Positions 1-64,000 are shown, numbered from the stretch's first letter. The stretch: 64,000 nt of DNA from Candidatus Pacearchaeota archaeon (GCA_026002795.1 BPGA01000001.1:27470-91469), one strand, 5' to 3'. Made by a program: numbers and translations. The notes: generated by a model not told the origin, from the sequence alone.

Positions 1-63
1 ATCTTTTATTTTCTTTTTCATTTTATAAACAAACTCTAATTTTCTTTAACAATCTTTATTTTT

Positions 64-1212
64 TTAATTTATTCTTTTTCCGTTTTCATAAACAAACATT
101 TTTCTTTTTGCTAACTCATTGAAAAAAAGTTTTTGAGGAACAACTGCCTCTGGAGCATAAACTCCTTTATCTTTTATTTGACCTTTTTTTATCATTTCTG
201 AAATTAAAGCAATTGTTCTCCCCGTATCAATATTGCTTCCTGCATCTTCCCATCCTTTTAATGTTCTTACAAGACAATTCATTTTTACTAATTTATCTTT
301 TCCATTTTTTGTTCCATAAATCTCAGCCCAAATATTTTCAACCTCACGATAATTTTTTGGCTGTTTTATTTTTTTAAGAACTTTGTTTGTAAAATCGACA
401 ATTTTAATTTTATTTCCCGAAACTTCTATTTCTTCTTCAGAGTTAAAACCAAGATCAATAAGTGTTTGTATAACTTTAAATGAATGTTCTGGAAAACCAG
501 CCATATAATGTATATTCTTAAGCCCTTTATTTCTAAAGTATTTAGAAAAAGTATAAACCTCTGAATGAACAATACAATAAACTTTTTGTTTTCCTATCTC
601 TTTAAAATTAACCTCTCCAACACATCTTGCTCTTTTTTCTCTTACAAATTTTCCGTTATGAAAAGTCACCGGGTCTTCTGTAAATTCGTGAAAAATGCTA
701 GGCATAGAATAAGGAATAACAAATTTTTTTATGTTAGAATTCCATGCAAAACCCAATTTTATTGTTTCTACACTATCTAATTTATCAACAGCATAAGCTG
801 TCATGACATTTACAATTCCTGGAGTTGAACCACAACCCGTTAAACACAAAATTTCTTTTTCCTGAAATTTTTTATGAAATTTAAATTGCTGTTCAGTTAT
901 TTTTTGCAAGCCCCCAAGATCTGTAACTGGTTTTTTTGTTTCTAAACACGCTTTCATTATCTGAACATTAAAAACTAATTCAGCACAATTGATAACAACA
1001 TCAGGATTTGATTTCTTTATTGCAGAAACAATTTCTTTATAGTTTGTTAAATCAACTTTCATAAAAGACGCGTTTTTATTTTTTAGAATATTAGAAATTG
1101 AACTTTTATCTCTTCCTACTAAAAGTATCTTATAATTATTTTCAAGTAAATCTCTTGCACAAATACTTCCTTGAAAACCAGTTCCTCCAAAAATTATAAA
1201 ATCATATTTCAT
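64..1212 (-). CDS. saccharopine dehydrogenase-like NAD(P)-binding oxidoreductase (paralog 1)
   Basis: 382-aa ORF with an N-terminal Rossmann glycine motif FGGTGFQG and a GCGSTPGI segment. It is colinear with and clearly paralogous to the adjacent 383-aa ORF. Confidence 0.65.
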   Translation of the reverse strand: MKYDFIIFGGTGFQGSICARDLLENNYKILLVGRDKSSISNILKNKNASFMKVDLTNYKEIVSAIKKSNPDVVINCAELVFNVQIMKACLETKKPVTDLGGLQKITEQQFKFHKKFQEKEILCLTGCGSTPGIVNVMTAYAVDKLDSVETIKLGFAWNSNIKKFVIPYSMPSIFHEFTEDPVTFHNGKFVREKRARCVGEVNFKEIGKQKVYCIVHSEVYTFSKYFRNKGLKNIHYMAGFPEHSFKVIQTLIDLGFNSEEEIEVSGNKIKIVDFTNKVLKKIKQPKNYREVENIWAEIYGTKNGKDKLVKMNCLVRTLKGWEDAGSNIDTGRTIALISEMIKKGQIKDKGVYAPEAVVPQKLFFNELAKRKMFVYENGKRIN

Positions 1213-1229
1213 TTTTACGGTTTATTAAG

Positions 1230-2381
1230 TTAGTTAACTCTCTTTTTATTTTTTAAAATGATTATTCCTCTTTTTTTCAACTCACTAAAAAATTCTTTTG
1301 GATTTATAATGCTTTCTGGAGCATAGACCCCTGATTTTTTTAAAAGTCCTTTATTTTCTGAAATCATCTGTGTGATGATCGAACAAGGAACTCCTGTGTT
1401 ATAGCTTCCGGCAGAAATGTTTCTTGTTGTTTTAGTTATAGCATCTAAAAATAAAGATCCTTTATTAAAAATTACTCTTAAAATTTCTTTGTCTTTTATT
1501 TTTGTTTTCTGGTTAACTATGAATTTTTCCATTAGATTTGAGGTCACATCGATAATTTTTAATTTTTGTCCACTTAAATTTAAATTTTCTTTTGAAGTAA
1601 AACCATTTTCAATCAAAATCTTAATTTTTTCTATGAAATCATCATCAAAAGTTACTCTAAATTCAATATCTTTTATTCCTTTATCTTTTAAAAAAGAAGG
1701 AAGAGTTGCTAGTTCTGAATGTAAAGTTAAAAAAGCTCTTTTTTTTCCAAATCCATCAATGTAATATATTTTTTCTCCAGACATCGGCTTTACAAATCTA
1801 ATTTTTCCTTTTTTTAAAACCGCTGGTTTAAGAGTAAATTCATCTACAAGAGTTTTAAAACTGTAAGGAAGAACAAATTTTTGTTCGTATTTTGTTTCGT
1901 CTTTATCTGCAAAAAAAATTTCAATTTCATTTATTTTTTTAAGTAATTTTGAGCCATAAGCAACTAAAACATTAGTTATTCCTGGAGAAGATCCACAACC
2001 TAGAATTGCTAGTTTTTTAATTTTTTTAAAATAACGATGAAGTTTAAGTTGTTTTTTTGTTAAATGATACAAACCTCCTAAGTCAACATAATTTGTTTTT
2101 GCTTTTAAGCAAGCTTTCATAATCTCAAAATTAAAATAATACTGAACACAATTAACAACAACATCAGAACCCTTTATTAAAGAAACAAGTTCTTTTTTAT
2201 TTTGAATGTTGGTTTTTTTTGCTTTAACTCTTGGAGAATTAAAAGAATTTGCATATTCTTCTGCTTTTTCTAGGTTTCTTCCTACCACAAAAATTTCACA
2301 ATTTTTATTGGTTTTGAATAAATCATAAACCACGATTTTTCCAATTATACCATAACCACCCAAAACAACAATTCTTTTCAT
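1230..2381 (-). CDS. saccharopine dehydrogenase-like NAD(P)-binding oxidoreductase (paralog 2)
   Basis: 383-aa ORF with VLGGYGIIG Rossmann motif and GCGSSPGITNV. It sits in tandem with paralog 1, 17 nt away. Confidence 0.65.
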   Translation of the reverse strand: MKRIVVLGGYGIIGKIVVYDLFKTNKNCEIFVVGRNLEKAEEYANSFNSPRVKAKKTNIQNKKELVSLIKGSDVVVNCVQYYFNFEIMKACLKAKTNYVDLGGLYHLTKKQLKLHRYFKKIKKLAILGCGSSPGITNVLVAYGSKLLKKINEIEIFFADKDETKYEQKFVLPYSFKTLVDEFTLKPAVLKKGKIRFVKPMSGEKIYYIDGFGKKRAFLTLHSELATLPSFLKDKGIKDIEFRVTFDDDFIEKIKILIENGFTSKENLNLSGQKLKIIDVTSNLMEKFIVNQKTKIKDKEILRVIFNKGSLFLDAITKTTRNISAGSYNTGVPCSIITQMISENKGLLKKSGVYAPESIINPKEFFSELKKRGIIILKNKKRVN

Positions 2382-2483
2382 TTTTTATAAGATTTTAATT
2401 TAAAAATTAATTAATATACTAACCTCTTTCTAAATCATGATAAATTTTACTTTTTTCAAATTTTAACTTTTTAACTTAATAAA

Positions 2484-2552
2484 TTAACACCTGCAAGGAG
2501 ATTTTCCGCAATCAGGGCATACTTTTGCTTTTTTTCTTTTTTTCTTTGCCAT
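2484..2552 (-). CDS. 22-aa basic Cys-rich micro-ORF (MAKKKRKKAKVCPDCGKSPCRC)
   Basis: Hand translation. Its ATG starts 1 nt after the TAA stop of the upstream aldehyde dehydrogenase (TAAAATG). It has CxxC plus CxC spacing, and its GC-richer codons stand out in the AT-rich spacer. It is too short for the ORF track. Confidence 0.3.
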   Translation of the reverse strand: MAKKKRKKAKVCPDCGKSPCRC

Positions 2553-2553
2553 T

Positions 2554-3999
2554 TTAATTGAATCCTACATAGATATGTTTAAGGTAAGTATAATCTTGAA
2601 GAGAATAAATTGAAAGATCTGAACCATAACCACTTTGTTTTATTCCTCCATGAGGCATTTCTGAAACAAGAGGAAGATGATCGTTAATCCAAACTTCACC
2701 AAACCTTAAAGAGTTTGCTACTAAAAAAGCTTTTTCTATGTTTTTTGTCCAGATGCTTGATGCTAAACCATAATCTACATCATTTGCTTTTTCAATTGCT
2801 TCTTCAGTTGTTTTGAATTTAGCGATAGCAATAATTGGACCGAAAACTTCTAATTTGCAAAGGTTTCCTTTTTGAGAAAAATTTTTGATGATTGTTATTG
2901 GAAAGAAATAGCCTTTTTTTGGAACTTTCGATTGCCAAACAATTTTCTCATCTTTTTCTAAATTTTTTAAAAACCAAGAGACTCTTTCGGTTTGATTTTT
3001 TGATATAAGCGGGCCTAAAACAGTAGAATCTTTTGAAGGATCACCTATAGAAATTTTTTCTGCATAGCTTTTTACCATACTTATAAATTTTTCATAAACT
3101 TTTTCTTGAACATAAATTCTAGAGGCTGCTGTGCAATCTTGACCAGAATTTATAATTGATGAGTCAACTGCATACTTTGCTGCTTTTTCAAGATCAGCAT
3201 CTTCAAAAACAATAAATGGTGCTTTTCCTCCTAATTCAAGATGAACTCTTTTTAAATTAGAGGAGGCGAGCCTCATAATTTCTTTTCCTGTTTCAGTGTT
3301 TCCAGTCAGAGAAATCATGTTTATTTCAGGATGAGAAGCAAGAATTCTACCAACATTTTCTCCTGAACCTAGAATAATATTAATAACTCCTGATGGAAAA
3401 CCTGCTTTTTCTGAAAACTCAGCTAGTTTTAATGCTGTTAGTGGAGTTAAAGAAGATGGTTTTAAGATTATTGTATTGCCAGCGGCAACTGCAGCAAGTT
3501 TCCAACATGCAATCATGAAAGGATAATTCCAAGGAACAATAGAAGCAACAACACCTACAGGCTCTCTTACAAGTATTGAGGTTCCTAAAGCTTTGTGTTT
3601 TTTTCTGAAGTGCTTGTCAATATATGTTCCAGGCATAACAACCTGAAAATTTCTAACAGCTGATGCAAAAAATTTTAAATTATCTATTGCAAATTCAAAA
3701 TCAAGTCTTGCAAGAGAAATTGGTTTTCCTTGATTTTTTGATTCTAGTCTTGATAATTCTTCTTTGTTATTTTCAATTAACTCAGCAAGTTTAAAAAAAA
3801 GTTCTGATCTTTCTTTTGGTGTTGTGTTTTTCCAATTTCTGAACGCATTTTTTGCTGCTTTAACAGCTTCATTAACATCTTTCTCATTTGAATCTACAAT
3901 TTTTGCGATTTCTTTTTCTGTATAAGGACTTATAACACTTATTGTTTTTGTAGAGAAAGAAATGTATTTACCATTGATATAGTTCTTAAATATTTGCAT
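2554..3999 (-). CDS. NAD(P)+-dependent aldehyde dehydrogenase
   Basis: 481 aa with the ALDH family hallmarks ELGGKAP (catalytic Glu region) and GQDCTAASR (catalytic Cys), plus the WNYPF motif. Confidence 0.9.
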   Translation of the reverse strand: MQIFKNYINGKYISFSTKTISVISPYTEKEIAKIVDSNEKDVNEAVKAAKNAFRNWKNTTPKERSELFFKLAELIENNKEELSRLESKNQGKPISLARLDFEFAIDNLKFFASAVRNFQVVMPGTYIDKHFRKKHKALGTSILVREPVGVVASIVPWNYPFMIACWKLAAVAAGNTIILKPSSLTPLTALKLAEFSEKAGFPSGVINIILGSGENVGRILASHPEINMISLTGNTETGKEIMRLASSNLKRVHLELGGKAPFIVFEDADLEKAAKYAVDSSIINSGQDCTAASRIYVQEKVYEKFISMVKSYAEKISIGDPSKDSTVLGPLISKNQTERVSWFLKNLEKDEKIVWQSKVPKKGYFFPITIIKNFSQKGNLCKLEVFGPIIAIAKFKTTEEAIEKANDVDYGLASSIWTKNIEKAFLVANSLRFGEVWINDHLPLVSEMPHGGIKQSGYGSDLSIYSLQDYTYLKHIYVGFN

Positions 4000-4011
4000 G
4001 TTTCCTCTTTT

Positions 4012-4242
4012 TTATTTTTTTAAGAGTTTTTTAAGTTCAGTTTCGTTGTAACCAACAATAATTTTTCCGTTGACGTCAATTACAGGAACTCCCATTTGAC
4101 CTGATTTCTTAAACATTTCTTGAAGAGCTTTTTTGTTAGAGCTTACATCAATATCTTTATACTTTATTTTATTTTTTTTAAAAAATTCTCGTGTTTTTGC
4201 GCACCATGGGCAGGTTGGAGTTGAATAAAGATTTATTGCCAT
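4012..4242 (-). CDS. glutaredoxin-like small redox protein
   Basis: 76 aa with a CPWC active site near the N-terminus and a GVPVI motif, consistent with the thioredoxin-fold glutaredoxin/NrdH-like family. Confidence 0.8.
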   Translation of the reverse strand: MAINLYSTPTCPWCAKTREFFKKNKIKYKDIDVSSNKKALQEMFKKSGQMGVPVIDVNGKIIVGYNETELKKLLKK

Positions 4243-4339
4243 TTTTTTAAAAAGGAAAACAAATTTATAAATTATTCGTTAACGTTGTTAAGGTTAACTT
4301 TATATAAGCTTTTTTCTTTTTTGAATAAAAGAGGAAAAA

Positions 4340-5191
4340 ATGGCTTTTTACTTACCAATTTTAGGTGCCGGCGCTTTAGCAGCTGGAACAATTCTTGAAA
4401 GAGCTGTTTTAGTAAAAAGGAAAATCGATATTAAAACTTATCAAATTGTATCTTTTTTAGCAATAGTCTTATCAATGTTTCCTTTGTTATTGTTTTTCTG
4501 GAAAGTCGATGCTGAAGCTTTTGAAATTAAGAATTTTCTAATTTTGTTTTTTGTCGTGTTTTTTTCTATAATTGCAAATATCCTAGTTTTTTATTCTATG
4601 AAATGGGAAAAAATAGTTAATTTAGAACCTGCACGTGTTATGGAACCATTATTTGTGATTTTACTAGCTTTGTTATTTAGTTTTTTTTATGGAGAACTTT
4701 ATGAGAGAAATGCTAGAGTCGTTATTCCTGCATTTGTTGCCTCTTTTGCTTTAATCTTTTCGCATATTAAAAGGCATCATTTAACATTTAACAAATATTT
4801 CATTGCAGCAATTTTAGGTAGTTTCTTTTTTGCTTTAGAACTTGTAATATCAAGGCTTATTCTTAATTTTTACTCACCATTAAGCTTTTATTTTTTAAGA
4901 AGTTCTGCAATTTTTTTATTAAGTTTTTTAATATTTAGGCCAAAATTTAAAGAAATAAACAAAAAAACAGGTTTTTTAATTTTTTTAACAGGTGTTATTT
5001 GGGTTTTATATAGAGTAATAGTTTATTATGGTTACCTAAAAATAGGTGTAATATTTACAACGTTATTATTAATGCTTGGTCCTGTTTTTATTTACACTTT
5101 TGCTCATTTTTTTCTTAAAGAGAAAATGTCTTGGAAGAATTTCTTAGCATCAATGGTTATTGTTGGTTCTGTAATTTACGCTTTAATGTGA
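4340..5191 (+). CDS. EamA/DMT-type integral membrane transporter
   Basis: 283 aa and almost entirely hydrophobic, with roughly 9-10 predicted helices in two halves. A TATA-like tttatata lies about 35 nt upstream. Confidence 0.5.
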   Translation: MAFYLPILGAGALAAGTILERAVLVKRKIDIKTYQIVSFLAIVLSMFPLLLFFWKVDAEAFEIKNFLILFFVVFFSIIANILVFYSMKWEKIVNLEPARVMEPLFVILLALLFSFFYGELYERNARVVIPAFVASFALIFSHIKRHHLTFNKYFIAAILGSFFFALELVISRLILNFYSPLSFYFLRSSAIFLLSFLIFRPKFKEINKKTGFLIFLTGVIWVLYRVIVYYGYLKIGVIFTTLLLMLGPVFIYTFAHFFLKEKMSWKNFLASMVIVGSVIYALM

Positions 5192-6027
5192 TTTTTTAAG
5201 AAATTATTTGAATTGAACAAATCAATGAATAAAGGTTCTTCAGAACCAGTAGAATCCTCAAAAGTGTAAATGCTAATTCTTCCTATAAGAGGTAATTGGT
5301 TTTCATTTAAAAGATAAATAAGAGTGTTTGAAGTTATTCTTTTTATGTCAGAATCTCTAGTTAAAATTCCAACATTTTTTCTTTTAAAAAGGCAATAATA
5401 AAGTGCAAGAGCAACTATTTTTTCATCAGTGTAAAGCTCTTCTTTTTCTTTTTTTGGTTTTATTCTTTTTACAGGGTAAAATTCTGCATAAGAAACTTTT
5501 GAATGGGTTAATTCTGATATTTCAATAACTCTTTTTTCTAGAGAAGCATAATCTTCATTTTGTTTTAAGCTAACAATAGATCTTTTTGCTTCTTTACAAC
5601 ACTCATTTAATAGTTCTAAAATTTCTTCAAAAAATATTTCTCTTTCACTTTTTTTGTGGTACTTTACTTTTCTTTTATGATCTCTTTTCCTTAGATATCT
5701 TATTTTTTCAGAAAGAATCTCTCTTGTTTTTAACATTTCTTCATAAACTTCTCTAACTGTTATTGTTTTTTGATTTTGAAGGAATCCAAGATAAAATTCT
5801 AAAAAATTTATACCTTCAATCATTAAATTTTTATTTAATTCATGAAAAGAGTTCACAAAAAATAATCTTTGTTCATAATCTTGTAAGAAACCAGAAATAA
5901 AAGAAGAAGTATCAAAAATTATTAAATCGTTTTCGTTAATAATGTCCTCTAAAAATTTTTTTTCTGAAACAGACTTTAAGTTATAAATTGTCATAATCTT
6001 CTGATTTTTTAAAAGAAGATTTTTCAC
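5176..6027 (-). CDS. hypothetical protein, possible PIN-like nuclease with a long helical insert
   Basis: 283 aa with acidic motifs spaced like a PIN domain: IIFDTSSF, TDEKIVALA and ILTRDSDI. The 5' end overlaps the thermosome 3' end, so the true start may be an internal Met. Confidence 0.3.
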   Translation of the reverse strand: MKNLLLKNQKIMTIYNLKSVSEKKFLEDIINENDLIIFDTSSFISGFLQDYEQRLFFVNSFHELNKNLMIEGINFLEFYLGFLQNQKTITVREVYEEMLKTREILSEKIRYLRKRDHKRKVKYHKKSEREIFFEEILELLNECCKEAKRSIVSLKQNEDYASLEKRVIEISELTHSKVSYAEFYPVKRIKPKKEKEELYTDEKIVALALYYCLFKRKNVGILTRDSDIKRITSNTLIYLLNENQLPLIGRISIYTFEDSTGSEEPLFIDLFNSNNFLKNHIKA

Positions 6028-7588
6028 TTTTTCCTGTTGAAGAAATTATATCATCTATCCTCAAAATCATTATTGCGACTTCAGTGGCAGAATTTATTGC
6101 TTGAGTTTTTATTTTTAAAGGCTCTATAATCCCCTGATCAAAAACATTTTCTATTTTGTTTGTAAACAAATTTAAACCAACATTTTTTTCTCCAGCATCG
6201 TGTCTAGATTTTAGTTCTGTTACTGAATCAATTGGATCTAAACCAGCATTTTCGGCAAGTGTTGTTGGTATAAATTCTAAAGCAGAAGCAAACTCCTCTA
6301 CAGCAAGTTGCTCTCTTCCTGAAAGTTCTTGAGAAAAATCTCTTAATCTTTTTGATAATTCTATTTCAGTTGCTCCACCTCCAGGAACAACAAGACCTGA
6401 TTCAATTACAGAAGCTACATCACCTAAGCCATCTTTTATTGCTCTTTCTATTTCATCAATAACGTGTTCGCTACCTCCATGAATTAAAATAGTAAGTGCT
6501 TTAGGATTTTTACAGCCAGTTATGTAAGTAAGAGTTTCATCTCCTCTTTTTATCTCTTCAACAAGATCAGCATTACCAAGTTCAAAAGGAGTTAATTCAT
6601 TAACATTACTTACAATTTTTGCTCCAGTTGCTTTAGAAATTTTTTCCATATCACTTCTTGAAACGCGTCTACAAGCATAAATTCTATCTTTAGCAAGAAG
6701 GTACTGTGCAAAATCATCTATTCCTTTTTGACAGAATACAACGTTTGCGCCAGAAATTTTTATTTTTTCTACTATTTCTTTTATTGTTCTTTCTTCCAAT
6801 AACATAAACTCTTGAAGTTGCTCAGGACTAGTAATTGAGATTTTTGTATCAATCTCAAGATTTTTTATTTCAATAGGAAAATCAATTAAAGCTATTTTTG
6901 CATTTTTTACTTGTCTAGGCATATCATAAGAAATTCTTTCTTTATCAATTACTATCCCAGAAATTAGTTCTGTGTCTTCTATGCTGCCTCCTTTAGATTT
7001 TTGTATTTTTATATCATCAAGATCAACTTTTCCTTGATTTACAACCTGCTTTAATGCAGAAACAATAATCTCAGCTAATTTTTCTTTTATTCCCTCAGCT
7101 CCTTTTCCAGTCATTGCTGTCATAGCTATGTTTTTAAGAACATCTTCATCATCTTTTGTTATCTTTAATGCTATCTCTTTAAGAATTTCTTGTGCTTTTT
7201 CAGAAGCTATTTTATATCCTTTTGCAATTATTGTAGGATGTATTTTTTGATCTAAAAGTTTTTCTGCATTCTCAAGAAGTTTTCCAGCTAGCATAACCGC
7301 TGTAGTAGTTCCATCTCCAACCTCACTTTCTTGTGTTTTTGCAATTTCAACCATCATTTTTGCTGCGGGATGATCTATTTGCATTTCTTCAAGTATCGTT
7401 ACGCCATCATTAGTAATAACAATATCACCAGAAGGAGAGACAAGCATCTTATCCATACCTTTTGGTCCTAATGTTGTTTTTACAATATCAGATACCATTC
7501 TTGCAGCAAGAATATTATTTCTCTGAGCGTCTTTTCCTAAAATTCTTTGTACATCTTCAGGCATTAAAATTATTGGTTTTTCTACCAT
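5981..7588 (-). CDS. ths: thermosome subunit (group II chaperonin)
   Basis: 535 aa with the motifs [23 protein letters not shown] and VPGGGATE, diagnostic of group II chaperonins. Confidence 0.97.
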
Positions 7589-7711
7589 TTTATCTACAAA
7601 ATTTTAATTAGTGTCCTATTTAAAAATATTGCTGTTTTCTTTGTAAAAATTTTTTAGTTGTAACTATATAAATTCACAATATTTATAAGTAATTTAAATC
7701 TTTAAAAATAT

Positions 7712-8269
7712 ATGAAAAAGATTTTGGTTTCTGATGTAATGACAAGGAATCCTATTACAATCTCTCCTAAAACTAGCTTGCTTGAATGTGCAAAGATAAT
7801 GGTAAGAAAAAGAGTCGGAAGTTTAATAATTAAGGAAAATAAAAAACTTTTAGGGATTATAAGTGAGAAAGATATATTATGGGCATTAGTTAAAAAAAGA
7901 AATCCAAGTGTTTTAAAGACAGAAGCAATAAAACTCTCACCTAAAAAAATAATAACAATAAATCCAAATGCAACAATAGAAGAAGCAATAAAAAAAATGA
8001 ATAAGCAGAAATTTGATAGATTGCCTGTTGTTATAAATGGTAATGAACTTTTAGGAATTGTTACAATAAAAGACATTTTAGCATTTCATCCTGAATACTA
8101 CCCAGAACTTGATGAGTATGCAAAAATAAGAGAAGAGCAAGAAAAACTAAAAAGAATTAAGAGTAATGTTAGGGTTTTTGAGGGAATATGTGAAGAGTGT
8201 GGAAATTGGAGTCAGTTATCCCGTGTTAATGGAATGCTTGTTTGTGAGGGTTGTAATGAAAAAATTTAG
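7712..8269 (+). CDS. CBS-pair domain protein with C-terminal zinc ribbon
   Basis: 185 aa with two CBS repeats (VSDVMTRNPITI..., PKKIITINPNATIEEA...) and a C-terminal CEECG...CEGC motif. Confidence 0.8.
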   Translation: MKKILVSDVMTRNPITISPKTSLLECAKIMVRKRVGSLIIKENKKLLGIISEKDILWALVKKRNPSVLKTEAIKLSPKKIITINPNATIEEAIKKMNKQKFDRLPVVINGNELLGIVTIKDILAFHPEYYPELDEYAKIREEQEKLKRIKSNVRVFEGICEECGNWSQLSRVNGMLVCEGCNEKI

Positions 8270-8364
8270 GTGATATAAAAAATAAAAATAATTTTAAGGT
8301 TTTTAAAGATTTTAGATAAATATTTAAATTATTTTTCCCTTTTTCTTAAAAAGAGGTAATTTAA

Positions 8365-8871
8365 ATGGCAGAAAAAGAAGAGGTATATTCAAGTAAGATA
8401 AGCTATAATGGAATATTCTCTTTTAAAGACTTATATAAGTTTTGTCATGATTGGCTTGTTGAAGAAACAGGAGTTAGTCTTTCTGAGGACAAGTATTCTG
8501 AAAAAATTAAAGGAGACTCAAAAGACATTACTGTAGAGTGGAAGGGAACGAAGGAGATGACTGATTATTTTAAGATGGAAATTAAGGTTTCTTTTAAAGT
8601 TTCTGATTTAAAAAACGTAGAAGTAATGCAAGGAAATGTAAAAATTTCAACAAATAAAGGATCTGTTGAGATTTCAGTTAAAGGAACTTTAGTTAGAGAT
8701 TATGAAGATAAGTTTGAGGGTAGTGGCTTTAAAAAGTTTTTAAGAGAAACTTATGAAAAATATATAATTCATGATAGAGTTTTGCAATATAAAGAAAAAG
8801 TTGCTTCATCTTGTGACGAATTTTTGAGCCAGACTAAAGCGTATCTAGACTTGGAAGCAAAAAAGAAATGA
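8365..8871 (+). CDS. hypothetical protein
   Basis: 168-aa ORF with an aagaggt SD-like sequence upstream. No family recognised. Confidence 0.4.
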   Translation: MAEKEEVYSSKISYNGIFSFKDLYKFCHDWLVEETGVSLSEDKYSEKIKGDSKDITVEWKGTKEMTDYFKMEIKVSFKVSDLKNVEVMQGNVKISTNKGSVEISVKGTLVRDYEDKFEGSGFKKFLRETYEKYIIHDRVLQYKEKVASSCDEFLSQTKAYLDLEAKKK

Positions 8872-9005
8872 TTGTTTAAGAAATAAGATACCTTTTTTAC
8901 TTAACTTGTTCTTTAGTTTTTGAATTTAATAAAACATGTAAGCTATTAATAAGAATTAAGTTTTAAAACCGAAATCCTTAAATATAAACTCTTCATCTAG
9001 TTAAC

Positions 9006-10392
9006 ATGAAAAGAGGAATTATTTTCTTGTCTTTGGTTTTTTTAGTATTGTTGGTAAATTTTGCTTCTGCTATAAACCTAAAAATTGAGAAAAAAAGCTC
9101 TGGAGAAATTTTAATTGCTGACGTAAATAATCCAGTTGTTTTTGAATTAAGCGTGACTAATCTAGGCCCAAGCGATAATTTTATTTTTTATAACCTAGTT
9201 GGCTTTAGGAATTTTCCAGAAGAGCCTGTTTTTATTTCTCAAGCTGAAACTAAAAATATAACTTTAGAAATTCTTCCTTTAAGACAACTTTTAGAAAGGG
9301 GTTACTACACAATAACAATTTACGTAAAATCCCAAAAAGACAATTCTGTAATTAGAGAAGATTTAACATTTAAAATTATTGATTTAAAAGATGCTTTTGA
9401 AGTTGGCGCAACAGATATAAGCCCAAGCTCAACAGAAACATTGTTTTTTATTAAAAATCGAGGAGAATTATAATTTTGAGAATTTAGAGTTAAAGGTTAG
9501 TTCTCCTTTTTTTAGCTTTGAGAGAAAAATCAGCCTTTCTCCAAGAGAAATTAAAAATATAAGTATAAAACTAGATAAAAATCAATTTAGAAGTTTAACA
9601 TCAGGATTTTATACTATAAAAACAGAAATATCTTATTTAGGAAAAACAACAGAGGTAACTGGTGTTGTTAATTTCGTTGAAAAAGGAATTGTTACAACAA
9701 CTAGGAAAGATTTTGGGTTTTTTGTTAATACAAATGTTATAACTAAAAGTAATGAAGGAAATAAGATAGAACATGCTGATACTGTAATAAAGAAAAATAT
9801 AATTTCAAGACTTTTTACGAGCTTTTCTCCTACTCCAGATTTTGTTGAGAGAAAAGGAACAGCTGTTTACTATACATGGGTAAAAGAATTAAAACCGGGT
9901 GAAAAATTTGAAATTGTTGTAAAAACAAACTGGTTTTTACCATTTATTTTGGTTTTATTTTTGGTTTTGGTTGTTGTTTTAGTTGTTGATTATACAAGAG
10001 GTGATATAATCTTAAGAAAAAATGTTCAGTTTGTAAGAGCTAAAGGCGGTGAGTTTGCTTTAAAAGTTAATTTAACAGTACATGCAAGAAGATTTGTTGA
10101 AAGAGTTAATATTATAGATAGAATTCCTGCTTTAGTAAAACTTTATGATAAATTTAGTGGAGAAGCTCCTAAAAAAGTTGATGAAAAAACAAGAAAAATA
10201 GAGTGGAATTTTGAGAGGTTAATGCCTGGAGAGGTAAGAGTTTTGTCTTATATTATTTACTCAAAAATTGGTGTCACAGGGAAATTTGCTTTGCCTACTG
10301 CAACTGCAATTTATGAAAGAGAGGGCAACATAAAAGAAGAAGAATCAAATAGGGCTTTCTTTATTGCTGAGCAAAGAAAAATTGAAGAATAA
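9006..10392 (+). pseudogene. secreted or membrane-anchored surface protein split by a +1 frame change near 9465-9475
   Basis: The first ORF (signal peptide MKRGIIFLSLVFLVLLVNFASA) stops at 9471-9473. The +1 frame is open from there (NFENLELKVSSPFF...) and runs without a start codon into the 9949-10392 ORF, which contains a TM segment. Together they read as one gene of about 460 aa. Confidence 0.55.
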
Positions 10393-10524
10393 ACTGATTA
10401 GTAAAGAAAAGTTATCAAAATGATTTTCATAAATTTTTGTAATGTTTAGAGTTGTTGGTTTTTATATAAACAGTAGTTGGCAAAGTTGATGACACCGTCA
10501 ACTAGATTTGAGGGTTATAGATGT

Positions 10525-12312
10525 TTAACTAGATTCGTATACCTCTAAGCCTTTTTTGGAAAGCAATACTTTATTCCCGAACTCTGGTTTCTTTCTATGT
10601 ATTTTTTTGAGCATATAGCCCTCTACAGCAGCCCAATTACTTGTCGGATAATCAAGCTCTATAGTCTCCTTGAACTTGATGTTATTCAGAATATCTTCAA
10701 AATATTTAATAGTACTAGATATTTCTTTTTCTCTTGATTTAGTTATATCTTGTATATCTCCTAATTTTCTAAGATTTTCTTTATTATCTATCATGAAATG
10801 CTTTAATAATCTAAGAAGTGCTCCTATTTCTCTTGGAGTAAGTTTATCCTTTTCTATCTTTTGGGTATGTAATACTTTTTCAATTATGTCAAAATAATTT
10901 TTTATTAAATTAAAAGCGAATTCTGTTCCCTCTTTACGAATATTCTCATCTTCCTTATAGCCTGAATAAAATGTAGCCAATCCTTCAATTTCTAGACCAC
11001 CCCTCTTATACTTCTTGTTCAACCTTAAAACTCCCCCATATGTAATCACACTAATTATACTTTTTCTCGATTCTCCTCTTTTGAGTGTTGTTTCTTTAAA
11101 AGAAAACCTTCCAGAAAAGAACCCTTTCTTATCAAGTTTTTTAAATACTTGATACCAAAAATTCTCTTCAGATTCTGGGTCTATTCTTGCCTTTAAGATA
11201 AAAGAGAGGTTTGGGTCGACTTTTTCTTGAGTTTTATTAATCTTATAAAATATTTTCTCCATTTGAAGATATTTTTCTTTTTCATCACCTTTTTTAAGAA
11301 ATATTAGAGTAACTAAAATATGACTATTTAACTTATTACCCTTAACAAAAGAAAAAAATCTATGTTGACCGTCTATTATTATTAGAGAATTATACTCATC
11401 AAAGAATGTTATTTCTTCATCAGTAGAATTGTAGAACTCTTTTTCGTCCTTGTAGATATCGGGGTTCAAAAAGATAATAATATTATTTGGAAAAGTTTCA
11501 CTTTTCTCTAAGTATTCATTTATTTTTTCTAGCCTATTGGATTTAATCATTCTTTGGAATCCTTTTTTGTCGTACTTTTGAGCCATCCTTAAGACAGTAA
11601 CATAATCAACAATCTCCTCTACTCTTGGTGAGAAGGAGTACATGATCATATCTTCTTTAGATAAAGGTAATCTTGTTACCTTAAATGGATTAGACCTTGC
11701 TGGTTTATCTGTTTTAGAGGCACTTTTTTTCTCTAAATCTGATTTTCTTACATTCAAAAAATACATAAAATCATTGAAAAGTATTGTTTTATTTAATCTG
11801 TTTAATACTTCAAGAAAATATTGGTGGATGTCTTTATCGATTATGATATTATTTGATTCTTTTTGCTTTAAGAGATATTCCTCGTCAATTTGCTTATTTG
11901 GAGCAAAAAATACCTTCTTTAATATTGGTTTGTAGTCTGAAGAGAAGGAACGTATATGATCTTGTATTTCTTTAAGTTTATTATTTGCTAATTTCTCTTT
12001 TTCCGCAATGTTCTTTTTTCTTTTTTTAGTTACTTTAATGCTCAGGTCTAATGCCTCAACTTTATCAACTCTGTCAAGTTTGTCAAAGAACTTTTCTAAT
12101 TCTTTCATTACCTTTTCACTTCTACCTTCATTAATTCCAATCAAAAAAACTAAATTTTTATGTAAGATTACAGCATCTATTTCTCCATCTTTACTTTTAT
12201 CTCTTAATTTTATTTCATGGCCTATTTTGGGGTCATCAAAAATATAAATTTTAAACCCTAAGTTATTAGCAAGATTTCTTAGTTCATTATTTGCTGAATA
12301 ACCTCTTCTCAT
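10525..12312 (-). CDS. DGQHR-motif (DndB-like, ParB/Srx-fold) protein with extra N- and C-terminal regions
   Basis: 595 aa with the literal motif IIIDGQHRFFSF. Its start overlaps the stop of the upstream methyltransferase (ATGA). Confidence 0.7.
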   Translation of the reverse strand: MRRGYSANNELRNLANNLGFKIYIFDDPKIGHEIKLRDKSKDGEIDAVILHKNLVFLIGINEGRSEKVMKELEKFFDKLDRVDKVEALDLSIKVTKKRKKNIAEKEKLANNKLKEIQDHIRSFSSDYKPILKKVFFAPNKQIDEEYLLKQKESNNIIIDKDIHQYFLEVLNRLNKTILFNDFMYFLNVRKSDLEKKSASKTDKPARSNPFKVTRLPLSKEDMIMYSFSPRVEEIVDYVTVLRMAQKYDKKGFQRMIKSNRLEKINEYLEKSETFPNNIIIFLNPDIYKDEKEFYNSTDEEITFFDEYNSLIIIDGQHRFFSFVKGNKLNSHILVTLIFLKKGDEKEKYLQMEKIFYKINKTQEKVDPNLSFILKARIDPESEENFWYQVFKKLDKKGFFSGRFSFKETTLKRGESRKSIISVITYGGVLRLNKKYKRGGLEIEGLATFYSGYKEDENIRKEGTEFAFNLIKNYFDIIEKVLHTQKIEKDKLTPREIGALLRLLKHFMIDNKENLRKLGDIQDITKSREKEISSTIKYFEDILNNIKFKETIELDYPTSNWAAVEGYMLKKIHRKKPEFGNKVLLSKKGLEVYESS

Positions 12313-13160
12313 TTTTTCAACCTTTTCAAACCTAATTTAATGTAATCAGGATTTATCTCAATCCCTATTGAATTTCTATTTAATTCTTTTGCAACAGCAG
12401 ATAAAGTGAATGTGCCTGCAAATGGATCTAATAGTATGTCATTCTTGTTGCTGCTTACTTTAACGAATATTCTCAAAAGTTCTAAAGGTAACTGGCATGG
12501 ATGTTTTTTATTAAATCTGTCCTTTGAAACATTCTTAAGCAAATTTATATCTAACACATCAATCATACCTTTACTTAATTCAATTAGGTCCAAAAATCTT
12601 AATAAATCATAAGAAGTTCTTCCTTTTGAACCGTTTTTTATACGTTCTTTTATTTTCTTGACTTCTGGATTTTTATAGTGCTGAATTATATTCTCTCTAT
12701 TGAAAGTGTATTTGTTGCTTTTTGTAAAAAATAGGATTGATCGTTGACTTCTTGTAAAATTCTTTTTAGAGTGTCCTATATTTGTCGGGTAGTGCCATGT
12801 TATCCAACGCCTAAATTTAAGCTTTAATTCATCTTCTATAAATGGTAGAAGCCTTGCATTAATTTCAGGATAGTTAATTAAATAGAAAGATCCTGTGTTT
12901 TTTAACAACCTAGCACATTCTTTTAACCATATCCTACATTCAGCAAAATATTCTTCTTTTCTTTTTCTGTCTTTAGAATAAGGACCATAATCTAAACCAA
13001 CATTATATGGCGGATCAGTAATAATAAGATCTATATTGCATCCTTTTATATTTTTTAAAATTTTAAGGGAATCACCATTGATGAGAAAATGAGATGTATT
13101 ATTAAATCTTACCTCTTTTATTTTTCTCTTATTTATATTTAACAATATTGAATCCTTCAT
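12309..13160 (-). CDS. beta-class N6-adenine/N4-cytosine DNA methyltransferase
   Basis: 283 aa with motif IV (DLIITDPPYNVG) near the N-terminus and motif I (LLDPFAGTFT) near the C-terminus. This is the circular permutation of N6_N4_Mtase enzymes. Confidence 0.85.
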   Translation of the reverse strand: MKDSILLNINKRKIKEVRFNNTSHFLINGDSLKILKNIKGCNIDLIITDPPYNVGLDYGPYSKDRKRKEEYFAECRIWLKECARLLKNTGSFYLINYPEINARLLPFIEDELKLKFRRWITWHYPTNIGHSKKNFTRSQRSILFFTKSNKYTFNRENIIQHYKNPEVKKIKERIKNGSKGRTSYDLLRFLDLIELSKGMIDVLDINLLKNVSKDRFNKKHPCQLPLELLRIFVKVSSNKNDILLDPFAGTFTLSAVAKELNRNSIGIEINPDYIKLGLKRLKK

Positions 13161-16100
13161 TTTATCACGATAGGTTTTTCTTTTTCCTCACTAACAAATC
13201 TTTCTATCATTTTCTGAAAATCATCAAACCAATACTTCTTGTAACCTTCTGAGAGTTTATTTATATCCTCTGTAAATAGGAAGAGATGAACCTGCACATT
13301 AATTTTATCTTTTTGGAAGGTCTTTTTTTCATCCTTTTCTTCAAAAATTAATTTATATCCATCTACTTTGTACTCATAATCCGTATGCTTCGTTCCCTTC
13401 GGATCAGCAAAAATTATGAAATACTTATTTTCTTTTTTAAGCCAAAAAATAAAATCTGGTTTGAATTTCTCTATTTTATTATGTGCTTTGTTGTAGTATG
13501 GAATAAAAATATTATCAAGGTATTCGTCTAATTTACAAAACATCCACCAATCAAATGATTTAAGGATGTTATTTTCTTGTTTTATGAAATTCTCTAATTG
13601 TTCAATAAATCTTTTTTCACTTTCTACATTAATTATGTGATTAATATAATCTATCTTTTCTTTTTCAGAAAGGATAATTGGGATGTAGTAATGGTTTAAT
13701 AAATTTTTTATTCTTAATGTAGAACCATTTGTTATGAATTCTTCTTCATTAGACATCTTACTTAATTCTTTGATTTTAGAAGTATAATCATCTACACTTA
13801 TCTTTTTGGCTTCCAATAACTTCTTTAATTCAGACTCTTGTTTTGAAGGATCTCTATATATCTTTACCTTATTTATTAACCCTTTCAATTTCTGCAATTC
13901 TCTTGCTTCTAGAGTTACTCTAATTCTCTTAAAGTGTACTATCTCATCTTCCACTTGCTTAAATTTATCTAAATCTTGCAAAGTTATGTTAACATGACTC
14001 ATCAGTTTAGCCAATTGAGAATAAACATCGCTTCCTTTAAATGTTAAGAAATTACCATTTTTAAGAAAATCTCTTGATTTTTCAAGAGTTTTTGGATTAA
14101 CATAATTTTCGTGAGAGAATAACGCATAAATTAATCTTTCATCACCTATCCACTCTATGAAAGCTGTTAAAAGTTGCCTGTTTCCTTCAAATTTAGGAAG
14201 CTTTCCAACAGATACCACTTCTTTTCTATCTTTGTAAACAGGAATGAGTAAAATTTTATCTTTAATCTCTTTATTTTCTTCTAGCTCTATCATCTCTCCA
14301 GAAGCTTTTCTTTCATATTTTATGCTTTCCAGTATTACCTGTACATTCTTTTTATTAGTTCCAAGAACAAACAAGGTTTCTATTAAAGAGATATCTTCTT
14401 GCTCTAACTTTGAATATACTTCTTTATCAATAATATCATTTTCTCGCTTTAATGGAAGGAGCCTTTTTCTTTTTCCTTTGATTGGCTGAATTCTTACTCC
14501 CCTACCAATTGACTGAGTAACGTATTTTTTAGCATCTCCCTTACCAATATTTATGAAAATCATTACATTTGGCCTGTTAGAATCCCACCCTTCATAAAAG
14601 GCTCTTGACCCCATTAAGATATTAACAAAATTATTATCATGGCTTATTGTTCTAAAATAACTTTTATTCTCATAAGATTCATTAATCTCATAATTTTCCA
14701 ATTTATCTTTAAGCCATTGACTAATATCTCCAATCTTTATTAAAGCAAATGGCTGATCAGACGTTTTTAGTTTAAATATAAGCTCTTCTCTATTTTGTGG
14801 AATTTTTATTACTTCAATATTTCCGAAAGATGTAGCATTAAAAATCTGTTTAAGCAAGTCTTTTAACTTTATTTTCTTAACATCATTTTCGTTAAACAAA
14901 ACGCTTTCATTCCCGAACACATATCTTGGATGTTCTGAAAGCTCTTCAATTATCTCTTTTTTTGCCTCTTCTAATAAAGTTTTGTCAACTTTCCCCACCC
15001 CAATTTTTTCAAGTTCCTTAAAGAATATTTCTAAATCTGATTCTTCTACATTTACAGAATTTACTAACGCAACCAATAATGGGTTATGGTAATGTTTTCC
15101 TTTCAAATTATTGTCTATATTGCTTTTAGCTATTTTGCTTAAAGTAAGAAGTATCAAAGATTTTAGGACAATCTTTTGTTTGTTTTTATCGCTAAAATCT
15201 CCTTTGTCTTTAAAAGCATTTAATTCTTGCTGTGAGAGATAAACATTCTTTCCATAACCCTTTCTAATAAAAGTGTCTAAGTTGAAGTTATAAGTAGTTG
15301 TTATTATGTCCCATACATCAGTAAATGTTGCAGAAAAATTGAATAAAAAACCATTTCTTGTTAATAAGGAGTAATAAAGCTGTCTTTTAGAATCTTCTTT
15401 ATCTCCTTTATGTGCCTCATCTAATAAAACGAACCATCTTCCATTATTTTCTATATCCTCAAATCCCAGAAGTTTTTCTTTGGTTTCTTCTGAAATTAAA
15501 TCTGAACGGTAAATGAAAATGTTGATATGTTCTTTAAATGCTAAAATATTTCCTCTTTTAACATCGTCATATTTGTTTAACTCCCATACTTTTATTTTTC
15601 TTGTTGCTTTCTTATTAAATTCATCTATATGTTGTTTTATCTGATCAATTAAATCTTCTCTATGTGTTAAGATGAGAATGTCATTATCTGGGATTAATCC
15701 AGATTGTTTTAGTTTGTCGAGTAATTCTATTAATTTTATTAAGATAACTGTTTTTCCTGAACCTGTTGCCATCCAAAAACTCATTCTATTAACAAAATGC
15801 AAGAAATGTATCTTTTCATGAGAATTTTCTTCAATTATCGGATAGTATTGCTTTAATTTGCTAAAAAGCAATTTATTTGTCTTTCTAGTTGTTATACCAA
15901 GAGAATCTGCTAGTTCTCTTTCAAACTTTCTTATCTCATTAAAGAATTTCTTTTTTCTTTCAATATTTGCTAATTCATCTTCCCCTTTCTGAAATTTTTG
16001 TAAAGAATTAAAATAATAATGGAGAAGTTTTATAGCATTCTTAACCGCTTCTTGTTGATAATCAAATAGTGATATGTTGTCTGAGAAAGATGATAAATTT

Positions 16101-16189
16101 ATCCTTAACCATTCTGAAGGAAGACTGTCAAAAGAGATTTCTTCTGCAATATCTTGGTACAGCAAGGGTGCTTTTTGTTCTTTAGGCAT
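13157..16189 (-). CDS. SF2 (ResIII/DEAH) helicase fused to a C-terminal PD-(D/E)xK-like nuclease; restriction-subunit-like
   Basis: 1010 aa with Walker A (ATGSGKT), DEAH (LLDEAHKG), SAT (NFSATF) and motif VI (QSIGRGVR). The C-terminus has KPDF...ADPKG spacing typical of restriction-endonuclease-fold proteins. Confidence 0.8.
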   Translation of the reverse strand: MPKEQKAPLLYQDIAEEISFDSLPSEWLRINLSSFSDNISLFDYQQEAVKNAIKLLHYYFNSLQKFQKGEDELANIERKKKFFNEIRKFERELADSLGITTRKTNKLLFSKLKQYYPIIEENSHEKIHFLHFVNRMSFWMATGSGKTVILIKLIELLDKLKQSGLIPDNDILILTHREDLIDQIKQHIDEFNKKATRKIKVWELNKYDDVKRGNILAFKEHINIFIYRSDLISEETKEKLLGFEDIENNGRWFVLLDEAHKGDKEDSKRQLYYSLLTRNGFLFNFSATFTDVWDIITTTYNFNLDTFIRKGYGKNVYLSQQELNAFKDKGDFSDKNKQKIVLKSLILLTLSKIAKSNIDNNLKGKHYHNPLLVALVNSVNVEESDLEIFFKELEKIGVGKVDKTLLEEAKKEIIEELSEHPRYVFGNESVLFNENDVKKIKLKDLLKQIFNATSFGNIEVIKIPQNREELIFKLKTSDQPFALIKIGDISQWLKDKLENYEINESYENKSYFRTISHDNNFVNILMGSRAFYEGWDSNRPNVMIFINIGKGDAKKYVTQSIGRGVRIQPIKGKRKRLLPLKRENDIIDKEVYSKLEQEDISLIETLFVLGTNKKNVQVILESIKYERKASGEMIELEENKEIKDKILLIPVYKDRKEVVSVGKLPKFEGNRQLLTAFIEWIGDERLIYALFSHENYVNPKTLEKSRDFLKNGNFLTFKGSDVYSQLAKLMSHVNITLQDLDKFKQVEDEIVHFKRIRVTLEARELQKLKGLINKVKIYRDPSKQESELKKLLEAKKISVDDYTSKIKELSKMSNEEEFITNGSTLRIKNLLNHYYIPIILSEKEKIDYINHIINVESEKRFIEQLENFIKQENNILKSFDWWMFCKLDEYLDNIFIPYYNKAHNKIEKFKPDFIFWLKKENKYFIIFADPKGTKHTDYEYKVDGYKLIFEEKDEKKTFQKDKINVQVHLFLFTEDINKLSEGYKKYWFDDFQKMIERFVSEEKEKPIVIK

Positions 16190-16601
16190 TTTTAATCATC
16201 TTCCGAATTTCTTTAATTAAAATATTGCATTTTTCTATTGCTTCTTTGCATGTTTCAAAGTCCATTCTTTTTCCATAATAGGTTAATGAATTTCTTTTAT
16301 ATCTTAAGTCATCAAATAAAATAAATAAATCTTCTCTCCCCAATTTATCTTTTAAAAAATAGCCAATACAAATATGATTTAATATGTTATACCCTTCTCT
16401 AAATGCAATTGCTTGTAAAATCTCAACTATAGAAGTATAATAATCCTCAAATACAAAATTGCAGTTCTTTTCTGTTATTTCTTTAACTAATCCTATTCTA
16501 TCTTCTGCTGTTTCAATTAAAGATTTTGCTCTCTCATAATCAGAAGTCGTTTTTTTAACTGATTGATTTTCAATACAATCATTCCAAGATTTTTCTTTCA
16601 T
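16182..16601 (-). CDS. HEPN-domain protein (partner of the nucleotidyltransferase)
   Basis: 139 aa, all-helical, with the motif LRYKRNSLTYYG at the position of the HEPN Rx4-6H motif. Tyr replaces the His. It overlaps both neighbours. Confidence 0.7.
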   Translation of the reverse strand: MKEKSWNDCIENQSVKKTTSDYERAKSLIETAEDRIGLVKEITEKNCNFVFEDYYTSIVEILQAIAFREGYNILNHICIGYFLKDKLGREDLFILFDDLRYKRNSLTYYGKRMDFETCKEAIEKCNILIKEIRKMIKNA

Positions 16602-17131
16602 TTAAACACCTCAACATAGTTATTTAAAACAATTCCGTTTAAAATATTATTAGCTAAATGAGGATTTTTAATTTCTTTAATTGTTTTATGCCTAAAAACC
16701 TGAATTTCTCTTTTCAATATATTTTCAAACTTTTCAAGATTAATTTCCTTTTTAGATGGTGTTTCAACATACAAGTCAATATCGCTTTTTTCATTATCTT
16801 CTCCCCTTGCATAAGATCCGAAAACAATTATTACAGGATTGCTTAATTCTACTTTTAAGAAATTAACAAGGCCAGAAGTGTAAAGTGATTTTATGTTAAA
16901 CAGCTTTTTCTCTAAAATAAAATTTTCATTGCTTCTGTTTGCTGTATAAAATGTCACGCTTCCTATTTTTTGCATTGTTAAAATTCCTTCTTTTTCAAGC
17001 TCTTTGCAGTATCTTATAACAGATGGTAGAGGTAATTTTAAATTTCTCTCAATTTCTCTAACCCTGAGTTTAGCAGTCGGATTAATAAAAAAATGTTCCT
17101 TAATGGTTTCTTTGATATTTTTCCTTTTCAT
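16598..17131 (-). CDS. wHTH-fused minimal nucleotidyltransferase (MNT-type)
   Basis: 177 aa with an N-terminal HTH-like segment (VREIERNLKLPLPSVIRYCKELEKEG) and the NTase signature FGSYARGEDNEKSDIDLYV. Confidence 0.8.
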   Translation of the reverse strand: MKRKNIKETIKEHFFINPTAKLRVREIERNLKLPLPSVIRYCKELEKEGILTMQKIGSVTFYTANRSNENFILEKKLFNIKSLYTSGLVNFLKVELSNPVIIVFGSYARGEDNEKSDIDLYVETPSKKEINLEKFENILKREIQVFRHKTIKEIKNPHLANNILNGIVLNNYVEVFK

Positions 17132-17194
17132 ATGATAATAAATAATATCAATTGATATTTAAAGTTATTGGTTGTTAAGATTTTCTTACTTGTG

Positions 17195-18388
17195 TTAAGA
17201 TTTTTTAACACTTTTATATGTCAAAAGGTTTTTTGTAGGTTGGGTGTTTTTATCATTCCTTGTTTTATTTAAAAATACTTTTAAAATTAAATCTTTTCCA
17301 TCTTGATTTATTTCTATGTTTTTTATTCTTCCTAACTTACTCAAAAACTCACTCTCAATTTTATTTCGTATTGTCCTTATAAGAGATTCTTTAATTACTC
17401 CGTCATTCAAATCATAGAGAGAAGAATAGTCTTTTAATACAAATTCAAATTTTCTCTTTTTGTTATTTATGGAACGCTCTAATTCCTTTACCATTTTTTC
17501 ATCTAATACTCTTTTTATTTCTCCTCGGTCTTTTAATGTAATTGTTTTGAAAAATTCTGTTTTTAGTTTATTTTTATTTTGCACTATGCTCAATAAAATA
17601 GCCCTTCTTTTTTTCCATCTTTTCAACCAAGTTTCTAATGAGGAAATCGGCATTTTTTGATCAATAACATAAAAAGTTTTGTTAATATTTATTGCAACGG
17701 CCACATGACAAGGTATTAAAACAAAGTAAATTTTGTTTTTGGGATATAAATTTAGTAACAAAGCAGATGTTAATTTAGCGTAGTCTCTACAAACAGCCAA
17801 TCTATATTTAATTATTTCATTGGTAGATAATGAAAATTTGAATGTGTCTTTAAGTTTAAACTCTGGATGATTTAATTTCAAGATTCTATATTTTAAGTTT
17901 AAATATAAAATTAAGGAGATTATTCCTCCAGAAGAAAGTGATAAAATAACTATTAAAAATAAATTAAATACTTTGATGGCAGAAATTGGATTTATAGTAA
18001 TCAAAATTACTATAAAAGATAGAATATATGAAGTCAGGATAACCAGATAATTAAGAAATATATAAAAACTAAATACTATCCCTACAATTATTAAAATCAG
18101 TATTATTGCCCTTAACAGGATAGAGGATGGAAGTAGGATATATAATCCTGCGATAGAAAAAAATGAAAGAAAGACTAACAATATGAACATCAACCATCTC
18201 TCTTCCCAAAAATCTACATTTTTATCCTGCCACTCTAAAATATTATTTAATGTTTCAGAATCGTTTTTTCCTTTTAATCTATTTGCTAACTTTTTAACTT
18301 CTTTATCATCAATATCTTCTTTTGTTGGAAGAAATTGTTTTTCTTGGAATTTTCTAAACAATCTAAATTTTAATAAAAATTCAAACAT
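17195..18388 (-). CDS. multi-pass membrane protein with transglutaminase-like cysteine-protease core
   Basis: 397 aa with 4-5 central TM helices followed by a Cys (AVCRDYAKL), His (PCHVAV) and Asp (VIDQK) triad arrangement. Confidence 0.55.
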   Translation of the reverse strand: MFEFLLKFRLFRKFQEKQFLPTKEDIDDKEVKKLANRLKGKNDSETLNNILEWQDKNVDFWEERWLMFILLVFLSFFSIAGLYILLPSSILLRAIILILIIVGIVFSFYIFLNYLVILTSYILSFIVILITINPISAIKVFNLFLIVILSLSSGGIISLILYLNLKYRILKLNHPEFKLKDTFKFSLSTNEIIKYRLAVCRDYAKLTSALLLNLYPKNKIYFVLIPCHVAVAININKTFYVIDQKMPISSLETWLKRWKKRRAILLSIVQNKNKLKTEFFKTITLKDRGEIKRVLDEKMVKELERSINNKKRKFEFVLKDYSSLYDLNDGVIKESLIRTIRNKIESEFLSKLGRIKNIEINQDGKDLILKVFLNKTRNDKNTQPTKNLLTYKSVKKS

Positions 18389-18390
18389 TT

Positions 18391-18807
18391 TTATCTCCCA
18401 TCCAAAGCATCATTTACTAATTTATCTGCATATTGAATAAACCGATTATTTCTTTTGACATGATTGTAAATGACTTTCTCAAATGCCTTTTCTCTATCTT
18501 TTAGAATATAAAACAATTCTCTTAATTTCTCATTCTTTATTCTATATCTTCCACTTAATTGCCTTACAACCAATTCACTATCAAGAAAACATCTAATAGT
18601 TCTCCTACAATGTGCAGTAGCCAATTCTAAAGCTTTAATTAATGCTTTATATTCTGCTTGATTATTAGTGCATTCTCCAATACACTCTTTATATTCAGCT
18701 ATTTTATTTTTGTTTTCGTCAAAGAAAACTATACCTATCGCTGCAGGTCCCGGATTACCTCTTGATCCTCCATCGGTATAAACATATAAGTTTAATATCT
18801 TAGTCAT
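18391..18807 (-). CDS. rnhA: ribonuclease HI (type 1 RNase H)
   Basis: 138 aa with the DEDD catalytic pattern: YTDGGSRGNPGPAA, NNQAEYKALI, DSELVV and YADKLVNDA. Confidence 0.85.
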   Translation of the reverse strand: MTKILNLYVYTDGGSRGNPGPAAIGIVFFDENKNKIAEYKECIGECTNNQAEYKALIKALELATAHCRRTIRCFLDSELVVRQLSGRYRIKNEKLRELFYILKDREKAFEKVIYNHVKRNNRFIQYADKLVNDALDGR

Positions 18808-18808
18808 T

Positions 18809-21307
18809 TTACCACCAAATCAAACCTTTAATTAAATTAAAATCAATCTCGTCAAACCTAATCCTTTCACCACCTTCCAAAACAACAGCATTTTTCTCAA
18901 TCTTTCTTATTGATTTTCCAGTTATGCAAGAGATTGTTTCTGCTAAATCTATGTTAGGATAAATCTTGTTAAAATCAATTTTGATTTTGTTGTTTTTATA
19001 ATCTAATTCCATTGCTTCTAAAAACTTTAAATCTTTCAGGAAGACATATTGCTGATAGATTGTTTTATCTGAGAAAACAACGAACGGATGGCTTTCTTTA
19101 TAAACTGCTTTCTTTAAAGTCTGTTCGTATTGTTCTAAATCATAGTATTTGAAAAATCCACCTGCTTTTTTCTCATTGTATTTTTCTTTAACATCTTTTT
19201 CTTTTGAAATTCCAGATTTATCATAAGCTAAAACTTTTTTCATTCTTGGCAAAACCACCGTCCAAAAATGCTCTCCCATTTCAACTCCAATCCATTTTCT
19301 TTTAAGTTTATGTGCTACTGCTGTTGTTGTACCTGAACCAAGGAAGAAATCCATAACTAAATCGCCTTCGTTGGAAGTTGATTCTATGACACGCTTTAAG
19401 AGGATTTCGGAGTTTTCGGTTGGAAAGTTCCAATCTTGAGTATACCCGGAATATCATTCCACCAATTTATATATCAAAAGATTCTCTTTTTATTTGTATA
19501 TTCACACGCCACTCATCTTTTCCACATAGGGCCTGTTTTTCACTAATTCCTTCATAATGTTTATATCCCAATTTTTCAAACTACCTAAGTTCTTTTTTAT
19601 TTATAAGATCATTGATTGTTTCTTGCGAAAACCAACCCGTCTTGCTGTTGGTGGTAAAATTTTCTTTTCCAAAAAATTTCTAGCTTCATATTTTCCCTGA
19701 GTATCTGCATGAATGCCATAAATCTTCTTCATTTCTTGTTTTCTCTATTCTCGGTGGATTTATTATAACTTTTCTTCTGAATTTTTAGAATAAAAATATA
19801 AGTTATCATAATCAACTGTAAAAGTTTTTGGTTCTTCAAAAGTCTGTTTTGTACCTCTCATCACAATCTCATTCCTAAAATTCTCCTCGTCAAAAATCTG
19901 ATTCATTAATAACCTTACATACATGTTGCCGTTGTAGTCGCATCTAACAAAAATGCTTCCTGTATCTTTTAATAAATCTCTTGCCAAAGTTATTCTGTTT
20001 CCAAGTAGAGTTATCCAGGTTGAATCTTTGTATTTGACATTATAAAGATAATCGGCATCTTGTTCTTTGTTAAACGGCGGATCAATGTAAATTGTCTGCA
20101 CCTTCTCTTTGAATTTCGGCAGGATTGTCTTTAATGCTTGGTAATTTTCGCTATGGATTAGCCAACCATCTAATTCCTCATCTAAATTGTCAAACAAGGA
20201 AAGAATTTCCAATTTAATGTTTTCATCAAAATATTTTGTGTCTATTGGTAAATGTTCATATTCCTTGCTAATCTCTTTCCCCCTAAGTGTTGTTGTGAAT
20301 AACTTTTTTCTGTCAAAATCCTCTAAAATTCCTAACTCTCGCCATTCTTTAATCTGTTCAGAAAGACCATTGTGTTTTATTATTTCCTCTATCACCCTGA
20401 TCCCGTCTTTTTTCTTAGCTATTCTATCCAAAGTAATAACATAATTGCTGTTTAAAACAAACTTTGGCTTGTTCCAGATTTTGACTAACTCGTCTTCGAA
20501 TTGTGCAACAAAATCAATGACCTTGTAAGCAATTTCCTTTAGCGCTTTCAATTCTTTCAATCTTTTCTCTGAAAAATCACTTTCATCATCAAACAAATAA
20601 TTTTTCAACCATAAATCAAACTGTTCTTTTAAGAAAACTTCGGCATTTTTGTTAATGAAGAAGTCTACTTCGTTTTGCTTTTCAAAAATTCTGAATATTT
20701 TTGTTAATTTTTCTTCATCCAGGAAGATTTTTTTCTTTTTGAATGTTCTAAGAATCTCCTCTGTTTTTGTTTTTCTACCTCTTTCAGAATAAAAAACAAT
20801 GAAAGTTATTTCTTTATCTTTAATGCTCTTTAATTCATAGATTATTTCTCTCTTCTCATTGCCTTTTTTATGCTCTAACTTAGAAACATCAAAATGTATT
20901 TTGTAATTAACTCCTTCAGCGTCAAAATCAATTGTCAAATTATTCCATAGCTTATCTGTTTTGACATAATAAAGCATGTGGGTTTTCCAGAATAAAGCAA
21001 CGTCCTTCTGGTTAGTATATACCCTTTCATAAACTTTAGATTTTAAAGGAGTATAACTAAAATAAATGCTTCCTGATTCAGAAAAATATGTTTTAAAGAA
21101 GCTGTAAAGCTTGTCAAATAATTCTTCTCTGAATTCTGGAAAATCTTTTGTTTTTTCTTCAATGTCCTTAACTAACTCTTTAAAAATTACATCAAAATAA
21201 GCTGATTTTATTCTCATTAAATTGATAAAACCGGATTCTCCTTCTATTTTAGCACCTATGAAAATATCCTTCAACTTATCAAAAAATAATTTTTCTTTCT
21301 GATTCAT
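18809..21307 (-). pseudogene. Mod-type (type III / IIG-like) DNA methyltransferase, disrupted
   Basis: The N-terminal ORF (514 aa) carries motif IV (IYIDPPFN). The C-terminal ORF (181 aa) starts at motif I (DFFLGSGTT). The 19355-19762 spacer still encodes matching sense (WNFPTENSEILLKRVIESTSNEGDLVMDFF...) but spread over several frames with stops. Confidence 0.75.
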
Positions 21308-21540
21308 TTTTCTTCAACTTCCTGATTTATGTATTCTTTCCATTCCGAACCAGCCTTTATATGATCAAAATGATTTTGTTTAGAGTTATTGAATATCAAA
21401 TGACATCCAGAAGCGTGTATTTCTTCCGAAGTTAATGGAACATCTTTTTGCCAAATAAAGCTACCAGAAACAACCTTAATTATTCTCTTATACGTTGTTC
21501 CATTTATCTCAATATCTTCTTTTTTATACATTTTACTCAT
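21304..21540 (-). CDS. hypothetical small protein
   Basis: 78 aa, overlapping both neighbours by 4-8 nt. No family recognised. Confidence 0.4.
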   Translation of the reverse strand: MSKMYKKEDIEINGTTYKRIIKVVSGSFIWQKDVPLTSEEIHASGCHLIFNNSKQNHFDHIKAGSEWKEYINQEVEEK

Positions 21541-21790
21541 CTTTCTCCATTTCTTTAATAACCTGCTCAGGATTTTTTAACTTATAAACTCTTTTTCGGG
21601 CATCATTAGGATCTAGTTTCATCTCAAGCCAGCCATTCTGTCTTAACTCTGATAAAGCTATGCTAATCATTTTGTCTTTGTTTAGAGTCTTGAAAGCATC
21701 ATTATGGCTAAACTCTTTGTCACCGAACTTATTCCATAGAACAGAATAGCGATACATGATCCATTTAGGGAGTGGTTTGGTCATTTTCAA
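21533..21790 (-). CDS. small winged-helix (MarR/PadR-like) DNA-binding protein
   Basis: 85 aa. The segment ALSELRQNGWLEMKLDPNDARKRVYKL resembles a wHTH recognition helix plus wing. It is the first gene of the methyltransferase operon. Confidence 0.45.
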   Translation of the reverse strand: MKMTKPLPKWIMYRYSVLWNKFGDKEFSHNDAFKTLNKDKMISIALSELRQNGWLEMKLDPNDARKRVYKLKNPEQVIKEMEKDE

Positions 21791-21966
21791 TCACAATTAT
21801 AATTAATATATCAATAGTATATAAATTTAACGGTTAACCTATATATTCTACCACCGATATATTTATATATTAGTTATACTATAAATATAAATATTATATT
21901 AATAATTAAAGTAACCAGAGGGTGTTGGTTTGCGGCCTCAACCCTCTGGAGTGGAGTTGACCTCGG

Positions 21967-23290
21967 ATGAAATCAGACCCCACTAATAAAAGTAAAGAGA
22001 AAGAACAATTTAAATCTATCGTTAAAGATAGTTCTGGTAGGTTTGCTAAAACTGAAAACCTAAACATTTTTTGTAGATTCTGTGGTTCTAAGAATGTTGT
22101 TAAGTTTGGTTATAACATTACAAAGAAAGGTAAGAAAGCAAGATACAAATGCAAGGATTGTAATGCTAAGTTCACTCCAACAACAAAGCTGATAAAACAG
22201 ATCAAATTCAAGTCAAATCATAAGGATATTGAAAATACAAAGACCAAAGAATTGAGAAAATTATGCAAATTGATAAAGAGAACAATTTATCCTTTCTTGG
22301 ATTTTAAGCTTCATTATACTGCTAAATATGATACAAAGAAATTCTTGGATTTACTGACTCATGTAGCAATGAATCATGATTTCACTCATAATGGTTCTCA
22401 GACATTCAGGTTTGTAATGAAAGAAAATACACCTGCTTCCAATACATTACTTTATCATATCAGGAAGTTTGATACTCGGGAATTAAAGAGATGCTTTTAG
22501 GAAAGCATTTGAAGAAATCTTTAGAACAGCAAAGAAACATAACGTTTTTAAGAAAAGAAAATTAGATGTTGCTGTTGATTTACACGATTGGCTTTATTAT
22601 GGTAACAAAAATGACTTTATGGTCTGTGAAACAAAGCCACAGAAAGGAACTTCTCATTGTTTTAGATTTGCTACTATAAACATAGTTGAGAATGGAAAAA
22701 GGTTTACTTTATTGGCTTTGCCAATGCATGCTTTTGACAATAAGCATGATGTTCTAAATAAATTGCTAAGTTATGCCAAAAGTAAAATCAATATAAGGAA
22801 TGTATATGTTGACAGAGGTTTCTTTAATGTTAAATGTATAGAGGTTTTTGAAAAACAAAAAGTAAAATGGTTAATGCCTGCTGTCAGGAACAGAGCAATA
22901 AAGAAACTAATGAAAGAATATGATTCTCCTAAAGTATTAGATTATGTAATGTGAAGAAAGAATTTTGATCAAGTTAAATTCAAACTTGTTATTGTCAATG
23001 ACCAAGATGATGTAAAAAGAGTATTTGCTACAAATCTTAGAGTTACAGAAGATAATGCTAAAATTCTATTTAATGAATATGGCAAAAGATGGGGTATTGA
23101 AACTTCTTACAGAGTTAAGCAGGACTTTAAAGCAAGAACAACATCAAAGAGATATGTGGTTAGGTTCTTTTACTTTATGTTCTCCGCCTGTCTTTATAAT
23201 CTTTGGATATTGGCTAACATTCTTGTCGGTTTAGCAATATTGAAGTTTATCCCAAAAGAGCATTCATTACAGCCAAGATGTTTGGAGTAA
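21967..23290 (+). mobile_element. IS4/ISH3-like DDE transposase gene, inactivated
   Basis: N-terminal zinc finger CRFCG...CKDC. The DDE region has DVAVDLHDW, YVDRGFF and YGKRWGIETSYRVKQDFK. The frame changes by +1 near 22490 and there is an in-frame TGA at 22952-22954. The same frame then continues to the TAA at 23288-23290. Confidence 0.75.
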
Positions 23291-23571
23291 TGCTTTATAC
23301 TCTCTGTTCTTACCTTAATCCTGGTGGTGGATAACAGTTGCTTTATCGGATTCTGAATTAATTTTGTTAGTCGTAATTATTTCTAATTCTAGTATTTTTA
23401 TTGAGATTTGGTCTGTTTTATAGGAAATTTGTTAAAATCTAATGTGTTCAAAGCAGATTTTCTTAAGATTTTAGAAAGAATTTATAACTCAAAAGCCAAT
23501 AGATTTATCAACTTTGCCATCTACTGATAAAACAAGAAATTTTAAAAACATAATAAGGTTTTTTAAAATAT

Positions 23572-23709
23572 CCCCGCATAGCTCAGTGGTTAGAGCGCTC
23601 GGCTGTAGATAGTCTAGGATAGAGATTCCAAAAAGGATGACTATGAAATCCGATAAGTCGAGAACTCGCAGAACCCGAGAGATCCCAGGTTCGAATCCTG
23701 GTGCGGGGA
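23572..23709 (+). tRNA. tRNA-Tyr(GUA) with a 65-nt intron (about 23609-23673)
   Basis: Acceptor CCCCGCA/TGCGGGG with C1:G72, D arm GCTC/GAGC, anticodon stem CTCGG/CCGAG, and T arm CCAGG-TTCGAAT-CCTGG. Loop nucleotides CTGT pair with GCAG at the intron 3' end, leaving 3-nt bulges AGA and AAC (BHB-like). No CCA is encoded. Confidence 0.9.
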
Positions 23710-23717
23710 TTTTATAA

Positions 23718-24131
23718 TTGTTTATAAAAAACATAATTAAAGGCTATATGAGAGAAAAAATTTATGTAGTTCCTATAATTGTAAGAAGTTTTGATGGAAG
23801 GATTTTGGTCGTTAAAAAAGAGGGTTCTTTAGAGTTGCCATTATGGGTTTTTGATTTTAAAGAAAATCCTGTAGATTTTTTAAAAAGAAGGTTAAATGAA
23901 GAGTTTTATGGTTCTTTTATAGTTAGATATTTTTTAGGTGAAAACTCTTCTATTATCGGTAAAGATAATTTAGAGAGGATTATTGCTTATAGGGTTGATT
24001 GTAAGACTCATGACGTCTACAATAAAAAAAGTTTTAATCTCTTTTATAGAGATTTTGTTTGGGCTGATCGCACGAACTTAATAAAACTTAGAGAGCTATT
24101 AAAAGAAGAAAGATTTTTGGAGTTTGTATAA
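23718..24131 (+). CDS. Nudix-fold-like protein with a degenerate Nudix box
   Basis: 137 aa. ENPVDFLKRRLNEEFYG approximates Ex7REUxEExGU, but has RR instead of RE and one extra residue. Confidence 0.4.
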   Translation: MFIKNIIKGYMREKIYVVPIIVRSFDGRILVVKKEGSLELPLWVFDFKENPVDFLKRRLNEEFYGSFIVRYFLGENSSIIGKDNLERIIAYRVDCKTHDVYNKKSFNLFYRDFVWADRTNLIKLRELLKEERFLEFV

Positions 24132-24204
24132 AGGAAGCATAGAAGAAAAGAAAGAAATATTTAAAAACCCCTAAGATATTTTAAAAAAATAAAAAGGGGT
24201 GAAG

Positions 24205-24288
24205 ATGTTTGAAGAAGATTTTGATGAAGAGCTAGAAGACGAGTTTGATGAAGAGCTAGAAAGTCTAGAATTAGATGATTTTGAATAA
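24205..24288 (+). CDS. 27-aa highly acidic micro-ORF (MFEEDFDEELEDEFDEELESLELDDFE)
   Basis: Hand translation. A strong SD-like aaaaggggtgaag lies directly upstream of the ATG. There is an internal 18-nt direct repeat, tttgatgaagagctagaa. Confidence 0.3.
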   Translation: MFEEDFDEELEDEFDEELESLELDDFE

Positions 24289-24380
24289 AAACCAAACATT
24301 AAATAAATCTGATTTGAATAATTTGAATAAAACCGATTTAATAAAATAAGAAATATAAAATAATAAATAAAATCTTAATC

Positions 24381-25310
24381 TTAGCTTGTTTTTATATTTA
24401 AAATTATCTCGTTGTTTTCTTTAAAGAGTTCTTTTTCGTGGTAATCTATAGATATTTTAATCTTTTCAATGTTTTTTTGTAAAACAAAAATATTATTTAT
24501 TTTTATTATTTTTCCAGCACCGATTTTAATTCCTTCTATTGAGGTTTCTTTGATTGGCTTTTCGTCTGCATAAATTATAACTTTTGTAGAGTTTGAATCG
24601 GCTAGACCTTGATTTTTTATTGTAAATTCCACATTTAAATATCTGCCAGAGATAGATGCAAATGCTTCCTCTAGTGAAAGATCCGGAAGAGTTGGATAAG
24701 AGTAGAGTTCATTTATTAGTTTAGGAATTTCTTCTCCTATTTTTTGATTACAATTACTAATATTGTACATAATATTGTTCGGGTTATCAGAGTGATCAAA
24801 TCCAAGAGCATGCAAAAGTTCGTGAAGAGCAACATTTGGATCAGGACATTTTGACTCTCTAATTAAAGTTATTGCTCCTTGATAAATTACATTAAAATTG
24901 TCTGTTATCGTGATGTTAATTGGACCGCCTTCACCAGCAACAAAAAGATTTCCTGACTCAAATCTCCTCTGTCTTTCGCATGTTATGTAAATTTCTTCAT
25001 TAGATGTAACAGGATAAAAGTTTAGAATTGTAAGATTTTCAATTATTTGAAATGCTCTTTCCATTTCGTCCTTTTTTTTAAGAGAACATCCTTCAATTCT
25101 GTATGAAATGTCTTTATTTCTATACCTAAGATTGTCATAAAACTGCATTTTTGTATTGTTGCTCAAGCTAAAATTTGCTGATTTTTCTGTTTTTTGAGGA
25201 AGAAATTCAATAGTGCTAAAAGGAAAAAACCAGTAAAACCCTAAAAACAGGATTACTAAAATTAAAAAAATTGATAATGAAAGATCTTTAATAGTTTTTG
25301 TAGACATCAA
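24381..25310 (-). CDS. membrane-anchored metzincin (matrixin-like) zinc metalloprotease
   Basis: 309 aa with an N-terminal TM helix, HELLHALGFDHS (HExxHxxGxxH), and a downstream IMY Met-turn. Confidence 0.8.
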   Translation of the reverse strand: MMSTKTIKDLSLSIFLILVILFLGFYWFFPFSTIEFLPQKTEKSANFSLSNNTKMQFYDNLRYRNKDISYRIEGCSLKKKDEMERAFQIIENLTILNFYPVTSNEEIYITCERQRRFESGNLFVAGEGGPINITITDNFNVIYQGAITLIRESKCPDPNVALHELLHALGFDHSDNPNNIMYNISNCNQKIGEEIPKLINELYSYPTLPDLSLEEAFASISGRYLNVEFTIKNQGLADSNSTKVIIYADEKPIKETSIEGIKIGAGKIIKINNIFVLQKNIEKIKISIDYHEKELFKENNEIILNIKTS

Positions 25311-25368
25311 ATAAAAAAATAAAAAGAGTATTTAAAATTTAATAGAAAGAGCATTAGATTTAATAACG

Positions 25369-25378
25369 TTTTTATAGT
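25369..25378 (+). promoter_or_regulatory. TATA-box-like element for tRNA-His
   Basis: tttttatagt is centred about 27 nt upstream of the first tRNA nucleotide, which is the typical archaeal spacing. Confidence 0.4.
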
Positions 25379-25399
25379 TTATTTTTATGATTATTTAAT

Positions 25400-25471
25400 G
25401 GTGGATGTAGTTCAATGGTAGAACGCACGACTGTGGCTCGTGAGACGTGGGTTCGATTCCCACCTTCCACC
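25400..25471 (+). tRNA. tRNA-His(GUG) with genome-encoded G-1
   Basis: An extra 5' G lies opposite discriminator C. Acceptor GTGGATG/CTTCCAC has one T-T mismatch. The anticodon loop is CTGTGGC and the T arm is GTGGG-TTCGATT-CCCAC. Confidence 0.9.
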
Positions 25472-25503
25472 CTTTATATTTAATTAGTTAAAATATCTTA
25501 AAA

Positions 25504-26646
25504 ATGGAACTGGTTAAAGGTTTTAAAGATTTTACAGGAGAAGAAGCTGAAAAAAGAGAATTTATAAAAAAAATATTAGTTGAAACTTTTGAAGCTTATG
25601 GATTTGAACCAGCAGAGACGCCGATAATAGAGTATGAAAGTTTTGTTAAAGGAGAAAATCAGCAAGATGATGCTGTATCTGATATTTTTAAACTTCAAGA
25701 CAAAGGTAAGAGAAATCTTGCTTTAAGATACGAGTTCACTTTTCAGCTTAAAAGAATATCAAAAAATAAAAAACTTCCTTATAGAAGATATCAAATAGGA
25801 AAAGTTTTTAGAGATGAGCCCGTATCAAAGAATAGATTAAGAGAGTTTACTCAGTGTGATGTTGATGTTGTTGGTTCGACAATAAAAGACGAAGCAGAAA
25901 TTCTTGCTTTAACTAATGAAGTACTTGAAAAGTTAGGCATAAAGCCAATAATCCTTATAAGCAATAGAAGTTTGATGAATGAAATCCTAGATGATTTAAA
26001 AATAAATAAAAAATATAGAGAGGATGTTTTAAGAGAAATTGACAAATATGAAAAGTTAGGAGAAAAAAAATTAAAACAGAACTTGAAAAAGTATAAAGCT
26101 GAAAACCTCATTGATGCTATAAAACAAGGAGAAGAGTATTTTAAAAAATTTAATTCTTATAAAGAAATAATAAGTCTTATGGAATACTGTAAGCTTTTTA
26201 GCTTAAAAGTTTTTTTTTCTCCGACAATAGTTAGAGGTCTTTCTTATTATGTTGGAAATGTTTTTGAAATTAAATCAAAAGGAATTAAAGAAAGCATTGC
26301 AGCTGGAGGGAGTTATTTAATTAACAATAAAAAGTCAACAGGAATTTCTTTTGGGCTAGAGAGACTTTCTTTAATCTCAAAAATAAAGTTTGAAAAAGAA
26401 AAAATTCTTGTTGTTTCTCTTAACCAGGATAAAGAAGCAATAAAGCTTGCTCAAAAATTAAGAAAAAAAGGAAAGTTCGTTTCAATTTTTTACGGAAAGC
26501 CTAGCAAAGCCCTTCAGTATGCAAATTCTTATTGTTTTACAAAAGCAATTTTTGTTGGTGAAAAAGAAATTAAATCTGGAAAGTTCAAAATTAAAGATTT
26601 AAAAACCGGAAAAGAAAGTGAATTTGAAACTGAATTTTCTTTGTGA
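25504..26646 (+). CDS. hisS: histidine--tRNA ligase
   Basis: 380 aa with class II aaRS motifs: GFEPAETPIIE, LRYEFTFQL, YQIGKVFRDE, REFTQCDVDVVG and GISFGLERL. It also has a C-terminal HGTP-type anticodon-binding region. Confidence 0.85.
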   Translation: MELVKGFKDFTGEEAEKREFIKKILVETFEAYGFEPAETPIIEYESFVKGENQQDDAVSDIFKLQDKGKRNLALRYEFTFQLKRISKNKKLPYRRYQIGKVFRDEPVSKNRLREFTQCDVDVVGSTIKDEAEILALTNEVLEKLGIKPIILISNRSLMNEILDDLKINKKYREDVLREIDKYEKLGEKKLKQNLKKYKAENLIDAIKQGEEYFKKFNSYKEIISLMEYCKLFSLKVFFSPTIVRGLSYYVGNVFEIKSKGIKESIAAGGSYLINNKKSTGISFGLERLSLISKIKFEKEKILVVSLNQDKEAIKLAQKLRKKGKFVSIFYGKPSKALQYANSYCFTKAIFVGEKEIKSGKFKIKDLKTGKESEFETEFSL

Positions 26647-26763
26647 TTTTTTATCTTTTTAAATTTAAAGTTTTTGTTTTTTTGTTATTTTAAAGTGAAA
26701 AATAAAAAAGTTTAAAAACTCTAAAATATATAAAAACCTATAAAAAGTTTTAAATTAATTAAA

Positions 26764-28398
26764 ATGAGTTTAAAGAATAAATTTTGGTTTTTTTTCTTTA
26801 GCTTAACTATTTTAATCTTTAGTTTAGGTTCTATAAATGCACAAGATGAATTTCAGAATTTTTTAGATTCAACACCAATTATTATCACTATTGGACAAAA
26901 CAGCTCTCAACTTAATTTTAGTTTAGACACTTCTTCTAGATCTTGGGATAAACAAAACATACTTATACAAAATAAAAGTGTTGGGGGTATTACAATAAAC
27001 AATTTGGATATCTCATTTAATATCTCAAAAATTTTAGAAGATATTAATGGTGTGGTTGAGATAGAAAGAGGGAGTTATTACCCTCAATTTAAAAAACTTA
27101 GTGTGTCAGGTGAAAATCCGACAATTAAAGTAGGTGTAATAAATATAACAGGCTTGAATATTTCTGGTTCTGGTTGGTTATCAACAAAAAACGTCTTTGA
27201 ACTTATTCTTGGTAGTTTTGATTCACGTTTATCTAATTTAAGTGATATAAGTAATATAAACAACTACCTACAAGAGAATCCTCTTTCTGAACAGTCACCA
27301 ACCCATATCATATTTACTAAAAATGGAACAAATTATTCTATATTATCGGACAAAGGTTACGGAGAAGTTAAAGAAGAGTGGAAAGATGAAATAAGAAATA
27401 TAATTAATGAAAGTGTTCAGCAAATAAACATTAAAAATATCCTCAATGATGTTCTTCCTATATTAGAAAGTAAACCAGAATTCCAAGAAATTTGGAATAA
27501 ATTAGATTTAAATTTTACAGTTACCGACATAGATTTGTCTATTTTTGATATAAATGCTTCTGCTTCAAATCTTACAGAGATAAAACTTGAAGATGGAAAT
27601 TATTTAATTCCAGTTACACTAACAAAAGATTCTAAAACATACACCAAACAAATTCTTTTAATTATTCATGGAATAGAAAATAAAGATACAGTTGGTTCTG
27701 TAACAGAAACATACGTTCCTACAAATCCAGAAGTTTCTAAATACTTAGCTAGCATTACAGGTCTTCAAAAAGAAGTTTTTGTATCTGTTTCTGTTTTTGA
27801 TGTTGTACCTTTTGGAGTTTCTTTACCTCCAAACACCGGAAAAGTTATTAAGTTTTTAGAAATTAATACTAACTCTTCTAATGGAACAATTAACTTTAAG
27901 GTGCCTGTTGATAAAGTTACGAATCCATCATTAGTTAGCCTTTATGTTTTAGAAGGAACGAACTGGGTTGAATTACAAACAAGCCCACCTAATTTAAATG
28001 GTTTATTTTATGAGTATTCTGCATTTACTCCGCATTTCTCAACATTCATGATAATGGAAAAAATTATTCAAACAGGCATAACAGAAACAGGAGGTAGGGC
28101 TAGAGGTTCTCCTAGGTTTGTTATAGAAGAACCAGAAGCACCTACTCAAACAACACAGCAGCCTTCTTCTAGCCCACAACCAATTCAAGCAAGCCCGCCT
28201 CCACAAACACCAACTAATGGTGGCTTCATAGCAACAATAACTGGTGCTATAATAGGTGCATTAACAAGCCCAACTGGCCTTTTTTCTCTTTTAGTTATTT
28301 TAATTGCGGTTATTATCGCTGTATTAGTAATTAGAAATTTGTTCCCTTTGTCAAGAACAAAAAAATTAAATGACAAAAGGGGTGAAGATGATAAATGA
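26764..28398 (+). CDS. secreted surface protein with pre-PGF-like domain, P/Q/S/T linker and C-terminal TM anchor
   Basis: 544 aa with a signal peptide, many N-x-S/T sequons, ...YSAFTPHFSTFMIM, then PEAPTQTTQQPSSSPQPIQASPPPQTP and a hydrophobic tail followed by basic residues. Confidence 0.65.
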   Translation: MSLKNKFWFFFFSLTILIFSLGSINAQDEFQNFLDSTPIIITIGQNSSQLNFSLDTSSRSWDKQNILIQNKSVGGITINNLDISFNISKILEDINGVVEIERGSYYPQFKKLSVSGENPTIKVGVINITGLNISGSGWLSTKNVFELILGSFDSRLSNLSDISNINNYLQENPLSEQSPTHIIFTKNGTNYSILSDKGYGEVKEEWKDEIRNIINESVQQINIKNILNDVLPILESKPEFQEIWNKLDLNFTVTDIDLSIFDINASASNLTEIKLEDGNYLIPVTLTKDSKTYTKQILLIIHGIENKDTVGSVTETYVPTNPEVSKYLASITGLQKEVFVSVSVFDVVPFGVSLPPNTGKVIKFLEINTNSSNGTINFKVPVDKVTNPSLVSLYVLEGTNWVELQTSPPNLNGLFYEYSAFTPHFSTFMIMEKIIQTGITETGGRARGSPRFVIEEPEAPTQTTQQPSSSPQPIQASPPPQTPTNGGFIATITGAIIGALTSPTGLFSLLVILIAVIIAVLVIRNLFPLSRTKKLNDKRGEDDK

Positions 28399-31300
28399 AA
28401 AATTTTGTGAATTTTCTAGTAATTTTTGTTTTAACAGTTGTATCTATAAATTTGATTAGTGCTCAAACTGTTTCTATTGAATTTAATGTAAAAGACGATT
28501 CTGGAAATCCTTTAAAAGAATCATTAATTATAATCCAAGGAATAACCAATACAAATTTTAGTCAAACAAAAATAACAGATTCTAATGGAAAAGCTATTTT
28601 CAATCTAAACAAAAATGAGCTTTTTTCGTATATTATTTATAAAATTTCTTATGAAGAATTAAGCGGAAGTATATTTACAAATCAAGATAAAGTAATAAAT
28701 ATTGTTTTAAAAAAACTACCTCCAGACCGGTGGTATTTTTATAGAATAAATAACGGAGAATTAGATTTTAGTTTTAAAAGTTTAGATAATGATACAAATT
28801 ATAATCCTAATGAATACATAAAGAGCTCAATTGAAGTAAAAAATATAGCTGGAAAAAGAATTCAGCTTTTGAATGAAAAAAGTTTTTTTAGAACAATAGA
28901 TGCAGATACAGAAAAAGTTCTTAGGGCTTGGGGTAGGTTTGATTTTGGGGGTGGAAAAAATTTAACAGAAGTGATTTTAAAAGAAGGTGGTTGGATAAAA
29001 GCAAGTTTAATTGAAGAGAAAGCAGAATTTTGTGGTAGTAATATAATAATTACTTATAATAACCTAAGAATAGAGCTTTCTGGAAGTGAATCTATTTGTT
29101 TAGAAGATTCTCAAAGTTATAACAAAATACCAGAATGGATTTTAAAAAACAATTATAAGATGAAGCTTGATTACTTTTATAAAATAGATAACATAGAAAG
29201 AACAATAAGTTTTATATCTCAACCCTTTTTTATTAACAATACAGAATGGAAACCTGAAATAATCTCTTTTCCACAAACAGAGATTTCTGTTGAAGAAGAA
29301 TGGGTTTATCAAATAAAACTTAAAGAGTATCCTGAAAGTTATTCTCCTGTTTTAAATCTCATTAATTATGCTCTTATGGATTATCCTGAAGGAATGAGTA
29401 TTGATAAAGACAAAGGAATTGTTAAATGGAAACCAACAAAACCAGGGGAGTATAATGTAACAGTAAGAGCATATCATCAATACTTTGAAAATAATTCAGA
29501 TAAAATAGCTTTTTTTGATCAGAGCTTTTCATTAAAAGTAAAACAAGAAAAGCAAAACAATCCCCCAATTGCATACAACATAAACATAACAACAGAAGAG
29601 AATAAGCCAGTAACTTTCAATTTAAATGCAACTGATCCTGAAAATGATCCTTTAACTTTTATAATTGTAAGCAATCCATCAAATGGCTCAATTTCCAATT
29701 TTAATTCTTCTACAGGAGAAATTACTTACACACCAAATCCAAGTTTTTTTGGAACAGATAGCTTTAGTTTTAAGGCTAATGATGGAAAATTAGATAGCAA
29801 CATTGCAATTGTAACAATAACAGTAAATCCTATACCAAAAAACAAACCACCTGTAATAAAATCTCAGCCTGTGACAGAAGTTAATGAAAATTCTCATTAC
29901 AGTTATCAAGTTATTGCAGAAGATGAAGATGGAGATTCTTTAACCTACTCTTTAGAAGCTCCTTCTTGGCTTTCAATAAGCTCTACTGGTTTAATTTCAG
30001 GAATAGCTCCAGAAGTTTCAGAGGATGTTGTTTTTGATGTAATTTTAAGAGTTAGTGATGGAAAAGATTTTTCTGAGCAGAAGTATCAGTTGAAAGTTGT
30101 TAATGTAAACAAACCACCTGTGATAAAATCTCAGCCTGTGACAGAAGTTAATGAAAATTCTCATTACAGTTATCAAGTTATTGCAGAAGATGAAGATGGA
30201 GATTCTTTAACCTACTCTTTAGAAGCTCCTTCTTGGCTTTCAATAAGCTCTACTGGTTTAATTTCAGGAATAGCTCCAGAAGTTTCAGAGGATGTTGTTT
30301 TTGATGTAATTTTAAGAGTTAGCGATGGAAAAGATTTTTCTGAGCAGAAGTATCAGTTGAAGGTTGTTAATGTAAACAAACCACCTGTGATAAAATCTCA
30401 GCCTGTGACAGAAGTTAATGAAAATTCTCATTACAGTTATCAAGTTATTGCAGAAGATGAAGATGGAGATTCTTTAACCTACTCTTTAGAAGCTCCTTCT
30501 TGGCTTTCAATAAGTTCTACTGGTTTAATTTCAGGAATAGCTCCAGAAGTTTCAGAGGATGTTGTTTTTGATGTAATTTTAAGAGTTAGTGATGGAAAAG
30601 ATTTTTCTGAGCAGAAGTATCAGTTGAAAGTTGTTAATGTAAACAAACCACCTGTGATAAAATCTCAGCCTGTGACAGAAGTTAATGAAAATTCTCATTA
30701 CAGTTACCAGGTTATTGCAGAAGATGAAGATGGAGATTCTTTAACCTACTCTTTAGAAGCTCCTTCTTGGCTTTCAATAAGTTCTACTGGTTTAATTTCA
30801 GGAATAGCTCCAGAAGTTTCAGAGGATGTTGTTTTTGATGTAATTTTAAGAGTTAGTGATGGAAAAGATTTTTCTGAGCAGAAGTATCAGTTGAAAGTTG
30901 TTAATGTAAACAAACCACCTGTGATAAAATCTCAGCCTGTGACAGAAGTTAATGAAAATTCTCATTACAGTTATCAAGTTATTGCAGAAGATGAAGATGG
31001 AGATTCTTTAACCTACTCTTTAGAAGCTCCTTCTTGGCTTTCAATAAGTTCTACTGGTTTAATTTCAGGAATAGCTCCAGAAGTTTCAGAGGATGTTGTT
31101 TTTGATGTAATTTTAAGAGTTAGTGATGGAAAAGATTTTTCTGAGCAGAAGTATCAGTTGAAGGTTGTTAATGTAGAGAAAAAAGAAGAAAAGAGAGAAA
31201 TAGAAGAAAAAAGATTTTCATTTAGGTCAGTTGAACCAGATGATTTTGAATTTAACATTTATTTTAATCAATTTTCTCTGCCAGAACAGAAGTCTATTCC

Positions 31301-31463
31301 AATTTCAGAAAAAAGCACTATTAAAAAAAGTTTTTTAAAAGAAGAAGATGAAGAGAAAATAAGAGAAATAGCTGTATTGTTTATCTTTTTAAATTTAAAT
31401 TCTGCTTTGGTTGTTTTGTTTGTTTTAATTAAAAAAGGATTTATATTTAAAAGAGCTATTTGA
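28395..31463 (+). CDS. large surface protein with cadherin-like/Ig-like domains, five identical 89-aa repeats and a C-terminal TM anchor
   Basis: 1022 aa with a signal peptide. One domain reads ...NATDPENDPLTFIIVSNPSNGS...FKANDGKLDSN (bacterial cadherin-like). It is followed by 5x KPPVIKSQPVTEVNENSHYSYQVIAEDEDGDSLTYSL... Confidence 0.75.
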   Translation: MKNFVNFLVIFVLTVVSINLISAQTVSIEFNVKDDSGNPLKESLIIIQGITNTNFSQTKITDSNGKAIFNLNKNELFSYIIYKISYEELSGSIFTNQDKVINIVLKKLPPDRWYFYRINNGELDFSFKSLDNDTNYNPNEYIKSSIEVKNIAGKRIQLLNEKSFFRTIDADTEKVLRAWGRFDFGGGKNLTEVILKEGGWIKASLIEEKAEFCGSNIIITYNNLRIELSGSESICLEDSQSYNKIPEWILKNNYKMKLDYFYKIDNIERTISFISQPFFINNTEWKPEIISFPQTEISVEEEWVYQIKLKEYPESYSPVLNLINYALMDYPEGMSIDKDKGIVKWKPTKPGEYNVTVRAYHQYFENNSDKIAFFDQSFSLKVKQEKQNNPPIAYNINITTEENKPVTFNLNATDPENDPLTFIIVSNPSNGSISNFNSSTGEITYTPNPSFFGTDSFSFKANDGKLDSNIAIVTITVNPIPKNKPPVIKSQPVTEVNENSHYSYQVIAEDEDGDSLTYSLEAPSWLSISSTGLISGIAPEVSEDVVFDVILRVSDGKDFSEQKYQLKVVNVNKPPVIKSQPVTEVNENSHYSYQVIAEDEDGDSLTYSLEAPSWLSISSTGLISGIAPEVSEDVVFDVILRVSDGKDFSEQKYQLKVVNVNKPPVIKSQPVTEVNENSHYSYQVIAEDEDGDSLTYSLEAPSWLSISSTGLISGIAPEVSEDVVFDVILRVSDGKDFSEQKYQLKVVNVNKPPVIKSQPVTEVNENSHYSYQVIAEDEDGDSLTYSLEAPSWLSISSTGLISGIAPEVSEDVVFDVILRVSDGKDFSEQKYQLKVVNVNKPPVIKSQPVTEVNENSHYSYQVIAEDEDGDSLTYSLEAPSWLSISSTGLISGIAPEVSEDVVFDVILRVSDGKDFSEQKYQLKVVNVEKKEEKREIEEKRFSFRSVEPDDFEFNIYFNQFSLPEQKSIPISEKSTIKKSFLKEEDEEKIREIAVLFIFLNLNSALVVLFVLIKKGFIFKRAI
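29844..31175 (+). repeat. 5 x 267-bp in-frame tandem repeat
   Basis: Unit starts (aaaccacctgt) at 29844, 30111, 30378, 30645 and 30912, with an exact 267-nt period. Only a handful of substitutions separate the units, and all that I checked are synonymous. Confidence 0.95.
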
Positions 31464-32635
31464 TTAAAATGAAAACTAAAATAAGATACTTGTTACCTTT
31501 CTTATTTTTTGGTTTTTTTCCTAAAGATTCAGAAGGTCAATTCAAATTAACTTTAGGAAGAGAAAAATTAGAGGTAAAAAGCGAGTATGTAGATCTCTCA
31601 TTAGAGAACTCTTTAGGAATTGAAAAAATTAGAGATATTGAAAATTTAAGAGGTGATTTTGGATTAAAGTTTAAAGATAATTATGTTTTTGTTGTAAGAA
31701 ACGGAATAAAAAATCATTTTTATGGCGCAAATATTAATTTGCCTTATTTTAAAGGTTATCATACAAGCTCTTATCAAAGTACAAGAAATGAAGACACAAA
31801 AAGACAAGAATCTCCTATAGGAGAGATAATTACTGAAACAAATATTTTGGAAGAGAAAAGAATTAATGAATATGGAACTTTTTTTGAATATGGGGGTTTT
31901 TTTGCTGGCTTTGAATTATCAAGAAAAACGTCAGAATTAAATGGAAGTGTAATAATAAGCTTACCTCAAGATCAAAATAAAACTTTTTTTTCTTCTTATA
32001 ACGAAGGAAAAGCAGAAATCTATTCTTTAGGTTTTAATAATGCTTTTCTTAAATTTATAAGAAACGAAATTTTTGAAGGAGAAAAAAGAGAAGAATTAAG
32101 AAAAAACAACTTTAATAATTTTTTAGTTGGAGCTAATTACCAAATTAAAAAAAATGATAAAGAAAAATTTAAGGTTAGTTTATACTATGGAAAAGAATTT
32201 TCTGAATTGTCAAATTTAGAAATAAGTGCATTAGCTGGATTTTTTAGATTTAATGTTTTTAAAGATTTATATTTTCATTTTTTCTTCGACGGAAAAGAAA
32301 AAAAATTTAGAGCAAGTTTATCCACAAAAAACTTTTCAGATTTGAATGAGATTGATTTTGAAAGAAGTCTTGAGAATAGGCTAAGAATTGTGCCAAGATT
32401 TTATGATAGATCTTTAGAAACAAAAAGAAAGTACCTTAATGATGCATTTTTTTTAGAACCTTTTTCTTACAGTGTTACTGTTGATGAAGAAAATATAAAT
32501 GCCTCTCTAAACTTAAACAGATTATTATTTCACTACTCAAATGATTCTTTTATTGTAGGAGCTAAATATAGGTTTTTGATAGGCACATATGATTTCAAAA
32601 AAGACGAGCTTGGATTAGGAATTTTTTTAAAATAA
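31460..32635 (+). CDS. hypothetical secreted protein, third gene of the surface operon
   Basis: 391 aa with a hydrophobic N-terminus. Its start overlaps the upstream stop by 4 nt. No family recognised. Confidence 0.4.
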   Translation: MIKMKTKIRYLLPFLFFGFFPKDSEGQFKLTLGREKLEVKSEYVDLSLENSLGIEKIRDIENLRGDFGLKFKDNYVFVVRNGIKNHFYGANINLPYFKGYHTSSYQSTRNEDTKRQESPIGEIITETNILEEKRINEYGTFFEYGGFFAGFELSRKTSELNGSVIISLPQDQNKTFFSSYNEGKAEIYSLGFNNAFLKFIRNEIFEGEKREELRKNNFNNFLVGANYQIKKNDKEKFKVSLYYGKEFSELSNLEISALAGFFRFNVFKDLYFHFFFDGKEKKFRASLSTKNFSDLNEIDFERSLENRLRIVPRFYDRSLETKRKYLNDAFFLEPFSYSVTVDEENINASLNLNRLLFHYSNDSFIVGAKYRFLIGTYDFKKDELGLGIFLK

Positions 32636-32664
32636 TAATTCTAAATTAATCTAAATTAAATAAC

Positions 32665-32735
32665 GGGCCTGTAGTTTAACGGTAAAACGCATCCCTGGCT
32701 TGGATGAGATCCGCGTTCAATTCGCGGCAGGTCCA
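32665..32735 (+). tRNA. tRNA-Ala(GGC)
   Basis: Acceptor GGGCCTG/CAGGTCC gives the G3:U70 alanine identity pair. The anticodon loop is CTGGCTT and the T arm is CCGCG-TTCAATT-CGCGG. Confidence 0.9.
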
Positions 32736-33244
32736 ATATTTAATCTAACAAAATTAACAATAATCTCTTTATTTCTTACCTCTGGATGAAAAAGAGTTGC
32801 ATAAAAATTTTCTTTTTGAAAAGTCTCAGGAAGAGCTCTAAACTGGTTAAGATGGTAAGCATTAATTTCTCCTTTTACGCCTAAAAATTCTTTTTTAATA
32901 GTTATTTTTTTAAACCCTATGCTTGGTTTTTTTTGTTTTTTAAGTTTACATCCTAATAGCAAGCCAATAATATGTGCTCCTCCACAAATTCCTAGAACTG
33001 GCTTTTTAAACTTAAGAAGAAAATCAAATTTTTTTAAATTATTAAGAAATTCATTATCAGATAAACTCGTTCCGCAAATTATTATTTTTTCTACCTTAAG
33101 AGGGTTTTTATTTATAATGTCGTCAATTTCTTTATAGTGCTTGGTTAAAAATTTTACATTCTCTTTTTTTAAAATATCTTCAATTGGTTTTACAAATTCC
33201 AAGGCATGAAGAGGCTCTTTGCAGATGTTGATTAGTAGAATCAT
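32717..33244 (-). CDS. class I glutamine amidotransferase (GuaA-A/GATase1-like)
   Basis: 175 aa with nucleophile elbow LGICGGAHII and a C-terminal HPE. The last 19 nt overlap tRNA-Ala on the opposite strand. Confidence 0.6.
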   Translation of the reverse strand: MILLINICKEPLHALEFVKPIEDILKKENVKFLTKHYKEIDDIINKNPLKVEKIIICGTSLSDNEFLNNLKKFDFLLKFKKPVLGICGGAHIIGLLLGCKLKKQKKPSIGFKKITIKKEFLGVKGEINAYHLNQFRALPETFQKENFYATLFHPEVRNKEIIVNFVRLNIGPAAN

Positions 33245-33251
33245 TTTATAA

Positions 33252-33923
33252 CTACCGAATATCTAAGTCCATTCTCCAAGAATTTTTTTCACCAGAAAAT
33301 TTAGCTCCTATAACTTTTAATGGTCTTTTAAAAAGAGGGCATTCTAAAACAAAGGTTTCAAATTCACCTCCTTCACCAGCTGGATTTATTTTGTATTTTT
33401 CTTTAAGTTCTTTAACTTCTTCTATAAATTTTTTATCTATTTCTCTGCCAAGCCAAGAAGCATTAAAAGGATAAGAAAAAACACCAGTAATAATAACTTT
33501 AAATTTTTCTTTTAAAAGCTCTTCTAAAAGTTCTATCTGATCTTTCTGCCACAACGGATTAAAACACTCTAAATTAAGTTTATTGCAAATTTTTTGAATT
33601 CTAGAGGCTTGATAAACACTTTCTATTGCTCCTGTAACAATTCCTTCTATTTTATATTTTTTTATTGCTTCTTTTATTGCGTCTTCTAAATCAATTAGTT
33701 CTTTTTCTTTAATCCCTTTTGTTTCTTTTATAATTAAAGGGATGCCCATCTCTTTTGCTTGTTTTTCTGTTTTTGAGATGCTTGGTGTATGAAACATAAA
33801 ACTTTCTTCGTTTTTTGAGATTATTGTTATTAAGCAACTAATTCCATAACCTAATTTTTTTGTAAGCCAGGCTGAATATGTAGAATCTTTTCCTCCTGAA
33901 AATAAAACCCCCACTTTCATCAA
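33252..33923 (-). CDS. PP-loop ATP pyrophosphatase, diphthine--ammonia ligase (Dph6/MJ0570-like)
   Basis: 223 aa with the SGGKDS PP-loop at the N-terminus and the EGGEFETFV motif. Confidence 0.75.
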   Translation of the reverse strand: MMKVGVLFSGGKDSTYSAWLTKKLGYGISCLITIISKNEESFMFHTPSISKTEKQAKEMGIPLIIKETKGIKEKELIDLEDAIKEAIKKYKIEGIVTGAIESVYQASRIQKICNKLNLECFNPLWQKDQIELLEELLKEKFKVIITGVFSYPFNASWLGREIDKKFIEEVKELKEKYKINPAGEGGEFETFVLECPLFKRPLKVIGAKFSGEKNSWRMDLDIR

Positions 33924-34031
33924 GAAAAGAAATTTTTTGACTTTTTAAGCTGTTTTATTTTTTAATGTATACTCTGAGAAAATTATAAATTATTTTTATA
34001 CTTTTAATAAGTTATTTCTTATATTAATAAA

Positions 34032-34865
34032 CTATTGTGTTTCTTTAAACTTTTCATTAATAGAACCAACTTCAGAACTAAAGTCAAAATTTTCAGTATT
34101 TTCTTTAAAATAAGTTTCGCTCAGCCATATATAGAAATCTTCAAATGGAATTTCTTGTTCAAGCCAGAGTTTTTTTTGATGATCAAGATGTAAAAGACCT
34201 ACAAAATTAATTAATCTTTCTTCTTTATCTGCTTCTTTTCCTACGAATTCATTAAAAGAAATTTTTTTAAGTTGTTCTTTTTTTAAGCTTTCAATAACTT
34301 TTTGATAGATTTCAATAATTTTATTTTTTATACTTATAGATTTTTTTGGAAGAACAAATGAAATCTCTATGTTTGCTCTTTTCTTTATAATTTCTCTTTT
34401 AATTCTTCTATTTTCTGTTTTTATTGCTTTACTTAAAGCTTCTATGAGTTCATTAAGGGTAACTTTTCTTACTCTTGGTAGAGGGCTTTTTGGAATTATC
34501 TCTGGAATTTCTTCTTTGTCTTCTAAAGAAATTTCTAAGACATTGCTTTTTTCATTAATAATGCTTTTTTCTTTAGGAAAAAGTATTTCATCTATTGATT
34601 TAATATGCTTATTCAATAAAAACTCTGCCTTAATCCTCAAAAGAATTGCTGCTGCAAGCAAAACTTTACTGGAAATAAAGAAATCTGTTTCTTCAAGCTC
34701 TTTTATTTTTTCAAGGTATTTATCAGTAAGATAAACAATATCAACATCCCAAGGATCTAGTTGTTCTGTATTTATAAGATCATAAATTATTTCTTGCCAA
34801 CCAATTTCCCTGTTAAAGAGTAAGTTATGAATTTGCTCTTGTTTTATGTTATTATCTTTTTGCAT
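34032..34865 (-). CDS. scpA: segregation and condensation protein A (kleisin)
   Basis: 277 aa. The N-terminal segment ...LDPWDVDIVYLTDKYLEKI...ISSKVLLAAAILLRIKAE is typical of ScpA. Confidence 0.7.
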   Translation of the reverse strand: MQKDNNIKQEQIHNLLFNREIGWQEIIYDLINTEQLDPWDVDIVYLTDKYLEKIKELEETDFFISSKVLLAAAILLRIKAEFLLNKHIKSIDEILFPKEKSIINEKSNVLEISLEDKEEIPEIIPKSPLPRVRKVTLNELIEALSKAIKTENRRIKREIIKKRANIEISFVLPKKSISIKNKIIEIYQKVIESLKKEQLKKISFNEFVGKEADKEERLINFVGLLHLDHQKKLWLEQEIPFEDFYIWLSETYFKENTENFDFSSEVGSINEKFKETQ

Positions 34866-35166
34866 CTTAATTATTTTTATTTATACATAAAATATACATA
34901 AAAAATAGTTTTTTTATTTTATAATGTTTATGATTTTTTTACTTTTAAAGTTTAATAAAGACAAATTTTCAGCAGTTTATAGCTTTTTCAGATGTTTTTT
35001 ATATAATTGTAGTTGTTAAAAATTAATTTGTAGTGTTTAAATTTTTGTGTTAAGTAAGATTAAAATTACTACTTTACATTAATCATTGGATGTCATTTTC
35101 AAAGAGTAACATTATAGAAAGATTTATAAACTTGTTCTAACTTAATTAAATTATCACCTCTTTTTC

Positions 35167-35223
35167 CCCAGGAGAGGCTTCGGATCAAGCTGGTTTTATT
35201 CAGGATCCGAAACTCTCCCAGGG
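35167..35223. other. GC-rich imperfect 57-nt hairpin in a 557-bp AT-rich intergenic region; candidate structured RNA or protein-binding palindrome
   Basis: Arms CCCAGGAGAGGCTTCGGATC and GATCCGAAACTCTCCCAGGG give about 17 pairs with small internal loops, around a 17-nt loop. It is the only GC-rich patch between 34866 and 35422. Confidence 0.35.
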
Positions 35224-35422
35224 TTTTGGATTATTAGAATGGATTATTATAATGAAAACTAGTTTAACATAAAACTAATTTAACATAATAAAGGCCATTT
35301 ACTGCTATTATTATGATTAGTATTTTCTTATTGATTATTATATATTTTTATTTATTATTATATTCTTTTTATTATACTTCTTAATAAATAATATTAAAAA
35401 ATGCTTATTTATTTCTTTTTTT

Positions 35423-35797
35423 ATGGATAGAAGATTTTTGTCTAAAAAATCGTCTAAAGGTTCTAGAGGGTTAGAAGAAATCTGCTCTTGGGAAATTTTA
35501 ATTCCTCATGATAAATGGGAGAGAGTTAAGGCAGATATAAACAGAATTGTTAAAAGACACGGAGAGATTCCTGTAAGTGGTGGTGGTAGATGCATAGGCA
35601 AGGGTTTTGAGTTGTATGCTGGTTTTAAACAAATTGAAAATTGTATTTATTTAAATGTCTCGATAAGGTCAAAAGAAGTAATCCCTATATTGTTAATTGG
35701 TGAAATTAATGATTATGTAATGCGTAATTTGGATTGTATAGTTTCATATGAAAATAAATTTAGAAATTTAAGTTTTAGGTATAATGATAGACAATAA
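35423..35797 (+). CDS. hypothetical protein
   Basis: 124-aa ORF. No family recognised. Confidence 0.35.
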   Translation: MDRRFLSKKSSKGSRGLEEICSWEILIPHDKWERVKADINRIVKRHGEIPVSGGGRCIGKGFELYAGFKQIENCIYLNVSIRSKEVIPILLIGEINDYVMRNLDCIVSYENKFRNLSFRYNDRQ

Positions 35798-35828
35798 TCT
35801 AAAATAACAAAAATCTTAAGATACTTTA

Positions 35829-36050
35829 TTATTGTGCTTCTTTTTTGTTTTTTTGTTGGCTTATAAATTCACTATAATGACATTTACCACAATAAAGCCT
35901 GTCTTTTGCTTTCATTAAAAAAACTCCAGGACCACACCTAATACAGAATTTTTCTCTTACAATTTTATCTCCTTCTATAATATATTTTTTATATTTCTTA
36001 CTTGTTGGTTTGTTTTTATGCGGTTTTTTTCCTTTTTTTCCTTTTACCAT
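35829..36050 (-). CDS. rps27ae: ribosomal protein eS31 (S27ae)
   Basis: 73 aa, basic, with zinc ribbon CIRCGPGVF...CGKCHY. Confidence 0.85.
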   Translation of the reverse strand: MVKGKKGKKPHKNKPTSKKYKKYIIEGDKIVREKFCIRCGPGVFLMKAKDRLYCGKCHYSEFISQQKNKKEAQ

Positions 36051-36057
36051 TTTTTTA

Positions 36058-36417
36058 CTAAGAAGCTACTGGTGTATTTTCTTCAATAGATTCTTCTTTA
36101 ACTTGAATAAGATTAGTTTCTTGTGTGCCTTGCAAACTTTGCTTTTTTTCTAACTCTGCTTCTTTCTTTTTTTTAAACTCTATTAAATTTTTTTGTTCTT
36201 TATTCTTGTAAATTCTCGCCTCAAAATTAAAAATCCTAGACCCAAAACTTCCTTTTATTGAAGCTATTTTTATGTTTTCTTTGTCTGTTTTATAATTTTT
36301 TGAAAGAATATCCAAAAGCTCTTCTCTAGAAGGTATCTTTTCAGATTCGATCTTACCTCTAATTTCTTTTCTTTCAAAAATTTTATTCTCTTTTTCTTCT
36401 TCAATATGAATTTTCAT
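36058..36417 (-). CDS. rps24e: ribosomal protein eS24 (S24e)
   Basis: 119 aa. The N-terminal MKIHIEEEKENKIFERKEIRGKI... pattern and the conserved position between spt4 and rps27ae support the call. Confidence 0.8.
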   Translation of the reverse strand: MKIHIEEEKENKIFERKEIRGKIESEKIPSREELLDILSKNYKTDKENIKIASIKGSFGSRIFNFEARIYKNKEQKNLIEFKKKKEAELEKKQSLQGTQETNLIQVKEESIEENTPVAS

Positions 36418-36602
36418 CTTGTTTTTATAGCGTAATTTCCTTTTTTCTTTATGTTTATCTTTTGAGCTATTTCTGATTTTTCTGGGTTAAGAATTAAAAT
36501 TCTTCCTTTAAAAGATTCTGTTGATTCTTTAGAATTGCAATTAGGGCAGTTTTCTCCTTCATATATAGTATTGCATTCTTTACACGCTTTTTGTTTACTC
36601 AT
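36414..36602 (-). CDS. spt4: transcription elongation factor Spt4 (RpoE'')
   Basis: 62 aa with zinc ribbon CKEC...CPNC followed by GRILILNPEKSEIA. Confidence 0.85.
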   Translation of the reverse strand: MSKQKACKECNTIYEGENCPNCNSKESTESFKGRILILNPEKSEIAQKINIKKKGNYAIKTR

Positions 36603-36609
36603 TTTTATT

Positions 36610-36840
36610 CTAAGTTTTTTTAAGTTTAAGAACTAGTCCGCCATCTTCAAATCTGACAGACCTCTGATTTATTTTTATTTTTTTTCCTGAATTTGTTACA
36701 AAGAAATAACCTTGTCTTCCTCTTACTCCGTTTAATTCATTTCCTGAAATATAGTCCTTAATAACTCTGCCAATATATCTCTCTTCGCCAACCTTTAGAT
36801 ATATTTCTTTACCAAGATACCTTCTCAAACTTTTTACCAT
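36610..36840 (-). CDS. small basic protein, possibly Sm-like fold
   Basis: 76 aa. LRRYLGKEIYLKVGEERYIGRVI loosely resembles an Sm1 motif. It lies inside the rpoE'-spt4 operon. Confidence 0.3.
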   Translation of the reverse strand: MVKSLRRYLGKEIYLKVGEERYIGRVIKDYISGNELNGVRGRQGYFFVTNSGKKIKINQRSVRFEDGGLVLKLKKT

Positions 36841-36856
36841 TTTTTTCTTTAATTTT

Positions 36857-37441
36857 TTATTTTTTTAATTTTTGCTCTTTTTGTAATTTTTTTATTTCTT
36901 TTTCTTTTTTTATTTTTTCTTCTTTAATCCAGTCAAGTTTTCCAAGACCAGGTTGTCTCATTGTTAAACCTATTTTAACTTCACTTCCTTTATGACTTAT
37001 AGCAATAATTCTTGCTAAACACAAATCTCCTTGTTTTAGAACTTTTTTAGTGCTTTTGCCTGTTAAAGTATTTGTTTTACTAAAACTCACGTAATCCTCC
37101 ATTGTTTGACTTATGTGTATCATACCTTTCATTACTCCTAGATTCATGAATGCTCCAAAATTTGTTATTTCTGAAATAATTGAGAAAACAAGCTCATTAA
37201 TTTCAGGTTTCCAAACTAACAATTTAAATTTTGTTTGATAATAAGCTGCTCCATCTCCGGGAATTAAAATTCCTTCTTTAACTTCCAAAACAGAAATTAC
37301 AGAGATTACTTTTCCTATTTCTTTATCATAATAATCTCTATAAGTTTCTTTAAGCTGTTTTTCAACGGCTTCTAAAGTTGGAATTCCAAATAATCTTGGT
37401 TCAACACGAACATGGTCTTCTAATTCAACAATGTAGAACAT
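36857..37441 (-). CDS. rpoE: DNA-directed RNA polymerase subunit E' (Rpo7) with S1 domain
   Basis: 194 aa. It starts MFYIVELEDHVRVEPRLFG and has S1-like ...GAFMNLGVMKGMIHISQ. Confidence 0.9.
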   Translation of the reverse strand: MFYIVELEDHVRVEPRLFGIPTLEAVEKQLKETYRDYYDKEIGKVISVISVLEVKEGILIPGDGAAYYQTKFKLLVWKPEINELVFSIISEITNFGAFMNLGVMKGMIHISQTMEDYVSFSKTNTLTGKSTKKVLKQGDLCLARIIAISHKGSEVKIGLTMRQPGLGKLDWIKEEKIKKEKEIKKLQKEQKLKK

Positions 37442-37481
37442 TTTTACAAAAAAAATAGTAAAAAATGGTTTAAAAAGTTTA

Positions 37482-37931
37482 TCTATCGAAATTTTTTTGC
37501 CTTATTAAAAAATAAGAAGAAATTGCTTCTTTCATTAATTTTGTTAACTCTAATTGGTTTCTTGAAGAGAAACTATAACTCATCTCTTCTAAATCATCTT
37601 CTAAACTTGTTTGTAAAATTAAAGCTTCAAAATAATCTCTTCTACCTGGTTGTGGTTGAAATTCAAAGGTTGCAGAATTAAAAGGATTTTCTCTTTGATA
37701 AACAACTAAGTTTAACCTTTCTAGGTGTGTTGTAACTTTTCTAGGACTTTCTTCTGATTTTCCATAGCCATGGCCTTTAAAAGACCATCTTAAGCTAACA
37801 CCAAGTTTTTCTTCAAGATACGGAAATAGGTTTTGTTGAATTTCTGACGAGTTTATAGGAAAAGGAAAGTTTATTGTTGTCTTTTCAATAAACTCTAGCT
37901 GTTTATCTTCGTTTATAAAAATTTCTCGTAT
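37482..37931 (-). other. 150-codon open frame with no ATG, GTG or TTG start (unannotated gene or decayed gene)
   Basis: Hand translation gives IREIFINEDKQLEF...GRRDYFEALILQTSLEDDLEEM...QKNFDR, followed by a stop codon. The only in-frame Met is 34 codons from the end. It fills the gap between the PIN gene and rpoE', and a ttttataa TATA-like box lies about 25-30 nt upstream of the first sense codon (ATA). Confidence 0.4.
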
Positions 37932-37978
37932 CTAAGATTTAAAAACTTATGTGTTAAGAATTATAAAATGAAATTGAC

Positions 37979-38317
37979 TTAAATAATTTCGATTTTTTTT
38001 ATTTTTCTTATAATCATTTTTCTATTTTTTAACTTCTTTATTAATCCTTGATCCATTGTTGCTATTATTGCGTTTGGATTTTTTTTTGCATATTTAAGAA
38101 TAGCTTCATCTGCATCTTTTCCTTTAATATTTAGAATATAAAATTTATTTTTTAGAATTATTTTTAAAGCTAATCTTGCGCCTAAATTTTTAAGCTCTTT
38201 AAAAACTTGTAGAGGTATAATGCATTTAAAACCTTCATTCTCAATTTTCTCAAAAAAATCTACTTTTTGCTTTACTGCAATTAAAATAAAACTTGTATCT
38301 AAAACAACCTCTCTCAT
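37979..38317 (-). CDS. PIN-domain protein (Fcf1/Utp24-like)
   Basis: 112 aa with VLDTSFIL at the N-terminus and ATMDQGL near the C-terminus. A PIN gene upstream of rpoE' is a common archaeal arrangement. Confidence 0.6.
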   Translation of the reverse strand: MREVVLDTSFILIAVKQKVDFFEKIENEGFKCIIPLQVFKELKNLGARLALKIILKNKFYILNIKGKDADEAILKYAKKNPNAIIATMDQGLIKKLKNRKMIIRKIKKIEII

Positions 38318-38368
38318 TTTGTCTAAAATGCAACAATCATTATAAATTCTGCTGTTTTTTATTTTTTA

Positions 38369-38611
38369 ATGTTAATAATGTCAAAACCCGGTATCATACT
38401 AGAATATCATGAAGAGAATAATGAATCAGATAAAGAATTGTTTCTTTATAAAGTAGGTGGGGGGTTGCCTCCAAAAAAAGAGGTGGTTTATCATAAAAAA
38501 ATACCTAAAAAAATAAATTTAAGAAAGCCTAAGATTTACGAAATTTTTTATAATGAAAATGAAATTGAGGTAATAAAAAAAAGGTTGGAAGAGTTAGTAA
38601 ATGAAATTTAA
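38369..38611 (+). CDS. hypothetical protein
   Basis: 80-aa ORF. No family recognised. Confidence 0.3.
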   Translation: MLIMSKPGIILEYHEENNESDKELFLYKVGGGLPPKKEVVYHKKIPKKINLRKPKIYEIFYNENEIEVIKKRLEELVNEI

Positions 38612-38652
38612 ATCAAACTAAAGTTTATAAGTATCAAAAAATTTTAAATTAA

Positions 38653-39213
38653 ATGTATGAGAGAGATAATATTTTAAGGATTTTTAAAGAAGTTAAGAAT
38701 TCTTTAGAAAAAGGAGATGTTGCAAAAATAAAATCATTAAGTGATCAAACAACAAATAGTGCTGCTTTAACATTAGATCCTGATAATATCGCTGCTGCGG
38801 TTATTGTTTATTCTTTAAGTAAAATACTTGAAAGAGAACAATACAAAAAACTTCCTGGTTGGAATTCTTTTTACAGGATATATTCTACTAGTATAGATAA
38901 TATAATAAAGGCAATAGAAAAAAAAGATGATTTAAGTTATAGAAAAGAAATTGAAAAAATAAGAAACGCAATAGAAAAAATTTCTGGAGGTTTAAAAGAG
39001 AATATTAAAGATGTTTTTAGAAAGGCAAGCATAAATAAAGCTTCAAAACTTTATGAGCATGGCATTTCAATGGAAAAAACTGCAAGACTTTTAAATGTTA
39101 GTTTAGCTGAATTAGCGAGTTATGCTGCTGAAAAAGAAATCTATGATATTCCAGAATCAAAAACAATCCCTATAAAACAAAGACTAAAAACAGCAATTGA
39201 TTTTTTTAGTTAG
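38653..39213 (+). CDS. hypothetical protein with possible C-terminal HTH
   Basis: 186 aa, helical, with the segment MEKTARLLNVSLAELASY. Confidence 0.35.
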   Translation: MYERDNILRIFKEVKNSLEKGDVAKIKSLSDQTTNSAALTLDPDNIAAAVIVYSLSKILEREQYKKLPGWNSFYRIYSTSIDNIIKAIEKKDDLSYRKEIEKIRNAIEKISGGLKENIKDVFRKASINKASKLYEHGISMEKTARLLNVSLAELASYAAEKEIYDIPESKTIPIKQRLKTAIDFFS

Positions 39214-39264
39214 TTTAAAAGAAATTTGATAAAAAGTTAAAAATAAAAAAGAAAACAAAGAAAG

Positions 39265-40002
39265 ATGAAGAGAGAAAATACAATAAAAAATTTTGTAAAA
39301 AAAAGAGAAAAAGAAGAAAAGGTTTTAATTTTTGATTCAGGAGCTTTAATAAGTCTTTCAATGGCTGGCCTTTTAGATATTTTAAAAGATATAAAAAAAA
39401 TTTTTAATGGTAAATTTTTAGTTACTCGGGAAGTAAAAAACGAGATTCTGGATGAACCAATAAAAAATAAGAAATTTGAACTAGAAGCATTAAGAATGAA
39501 AAATCTTTTTGATTTAAAGGTTCTTGAGTTGCCTTCTGTTCTTAATTTAAATGAAAAAGAAATTTCTGAGTATGCTATAGAAATTATGGAGCTTGCAAAT
39601 ACTTCATTTAAAGGAGACAATAAAGATATTCATCTTCTCGACATAGGAGAGTGCTCTTGTTTAGCTTTAAGTAATATTCTTACAAAAAATGGAATAAAAA
39701 ACCTTCTTGTCATTGATGAAAGAACAACAAGAATGCTTGTTGAAAGTCATGAAAATTTAAGATTTTTTTTGGAAAGAAAGTTGCATGTTAAGATAACAAT
39801 AAATCATGCTAATGTTGGTTTTTTTAAAAATTTTAAAGTTATAAGATCTACAGAATTAATTTATGTTGCATATAAAAAAGGACTTATTGATATGAAAGAT
39901 GGCTCTTTAGTTTTAGATGCTTTACTTTATGCTTTAAAATTTAAAGGAGCAAGTATTTCTTTTGAGGAAATTGAAGAAATAAAAAGGCTTGAGAAGTTAT
40001 AA
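39265..40002 (+). CDS. hypothetical protein, possible PIN-like fold
   Basis: 245 aa with acidic motifs LIFDSGAL, LLDIGECS and VIDERTT spaced like a PIN domain. Confidence 0.35.
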   Translation: MKRENTIKNFVKKREKEEKVLIFDSGALISLSMAGLLDILKDIKKIFNGKFLVTREVKNEILDEPIKNKKFELEALRMKNLFDLKVLELPSVLNLNEKEISEYAIEIMELANTSFKGDNKDIHLLDIGECSCLALSNILTKNGIKNLLVIDERTTRMLVESHENLRFFLERKLHVKITINHANVGFFKNFKVIRSTELIYVAYKKGLIDMKDGSLVLDALLYALKFKGASISFEEIEEIKRLEKL

Positions 40003-40094
40003 TTAAAAATTATAGCTAAAAATAGTTTAGGCATATTTATAGGATAAATATAAAAATTAATAAATTAAATTTAAGGAATATTAAAATAGTTAAA

Positions 40095-40165
40095 GGGTGC
40101 GTAGTTTAATGGTAAAACAGGCGGCTCCAGACCGCCAGACGGGGGTTCGATTCCCTCCGCGCCCA
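40095..40165 (+). tRNA. tRNA-Trp(CCA)
   Basis: Acceptor GGGTGCG/CGCGCCC, anticodon stem GGCGG/CCGCC with loop CTCCAGA, and a TTCGATT T loop. Confidence 0.9.
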
Positions 40166-40243
40166 TTTTTCAAGATTTAAAAAGAATAAAATTTAAAGTT
40201 TAAAGTAACATTTATAAAAATAAAAGAGAAAATAAAAGGTAAA

Positions 40244-41089
40244 ATGTGGAACCAAATTAAAACTGTTTTGTTTTTAGCAATTTTAACTGCAATTCTTTTA
40301 TTTTTTGGAAGTTTTTTTGGAAGAGTTGGACTTACAATAGCAATTATTTTTGCGCTTAGCATTAATTTTATAACTTACTTTTTTTCAGATAGAATTGCTT
40401 TGTTTATGTATAGAGCAAAACCGATTAAAAAAGATAAATATCAATGGTTAATTAATGACATAAAACAGCTTTCAAAAGAAGCAAAAATTCCTGAACCAAA
40501 AGGAATTTACATTATACCAACAGAGCAAGCAAATGCTTTTTGCGCTGGAAGAGGACCAAAGCATTATGTAGTTGCGTGTACAGAAGGAATTTTAAAAATC
40601 TTAGATAAAGAAGAATTAAGAGCTGTTTTAGCTCATGAAATTGCTCATGCAAAAAATAGAGATGTTTTAATTGCGACAATTGCAGCTACAATAGCTGGAG
40701 TTATTTCATACCTTGCGCATATGGCCCAATTCGCAGCTATTTTTGGTGGAAGAGATAATGAAAGATCAGCCTCAAATATTATTGGACTTCTTATACTAGC
40801 TATTTTAACTCCTATAATTGCATTAATAATCCAACTTGCAATTTCTAGAACAAGAGAGTATCATGCTGATGAAACAGGAGCCAAAATTATTAGAAATGGA
40901 AAGCCTCTTGCTTCTGCTCTTGAAAAAATAGAAAAATCAGTAAAAAGCTCTCCTTTAAATTTTGGAAGCGAAGCTGCTTCAAGTCTTTTTATTTCAAATC
41001 CTTTTAAAAGAAATGCTCTTCTAAATTTATTTTCAACGCACCCCCCTGTTGAAGCAAGAATTAAAAGACTTAAAGAGATGAATTTTTAG
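40244..41089 (+). CDS. htpX: HtpX-type M48 membrane zinc protease
   Basis: 281 aa with TM helices, HEIAHAKNRD (HExxH), and a downstream EYHADE. Confidence 0.9.
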   Translation: MWNQIKTVLFLAILTAILLFFGSFFGRVGLTIAIIFALSINFITYFFSDRIALFMYRAKPIKKDKYQWLINDIKQLSKEAKIPEPKGIYIIPTEQANAFCAGRGPKHYVVACTEGILKILDKEELRAVLAHEIAHAKNRDVLIATIAATIAGVISYLAHMAQFAAIFGGRDNERSASNIIGLLILAILTPIIALIIQLAISRTREYHADETGAKIIRNGKPLASALEKIEKSVKSSPLNFGSEAASSLFISNPFKRNALLNLFSTHPPVEARIKRLKEMNF

Positions 41090-41207
41090 TGGAAAAATTT
41101 TGAAAGATTTAATTTATAAAAGCAGAAGTTAAAATTGAGATGGTAAGAGAGTGTGGGTATTAACGAATGAGAAATTAAAGAATAAAGCTTAAAAAATAAA
41201 TGTAAAA

Positions 41208-41969
41208 TTAAATCAAATCTTTGATTTTACCAAAAAAATAAGTTTTATCTTCACCTATAACATAAACATAAAAATCAAGTATTTTTTTATGAGGAATTAT
41301 TGAGAAATTTTCATCATAACCATATTTGTATTCATTAACTGAGGTTCCTTCAAAAATCTCTAAAAAACTTGGTAAGATTATGAATGTTTTTTCTTTATAA
41401 TTTCCAACTAAAAAACATTTATACTCCTCTGTTTTAACTTTATCTTTTAAAATGATTGATGGATGTAAATGAGCTAAAACAACATACTTTATTTTTTTTG
41501 AAAATATTTCATTATAAATTTTGTGTCCGTGAAGAAAAGCAATTTCCTCTTCAATGTGAATTGCTTTTATTTTCCCTCCTAAATAATCAATAGTGTCGTG
41601 ATTTCCTCTTATCAAAATTATATTTTCTTCTTTAAAATATTTTTTTAAAAATTCGTAAACGTCTAAAAAATCATCTCTTTCTTTTCTTTCAAAATAAAAG
41701 GCGTGTTTTATATCCCCAAGAAAAACAATTTTCTTTATGTTTTTTCCTTCTGATTTTATTTTTTTAAAAATTTTTTTTAAGTTAGAAATTGTTTCTTTAG
41801 CAAGACTTTTTGGAAAATAAACTCCTAAATCTTCTAGCATTCTATCATAACCTATATGTAAATCTCCTATAACAAGAATCTCTTTTTTTGGAAAAAATAA
41901 AGCTTTATCGACAAACTCAAAATTATTAAAGATTTCCTGATTTTTTTCTTTTTTTATTTTTTCATTCAT
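41208..41969 (-). CDS. metallophosphoesterase (MPE) coupled to Lhr helicase
   Basis: 253 aa with the calcineurin-like motifs GDLHIG, GDIKH, GNHD and HGH. Its start overlaps the helicase stop. Confidence 0.8.
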   Translation of the reverse strand: MNEKIKKEKNQEIFNNFEFVDKALFFPKKEILVIGDLHIGYDRMLEDLGVYFPKSLAKETISNLKKIFKKIKSEGKNIKKIVFLGDIKHAFYFERKERDDFLDVYEFLKKYFKEENIILIRGNHDTIDYLGGKIKAIHIEEEIAFLHGHKIYNEIFSKKIKYVVLAHLHPSIILKDKVKTEEYKCFLVGNYKEKTFIILPSFLEIFEGTSVNEYKYGYDENFSIIPHKKILDFYVYVIGEDKTYFFGKIKDLI

Positions 41970-44562
41970 TTTCTTCTGCTTTTTTTAAAATTTTTTGTAA
42001 ATGAAGCTCATGCATTCTTTTTAAAAAAGCCTGTTTATCTTCTATTCTTATCAAATCAGAGTGTCCTTGCAAAATTAGATTTAATGCAAAAGGAGAAGGA
42101 ATTTCTGTATCTAAAATTTTAACTTTTATTTTTCCTTTTTCTATCCAGCTTATAACTTTTTTAGCATTTTCAAGATCCATTAAATCTTCCAAGACTTCTC
42201 TTCTTGCTTCTCTTAAAATTGGAAACTCTTTGCTTATTTTCTTTACTGTTGAAAATAAAAAATGAGATTTTAGTTGTTGCCTTCCAACTGATTTTGATTT
42301 TCCTTTGTAACTTCTTAAAATCATTAAAGCTCTTACAGCACAATGTCTAAATCTTCTTACTAAAACATCTGTTCTCTCTATTGCTTCTTTTAAAATTTCC
42401 TCTATATTTTTTTCATTAATTTCTTTTAAAGCTCTATTTATCATCATTTTTTCTCCTGAAATATAAAATCCATTATCTGAAATTCCTATTTCAATATCTC
42501 TACCTCCTAAAAGTCCTATAACATAACCAAAAGCTCTTGAAAGTGCATCATTAACACGTCTTCCATAAAGAGAGTGAAAAATAAGATATTTTTTTCCTTG
42601 ATCATTAAATTTTTCAATAAGAAAAAGATTTTCATGTGGAATTTCTAAGAAAGAGTGTTGTTCTAAAAAATAATTGTAAATTGCTTCTGCTGTTTCTTTA
42701 GGAACATAAAGATAACTTTTTATAAAATTAAGTATTTTCTCTTTTGAATGGCCTAATTCAAGTTTTTTTCTCATAAGTTTTCTAAATTTATTAATTTCAA
42801 GAGCCGAGTCAAAGCTTAAAGGCAACATTTCAGAAAACCAAGAAGGAATTGTTGGATTTCTTTTTATTTCAGGTGTAACATAAAGATTCATTCCTCTCGT
42901 GTATCTGTAAAGATATTTTTTTCCACCTAAAACAAAAACATCTCCTTGTTTCATTCTTGAAAGAAAGGTTTCGTCGATAACTCCTATAAATTCATCTGAT
43001 CCTGCAATTTTCACGTTAATGTAAGATTCTTCAGGAATTGTACCAAGATTTGTAAGGTAAATAACTCTTGCGAGCTTTCCTCTTTTTCCAATTTGTTTCG
43101 TTTTTGGATCATACCAAATTTTTCCGTAGACATGGTTTTTTTCTAAAGAATACTCTCCAGAAAGATAACTTATAACATCAAGAAAATCTTTCCTTGTTAG
43201 TTCATGGTAACAATAACTTTTTTTAATTAAGTTAAAAAGCTCTTCTTCGTGCCATACTTTATGTATAGCCATACCAAAAATTTGCTGAGATAAAACATCT
43301 AAACAGTTCTTAGGAAATTTTATTTTGTTTATTTTTCTTTCAGTTATTTCTTTTTGGATTATACAACATTCAACAAGATCATCTCTATCTAAAACAATAA
43401 ATCTTCCTTTTGGAATTTCGTGAAGTTTGTGGCCAGATCTTCCAATTCTTTGCAATGCCCTAGAACTACTTTTAGGAGAGCCAAGCATTATAACTAAGTC
43501 GATATAACCTATATCAATCCCAAGTTCTAGACTAGTTGAACAAACCACAACTTTAAGTTTTCCTTGTCTAAGCTTTTCCTCTATTTCAAATCTGTGTTTT
43601 TTACTTAAAGAAGAATGATGTGCTGCAATATCCTCTTCTCCTATTTCTGTCGGAAATTTTTCTTTTAAAAAATTAACAACTCTTTCTGTTGCTGATCTTG
43701 TGTTTGTAAAGATAAGAGTTGTTTTGTGTTGTTTTACGAGTTTATAGATAAGCTCATACATTTTATGGTGAATTTCTTCATCTTCAATAATATTTTTTAC
43801 AGGAGTTAAAACCTCAACATCTATTTTTTTATTAAGAACGACTCTTGCAATTTCTATTTTTCTTGAATTGTCAATTCCTACTAAAAACAAAGCAACTTCT
43901 TCCATTGGTTCTATTGTCGCGCTTAAACCTATTTTAACTGGCCATTGAGAGGAAATTTCATTAAGTCTTTCTAAAGTTAAACTTAAATGAGCTCCTCTTT
44001 TATTGTCAAGCGAATGAATTTCATCGACAATACAAAATTCTACAGAATTCATGTGCTTAACAAAATTTTTTGAAGAAAGAATTATTGCTAGAGATTCTGG
44101 AGTTGTTATAAGAATATGTGGAGGATTTTTTAGCATTTTAGTTCTTTCAGAAGGAGTTGTGTCTCCTGTTCTTAGTCCTACTCTAATTTTTTGAAGTTTT
44201 ACCCCTTTTTTTTCTGCAATTTCCTCTATTTCTTTTAGTGGTTCTATAAGATTTTTGTGAATGTCATTGCTAAGAGCTTTTAAAGGAGAGGTATAAACTG
44301 CATAAACTTTATCTTCAAGTTTTTGTTTTTCAGCAAGATGAACAAGATAATTTAAAATAGAAAGAAAAGCAGTTAGTGTTTTTGTTCCGCCTGTTTCAGC
44401 TGAAATTAAGATGTTCTTTCTTTCCCAGATAGGTAAAACTCCGTATTTTTGTGTAAGAGAGAATTCTTTAAATTTTGAAAAAAACCACTCTTTAACAATT
44501 GGGTGAAGTATTTTTTTTATTTCTTCAGCATTTCTCTCTCTTGCTTTTAAGATTTTTGTCAT
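41962..44562 (-). CDS. lhr: Lhr-type DExH-box ATP-dependent helicase
   Basis: 866 aa with AETGGTKT, VDEIHSL, SATIEP, TSLELGIDIG and QRIGRSGH, plus a long Lhr-like C-terminal extension. Confidence 0.9.
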   Translation of the reverse strand: MTKILKARERNAEEIKKILHPIVKEWFFSKFKEFSLTQKYGVLPIWERKNILISAETGGTKTLTAFLSILNYLVHLAEKQKLEDKVYAVYTSPLKALSNDIHKNLIEPLKEIEEIAEKKGVKLQKIRVGLRTGDTTPSERTKMLKNPPHILITTPESLAIILSSKNFVKHMNSVEFCIVDEIHSLDNKRGAHLSLTLERLNEISSQWPVKIGLSATIEPMEEVALFLVGIDNSRKIEIARVVLNKKIDVEVLTPVKNIIEDEEIHHKMYELIYKLVKQHKTTLIFTNTRSATERVVNFLKEKFPTEIGEEDIAAHHSSLSKKHRFEIEEKLRQGKLKVVVCSTSLELGIDIGYIDLVIMLGSPKSSSRALQRIGRSGHKLHEIPKGRFIVLDRDDLVECCIIQKEITERKINKIKFPKNCLDVLSQQIFGMAIHKVWHEEELFNLIKKSYCYHELTRKDFLDVISYLSGEYSLEKNHVYGKIWYDPKTKQIGKRGKLARVIYLTNLGTIPEESYINVKIAGSDEFIGVIDETFLSRMKQGDVFVLGGKKYLYRYTRGMNLYVTPEIKRNPTIPSWFSEMLPLSFDSALEINKFRKLMRKKLELGHSKEKILNFIKSYLYVPKETAEAIYNYFLEQHSFLEIPHENLFLIEKFNDQGKKYLIFHSLYGRRVNDALSRAFGYVIGLLGGRDIEIGISDNGFYISGEKMMINRALKEINEKNIEEILKEAIERTDVLVRRFRHCAVRALMILRSYKGKSKSVGRQQLKSHFLFSTVKKISKEFPILREARREVLEDLMDLENAKKVISWIEKGKIKVKILDTEIPSPFALNLILQGHSDLIRIEDKQAFLKRMHELHLQKILKKAEENE

Positions 44563-44682
44563 AATAAATTTTAGTGTTTTGATTTATAAAGGTTTTAGAT
44601 TAAAAATTTCCTTAGTTATTTAGTGCCTTAAATAACAACGAAGAAAAAAAAGATTTTTAAACTTAAATTTATTTATTAAAAA

Positions 44683-45204
44683 ATGAGAAAAGGCTTTATC
44701 ATTGGTTTAGTTGTCGTTTTAGTTGTTTTAGCTGTTTTAATTGTTTTTTTAACAAGGGGTCCTAGTCCTTCTGAAAAAGAGTTAGGAAATCAGATTTCAG
44801 GACCTGGAACAATAATGGCTGGAGAAGAAGTCGAACAAGGAACAAGCACAAAAGGAGAATCTTCTGGAACATCCTCTGGAACAGATACTGCTAAAAATGT
44901 TGTTGAAATTACTCCTTCTGGATTCTCTCCTAGTGTTCTTACAATAAAAAAAGGAGAGAGAGTAACATGGATTAATAAAGCAGGAAGAGAAAGCTGGCCT
45001 GCTTCTGCAATTCATCCTACACATAGAGTTTATCCTGGGTCTGACATAAATAAATGTGGAACTTCTGAAGAAAGTTTAATTTTTGATGCGTGCAGAGGAA
45101 TTCCTCCAGGAGAAAGCTGGAGTTTCACTTTTAATGAAGTTGGAAGCTGGAAATACCATGATCATTTGCAGGCTTCTGTCACAGGAACAATTGTTGTTGA
45201 ATAA
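44683..45204 (+). CDS. membrane-anchored cupredoxin-like domain protein
   Basis: 173 aa with an N-terminal TM helix, then ITPSGFSPSVLTIKKGERVTWINK...H...C...WKYHDH with His and Cys ligand candidates. Confidence 0.5.
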   Translation: MRKGFIIGLVVVLVVLAVLIVFLTRGPSPSEKELGNQISGPGTIMAGEEVEQGTSTKGESSGTSSGTDTAKNVVEITPSGFSPSVLTIKKGERVTWINKAGRESWPASAIHPTHRVYPGSDINKCGTSEESLIFDACRGIPPGESWSFTFNEVGSWKYHDHLQASVTGTIVVE

Positions 45205-45345
45205 TTTTTTTAGAGTTTTTCATTTGTTTAGTTTATTTATTTAATTTAGTTTATTTAGTTATTTTTGATTTTTAATGAGAAGATTTAAATAATAAAAAAC
45301 TAGTAAATAATAAGAATAATAAATAAGTAAAAATAAATAATTAAA

Positions 45346-45780
45346 ATGCCTATCTCAAAAAAAATTTCGAGATCAAAAAATTTTTCATTAAGAAAAAATT
45401 ATGACAAAAATTTTGAAAGGAAAAAAGAAGCTGTATCTTTTTTTTTAAGAGCAGGGCTTGCTGTTGTATTTTTTTATGCTGCTTTTTCTTCTTTCTTATT
45501 TCCTGAAAATTGGATTGGGTTTATACCTTTATTTTTAAAAAAAATGTTTTCTCAAGAGATTTTGCTTTTATTGTTTTCTCTTTATGAAATTTTTTTGGGT
45601 TTATGGCTTCTCTCAAACAAAAAAACCTTTTATGCTGCATTTTTTTCTGCAATAACAATGTTTTTAATAATTATCTCAAATATAATTTTGTTTGATATTG
45701 TTTTTAGGGATATTGCAATAATGTTTATGGCAATTGCACTTGCTTTTCTCTCAAAAGATGAAAGAGGTGGTAGTGGTTAG
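45346..45780 (+). CDS. DoxX-like small membrane protein
   Basis: 144 aa with four hydrophobic helices. Confidence 0.4.
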   Translation: MPISKKISRSKNFSLRKNYDKNFERKKEAVSFFLRAGLAVVFFYAAFSSFLFPENWIGFIPLFLKKMFSQEILLLLFSLYEIFLGLWLLSNKKTFYAAFFSAITMFLIIISNIILFDIVFRDIAIMFMAIALAFLSKDERGGSG

Positions 45781-45932
45781 AATGTTTATCTTTAGAATAA
45801 GTTTATGTTTTGGTTGATTTTGTTTTTAATATAAAAAATTTAAAAACATTTAAGGAAAGATAATTAAAGATAATCAAGAGGAATGATAATTAAATTGATA
45901 ATAAAAAACAAGAAGAAAAAATAAAAGTAAAG

Positions 45933-46349
45933 ATGACAGAGTTTATTGTTACTTTAATTGTACTTGCGTTTTTAGGCATAATTGATAGTATTTTTTTAAT
46001 TTATAAAAACACAAAAAAAGAAGCTGTTGTTTGCCCTGTGGGGGAGCCTGAAGGTTGTAGCGCTGTTCTTGAAAGCAAATACAGCAAAATTTTTTTTGTA
46101 AAAAATGAAATTCTTGGTTTATTGTATTATGTTTTTGTTTTTTTATTAGGGATTTTTTTGTACTTTAAATTTTCAAGTATTTTTTCTTTTTCAATTGAAA
46201 GGATTTTATTTTTTATATCATTAATTGCTTTAATTTTTTCTAGTTTTCTTTTTTATATACAAGTCAAAAAAATAAAGAAATATTGTTTTTATTGTATTAT
46301 TTCTGCATTAATTAGTTTGTTAATTTTTTTGAATGTGCTAATTCTGTAA
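45933..46349 (+). CDS. vitamin K epoxide reductase (VKOR) family protein
   Basis: 138 aa with loop cysteines VCPVGEPEGC and CFYC (CxxC) at the start of the last helix. Confidence 0.7.
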   Translation: MTEFIVTLIVLAFLGIIDSIFLIYKNTKKEAVVCPVGEPEGCSAVLESKYSKIFFVKNEILGLLYYVFVFLLGIFLYFKFSSIFSFSIERILFFISLIALIFSSFLFYIQVKKIKKYCFYCIISALISLLIFLNVLIL

Positions 46350-46498
46350 AAATTTTGTTTTTTATAAAAATTTTCAATTTTTAAATTTCGCATAATCAAA
46401 ATCTTGTAATCACCTTTTGATAAGTAGAAATGTTTAAATATCATTTAGTTTTGAATAAAAAGTTAAATACAATTTGTGCTAATGAAAAAATATAAAAA

Positions 46499-46514
46499 GT
46501 ACAATATATTGTAT
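46499..46514 (+). promoter_or_regulatory. NrdR-box-like palindrome over the nrdR promoter or start region
   Basis: GTACAATATATTGTAT matches the core CwAtATaTwG of the bacterial NrdR box. It lies between the TATA-like atataaaa (about 46490) and the nrdR ATG at 46520. Confidence 0.5.
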
Positions 46515-46519
46515 GTTTT

Positions 46520-46954
46520 ATGAATTGTATTTATTGTGGTGGAAAAACAAGAGTAACAAATAAAAGAGACTCCCTGAATGGTGTAAGAAGAAGGCGTGAA
46601 TGTTTAAAGTGTAAAAAGAGGTTTACAACAATTGAAAGGGTTGCAGAAGTTAGACTTTATGTTATAAAAAAAGATGGTAGAAGAGAAAAGTTTTCCAGAG
46701 AGAAGCTTGAGGTTGGAATTGAAAGGGCTTTTGAAAAAAGGCCTGTTCCTCAAGAAAAAATTCAAAAAATGATAAATGAAGTTGAAAAACAACTTATAGA
46801 AAGAGGAAAAAATGAGGTCAAAAGTTCAGTTATAGGAGAGCTTATCATGAAAAAAATGAAAAAAATTGATCATGTTGCTTATATAAGGTTTGCGTCTGTT
46901 TATCGTGAGTTTAAGGATGTTAAAGATTTTAAAAAGCTAATAAAAGAGGTTTAA
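46520..46954 (+). CDS. nrdR: transcriptional repressor NrdR (zinc ribbon plus ATP-cone)
   Basis: 144 aa with CIYCGG...CLKC and RRRRECL, followed by ATP-cone VIKKDGRREKFSREKL. Confidence 0.9.
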   Translation: MNCIYCGGKTRVTNKRDSLNGVRRRRECLKCKKRFTTIERVAEVRLYVIKKDGRREKFSREKLEVGIERAFEKRPVPQEKIQKMINEVEKQLIERGKNEVKSSVIGELIMKKMKKIDHVAYIRFASVYREFKDVKDFKKLIKEV

Positions 46955-47070
46955 GAAATTACACGAGATTAATGTGTTATCATAAAAAATTATTAAAAAT
47001 TATTAAAAAAATGGGTAAAAAACTTAAAAGAGAAAAAGAGAGTAAAAATTTTTAATTTTTAAAGAATAAG

Positions 47071-49701
47071 ATGGCAACTGTATTAAAACTTGAAGAAAGA
47101 ATAAAACAAGAGACAAAATTCCCTGATTATGTAGGAAAAGGAAAATTTATTGAATCTCTAACTGAAAACCAAATTTATGCTCTTGAAAAAAAATATTTGT
47201 TAAGAGATGATTCTGGAGAGATTTGTGAAACGCCAGCAGAAGCTGTTTACAGAATAGCAAGAACAATGGCAGAAGTTGAAAGAAAATATGGAGCGAGTAA
47301 TGAAGAAATTGATTTTTTTACAAAACAATTTTATGAACTAATTGCAAATGGTTATTTTTCTCCTGCTGGAAGAGTTTGGACTAATGCCGGAACAGAGATT
47401 AAAGCTCTTTTTAATTGTTATGTTCTTCCTGTTGAAGATAGTATGGATTTAGAAGATGATGGAAATATTTTTATGGCTGTTGCAAAAGCAGCAATAGTTC
47501 ATAAAAATGGTGGTGGAACAGGATATAATTTTTCTGAATTAAGGCCAAGAGGCTCTTATGTAAGAAAATCAAAAGGAATTGCTTCTGGTCCAGTATCTTT
47601 TATAGAGCAATTTGATAAAGAAACAGAAATCATTAATTCTGGAAATAGAAGAGGAGCTAACATGGGAATTCTTGATGTTACGCATCCTGATATTTTAGAT
47701 TTTATTTATGCAAAATCAGTAAAAGGTAAATTAACTAACTTCAATGTATCAGTAGGAGCAACTGATGATTTTATGAGGGCTGTTGAAAATAATGGATTTT
47801 ATAATTTAGAGTTTCCTAAAGGAAATCCTTTCAAATACACTGATTTAGAAAGAATCATAAAAAATATAGAAGAGAATAAAATTGGAGGAGCTGAAGTAGG
47901 AAGCTCTCCTGAACCTTGTTCTTTAAAGATTGATTTGTCTGAAGGAAAAGTTATTCCTGGAAAAACAAAAGTTATTGACAGCTACTCTGGAAAAATTGCT
48001 GGAAAAGTTGATGAAAACGGAAATATTCAGTTATCTGCTAATTATGTAATGAATCTTATTGCAGAGCTTGCTCATAAAACAGGAGATCCTGGAATGATTT
48101 TTTTAGATACAATCAATAAAGACAATCCTTTACCAAAAAAAGGACCAATAAGAGCAACTAATCCATGTGGAGAACAGCCATTGCATCCTTATGATGCGTG
48201 CAATCTTGGAAGTGTTATTCTTTCAAATATGATAAGAGAAGAGAATGGAAAAAAGGATATTGATTGGAAAAGACTTGAAGAAACTGTAAGAATAGCTACT
48301 CGTTTCATGGATAATGTTAATGATGCAAACAGAGGCCCTTTGCCTGAAATAGAAAGAACTGTTTTAAGTCATAGAAGAATTGGGCTTGGTGTTATGGGTT
48401 GGGCAGACATGCTAGCAGAACTTGGAATTCCTTATGATTCTGAAAAAGCAAGAGAGCTTGCAAAGCAGATTATGGGTTTTATAACAGAAACCGCAAAAAA
48501 AACTTCTGTTGAACTAGCAAAAGAAAAAGGTGTTTTTCCTGCTTTTGAAGAAAGTATTTACAATGATGGAAATCCTGAAAATAGAGTAAGAAATGTTGAA
48601 AGAACAACAATTGCTCCAACAGGAACAATCTCAATGGTTTACAATGTAAGCAGTGGAATTGAGCCTCTTTTTGCAGTAACTTACAGAAAGAATATTAGAG
48701 GAGGAGATAGTTTGGTTTATGTTGTTCCTTCTTTTTTAAGAGAGGCAGAGAAAAGAGGGCTTAATGTTGAAAGTCTGATTCCGCTGATTGAAGCTAATCG
48801 CGGAAGTATTCAAGTAATTGAAGGAATTCCAGAAGATTTAAAAGAAATTTTCAAAACATCTCATGATTTGTCTTATGAGGCACATATCCTTATGCAAGCA
48901 GCTTTTCAAGAAAAAACAGATAATGCTGTAAGTAAAACAATAAACATGAAAAAAGAAGCTAGTGTTGAAGATGTTAAAAATGCTTATATGCTTGCATGGA
49001 AAACAGGATGTAAGGGTATAACTGTTTATAGAGATGGAAGTAAAGAAGTTCAGGTTTTAGAGGTAGGATCAAAAAAAACAAAAGAAAATGGCCTTGAGAA
49101 AAAAGTAGGAACAATAGAGAATCCTTTAAAAATACCTGGAGTTGCTCCTGCAATAAAAATAAAACAAAGAACTCCTTTGGGAAATATGCATGTAAGCATA
49201 ATAATAGATCCAAAAAGAGATTATGCTCCTATAGAGACTTTTGGAAGTTTAGGAAATGCTGGAGGAACAGAAGCAGCAGATATTGAAGCAGTAGGAAGAT
49301 TAACTTCTATGTGGCTTAGATCAGGCGGGCCTATAGAAAAAATAATTGAACAGCTAAAGAATATTGGTTCTGGTGTTGCAACTGTATCTAGAGATGGAGA
49401 AATTCAATCTTTACCAATGGCTTTTGCAAGAGCTCTTCAAAAATATCAAATACTTAGAGAAATTGGAAAAATAGAGGATCTCTTGCTTGGAAAAGTTGAT
49501 CTCGAGGAAATTGACAGAGAGGTTTCTGATTTTCTAAGAAAAGGTAAGATTAAGTTTAACAATGAAGAAAATAACAATTCAAACACAGCTTTTGTTGAGA
49601 AGTTAGATTACATTAAAGAGAAGTGTCCTGATTGTGGAAATATGATTGTTTTTGAAGAAGGCTGTAAAAAATGTTATTCATGTGGGTTTTCAAAGTGTTA
49701 A
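47071..49701 (+). CDS. nrdJ: class II (adenosylcobalamin-dependent) ribonucleotide reductase
   Basis: 876 aa with [15 protein letters not shown] and SKTINM, plus a C-terminal zinc ribbon CPDCG...CKKCYSCG. Confidence 0.9.
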
Positions 49702-49844
49702 AAAATAACTGGAAGGAAGGAAAAGAGTAAAGGAATAAATAGAAAAAATTAACTAGCAAACAATAAGAAAAAGAAAAGAGGAAATGCAATAAATTTTTTC
49801 TTAATTTTATAAAGGTTTTTAAATAAGAAAAAAGTTTAATTTTT

Positions 49845-50174
49845 ATGGTTAAAGAAGAGAATGTTTTTGAAATTGATAATGAAAAAAGTTTTGAAGAGTT
49901 TATAAAAAAAGATCTTTCTTTGGTTGATTTTTTTGCAGATTGGTGCATGCCTTGTATTGTTATGGCTCCAATAATAGAAGAGCTTGCAAAAAAGTTTAAA
50001 GGAAAAATAAAATTTGGAAAAATTAATGTTGATGAAAATCACAAACTTGCGCAAAAGTTTGGAGTTTATTCCATACCGAATTTTATTCTTTTTAAAGACG
50101 GAAAAATTTTAGATAGATTTGTTGGAGCAACATCTTCAGAAGATTTTGAAAAAAGACTAATTAAGTATGTTTAA
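49845..50174 (+). CDS. trxA: thioredoxin with WCMPC active site
   Basis: 109 aa with FFADWCMPC and a YSIPNFILFKDG cis-Pro loop. Confidence 0.85.
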   Translation: MVKEENVFEIDNEKSFEEFIKKDLSLVDFFADWCMPCIVMAPIIEELAKKFKGKIKFGKINVDENHKLAQKFGVYSIPNFILFKDGKILDRFVGATSSEDFEKRLIKYV

Positions 50175-50348
50175 AAAAATAAGCGTCTTTAAAAAAATGT
50201 TTTTTTGATTTTAAAAATTTCTCTTTATATTTCTGAAAATTTTAACTAACTATTTCATAAGTTTATTATAGTTTTAAAATGATTATTTATAAATTTAAGA
50301 ATTTTAGAGGAATTAAAATTTATTTTTATTATATATTATGGTATTTTT

Positions 50349-51710
50349 TTATTTTGATTTTTTAGCTGTTATAACTCTAATATCATTTGCATGAGAGTTT
50401 GTGAAAATGAAAATTAAGTTATTGCTGTCTTCTAATAAAACATTAGTAATGTTGACACCAACTTGCGTTATGTATCTTCCGTTTTTAACTTTCATACCAG
50501 CTAAAATTTCGTAATCCTGCTCTTCTCCAAAGTTATAAACAACCTTTTCTTCTAAAGTTGCTGGATTTAACATATATATTTTTGTTGGGCTCACCCAATA
50601 TAAAATAGGATAGTCCCATAATGGACTACTTGTATAAAATAGGTTTCCTATTGAATCTACTGCTAAAGAGGTTGGCAAATTAACGCTATCTTTTAAAACC
50701 TCAACTTTTTTGTTTGTAACTTTGTAAATTACCTCTTTTAACATATCAGAAACATAAAAATCTATTCCTAAAACATTTTTTCCGTTTACAGAGTTTTCAA
50801 CAATTTTTATTCTTTCATCAGCTAAAAAACCTCTAGAAAAAAGTCTTAAATCTTCTGTTGTTTTAGGATGTATTTCCTTCTCTGTTGGTAGTTCAAATTC
50901 TTGTGTTATTGTTTTTGTTGTAAGATCTATAGAAATAACTCTTTTTGGTCTTGTTATTGAAAAGTGTGGTATGTAATTAACCATGCTATCTAATTTCGCC
51001 CTCGGAGCTTGAGCTGCATAAATTTTTCCATCTCTTGCAAAAATCATGTCTGTAATGCCAAATAATTCATTATTCTCCAGAAAAACGCTCGGACCATTCA
51101 AATCAATTTTAAAAAGTTTGTTTGAAGTATTGGCAGAGTAAAAAATACCTTTATTTGTGAATACAATATCTGAGATGTTGCCGATGGGTTGGAGAATACT
51201 ATCTTGTCTAAGGTTAAAAGTACCGGTGGTAAAATCTGAGAAATAAGTTGAGAGTGGGAATTCTAGAATTTTATTAAGTGTAGGATTATTTGAGAGAAGG
51301 TCAACTGAACCTTGGAAAGAGTGTACTGCTGGGTTCAAAAATCCTTCTATTCTATTGGTTTCTTTGGAATGTTTAAACAAAGGTCCTGTTGAAAAAAGTG
51401 CTGTGTAATTAATTTGAGAAGCGTTTGAAGAGTTGTTGGTAGTTGAGTAATTATAGTTAGATTGGCCCAAAGTGTTTAGATTGAGATAGCTAGCAAGATT
51501 TAAGTTTTCTGTGCCATAAGAAAGACCTCCTGGATTTTCGAGATTTCGTTGAATTATTCTTTCTTGGACATTTGTTATTGTATATCCTGGGTTAAAATCA
51601 GGTTTGTCAGGACCAAAAATAAAATTGCAGCCAAGAACAAGTGCTGTTAAACCAGTTGTTAATGGTTTTAATGCTCTTGAAAGCGTGTTTTTTGTGTGTG
51701 ATTTAAGCAT
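50349..51710 (-). CDS. putative lipoprotein with beta-propeller-like (NHL/SMP-30-like) repeats
   Basis: 453 aa with a lipobox-like LVLGC after a hydrophobic leader and repeated ...D..GN.FY... strands (SLAVDSIGNLFYTSS). Confidence 0.4.
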   Translation of the reverse strand: MLKSHTKNTLSRALKPLTTGLTALVLGCNFIFGPDKPDFNPGYTITNVQERIIQRNLENPGGLSYGTENLNLASYLNLNTLGQSNYNYSTTNNSSNASQINYTALFSTGPLFKHSKETNRIEGFLNPAVHSFQGSVDLLSNNPTLNKILEFPLSTYFSDFTTGTFNLRQDSILQPIGNISDIVFTNKGIFYSANTSNKLFKIDLNGPSVFLENNELFGITDMIFARDGKIYAAQAPRAKLDSMVNYIPHFSITRPKRVISIDLTTKTITQEFELPTEKEIHPKTTEDLRLFSRGFLADERIKIVENSVNGKNVLGIDFYVSDMLKEVIYKVTNKKVEVLKDSVNLPTSLAVDSIGNLFYTSSPLWDYPILYWVSPTKIYMLNPATLEEKVVYNFGEEQDYEILAGMKVKNGRYITQVGVNITNVLLEDSNNLIFIFTNSHANDIRVITAKKSK

Positions 51711-51909
51711 TTTAACTATAGATAAATTAGTTATGTGTAATATTTAAATTTAACTTTTAGGTGAGATGTTAAGTAAACGTTATCTAGTGTAAAGGTTAAG
51801 CAAAGGATTCTTCGGTTTAGTAAGCAACCACAACATATAATCTAGGTAAATTTGTATATAAGCTTGCTATAAAGTTTTAAAACAAGTTAGCTAACTTTAC
51901 ATCTTATTT

Positions 51910-53280
51910 TTAAGTAATTTGCAGATCCAAGCAAGCTCTATAGGTCCTGTATTTTTGTGTTGACTCGCAAGATGCTTGATTATTAATTGATCCACAGTTA
52001 GCTCCTGTGTCAATTACAAGAGAATCTCCAGTAAATTCTCCTGGATCACAGTTAGGAACAGAATATCCTGGATCATAACAAATAGAAAGTCCAGTATCCC
52101 ATAAACAATAATTTTGTAAGTTTTGCTTAACTTCTAAGTTAATTGTTGCTCTTTTGTTGTCTGTTCCGAATGTTCCACTTCTTATGTTGTTTCCTGATAT
52201 GATTGCGTTACCAGCTACCTCAAGTTTTTCTCCAGGATTCGTCGTGCCGATGCCGACGTAGCCGGTAGTCTTAATTACAAATTCTGGAGAGGTAAAACTG
52301 GAGTCTGTTGTTTTTCCTGTTCCAATAGCAAAGTCGCTGGTGCTATATACTGTACCAATTGACCAAGGGTAGTTTCCTGATCTAATTAGATTTATATATT
52401 GGCCGCTAGCTGCTGGTTTGGTTATTACAAGGTCACCATTATAACCATTGTCTGGACTAGAACTACTTGAAATAGTTACGCGTCCTCGAACATCCAACTT
52501 CTGGCTTGGCCCCGTCGTGCCTATGCCGACGTTGCCCATTATATATGAATTTCCTGTTCCGTCTATTTGCAGAACGCTAGAGGTTTTTACAACGTTAGCA
52601 GTGTCAAGCAACCTTGCCCAGCCCCCCCAGGAACCAGTAGTTTGACTATATCTGTGCCAAATATTTCCACTTGAACCAAATGCTAATTGATGAACTCCCC
52701 CACCACTCCAGTCTGTTCCAGAACTCCATTGTCTATAAGTTAGAAGCCCGCTGTAAGTTCCTTCACCAGAAAGTCCAATCACACTATTATATTTAAACTC
52801 AGGTACCACCCCCATATAATACTGCTCCGGATTATAGTTATTGTTTCTTGTATCAGAACTTCCAAGCACTCCCATTAATACATTTCCTGTTAAAGGAGGC
52901 GAACCTACTCTTAAATTCCCGCCTTGTACATCCAACTTTGCTCCCGGCCCCGTCGTCCCGATGCCGACGTTGCCGCTAACAAATAAATTTTGTCCACATG
53001 TATCGCAACCTATACGTACTCTACCAGAAGATGCTCCGAGTACTAAATCATTACTAGCGCCCCCCGAATTAGTTTCTGCATAAAGACCTACATAGTTCCA
53101 TGCAGTTCCGATTCTTAATCTACCTCTGCCGCTACCTACATCCTCATTTCCTTGAACGTGCATATTGTTTTCAACCCAGACATCAGTAGCATATATATTT
53201 GCACCAGCACCATTTACAGCAAGTTTTACTTGTGGATTCGTCGTCCCGATGCCGACGTTGCCGGCTTCTCGAATAACCAT
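51910..53280 (-). CDS. C-terminal segment of giant GNVGIGTT-module tail-fibre-like surface protein, Cys-rich end
   Basis: 456-aa frame with four module motifs. There is no signal peptide and no independent start context, and upstream sequence continues the same protein in other frames. The tail is Cys-rich (...CLWDTGLSICYDPGYSVPNCDPG...). Confidence 0.6.
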   Translation of the reverse strand: MVIREAGNVGIGTTNPQVKLAVNGAGANIYATDVWVENNMHVQGNEDVGSGRGRLRIGTAWNYVGLYAETNSGGASNDLVLGASSGRVRIGCDTCGQNLFVSGNVGIGTTGPGAKLDVQGGNLRVGSPPLTGNVLMGVLGSSDTRNNNYNPEQYYMGVVPEFKYNSVIGLSGEGTYSGLLTYRQWSSGTDWSGGGVHQLAFGSSGNIWHRYSQTTGSWGGWARLLDTANVVKTSSVLQIDGTGNSYIMGNVGIGTTGPSQKLDVRGRVTISSSSSPDNGYNGDLVITKPAASGQYINLIRSGNYPWSIGTVYSTSDFAIGTGKTTDSSFTSPEFVIKTTGYVGIGTTNPGEKLEVAGNAIISGNNIRSGTFGTDNKRATINLEVKQNLQNYCLWDTGLSICYDPGYSVPNCDPGEFTGDSLVIDTGANCGSINNQASCESTQKYRTYRACLDLQIT

Positions 53281-53663
53281 TGCCGGAGATGTATAACCTC
53301 ATGTTGGTCCATTATTTACCCTGAACATGTTACCGCCATTATCGCCTAAAGCTGATTTGTGGTTGCGTCATGACACATATCCGAAATTGTCAGTATCTGC
53401 AGAAAAACTGAAAGCAGGAGCAGCAGCTGTTCCATTAGCAGCCTGAATTACTCTTCCAGATGTTATTACTGTAGTACCTCCTATTTGTAAATTACCTGAG
53501 ACTAAATTTAATGAATCACCACTTGCTAAATCTAATGCTATTTGCAGCTCCTCTAAACAACTGGTACATCTGGATTAAAGTAAAGATTAGCTGTTGTATT
53601 TATTGAACCAATAACATCTAATGTTTGTTGTGGTGTTGTCGTCCCAATCCGACGTTGCCAGAG
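53281..53663 (-). pseudogene. frameshifted copy of the PQQTLDV...NLYFNPDV...ITSGR module linking two long frames
   Basis: Nucleotide-level homolog of 62330-62700 and 58200-58560, but with a 1-nt deletion inside the motif (gtcccaatccgacg) plus further indels and stops. Confidence 0.7.
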
Positions 53664-56213
53664 TTATCTAATACCAACACATTGCCCAACCCACTCGACC
53701 AGTAACAATAAGTCACCTCCTGTTCCTGCTCCATGAAGTGTCTCATTAGCAGAAATGATGTCCCAAGCCCTATCACCGCTTCTCTCTATTCTCAGTCTAC
53801 CGGCATTTCCATTTGAGTCGCCGAAGAGGTGGAATTGTACTCCTGGATTCGTCGTCCCGATGCCGACGTTGCCGTTTTCGTCGACAGCGACTGCTAAAAG
53901 ATTTCCTTGTGTATTAGTTAGCGCATTCTTTAAAGTTCCTGTAGCAACAAAAGATCCATCAATTAAAAATCCTCTAATTTCACAGTGGGGTTGGTTTGCT
54001 GTATCATCAAGCAAACATTCAACTGCTTTGTCTAAAGTTTCTGTGTTGTTTGCTCCTTCAAATATTGCTGCATATGGTCTTCTTGAACCGCTATTAGGTG
54101 ATAATTGTGCTTTGTATAATCCAAGTCTTCCAAATGCAGAATCTAAATTAGTAGTAACTGCGCTCTCCCATGCGTCATAAGATGTTAAAATTCCAATTTG
54201 GTCTTTTCTTAGGTTGTTTAATGCTGTTGCTAAATTATCTGACTGTGTGGAGTTTCCATAAGTATCATAAGTGTTGTCGGATACTATAGTGTGGTTTGCT
54301 TTCCATATAATCGTTAACCTAAGACCTCTTCCAGAAGTGTCATAAACTGTTGTATTGCCTATCTTTAAAACTCTGTTTGCATTATTGTTTAATCCAGTAC
54401 CTCTTATATAAATTGGAACTATTTTCGATATAACATTTGTTCCTAGTGAATTAATTTCACATGTTCCATCAGCATTACAAGCTAATGCATTGCTTGCTGT
54501 TCCGCTTAATGTTCCATAAATAGTTCCAGTAGCTCTAATATCTCCAGCAACATCCAATTTATAAGCCGGACTTGCTGTCCCGATGCCGACGTTGCCGCTA
54601 GTTATTCTCATTCTTTCAACATTGTTTGTGTATATAGCCAAATTACCATCAGATATCCACTGAAGTCCTGTATCGCTATCTCCAACGGCAAGAGATATTA
54701 CTGGCGAACCACCCAAACCACTTCCACCTCTTACAAAGAGATTATTGTTGATATTAACATTTCCAGCAACTTGCAATTTTTCAGAAGGTGCTGTCGTCCC
54801 GATGCCGACGTTGCCATTCCAATTTTTTATATAAATTGTTCCGTATTCGTTGTCATCTGGTGAGACTTCACGTATCTCAGGATAAGCAAACTGTACTTTA
54901 TCACCTGCAACACCTGAGTAACAATAACCAAAACGAATGATCGCGTAAGCTGCATTACTTGGCATCCTCCAATCAGTTCCTATGGTTTTACTGGATTGAA
55001 CATCCGAAATCCCATCCGCATTCGCATCAGTCACATATGAAGGATCAAGAAATCCATTCACTTTTCTCCAATCGCTTGAAGTAGTGGTAGTAGCCCAGAA
55101 ATAAGGATTGTCCCAGGCTCCTGTAATGCGATTATTGTTACTATCATAAACATAAAATCCAAGATACTTATAGCCAGATGTTCCAACTGTTTGCCTCATC
55201 CAAACACTGAATTCATATTTTTTATTTGGGTCTATTTTTACTCTTTTTTGATAATACGCCCATTGATAACAGCTTCCTGAATTTCCATTAGAGGTGCTTT
55301 CAAGAGCTTTAATCTGGGAACCATCAGTAAAAGTTGTTGTGACAGTAGTGACACTACCCCATGCATCAGAATCTCCCAAGTTAGTAGATGATTCTAGGAG
55401 GTTTGCACCGGCAATATTTTTAGCAGCTACACCTCCAGCAATTTCAAGTTTGACATTTGGCGCTGTCGTCCCGATGCCGACGTTGCCGAGGCTTGTTATT
55501 ACCATTCTATCGTTCCAACCATCAGTCCCCCTTGTCGTAAAGTACAAATCACCATAAGAATTTACGTGGTCTGTAATTTTGCCAGAAACATAACCTATAA
55601 TTCCATTTGCCCCAGCAAAAGCAAGGGATGCGAAATTTCCAGCTGTACTATTAGTGTTTCTTAATTCAAGCGAGTTGCCGGTGCCTCCTGTGCCAGTTGA
55701 TGTTTGCGGATTGATTATTACCAAACCTCTTGCAGAAGCACCACCGGTAGATATACTTGCTGCATAGCCTCCAGTATTTCCAGCTACTACCGTTAGCTTT
55801 TCTCCCGGCGCCGTCGTCCCGATGCCGACGTTGCCTGTTGTTGTCAAAACTAACCCTGTGCCGGTTTGCGGATTTAATCTGAAATTACCTGTATCGTCGA
55901 CTCCGGTCCAAAATTGACGCGATGTAGAATCATACCACTCAATATAATTCCACTTGCTTGTTGGAGAATCTGTCTGTCGCAATCTCAGTATGTTATCCGC
56001 TGTGGAAGATATTTCCAGCGGCGATCCGGGTCCCGTCGTCCCGATGCCGACGTTGCCGCCAAGATAGATATTTGTAGTCCCACCAGGGATTGCTATGAGA
56101 TCAACACCATTTCTGTTTGTTATATCAACATCGTAAGTCGTACCGTTACCAGCAATCACAAGACCAGAACCAGAATTGTAATACATCACTCCTCCACTAA
56201 AAGCCCCGGCCAA
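53664..56213 (-). CDS. central segment of the giant surface protein (jelly-roll CBM-like and ILEI/GG-lectin-like inserts)
   Basis: 849-aa frame with nine module motifs. It begins at a TTG inside continuing sense. It ends because of a 1-nt insertion at 53703 relative to the paralogous sequence at 63859-64000. Confidence 0.65.
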   Translation of the reverse strand: MAGAFSGGVMYYNSGSGLVIAGNGTTYDVDITNRNGVDLIAIPGGTTNIYLGGNVGIGTTGPGSPLEISSTADNILRLRQTDSPTSKWNYIEWYDSTSRQFWTGVDDTGNFRLNPQTGTGLVLTTTGNVGIGTTAPGEKLTVVAGNTGGYAASISTGGASARGLVIINPQTSTGTGGTGNSLELRNTNSTAGNFASLAFAGANGIIGYVSGKITDHVNSYGDLYFTTRGTDGWNDRMVITSLGNVGIGTTAPNVKLEIAGGVAAKNIAGANLLESSTNLGDSDAWGSVTTVTTTFTDGSQIKALESTSNGNSGSCYQWAYYQKRVKIDPNKKYEFSVWMRQTVGTSGYKYLGFYVYDSNNNRITGAWDNPYFWATTTTSSDWRKVNGFLDPSYVTDANADGISDVQSSKTIGTDWRMPSNAAYAIIRFGYCYSGVAGDKVQFAYPEIREVSPDDNEYGTIYIKNWNGNVGIGTTAPSEKLQVAGNVNINNNLFVRGGSGLGGSPVISLAVGDSDTGLQWISDGNLAIYTNNVERMRITSGNVGIGTASPAYKLDVAGDIRATGTIYGTLSGTASNALACNADGTCEINSLGTNVISKIVPIYIRGTGLNNNANRVLKIGNTTVYDTSGRGLRLTIIWKANHTIVSDNTYDTYGNSTQSDNLATALNNLRKDQIGILTSYDAWESAVTTNLDSAFGRLGLYKAQLSPNSGSRRPYAAIFEGANNTETLDKAVECLLDDTANQPHCEIRGFLIDGSFVATGTLKNALTNTQGNLLAVAVDENGNVGIGTTNPGVQFHLFGDSNGNAGRLRIERSGDRAWDIISANETLHGAGTGGDLLLLVEWVGQCVGIR

Positions 56214-56768
56214 CCTTGAGACGATGAAATTTTTAATCTTCCCGCAACTTCAAGTTTTTCATTCGGACTCGTCGTTCCAATGCCGACGTTGCCTGAAGTA
56301 TCTATAATCATTCGCGTATTTCCCGTTTGTCTAAATTCTATCGGTTCATTTGCATTATCTAAAGTTTCAATAATTAATTTAGATAAACCAGTTCCATCTC
56401 CTGTTGATTCAAAACGTATACTTCCAGCATCAGTATTTGCATCCCATCTTAATCCATAATTATTGTCTATATGTATGTTGCCCCCAGAAACATGTAATTT
56501 TCCCGCGGGTCCCGTCGTCCCGATGCCGACGTTGCCAGCGTTAGTAATTTGAAATGCGTTCCATCCTGCGCCACTTGTCCAGAAACCGACATTTGCGCCA
56601 TTCTGCCCGACAAACATAGTCTTACCATTATCTAACCATACACCACCGTCTCCACCAGCGTCACCTGTATGAATACGACCGGAAACTCGTAAATCAACAG
56701 TAGTGCCACCCCCGCCAACTACATTCAACTTTGCTCCAGGTGTCGTCGTGCCGATGCCGACGTCTGCC

Positions 56769-57280
56769 TGTATTGCTATTCACAAAAAGAGTATTTGTGT
56801 CAACTGTGAAATTCTGTCCAACAACAACATTATTATTAAATGTCTTATCTCCTGCAAAAATCTGCGTTCCTGTAGAAACAACTCCTGATTGTGTTGAAGA
56901 AGCATCTCTTATTGTAACATTACTTGCGCTTGTAATTCTTCCTTGAGCATCAACTGTGAATCTTCCCACTACAATATCTCCGCCATAAGTTCCTGCTGTT
57001 ACTCCTGTGTTTGAAAGAGAGAAGGTTACATTTCCGCTGCCAACAAGTCTATCTGTCAGTGTTCCTGAAATTGACATGCCTGTTCCTTGGACAATAGATC
57101 CTTTAACAAAACCAGCGCTTGTGTTAACTTCCTGAAGCTGACTTAATGTTACAGCATCTTGTGCAGATGTTCCATTTGCAAGATTAATGATTTTGTTGTT
57201 GTCCATGTTTATTGTTCCGTTGAAAACAGCAGAACCATTTACATGGAGTTTTTGTTGTGGTGTTGTTGTTCCAATGCCGA
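56769..57280 (-). repeat. 512-bp direct repeat, copy A
   Basis: Colinear without indels with 57673-58184 (offset 904 bp) and about 95 percent identical by eye. Its 57148-57270 part is near-identical to 62190-62312. Confidence 0.85.
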
Positions 57281-57672
57281 CATAGTTTGTGTTGGTAATT
57301 GTCAAGAATCGTTACTCTTGACTTGTTCCTCCTCGCTGGAGCAATACGACCAATATCAAAGAGATCGTTGATAGAATCAAGCGTCAAAACCCAGGATGGA
57401 CCATTTATGTCTCGCCTGCGTCGGTACTTGATGAGATGCACTAAAACTAGTTTCAAGTTTGCCCCTAAGGCCACATTCTCGTCTTTCCCCAGCTGCAAGC
57501 AATATGTCAGTACCGATTCGTCGTTGAAAGCCGATTAGTAGCCGAGGAGTATTGGAATCTAATTCGTCCGCCATCGTAGCTCCGTTGCACCTGAAGCGGT
57601 GGCTCCCCCAATGCACCCGCTTGAATATCGAGTTTTGCCTGCCGGTGTTGTCGTCCCGATGCCGACTCTATC

Positions 57673-58184
57673 TGTATTGCTGTTCACAAAAAGCGTATTT
57701 GTGTCAACTGTGAAATTCTGTCCAACAACAACACTATTATTAAATGTCTTAGCTCCTGCAAAAGTCTGCGTTCCTGTAGAAACAACTCCTGATTGTGTTG
57801 CAGAAGCATCTCTTATTGTAACATTACTTGCGCTTGTAATTCTTCCTTGATTATCAACTGTGAATCTTCCCACTACAATATCTCCGCCATAAGTTCCTGC
57901 TGTTACTCCTGTGTTTGAAAGAGAGAAAGTTACATTTCCGCTGCCAACAAGTCTATCTGTCAGTGTTCCTGAAATTGACATGCCTGTTCCTTGGACAATA
58001 GATCCTTTAACAAAACCAGCGCTTGTGTTAACTTCCTGAAGCTGACTTAATGTTACAGCATCCTGAGGGTTTGTTGCATTAGCAAGGTTGATGATTTTGT
58101 TATTGTCCATGTTTATTGTTCCGTTGAAAACAGCAGAACCATTTACATGGAGTTTTTGTTGTGGTGTTGTTGTTCCAATGCCGA
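57673..58184 (-). repeat. 512-bp direct repeat, copy B
   Basis: See copy A. It encodes the same DNNKIINLAN...VTLSQLQEVNTSAGFVKG...FTVDTNTLFVNSNT module. Confidence 0.85.
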
Positions 58185-58675
58185 CGTTGCCGCCTGCATC
58201 TATTCTAAACCTTTCACATACCTGCTGTTGAACAATGCAAGCTGGTTTGTTGTTGGCAAAAACATTCCGTTGTCAGTATCTGCAGAAAAACTGAAAGCAG
58301 GAGCAGTCGCTGTCTCCATTAGCAGCCTGAATTCATTCTTCCAGATGTTATTACTGTAGTACCTCCTATTTGTAAATTACCTGAAACTAAATTTAATGAA
58401 TCACCAGTTGCTAAATCTAATCTATTTGCAGCTCCTCTAAACAACTGTACATCTGGATTAAAGTAAAGATTAGCTGTTGTATTTATTGAACCTACAACAT
58501 CTAATGTTTGTTGTGGTGTTGCTGTTCCAATGCCGACTCTGCCTGAAGTATCATTAACAAACAAATCATTAGTAACATTAAGACTTAGTCCTCCTGTTCC
58601 GCTACCTTGTATTTCAAGTTTTGCACTCGGACTCGTCGTCCCGATGCCGACGTTGCCGGAAGTTGTTAATCGCAT

Positions 58676-59150
58676 AACCTCTGTTCCAATACTAGTGCTT
58701 GAGCCTATAGCAAACCTTAGATCGTAAGGAGAACCAGTGAAGCCCGCCCTCCAAACACCACTGGCTTCAGATCCTTGCGACCAAGTAAGCCATGCTTGGT
58801 CAGCATCTAAAGTTTTGTAATTTTGCTAGCAATAGATCTCGAACTACCTGCAGCTTCGCCCCCGGATTCGTCGTCCCGATGCCGACGTTGCCTGATGTTG
58901 TCATTCTTATTATCTTCAACTACCGTTTCCAAATGCTACACTGATTGTTTGACCACATACCTATTAATAACCTGTTCGCAACGTCATTCCCGTCCCTCCT
59001 GAGATCCTTGAATATTAGCTATCGATTATAAGCATATCTGGCTCTCCCATCCGAGTGAAGTTATTATACCAGCCATTAGCAACCACTAAGCATGTCTTGT
59101 CTGCTCCAGATCTATAGCAGTGATTCGTTCACTTATAATATTCTCAGAGT
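58676..59150 (-). pseudogene. decayed linker between the LamG-head ORF and downstream modules
   Basis: It still contains one intact motif (58870-58892) and a readable stretch, TLDADQAWLTWSQGSEASGVWRAGFTGSPYDLRF..., but 58900-59150 has stops in all minus-strand frames. Confidence 0.55.
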
Positions 59151-60791
59151 CTACCGATTCTCCTGAGGCAAGAGGTCGAATTGTACTCCTGGCCCCGTCG
59201 TCCCGATGCCGACGTTGCCGCCTGTAGTTATGTGAACTAAGTTGTTAATATGTGTATTAACTTGATTATCATTGTTGATATAGAGATCATTTCCTATAGC
59301 TTGGATTTCGTTAGCATCAAGATGAATACCAGCTGTGCCCCCAGAGTTTAAAATTTGCAATACTCCAGATCCTACACCTGTATTTACATCACTATCAGAC
59401 CTAAGCCTCACATCTCCGACTACTTCTAATTTTTCTGTTGGATTCGTCGTTCCAATGCCAACGTTGCCGTTAAATATAACATCCCTATTTGTTTTTAAGT
59501 TCATTGCTTGGAACCATTGAGATCCATTATAATAACTAAAAATTAGTTGATCAGGTTCGCCACTATATTGACTCCCTCTCTTTGTTATAACCCAAAAAGC
59601 ATTTGAACCGGATTCTCTAAATTCCATTTGAGGAGAGCTTGGACCTGTTGGAGAAGTGCCTTCTATTTTAATAATAGAGCTAACAACATGTAACTTCGCC
59701 CCCGGCGTCGTCGTCCCGATGCCGACGTTGCCGCTTGTTCCGTTGGCAAAGAAAAATACAGAATTGGTTGTATTCACAAGTCTAAATATATCTGAAGTAA
59801 TTGTGTTTTGTTGAATGCCTCTTAAATACTGGAGTTTTATTTCTTCTTCACTTAAAGCTCTATCATAAACTCTTACCTCATCAATTACTCCTGAAAATGG
59901 TCTAGGATCTGTTGTTATCCAAATTCCGATATTTAAATTTCCTGTTCCAAAATTTAAGTTGCCGCCAGAAAGTGTTCTAATTCCATCAAGAATTCCATTA
60001 AGATAAATCCTCATTTCAAATGTTGAATTGTCATAAGTTGCGGCAATATGATACCATCTGTTATTTGATAGTGTTGTGTTTGCAGAAAGTGTTTGTTGTG
60101 TTCCGTTGTTTATACTTAAAAATAATTTGTTGTTAAAAATTCTGAAGTAATTTGATGAAGGAGACTCTCTTCCAAAGATCATCTGATCATTTGAGACTGC
60201 TGTTGGGTATATCCAAGCTTCCCAGGTTAATGATTTTGCGTTGTTTAGTGCTTGAGATGTCGTTACACTGACATAGCTTCCGTTATTTGATGCTAGTCTT
60301 GTAAAGTTTAAAGCAATTCCCATTTTTCCTGATGTAAATGTTGGATTAATGCAAGAAGTTCCTACACAAGTAAGAGTACCGTCTGTGCCAAATGGACCTC
60401 TGTCATAAGTTAAGCTACCAGAACCTTCTGAAAAAGGTAGATAAAGCATTAAACCATCTGGAGTTGCATATCCTGGCTGGAATATTGTACTATTTGTTAT
60501 AATGGTGCCACTTACATTAAGTAAACCCTCAATATTTGTATTCCCAGAGGCATTAATATCCTTAACAAAAAGCGCTGTAATTCTATTGGTTAAACTTCCA
60601 AGAAAACCAAAAAAGCCGTAATTTGATGTTGAAACATTGCCTAGTACAGTAAGATTTCCTGTGTCTCCATGAATTCTTACAAGATCTGTTCCAGTTTGAT
60701 TCTGGAACCTATAATCTCCTGCTGAAACAAAGTTTATGCTAGTTGCAATTAATAAAATTATTAAAATTTCCGCTAAATAACCTCTTTTCAT
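59151..60791 (-). CDS. signal-peptide LamG/concanavalin-A-like lectin domain protein with GNVGIGTT modules (head of the giant gene)
   Basis: 546 aa with signal peptide MKRGYLAEILIILLIATSINFVSA. The LamG-like core is ...LTWEAWIYP...WYHIAATYD...MRIYLNG...VRVYDRALS. It carries three module motifs, and its start overlaps the HEPN stop. Confidence 0.75.
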   Translation of the reverse strand: MKRGYLAEILIILLIATSINFVSAGDYRFQNQTGTDLVRIHGDTGNLTVLGNVSTSNYGFFGFLGSLTNRITALFVKDINASGNTNIEGLLNVSGTIITNSTIFQPGYATPDGLMLYLPFSEGSGSLTYDRGPFGTDGTLTCVGTSCINPTFTSGKMGIALNFTRLASNNGSYVSVTTSQALNNAKSLTWEAWIYPTAVSNDQMIFGRESPSSNYFRIFNNKLFLSINNGTQQTLSANTTLSNNRWYHIAATYDNSTFEMRIYLNGILDGIRTLSGGNLNFGTGNLNIGIWITTDPRPFSGVIDEVRVYDRALSEEEIKLQYLRGIQQNTITSDIFRLVNTTNSVFFFANGTSGNVGIGTTTPGAKLHVVSSIIKIEGTSPTGPSSPQMEFRESGSNAFWVITKRGSQYSGEPDQLIFSYYNGSQWFQAMNLKTNRDVIFNGNVGIGTTNPTEKLEVVGDVRLRSDSDVNTGVGSGVLQILNSGGTAGIHLDANEIQAIGNDLYINNDNQVNTHINNLVHITTGGNVGIGTTGPGVQFDLLPQENR

Positions 60792-61186
60792 TTTAATTTT
60801 TTCTCGACAAATTTAATTAACATGTCTATGATTTTCTTAATGTCATTTTCGTTGTTTACCAAAAAATCCTCGGTAATTTTTTTGCCATAGTAGACAATAT
60901 CATTCCTAAACTTCCTTAGATTATCAATAAGTTTTGCATAAGAATCATCAATTTCATAATTCTCAACAAAATAATCTAATAATTTCACATGACTAAGTGT
61001 TTTATATCCATCAGAATACATAACTGCTGTCAATAATTCTTTAATTATTTCATAGTATTCTTCAATAAACTTGTAAGGCTTATCTCTTGGAAGAATTTTT
61101 ATGATTTCTAATCTATCCTTTGCCATTTTAAATAAGTCTTTAGCTCTTTCTTTATCTTTTGAAATTTTGAATATCTCTTTCATCAC
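60788..61186 (-). CDS. HEPN-domain protein, paralog of 16182-16601
   Basis: 132 aa with the motif LRKFRNDIVYYGKK, again with Tyr at the His position. It aligns along its length with the first HEPN protein. Confidence 0.7.
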   Translation of the reverse strand: MMKEIFKISKDKERAKDLFKMAKDRLEIIKILPRDKPYKFIEEYYEIIKELLTAVMYSDGYKTLSHVKLLDYFVENYEIDDSYAKLIDNLRKFRNDIVYYGKKITEDFLVNNENDIKKIIDMLIKFVEKKLK

Positions 61187-61761
61187 AAACCTCCGTAAAG
61201 CACTAAACCATTCTTTATTTTTTTTTGAATATTCTTATCTAGCTTAGAAAAATCATCTAGGATAATCACTCTAATTCTTCTTTTTAAAACACTTTCAAAT
61301 TTGGAAAAATCAATCTCTTTCTTTATTTTAGAAACAACAAAAAAATCAATATCGCTTGATTCTACATCCTCTCCTCTTAAATAAGATCCAAATAAGATTA
61401 TTGCTTTTGGATGAAGCTCATTAATAATTTTGTCTCTTAATTCCTTCAAAGAAAGAATGTTATAAGACATTTTTAACCATATAAAAGAGTCATTTTCTCT
61501 ATTAGCGACATATCCGTCAAACGGCTTAGATTTCCTCTTAATTATAAGCCCTTTCTTAGTTAGTTCTCTTATATAGTTTCTAACAGAAGGGTGTGCTAAT
61601 TTTATCTTTTTACTTATCTCTTTTATGAAATGTATTGTAGTTGGCTCTCTAAAGAACACCTCTAAAACCCGGATATAGCTACATTTAACCATATGGTATA
61701 ATAATGTACCCTTTGGTATATAAATATTCCCTTTGGCTATTTTAACTTTATTGAATTCCAT
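61183..61761 (-). CDS. wHTH-fused minimal nucleotidyltransferase, paralog of 16598-17131
   Basis: 192 aa with FGSYLRGEDVESSDIDFFV and N-terminal IKEISKKIKLAHPSVRNYIRELTKKG. Confidence 0.8.
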   Translation of the reverse strand: MEFNKVKIAKGNIYIPKGTLLYHMVKCSYIRVLEVFFREPTTIHFIKEISKKIKLAHPSVRNYIRELTKKGLIIKRKSKPFDGYVANRENDSFIWLKMSYNILSLKELRDKIINELHPKAIILFGSYLRGEDVESSDIDFFVVSKIKKEIDFSKFESVLKRRIRVIILDDFSKLDKNIQKKIKNGLVLYGGL

Positions 61762-61762
61762 T

Positions 61763-64000
61763 TTATATTCTAAATATCATATCACCTCCTTGAGTAAAAA
61801 CACGGGCTGAACCTATGAACATTGTTTGAGTAACATTCGCATCACCAACAACATTTAGAGTGTTTTGTGGAGTGCTTGTGTTTATGCCAAGTCTTTCTGT
61901 TGTATTGTTCCAGAATAGTTTAGCATTATTTTGGCTTAAAACACCGTTAGCTCCTGCAAAAATTAAAGAGCCTTGATTAAAGCTTGAAAGTGTTAATCCT
62001 GCAAATGTTGGACTTGATGTTGTGTTTATGTCTTGTGGAAGGCTAAATGTCCATTGCCTATTTTGAGTTAAATCTTGAGGCCCTGTTGGTGTTACTGAAA
62101 TTTGATTTGCTGTTCCAATCATCTCAAGTGTTCTTGATTGTGGAACTGCGTTTGTTGCAGTTGAGTTTACTGATTGCAATTGTGAAAGTGTTACAGCATC
62201 TTGTGCAGATGTTCCATTTGCAAGATTAATGATTTTGTTGTTGTCCATGTTTATTGTTCCGTTGAAAACAGCAGAACCATTTACATGGAGTTTTTGTTGT
62301 GGTGTTGTTGTAGCAATGCCGACGTTGCCGCTACTGTCTATTCTTACTCTTTCTAAACCTGCTGTTGAAAATGCAAGCTGATTTGTTGTTGGTATGAACA
62401 TTCCGTTGTCAGTATCTGCAGAAAAACTGAAAGCAGGAGCAGCAGCTGTTCCATTAGCAGCCTGAATTACTCTTCCAGATGTTATTACTGTAGTACCTCC
62501 TATTTGTAAATTACCTGAGACTAAATTTAATGAATCACCGCTTGCTAAATCTAATCTATTTGCAGCTCCTCTAAACAACTGTACATCTGGATTAAAGTAA
62601 AGATTAGCTGTTGTATTTATTGAACCAACAACATCTAATGTTTGTTGTGGTGTTGTTGTTCCAATGCCGACTCTGCCTGTGTTTCCTACAAAAGTTACAA
62701 ACTCTGAATTAGAATCATTTAAAAAGGCTAACCTATAATCTCCTGCACCAGAATTCCAGTTAACAATGTTCCTTAATTTTATATCTCTTGTTGCCTGAAC
62801 AACTCCTCCAGCACTTACGTTGCTGTCATATTTTCCTCTGAAAATCACATCAGGAGAGTCTGAACTTGAATTATCTGCTACATCGTTTGCAAGTGCTATA
62901 GCACTTCTTGAAAATAAGATATCACGCCACCTATAACTAGAATTTCCTAAATCAAAACTATTATCTAAATCAGGAATTAAGCTTCCATTAATTTCTAAGT
63001 TATTAACTTGAAGTGCAGAAATATTAACAAAATAACCTGTTCTGAGCATAAATATCCCCACCAATAATTGAAAGCCCACCATTCTGCCAACCACCATTAA
63101 AATCAAAATTGCCATATACAGATGTGTTAAGTGGCATGAAAAAGCTAGAGTCATAACCATCAAGTTTGTCTGCGTTTACATTAGTTAAGCCAGAACCATT
63201 TCCTGAAAAAGTTCCATAAATTGTTCCTGTTGCATTAATGTCACCTATAACATTCAACTTATTTGCAGGTGTTGTCGTTCCGATGCCGACGTTGCCTGTG
63301 TTTGAATTTACAAACAAAACATTAGAGCCTACTGTGAGGTTGTTGTTAATAACTGCATTGTTTCTTATTGTTGTTGTTCCTGAAGAAGCTCCAAGTCTTA
63401 AGGTTGTTGCAGCTCCACCAATGTCAAGAGTTGTTGCAGTTGTATTTATTAAAGCGAAAGTTGTTGATGGTGTTGTTATATTTGAAATTATTGATGGACT
63501 TGTTAATGTTGGTGTGTTATTAAAAACAAGAGCTCCAGAACCTGTTTCATCTGTTACAGACAGAAGCAACATTAGCAGAAGAAATTGTAGAAACAAGATT
63601 TGAAGAAGAATCTGTTGCAACCAACCTATTTGCTGTTAATCCTGAAATTCTTGCGTTTGTTCCATAAATTGTTCCTGTTGCATTAATGTCACCAACAACA
63701 TTCAACTTATTTGAAGGTGTTGTTGTTCCAATACCAACATTACCTGAAGTGTCATTAACAAACAAATCATTAGTAACATTAAGACTTAGTCCTCCTGTTC
63801 CGCTACCTTGTATTTCAAGTTTTGCCCCCGGCGCCGTCGTTCCAATGCCGACGTTGCCAGAGTTATCTAATACCAACACATTGCCCAACCCACTCGACCA
63901 GAACAATAAGTCACCTCCTGTTCCTGCTCCATGAAGTGTCTCATTAGCAGAAATGATGTCCCAAGCCCTATCACCGCTTCTCTCTATTCTCAGTCTACCG
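61763..64000 (-). pseudogene. second giant GNVGIGTT-module gene, 5' end outside the window, with at least two frame changes
   Basis: Three overlapping frames (63547-64000, 63024-63620 and 61763-63163) carry continuous sense, for example ...IIGGDIYAQ then TGYFVNISALQV. It contains the phage-tail-fibre-like motif DNNKIINLANGTSAQDAVTLSQLQ. Confidence 0.65.

Follow-up and report, generated by a model that had tools for sequence, protein, structure and literature searches.

A fragmented fibre locus on an archaeal chromosome

The window, by which we mean the whole 64,000-nt stretch of DNA analysed here, numbered from its first letter, is part of an archaeal chromosome of 28% GC; GC3 is 0.184 in its background genes, and the same contig encodes an archaeal thermosome, Rpb7, ScpA, and HisRS. 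Two clusters of fibre-like ORFs occupy its last part.

59151-60791, minus strand: first ORF of fibre cluster 1, with a hydrophobic, signal-peptide-like N-terminus, a concanavalin-like lectin domain (Laminin_G_3), and three modules headed by the motif
51910-58675, minus strand: rest of fibre cluster 1, in ORF fragments 58319-58675, 57559-58110, 56694-57305, 56186-56728, 53664-56213, and 51910-53280
61763-63906, minus strand: fibre cluster 2, in fragments 61763-63163, 63024-63620, and 63547-63906

An earlier note on this DNA had described giant surface-protein genes. They are not intact here, as the locus is split into at least 10 ORF fragments and the frame is broken in 9 of the 26 intervals between copies of the motif described below. 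The homology of cluster 2 with cluster 1 runs to base 64000, so that this cluster probably extends past the window.

The region 51910-58675 matches phage tail-fibre PHROG families (E values for the locus down to 2.8e-23), YadA_stalk, and the Bdellovibrio MAT fibres 8OND (8OND_A, E = 2.5e-8) and 8OML (8OML_A, 1.8e-5), along with CBM_4_9 and ILEI, the last two below Pfam gathering cut-offs. Some of the 1576 homologues are annotated as tail fiber, chaperone of endosialidase, or trimeric autotransporter adhesin, and many contain the Peptidase_S74 chaperone domain. In contrast, a Pfam scan returned no match to PF13884 (Peptidase_S74) in any window fragment, which would imply a locus that is either of a non-S74 type or truncated. 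Nor did Pfam scans of 30 window ORFs reveal a recombinase or integrase in its vicinity; a weak match to HTH_7 at 38653-39213 is the sole related hit.

A 24-nt word recurs 28 times

The fibre ORFs contain 28 copies of the 23- to 24-nt word GGCAACGTCGGCATCGGGACGAC(G), 12 of them exact. Every one of the 28 lies on the minus strand, and together they span positions 52240-63858.

52240-52263, minus: GGCTACGTCGGCATCGGCACGACG (GYVGIGTT), from the 23-mer and peptide scans
52513-52536, minus: copy with 2 mismatches (ATA GGC)
52951-52974, minus: exact copy
53239-53262, minus: exact copy
53637-53659, minus: damaged hybrid copy with a 1-nt deletion
53850-53873, minus: exact copy
54573-54596, minus: copy encoding GNVGIGTA
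54792-54815, minus: copy, 23-mer exact
55464-55487, minus: copy, 23-mer exact
55812-55835, minus: exact copy
56034-56057, minus: exact copy
56270-56293, minus: variant ATT GGA
56513-56536, minus: exact copy
56744-56768, minus: copy frameshifted by a 1-nt insertion (GGCAGA-C-GTCGGC...), from the looser scan
57264-57287, minus: degenerate copy AACTATGTCGGCATTGGAACAACA (NYVGIGTT)
57649-57672, minus: GATAGAGTCGGCATCGGGACGACA (DRVGIGTT), from the looser scan
58168-58191, minus: copy AT-spelt by half (ATT GGA ACA ACA)
58520-58543, minus: copy encoding GRVGIGTA, with a junction
58634-58657, minus: exact copy; its downstream side alone is homologous to the downstream of the copy ending at 63858
58869-58892, minus: exact copy
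59196-59219, minus: exact copy
59445-59468, minus: copy with 3 mismatches (GTT..ATT GGA)
59709-59732, minus: exact copy with the 3′ shoulder CCG GGG GCG AAG
62306-62329, minus: copy encoding GNVGIATT, AT-spelt by half, from the peptide scan
62654-62677, minus: copy encoding GRVGIGTT, from the peptide scan
63273-63296, minus: copy with 1-2 mismatches
63721-63744, minus: copy AT-spelt throughout, GGTAATGTTGGTATTGGAACAACA, from the peptide scan
63835-63858, minus: variant ATT GGA

This total combines a 23-mer search with a peptide-level scan and a looser scan. The 23-mer search, allowing up to 3 mismatches, by itself gave 20 matches (52241-63858) and none in 100 dinucleotide shuffles; a scan of both strands of positions 1-52000 found no copies. 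The earlier note had counted at least 21-28 copies within 52241-63858, in agreement with the 28 found by our scans. The AT-spelt copy that it reported at 63720-63742 does exist, but at 63721-63744, while the half-converted copies that it placed at 58169 and 62307 were recovered at 58168-58191 and 62306-62329. Copies in cluster 2 are the more AT-spelt, and three copies are damaged (53637-53659, 56744-56768, and 57264-57287). Within clusters, the copies are spaced by 114-723 nt and their flanks are unrelated.

Silent sites are conserved in eight codons

GC3 of the motif codons in the window is about 0.6-0.96, as opposed to 0.08-0.5 in the flanking codons, where it is low even at the nearby conserved P, K, L, V, and G. 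This comparison bears out the earlier observation of GC-rich motif codons amid flanks and a genome that prefer A/T. For the fibre ORFs as a whole GC3 is 0.267, falling to 0.235 after masking of the motif codons. The glycine at motif position 0 is encoded by GGC in 23 of 24 copies, compared to 2 of 19 at the conserved glycine at +17 (Fisher p = 7e-9); for valine, GTC is used in 22 of 24 copies within the motif and in 0 of 18 at +15 (p = 5e-10). Where two copies agree in the amino acid, they also agree in the codon with a frequency of 0.71 inside the motif and of 0.35 at the flanking conserved P, K, L, V, and G. ACG is used in the window motif but never ACC, and GGC stands at positions 0 and 3 with GGG at 5. 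The canonical codons account for small shares of their synonymous families in this genome (GGC 9%, GTC 5%, ACG 4%, GGG 7%, ATC 9%), and the window's own codon usage gives the seven canonical codons a probability of 2e-8 per site.

Both in the window and at 189 unbiased metagenome sites, silent-site conservation is limited to these 8 codons, with sharp limits at 24 nt, and synonymous divergence in the motif is far lower than in its flanks. P+9, K+12, L+13, V+15, and G+17 have ordinary, mixed codons, which fits a need for contiguous identity better than translational selection on each residue. Codon identity, GC3, and the metagenome sites agree that selection on the amino acids is insufficient to account for the nucleotide identity, as the earlier note had argued, and the cause should thus be sought at the level of the nucleic acid.

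Translation could in principle provide one, either through rare codons that slow the ribosome at module boundaries to aid folding or trimerisation, or through decoding accuracy at an essential loop. Consistent with this, the canonical codons rank with the genome's rarest (4-9% of their families) and occur at every module start, and the first five are all NNC. Codons of this form are read with full Watson-Crick pairing by G34 tRNAs. However, the same codons are found where flank GC3 is 0.5-0.8 and they are common, so their rarity is not what is conserved. Moreover, neither pausing nor accuracy predicts a specific choice between G and C, equally conserved residues 2-10 codons off show no bias, and other lineages have different spellings. 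We regard translational selection as quite improbable.

The word is shared by bacteria, archaea, and viruses

The motif is not peculiar to this genome but is common to bacteria, archaea, and viruses. At least 120 genome contigs share its spelling, from Patescibacteria, DPANN, proteobacteria, Elusimicrobia, and other groups, as do no fewer than 120 viral contigs. Long chromosomal carriers include a complete 1.1-Mb Roizmanbacteria chromosome and a 1.68-Mb Oligoflexia contig. Among 198 GNVGIGTT-coding sites in an unbiased sample, 31 have the exact word where local codon usage would lead one to expect 0.07, and of 120 unbiased metagenome loci, 13 have the majority spelling. Relatives share the GC-rich codons for the most part in repeated arrays as well; use of the same codons without repetition, an outcome that the earlier note had held to speak against its claim, did not emerge in the sense intended there. 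Single-copy contigs have 3.25 of 8 canonical third bases, compared to an estimate of ∼1.7 of 8 obtained as the sum of the canonical codons' flank frequencies; these contigs are short, and further copies may be elsewhere in the genome.

The DNA of the window resembles that of other taxa only over 40-90 nt around the motif. An example is the copy at 59709-59732, which together with its 3′ shoulder shows 94% identity over 52 nt with a Woesearchaeota contig. Overall, the similarity has a soft 3′ shoulder. In 235 of 236 multi-copy loci all copies share one strand, and across loci 97% of the inter-copy intervals are open. Of 377 occurrences of the word, 372 lie in an open frame that reads GNVGIGTT, and none is free-standing.

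These data bear on whether the array might be an artefact of chance, of chimeric assembly across a short repeat, or of mis-binned single-source contigs. Although the unusual frame breakage may point to problems with the assembly or sequencing of repeats, the 100 shuffles gave 0 matches, archaeal housekeeping genes lie on the same contig, many phyla have the word on long chromosomal contigs, and synonymous conservation cannot arise from assembly errors. A repeat of 23 nt is also shorter than the k-mers usual in final assembly. We consider an artefact effectively refuted.

Fibre modules change partners at the motif

Median identity between window copies is 0.88 in the motif, compared to 0.30 upstream and 0.42 downstream. 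Pairs of window copies that are at least 75% identical over 60 nt are one-sided in 5 cases and two-sided in 0; across 240 loci, 61 one-sided pairs compare with 3 two-sided ones. Self-BLAST blocks in the window have their 5′ limits on the motif. In a set of 361 loci plus the window, most identity blocks (46/60 and 32/43) break off no more than a few bases from where the motif ends. Two blocks in the window illustrate this arrangement.

56730-57281, minus strand: module X′, 95% identical to 57634-58185
58051-58545, minus strand: homology block, 92% identical to 62189-62679, with its 5′ limit on the motif

Module X′ and its counterpart are both bounded by the motif at each end, so that an entire module has been duplicated, from one motif copy to the next. 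Changes of partner are also visible. The upstream side of the damaged copy at 53637-53659 matches that of the copy ending at 63858 (98%), while its downstream side matches that of the copy ending at 62677 (94%); with a different partner for each flank, the crossover must lie inside the motif. Similarly, the upstream of 58520-58543 is 98% identical to that of the copy ending at 63744 and the downstream 98% identical to that of 62677. The 62677-type downstream block thereby has three different upstream partners, namely at 62677, 58543, and 53637-53659. Selection for intact domain boundaries alone could place surviving junctions at module borders, and copies at recent junctions have the canonical spelling no more commonly than other copies do.

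Plain recent ancestry would mean that the modules or their heads came from a GC-richer donor, with silent sites that have not yet decayed and no ongoing homogenisation. In line with this, the masked fibre ORFs have a GC3 slightly above that of the rest of the window (0.235 versus 0.184), the family is abundant among viral contigs, and identities of 92-100% are seen between some modules of the window. Yet it sits badly with the low flank identities given above, with the randomised codons at the homologous P, K, L, V, and G of the same loop, with a flank GC3 that is already near the host value while that of the motif is ∼0.9, and with similarity to other genomes that never exceeds 40-90 nt. Because most flanks are unrelated and conserved neighbouring residues have randomised codons, we reject the very recent copy-paste origin that the earlier note had entertained, and we see little chance that recent ancestry in general explains the motif.

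Copies within a locus share their own spellings

Several loci have homogeneous spellings of their own. In locus L204, GGC AAC GTC GGG ATT GGG ACT ACG is found in 11 of 14 copies, whose flanks are unrelated, and in L361, the closest relative found, ...ATT GGC ACT ... AGT CCT is present in 5-6 of 6 copies; L074 and L040 likewise have their own consensus spellings. At codons 3, 4, and 6, third-position identity is higher within loci than between them, with a difference of 0.15-0.19; at control codons the difference is 0.01-0.11, and the excess is moderate overall. Loci of very high AT content, L217 for example, show neither homogenisation nor a preferred spelling. Per locus, copy number is not significantly correlated with canonical spelling (rho 0.11, p 0.39, n = 66, on short contigs), and the trend between copy number and canonicity at the level of sites is pseudo-replicated.

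Together, the partner changes at the motif and the locus-specific homogeneous spellings favour recombination or gene conversion between copies among the candidates that the earlier note had listed. The same list held a dedicated site for a recombinase, nuclease, or regulator. More generally, the word could be a sequence-specific functional site (a recombinase or nuclease target, a binding site, or an RNA element) that is directly selected in each fibre-bearing lineage. This would agree with a majority spelling that is the same across phyla and viruses down to arbitrary choices of G versus C (GGC, GTC, GGG, ACG), with the frequency of exact words in the unbiased sample and the metagenome loci, with the enrichment that persists in single-copy contigs, and with a 5-bp hairpin, CGUCG/CGACG, that the canonical spelling closes. 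However, L204, L361, and L074 have homogeneous alternatives and L217 no preferred spelling at all, so the exact word is dispensable. As to the hairpin, its two free pairs show no Watson-Crick covariation beyond that of control position pairs, the L204 variant breaks the stem, and Rfam at gathering thresholds gave no match in the locus. A dedicated protein target is unsupported in view of the Pfam results for the 30 window ORFs scanned, the direct orientation of all copies, and a word that is always in the coding frame. We consider a functional site unlikely.

The motif as a candidate in-frame recombination joint

Near-perfect silent-site identity, at the very location where fibre modules were swapped, suggests that the motif is most likely an in-frame recombination joint. 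To this reading, in which modules are exchanged at the motif and recombination or gene conversion keeps its identity, we give a little better than an even chance; the results weigh against selection on translation, a hairpin in the RNA, site-specific inversion, and recent copying.

The invariant GNVGIGTT would head each module of a predicted trimeric, tail-fibre-like surface protein. As this peptide is contiguous and invariant, its 24 coding bases are the sole stretch over which otherwise unrelated modules can be perfectly identical in DNA. They could serve as an in-frame crossover point at which modules are duplicated, deleted, or re-partnered, and candidate mechanisms between such direct repeats are RadA/RecA-type recombination, single-strand annealing, and template switching during replication. 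A length of 23-24 nt is at the lower limit for efficient RecA-type recombination. Each exchange, and each short heteroduplex, may transfer the spelling from one copy to another, so that silent sites in the motif would change in concert while those nearby drift to AT. If G:T mismatches in the heteroduplex were repaired to G:C, the GC-rich spelling would withstand AT mutation pressure, and conversion between copies would probably be GC-biased in this way.

Under standard population-genetic theory, unbiased conversion homogenises copies and does not slow change across the family. A single spelling across domains therefore needs an added bias, selection, or frequent transfer. The likeliest source of the worldwide majority spelling would be common descent of the joint combined with module exchange via phages and other transfer. 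A bolder and doubtful extension would make of the 24-nt word a standard, pan-domain connector, an adapter at the DNA level that is common to phages and Patescibacteria, DPANN archaea and predatory bacteria, and further groups. If so, fibre modules of any such genome would fit in frame into any resident fibre gene, and the word would be upheld by selection or drive on the modules that can be exchanged, or else by recognition through an enzyme as yet undescribed. Such a connector would in effect give host-recognition domains a cassette system, one for which no integrase is known.

Relation to known systems

As in site-specific inversion systems of fibre or pilus genes, such as the R64 shufflon (Rci/sfx) and the Gin, Cin, and Min systems of Mu, P1, and p15B, short conserved DNA sites lie inside adhesin or tail-fibre coding sequence, and recombination at the sites re-partners constant and variable segments in frame. 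Shufflon and invertase sites are inverted repeats with an adjacent dedicated recombinase. In contrast, all 28 window copies are direct, as are the copies of nearly all multi-copy loci, and the Pfam scans of 30 window ORFs found no recombinase near the locus. Diversity-generating retroelements combine a reverse transcriptase with a template/variable repeat pair that shows adenine-specific differences. No reverse transcriptase was detected among the window ORFs scanned, and the motif is invariant, unlike the hypervariable targets of such elements.

A second comparison is with ectopic gene conversion of repeats, as in rRNA arrays or the neck and stalk repeats of trimeric autotransporter adhesins, and with GC-biased gene conversion. 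In keeping with concerted evolution, copies in the same genome are more alike than the surrounding divergence predicts, and copies have variants of their locus in common; in keeping with GC-biased conversion, the GC-rich state persists despite AT pressure. Unlike in the classic cases, however, the homogenised tract is only ∼24 nt long and set in non-homologous modules, and the majority spelling is cross-domain, for which conversion within a genome is no explanation by itself.

The window proteins are homologous to the mosaic adhesive trimer (MAT) fibres of Bdellovibrio bacteriovorus (E = 2.5e-8 to Bd2133), with GNVGIG(A/T)TAPxxKLxV in the aligned stretches. Like MAT fibres and S74 tail fibres or tailspikes, the proteins here are predicted to form a modular trimeric beta-helix with varied binding domains, although no S74 domain was found in the window fragments and the host is an AT-rich archaeon and not a predatory bacterium. 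MAT fibres have a recurring capping loop, V-G-G/N-pi-X-X-P-X-X-X-L (Caulton et al. 2024, PMC10769870; PDB 8OND, 8OML, 8ON4), which probably corresponds to the motif region, its consensus being one residue shorter than the spacing here. In the part of that report available to us, mosaicism is presented at the protein level only (PMC10769870).

As the closest precedent we regard recombination at conserved motifs within the adhesins of T-even phages. Their fibres contain His boxes (gp37) and glycine-rich motifs (gp38) (Tetart et al. 1996, 1998; Trojet et al. 2011, PMC3157838), and exchanges that yield chimeric adhesins fall within or near conserved motifs (PMC3157838). Here as there, short conserved motifs part the hypervariable segments of a host-recognition fibre and recognition modules are shuffled in frame, with exchange junctions that sequence comparison maps to the motifs. 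The present system, known from sequences alone, differs in its single 24-nt word with 20-30 repeats per locus, in silent sites that are conserved across domains and against a 28% GC background, and in having cellular carriers, the chromosomes of archaea, Patescibacteria, and other groups, besides viral ones.

A GC-rich word repeated through a frame-broken fibre locus

The window belongs to an AT-rich archaeal chromosome. Outside the fibre locus, it has a GC content of 25 to 32%, and its scanned ORFs include genes for a thermosome subunit, Rpb7, ScpA, HisRS, ribonucleotide reductase and an Lhr helicase. The fibre locus itself consists of ORF fragments with a GC content of 40 to 43%, a value that stems from high GC1 and GC2 (0.45 to 0.5) in genes for proteins rich in Gly, Thr, Ala and Ser. 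These fragments match phage tail-fibre PHROG families, YadA_stalk and Laminin_G_3, and more weakly CBM_4_9 and ILEI (just under the Pfam gathering cut-offs); they also match the crystallized mosaic adhesive trimer (MAT) fibres 8OND, 8OML and 8ON4 of Bdellovibrio.

Features of the fibre locus
51910 to window end, minus strand: two clusters of ORF fragments of unusual composition
59151-60791, minus strand: first fibre ORF, with a hydrophobic, signal-peptide-like start
Residues 170-319 of ORF 59151-60791, minus strand: clear Laminin_G_3 lectin fold
Residues about 291-397 and 629-705 of ORF 53664-56213, minus strand: binding-type domains amid motif-headed modules

Binding-type domains among motif-headed modules are consistent with a fibre that carries ligand-binding units of several kinds along its length.

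The earlier note had proposed that a GC-rich word encoding the module-boundary peptide GNVGIGTT is conserved at synonymous sites and repeated inside giant surface-protein genes. Searching the window with the 23-mer GGCAACGTCGGCATCGGGACGAC at up to three mismatches returned 20 matches, all on the minus strand between 52241 and 63858, and none in 100 shuffles. Peptide-level and looser scans brought the total to 28 copies, 12 of them exact, with none elsewhere in the window outside the fibre locus. While the repeats are thus real, the genes are not intact giants: 9 of the 26 intervals between copies are broken by a frame change or stops, compared with 3% of 839 intervals in other loci, and unlike the fibre locus (51910-63906, minus strand), the housekeeping genes of the window are intact. 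Two breaks arise from 1-nt indels within motif copies (53637-53659 and 56744-56768), and another from an additional A in a GGGAAAA run directly following the 57649-57672 copy. Such breaks could reflect pseudogenization, silent cassettes, phase variation or sequencing error. The only repeat that a tandem-repeat finder reported in the fibre locus is an unrelated 20-nt one at 61694-61736; the modules are not tandem copies. Several antisense plus-strand ORFs of 60 to 141 aa (e.g., 53755-54180, 55294-55557 and 63238-63603) all contain VVPMPTLP; they are mirror products of the repeat, arising from the reverse-complement reading of the motif, and do not point to genes.

The codon contrast is sharp. 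GC3 is 0.184 in the background genes of the window and 0.235 in the fibre ORFs with motif codons masked, as opposed to 0.62 to 0.96 in the eight motif codons; immediately adjacent codons range from 0.08 to 0.5. The conserved residues that follow the motif (Pro, Lys, Leu, Val and Gly in GNVGIGTTxPxxKLxVxG) use mixed, mostly AT-ending codons. Specifically, Gly is encoded by GGC in 23 of 24 copies within the motif versus 2 of 19 at position +17 (p = 7e-9), and Val by GTC in 22 of 24 copies versus none of 18 at the conserved Val after the motif (p = 5e-10). Where copies share the amino acid, their codon identity is 0.71 within the motif, compared with 0.35 at the conserved following residues. Residue conservation does not explain this contrast, and the earlier argument that protein-level selection is insufficient therefore holds.

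Module partners change at the motif

Median identity between window copies reaches 0.88 in the motif, against 0.30 in the 60 nt upstream and 0.42 downstream. Five pairs of copies are at least 75% identical on one side and none on both, and the self-BLAST blocks of the window start at the 5' edge of the motif. An illustrative example is the block after the 62677 copy (TPQQTLDVVGSINTTANLYF...), which recurs after the 58543 copy behind the upstream sequence of the 63744 copy (98%). It occurs a third time after the copy at 53637-53659, where the upstream sequence is of the 63858-copy type (98%) and the motif itself is a hybrid, with a 5' half of the 63858 type and a 3' end of the 62677 type. In addition, a 552-nt module with motif copies at both ends is duplicated (57634-58185 and 56730-57281, 95% identical).

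The same pattern extends to other loci. One-sided homologous pairs outnumber two-sided ones by 61 to 3 in 240 loci. When 361 loci were analysed together with the window, blocks of identity crossing the motif ended a few bases from its far side in 46 of 60 and 32 of 43 cases. Copies lie on a single strand in 235 of 236 loci, 97% of the 839 inter-copy intervals of other loci are open and in frame, and the exact word sits within an open GNVGIGTT frame in 372 of 377 cases. Because the copies are direct and in frame, recombination between any two would give an in-frame deletion, duplication or swap. Direct orientation also argues against a site-specific inversion system, as does the lack of a recombinase among the scanned window ORFs.

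A very recent copy-paste origin, which the earlier note had listed among its candidates, is disfavored, as is incomplete amelioration of recently copied DNA: the flanks of the copies are unrelated and the codons of neighboring conserved residues are randomized. Recent horizontal transfer of whole modules was also rejected: in BLAST comparisons of the window locus with 240 loci, similarity between genomes never exceeded matches of 40 to 92 nt centered on the motif, and when the 240 loci were compared all against all, long blocks shared by different loci were very rare.

Some loci have their own spelling of the word. L204, another motif-bearing locus, reads GGC AAC GTC GGG ATT GGG ACT ACG in 11 of 14 copies; L361, from an archaeal MAG that is the closest relative found (46% protein identity), has ...ATT GGC ACT ... 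AGT CCT in 5 to 6 of 6 copies; and three further loci (L074, L040 and L101) have other majority letters. Copies sharing such a local variant have unrelated flanks. Third-base identity is higher within than between loci by 0.15 to 0.19 at codons 3, 4 and 6, the excess at control codons being 0.01 to 0.11. These local spellings are evidence for homogenization rather than for one fixed, required word. In the window, all four combinations of codon 4 (ATC/ATT) and codon 6 (ACG/ACA) are present, as could arise from recurrent mutation or from conversion tracts with breakpoints within the motif. With modules switching partners at the motif and spellings specific to loci, recombination or gene conversion is the favored one of the candidates named in the earlier note, the core of whose interpretation is supported.

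The word is common to bacteria, archaea and viruses

The motif also occurs well beyond this genome. Scanning one genome per species with the exact pattern GGCAACGTCGGCATYGGRACRAC matched at least 120 contigs. Among the 80 contigs listed, 41 are Patescibacteria (CPR) and 12 are archaeal (Nanoarchaeota, Woesearchaeota, Aenigmatarchaeota and two methanogen bins), about 10 of the 80 being DPANN; the remainder comprises Gamma- and other proteobacteria, Elusimicrobia, Omnitrophica, Bdellovibrio-like bacteria, Acidobacteria, Bacteroidia, Planctomycetes and others. Several listed contigs are 0.4 to 1.7 Mb long and therefore chromosomal. In IMG/VR, at least 120 viral contigs carry the motif. Among 50,697 cultured-phage records there were only two weak matches, both in Synechococcus phages in a gene annotated as chaperone of endosialidase; the motif is a feature of uncultured lineages, with essentially no occurrence in cultured phages. 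An artefact was dismissed given the absence of shuffle matches and the presence of the word in these genome and viral contigs and in metagenomes.

As judged from contig names, the motif-bearing taxa are dominated by episymbiotic or predatory small-cell lineages, a correlation which suggests a role of the fibres in host or prey attachment. Related loci include L361, with intact fibre genes (10001-13972 and 17522-23972) of 1323 and >2815 residues, and L035, with up to 27 motif copies within 8 kb.

To guard against ascertainment bias, metagenomes were scanned with a fully degenerate GNVGIGTT pattern, which yielded 198 sites in 120 loci. The seven canonical codons were exact at 31 sites (13 loci), compared with 0.07 expected from same-frame flank codon usage (Poisson p = 2e-70). 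At sites with a flank GC3 of 0.2 to 0.4, motif GC3 is 0.52 to 0.69; at sites with a flank GC3 below 0.2, such as those of L217, codons are AT-ending and no word is favored. The GC3 excess is limited to the eight motif codons, and canonical copies show a soft 3' shoulder of CCG, GGG and AAG. The preference is for particular letters, beyond G or C in general: GGC over GGG at codon 0 (118 vs 5), GTC over GTG for Val (99 vs 18), GGG over GGC at codon 5 (78 vs 33) and ACG over ACC for Thr (75 vs 16). Such specific G-or-C choices speak against codons kept as a rare-codon pause or for translational accuracy, as do the use of the same codons where they are common and the fact that neighboring conserved residues are unaffected.

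A recombination joint as the proposed mechanism

We lean modestly toward the motif being an in-frame module-exchange joint that is kept alike by recombination or gene conversion. Our main argument is that conservation is sharply limited to eight codons, which favors homologous pairing, dependent on contiguous identity, over per-residue translational selection. The eight contiguous invariant residues would be the sole place where unrelated modules have a perfect match of about 24 bases; conserved residues that stand alone nearby would add nothing to a contiguous match, and their codons are exactly the free ones. In E. coli, RecBCD-dependent recombination classically has a minimal efficient processing segment of about 23 to 27 bp, which puts the length of the motif at the threshold.

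As to the pathway, we infer that modules may be shuffled by crossovers, annealing or template switches at the word, and that its spelling might pass between copies via the heteroduplexes associated with this shuffling. Mismatch glycosylases and GC-biased conversion can restore G:T mismatches to G:C, and repair in this direction would shield a GC-rich spelling from AT mutation pressure. Two extensions of this idea gained no support. A trend toward more canonical spelling with higher copy number, seen at the site level (rho 0.42), was not significant per locus (rho 0.11, p = 0.39) in loci of 8 kb, and a simple drive model in which canonical copies seed new junctions is not supported, as junction copies are no more canonical than others and in the window even less so.

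In theory, unbiased conversion cannot freeze the consensus of a family. Identity across domains, and with it the one worldwide majority spelling, would therefore require a bias, compatibility selection or continuing phage-borne exchange. A direct function of the word itself therefore retains some probability. A structured RNA, with the word kept for a hairpin, has in its favor that the canonical word can form a 5-bp stem (z-scores of -1 to -3.4 in context), but the amino-acid sequence dictates three of the five pairs, covariation at the two free pairs is no greater than at control position pairs, and the L204 variant disrupts the stem. We reject it as the driver.

Relation to known fibres and significance

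At the protein level, the window locus groups with tail-fibre-like and MAT trimeric fibres. Judged by sequence, GNVGIGTTxPxxKL is probably the capping loop of Caulton et al. (2024; PMC10769870), although its spacing is off by one residue. The literature searched had no mention of the peptide GNVGIGTT or NVGIGT or of its nucleotide conservation, and nothing describing the motif was found in work on gene conversion with tail fibres or on DPANN surface fibres.

We rate the motif as a probable recombination-joint motif under concerted evolution, a known kind of element. What is unusual is that a single 24-nt word is repeated dozens of times per locus and that its silent sites are common to bacteria, archaea and viruses. 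Apart from RNA genes and known recombination sites, silent-site conservation of a 24-nt coding word across domains and viruses, at 28% to >60% GC, is rare. If the joint model is true, it offers a concrete, testable route by which the fibres that recognize hosts or prey diversify in episymbionts (DPANN and Patescibacteria), predators and phages, all linked through one exchangeable module pool. If instead the word has a direct function, it would represent a conserved intragenic element of a new kind. In practice, the word provides a simple DNA probe for fibre genes and module boundaries in metagenomes, and a natural seam for engineering chimeric receptor-binding fibres.

Other genes of the window

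Further features of the window
60788-61761, minus strand: two-gene unit between the two fibre clusters
61183-61761, minus strand: winged-helix plus Pol-beta-type nucleotidyltransferase
60788-61186, minus strand: 132-aa partner without a Pfam match, overlapping the nucleotidyltransferase gene by 4 nt
28395-31463, plus strand: second large surface protein (1022 aa) with six He_PIG Ig-like repeats and cadherin-like and Big_9 domains
24381-25310, minus strand: matrixin-type metalloprotease with a CARDB domain
23572-23709: Rfam tRNA match
10525-21307, minus strand: gene cluster

The two-gene unit resembles an MNT/HEPN-like toxin-antitoxin pair; in the archaeal locus L361, an AbiEi/AbiEii pair directly follows a fibre gene. 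Neither the second surface protein nor the metalloprotease carries the motif. The tRNA match, uncalled by ARAGORN, spans 138 nt versus 71 nt in the model, and the gene therefore probably has an intron. The cluster at 10525-21307 encodes a ResIII/SWI2-SNF2 helicase-type ORF (1010 aa), a 514-aa ORF with an N6_N4 DNA methylase domain, and two ORFs without assigned families (595 aa, family-scanned, and 283 aa); this content resembles that of a defence island, of the restriction-modification or another type.
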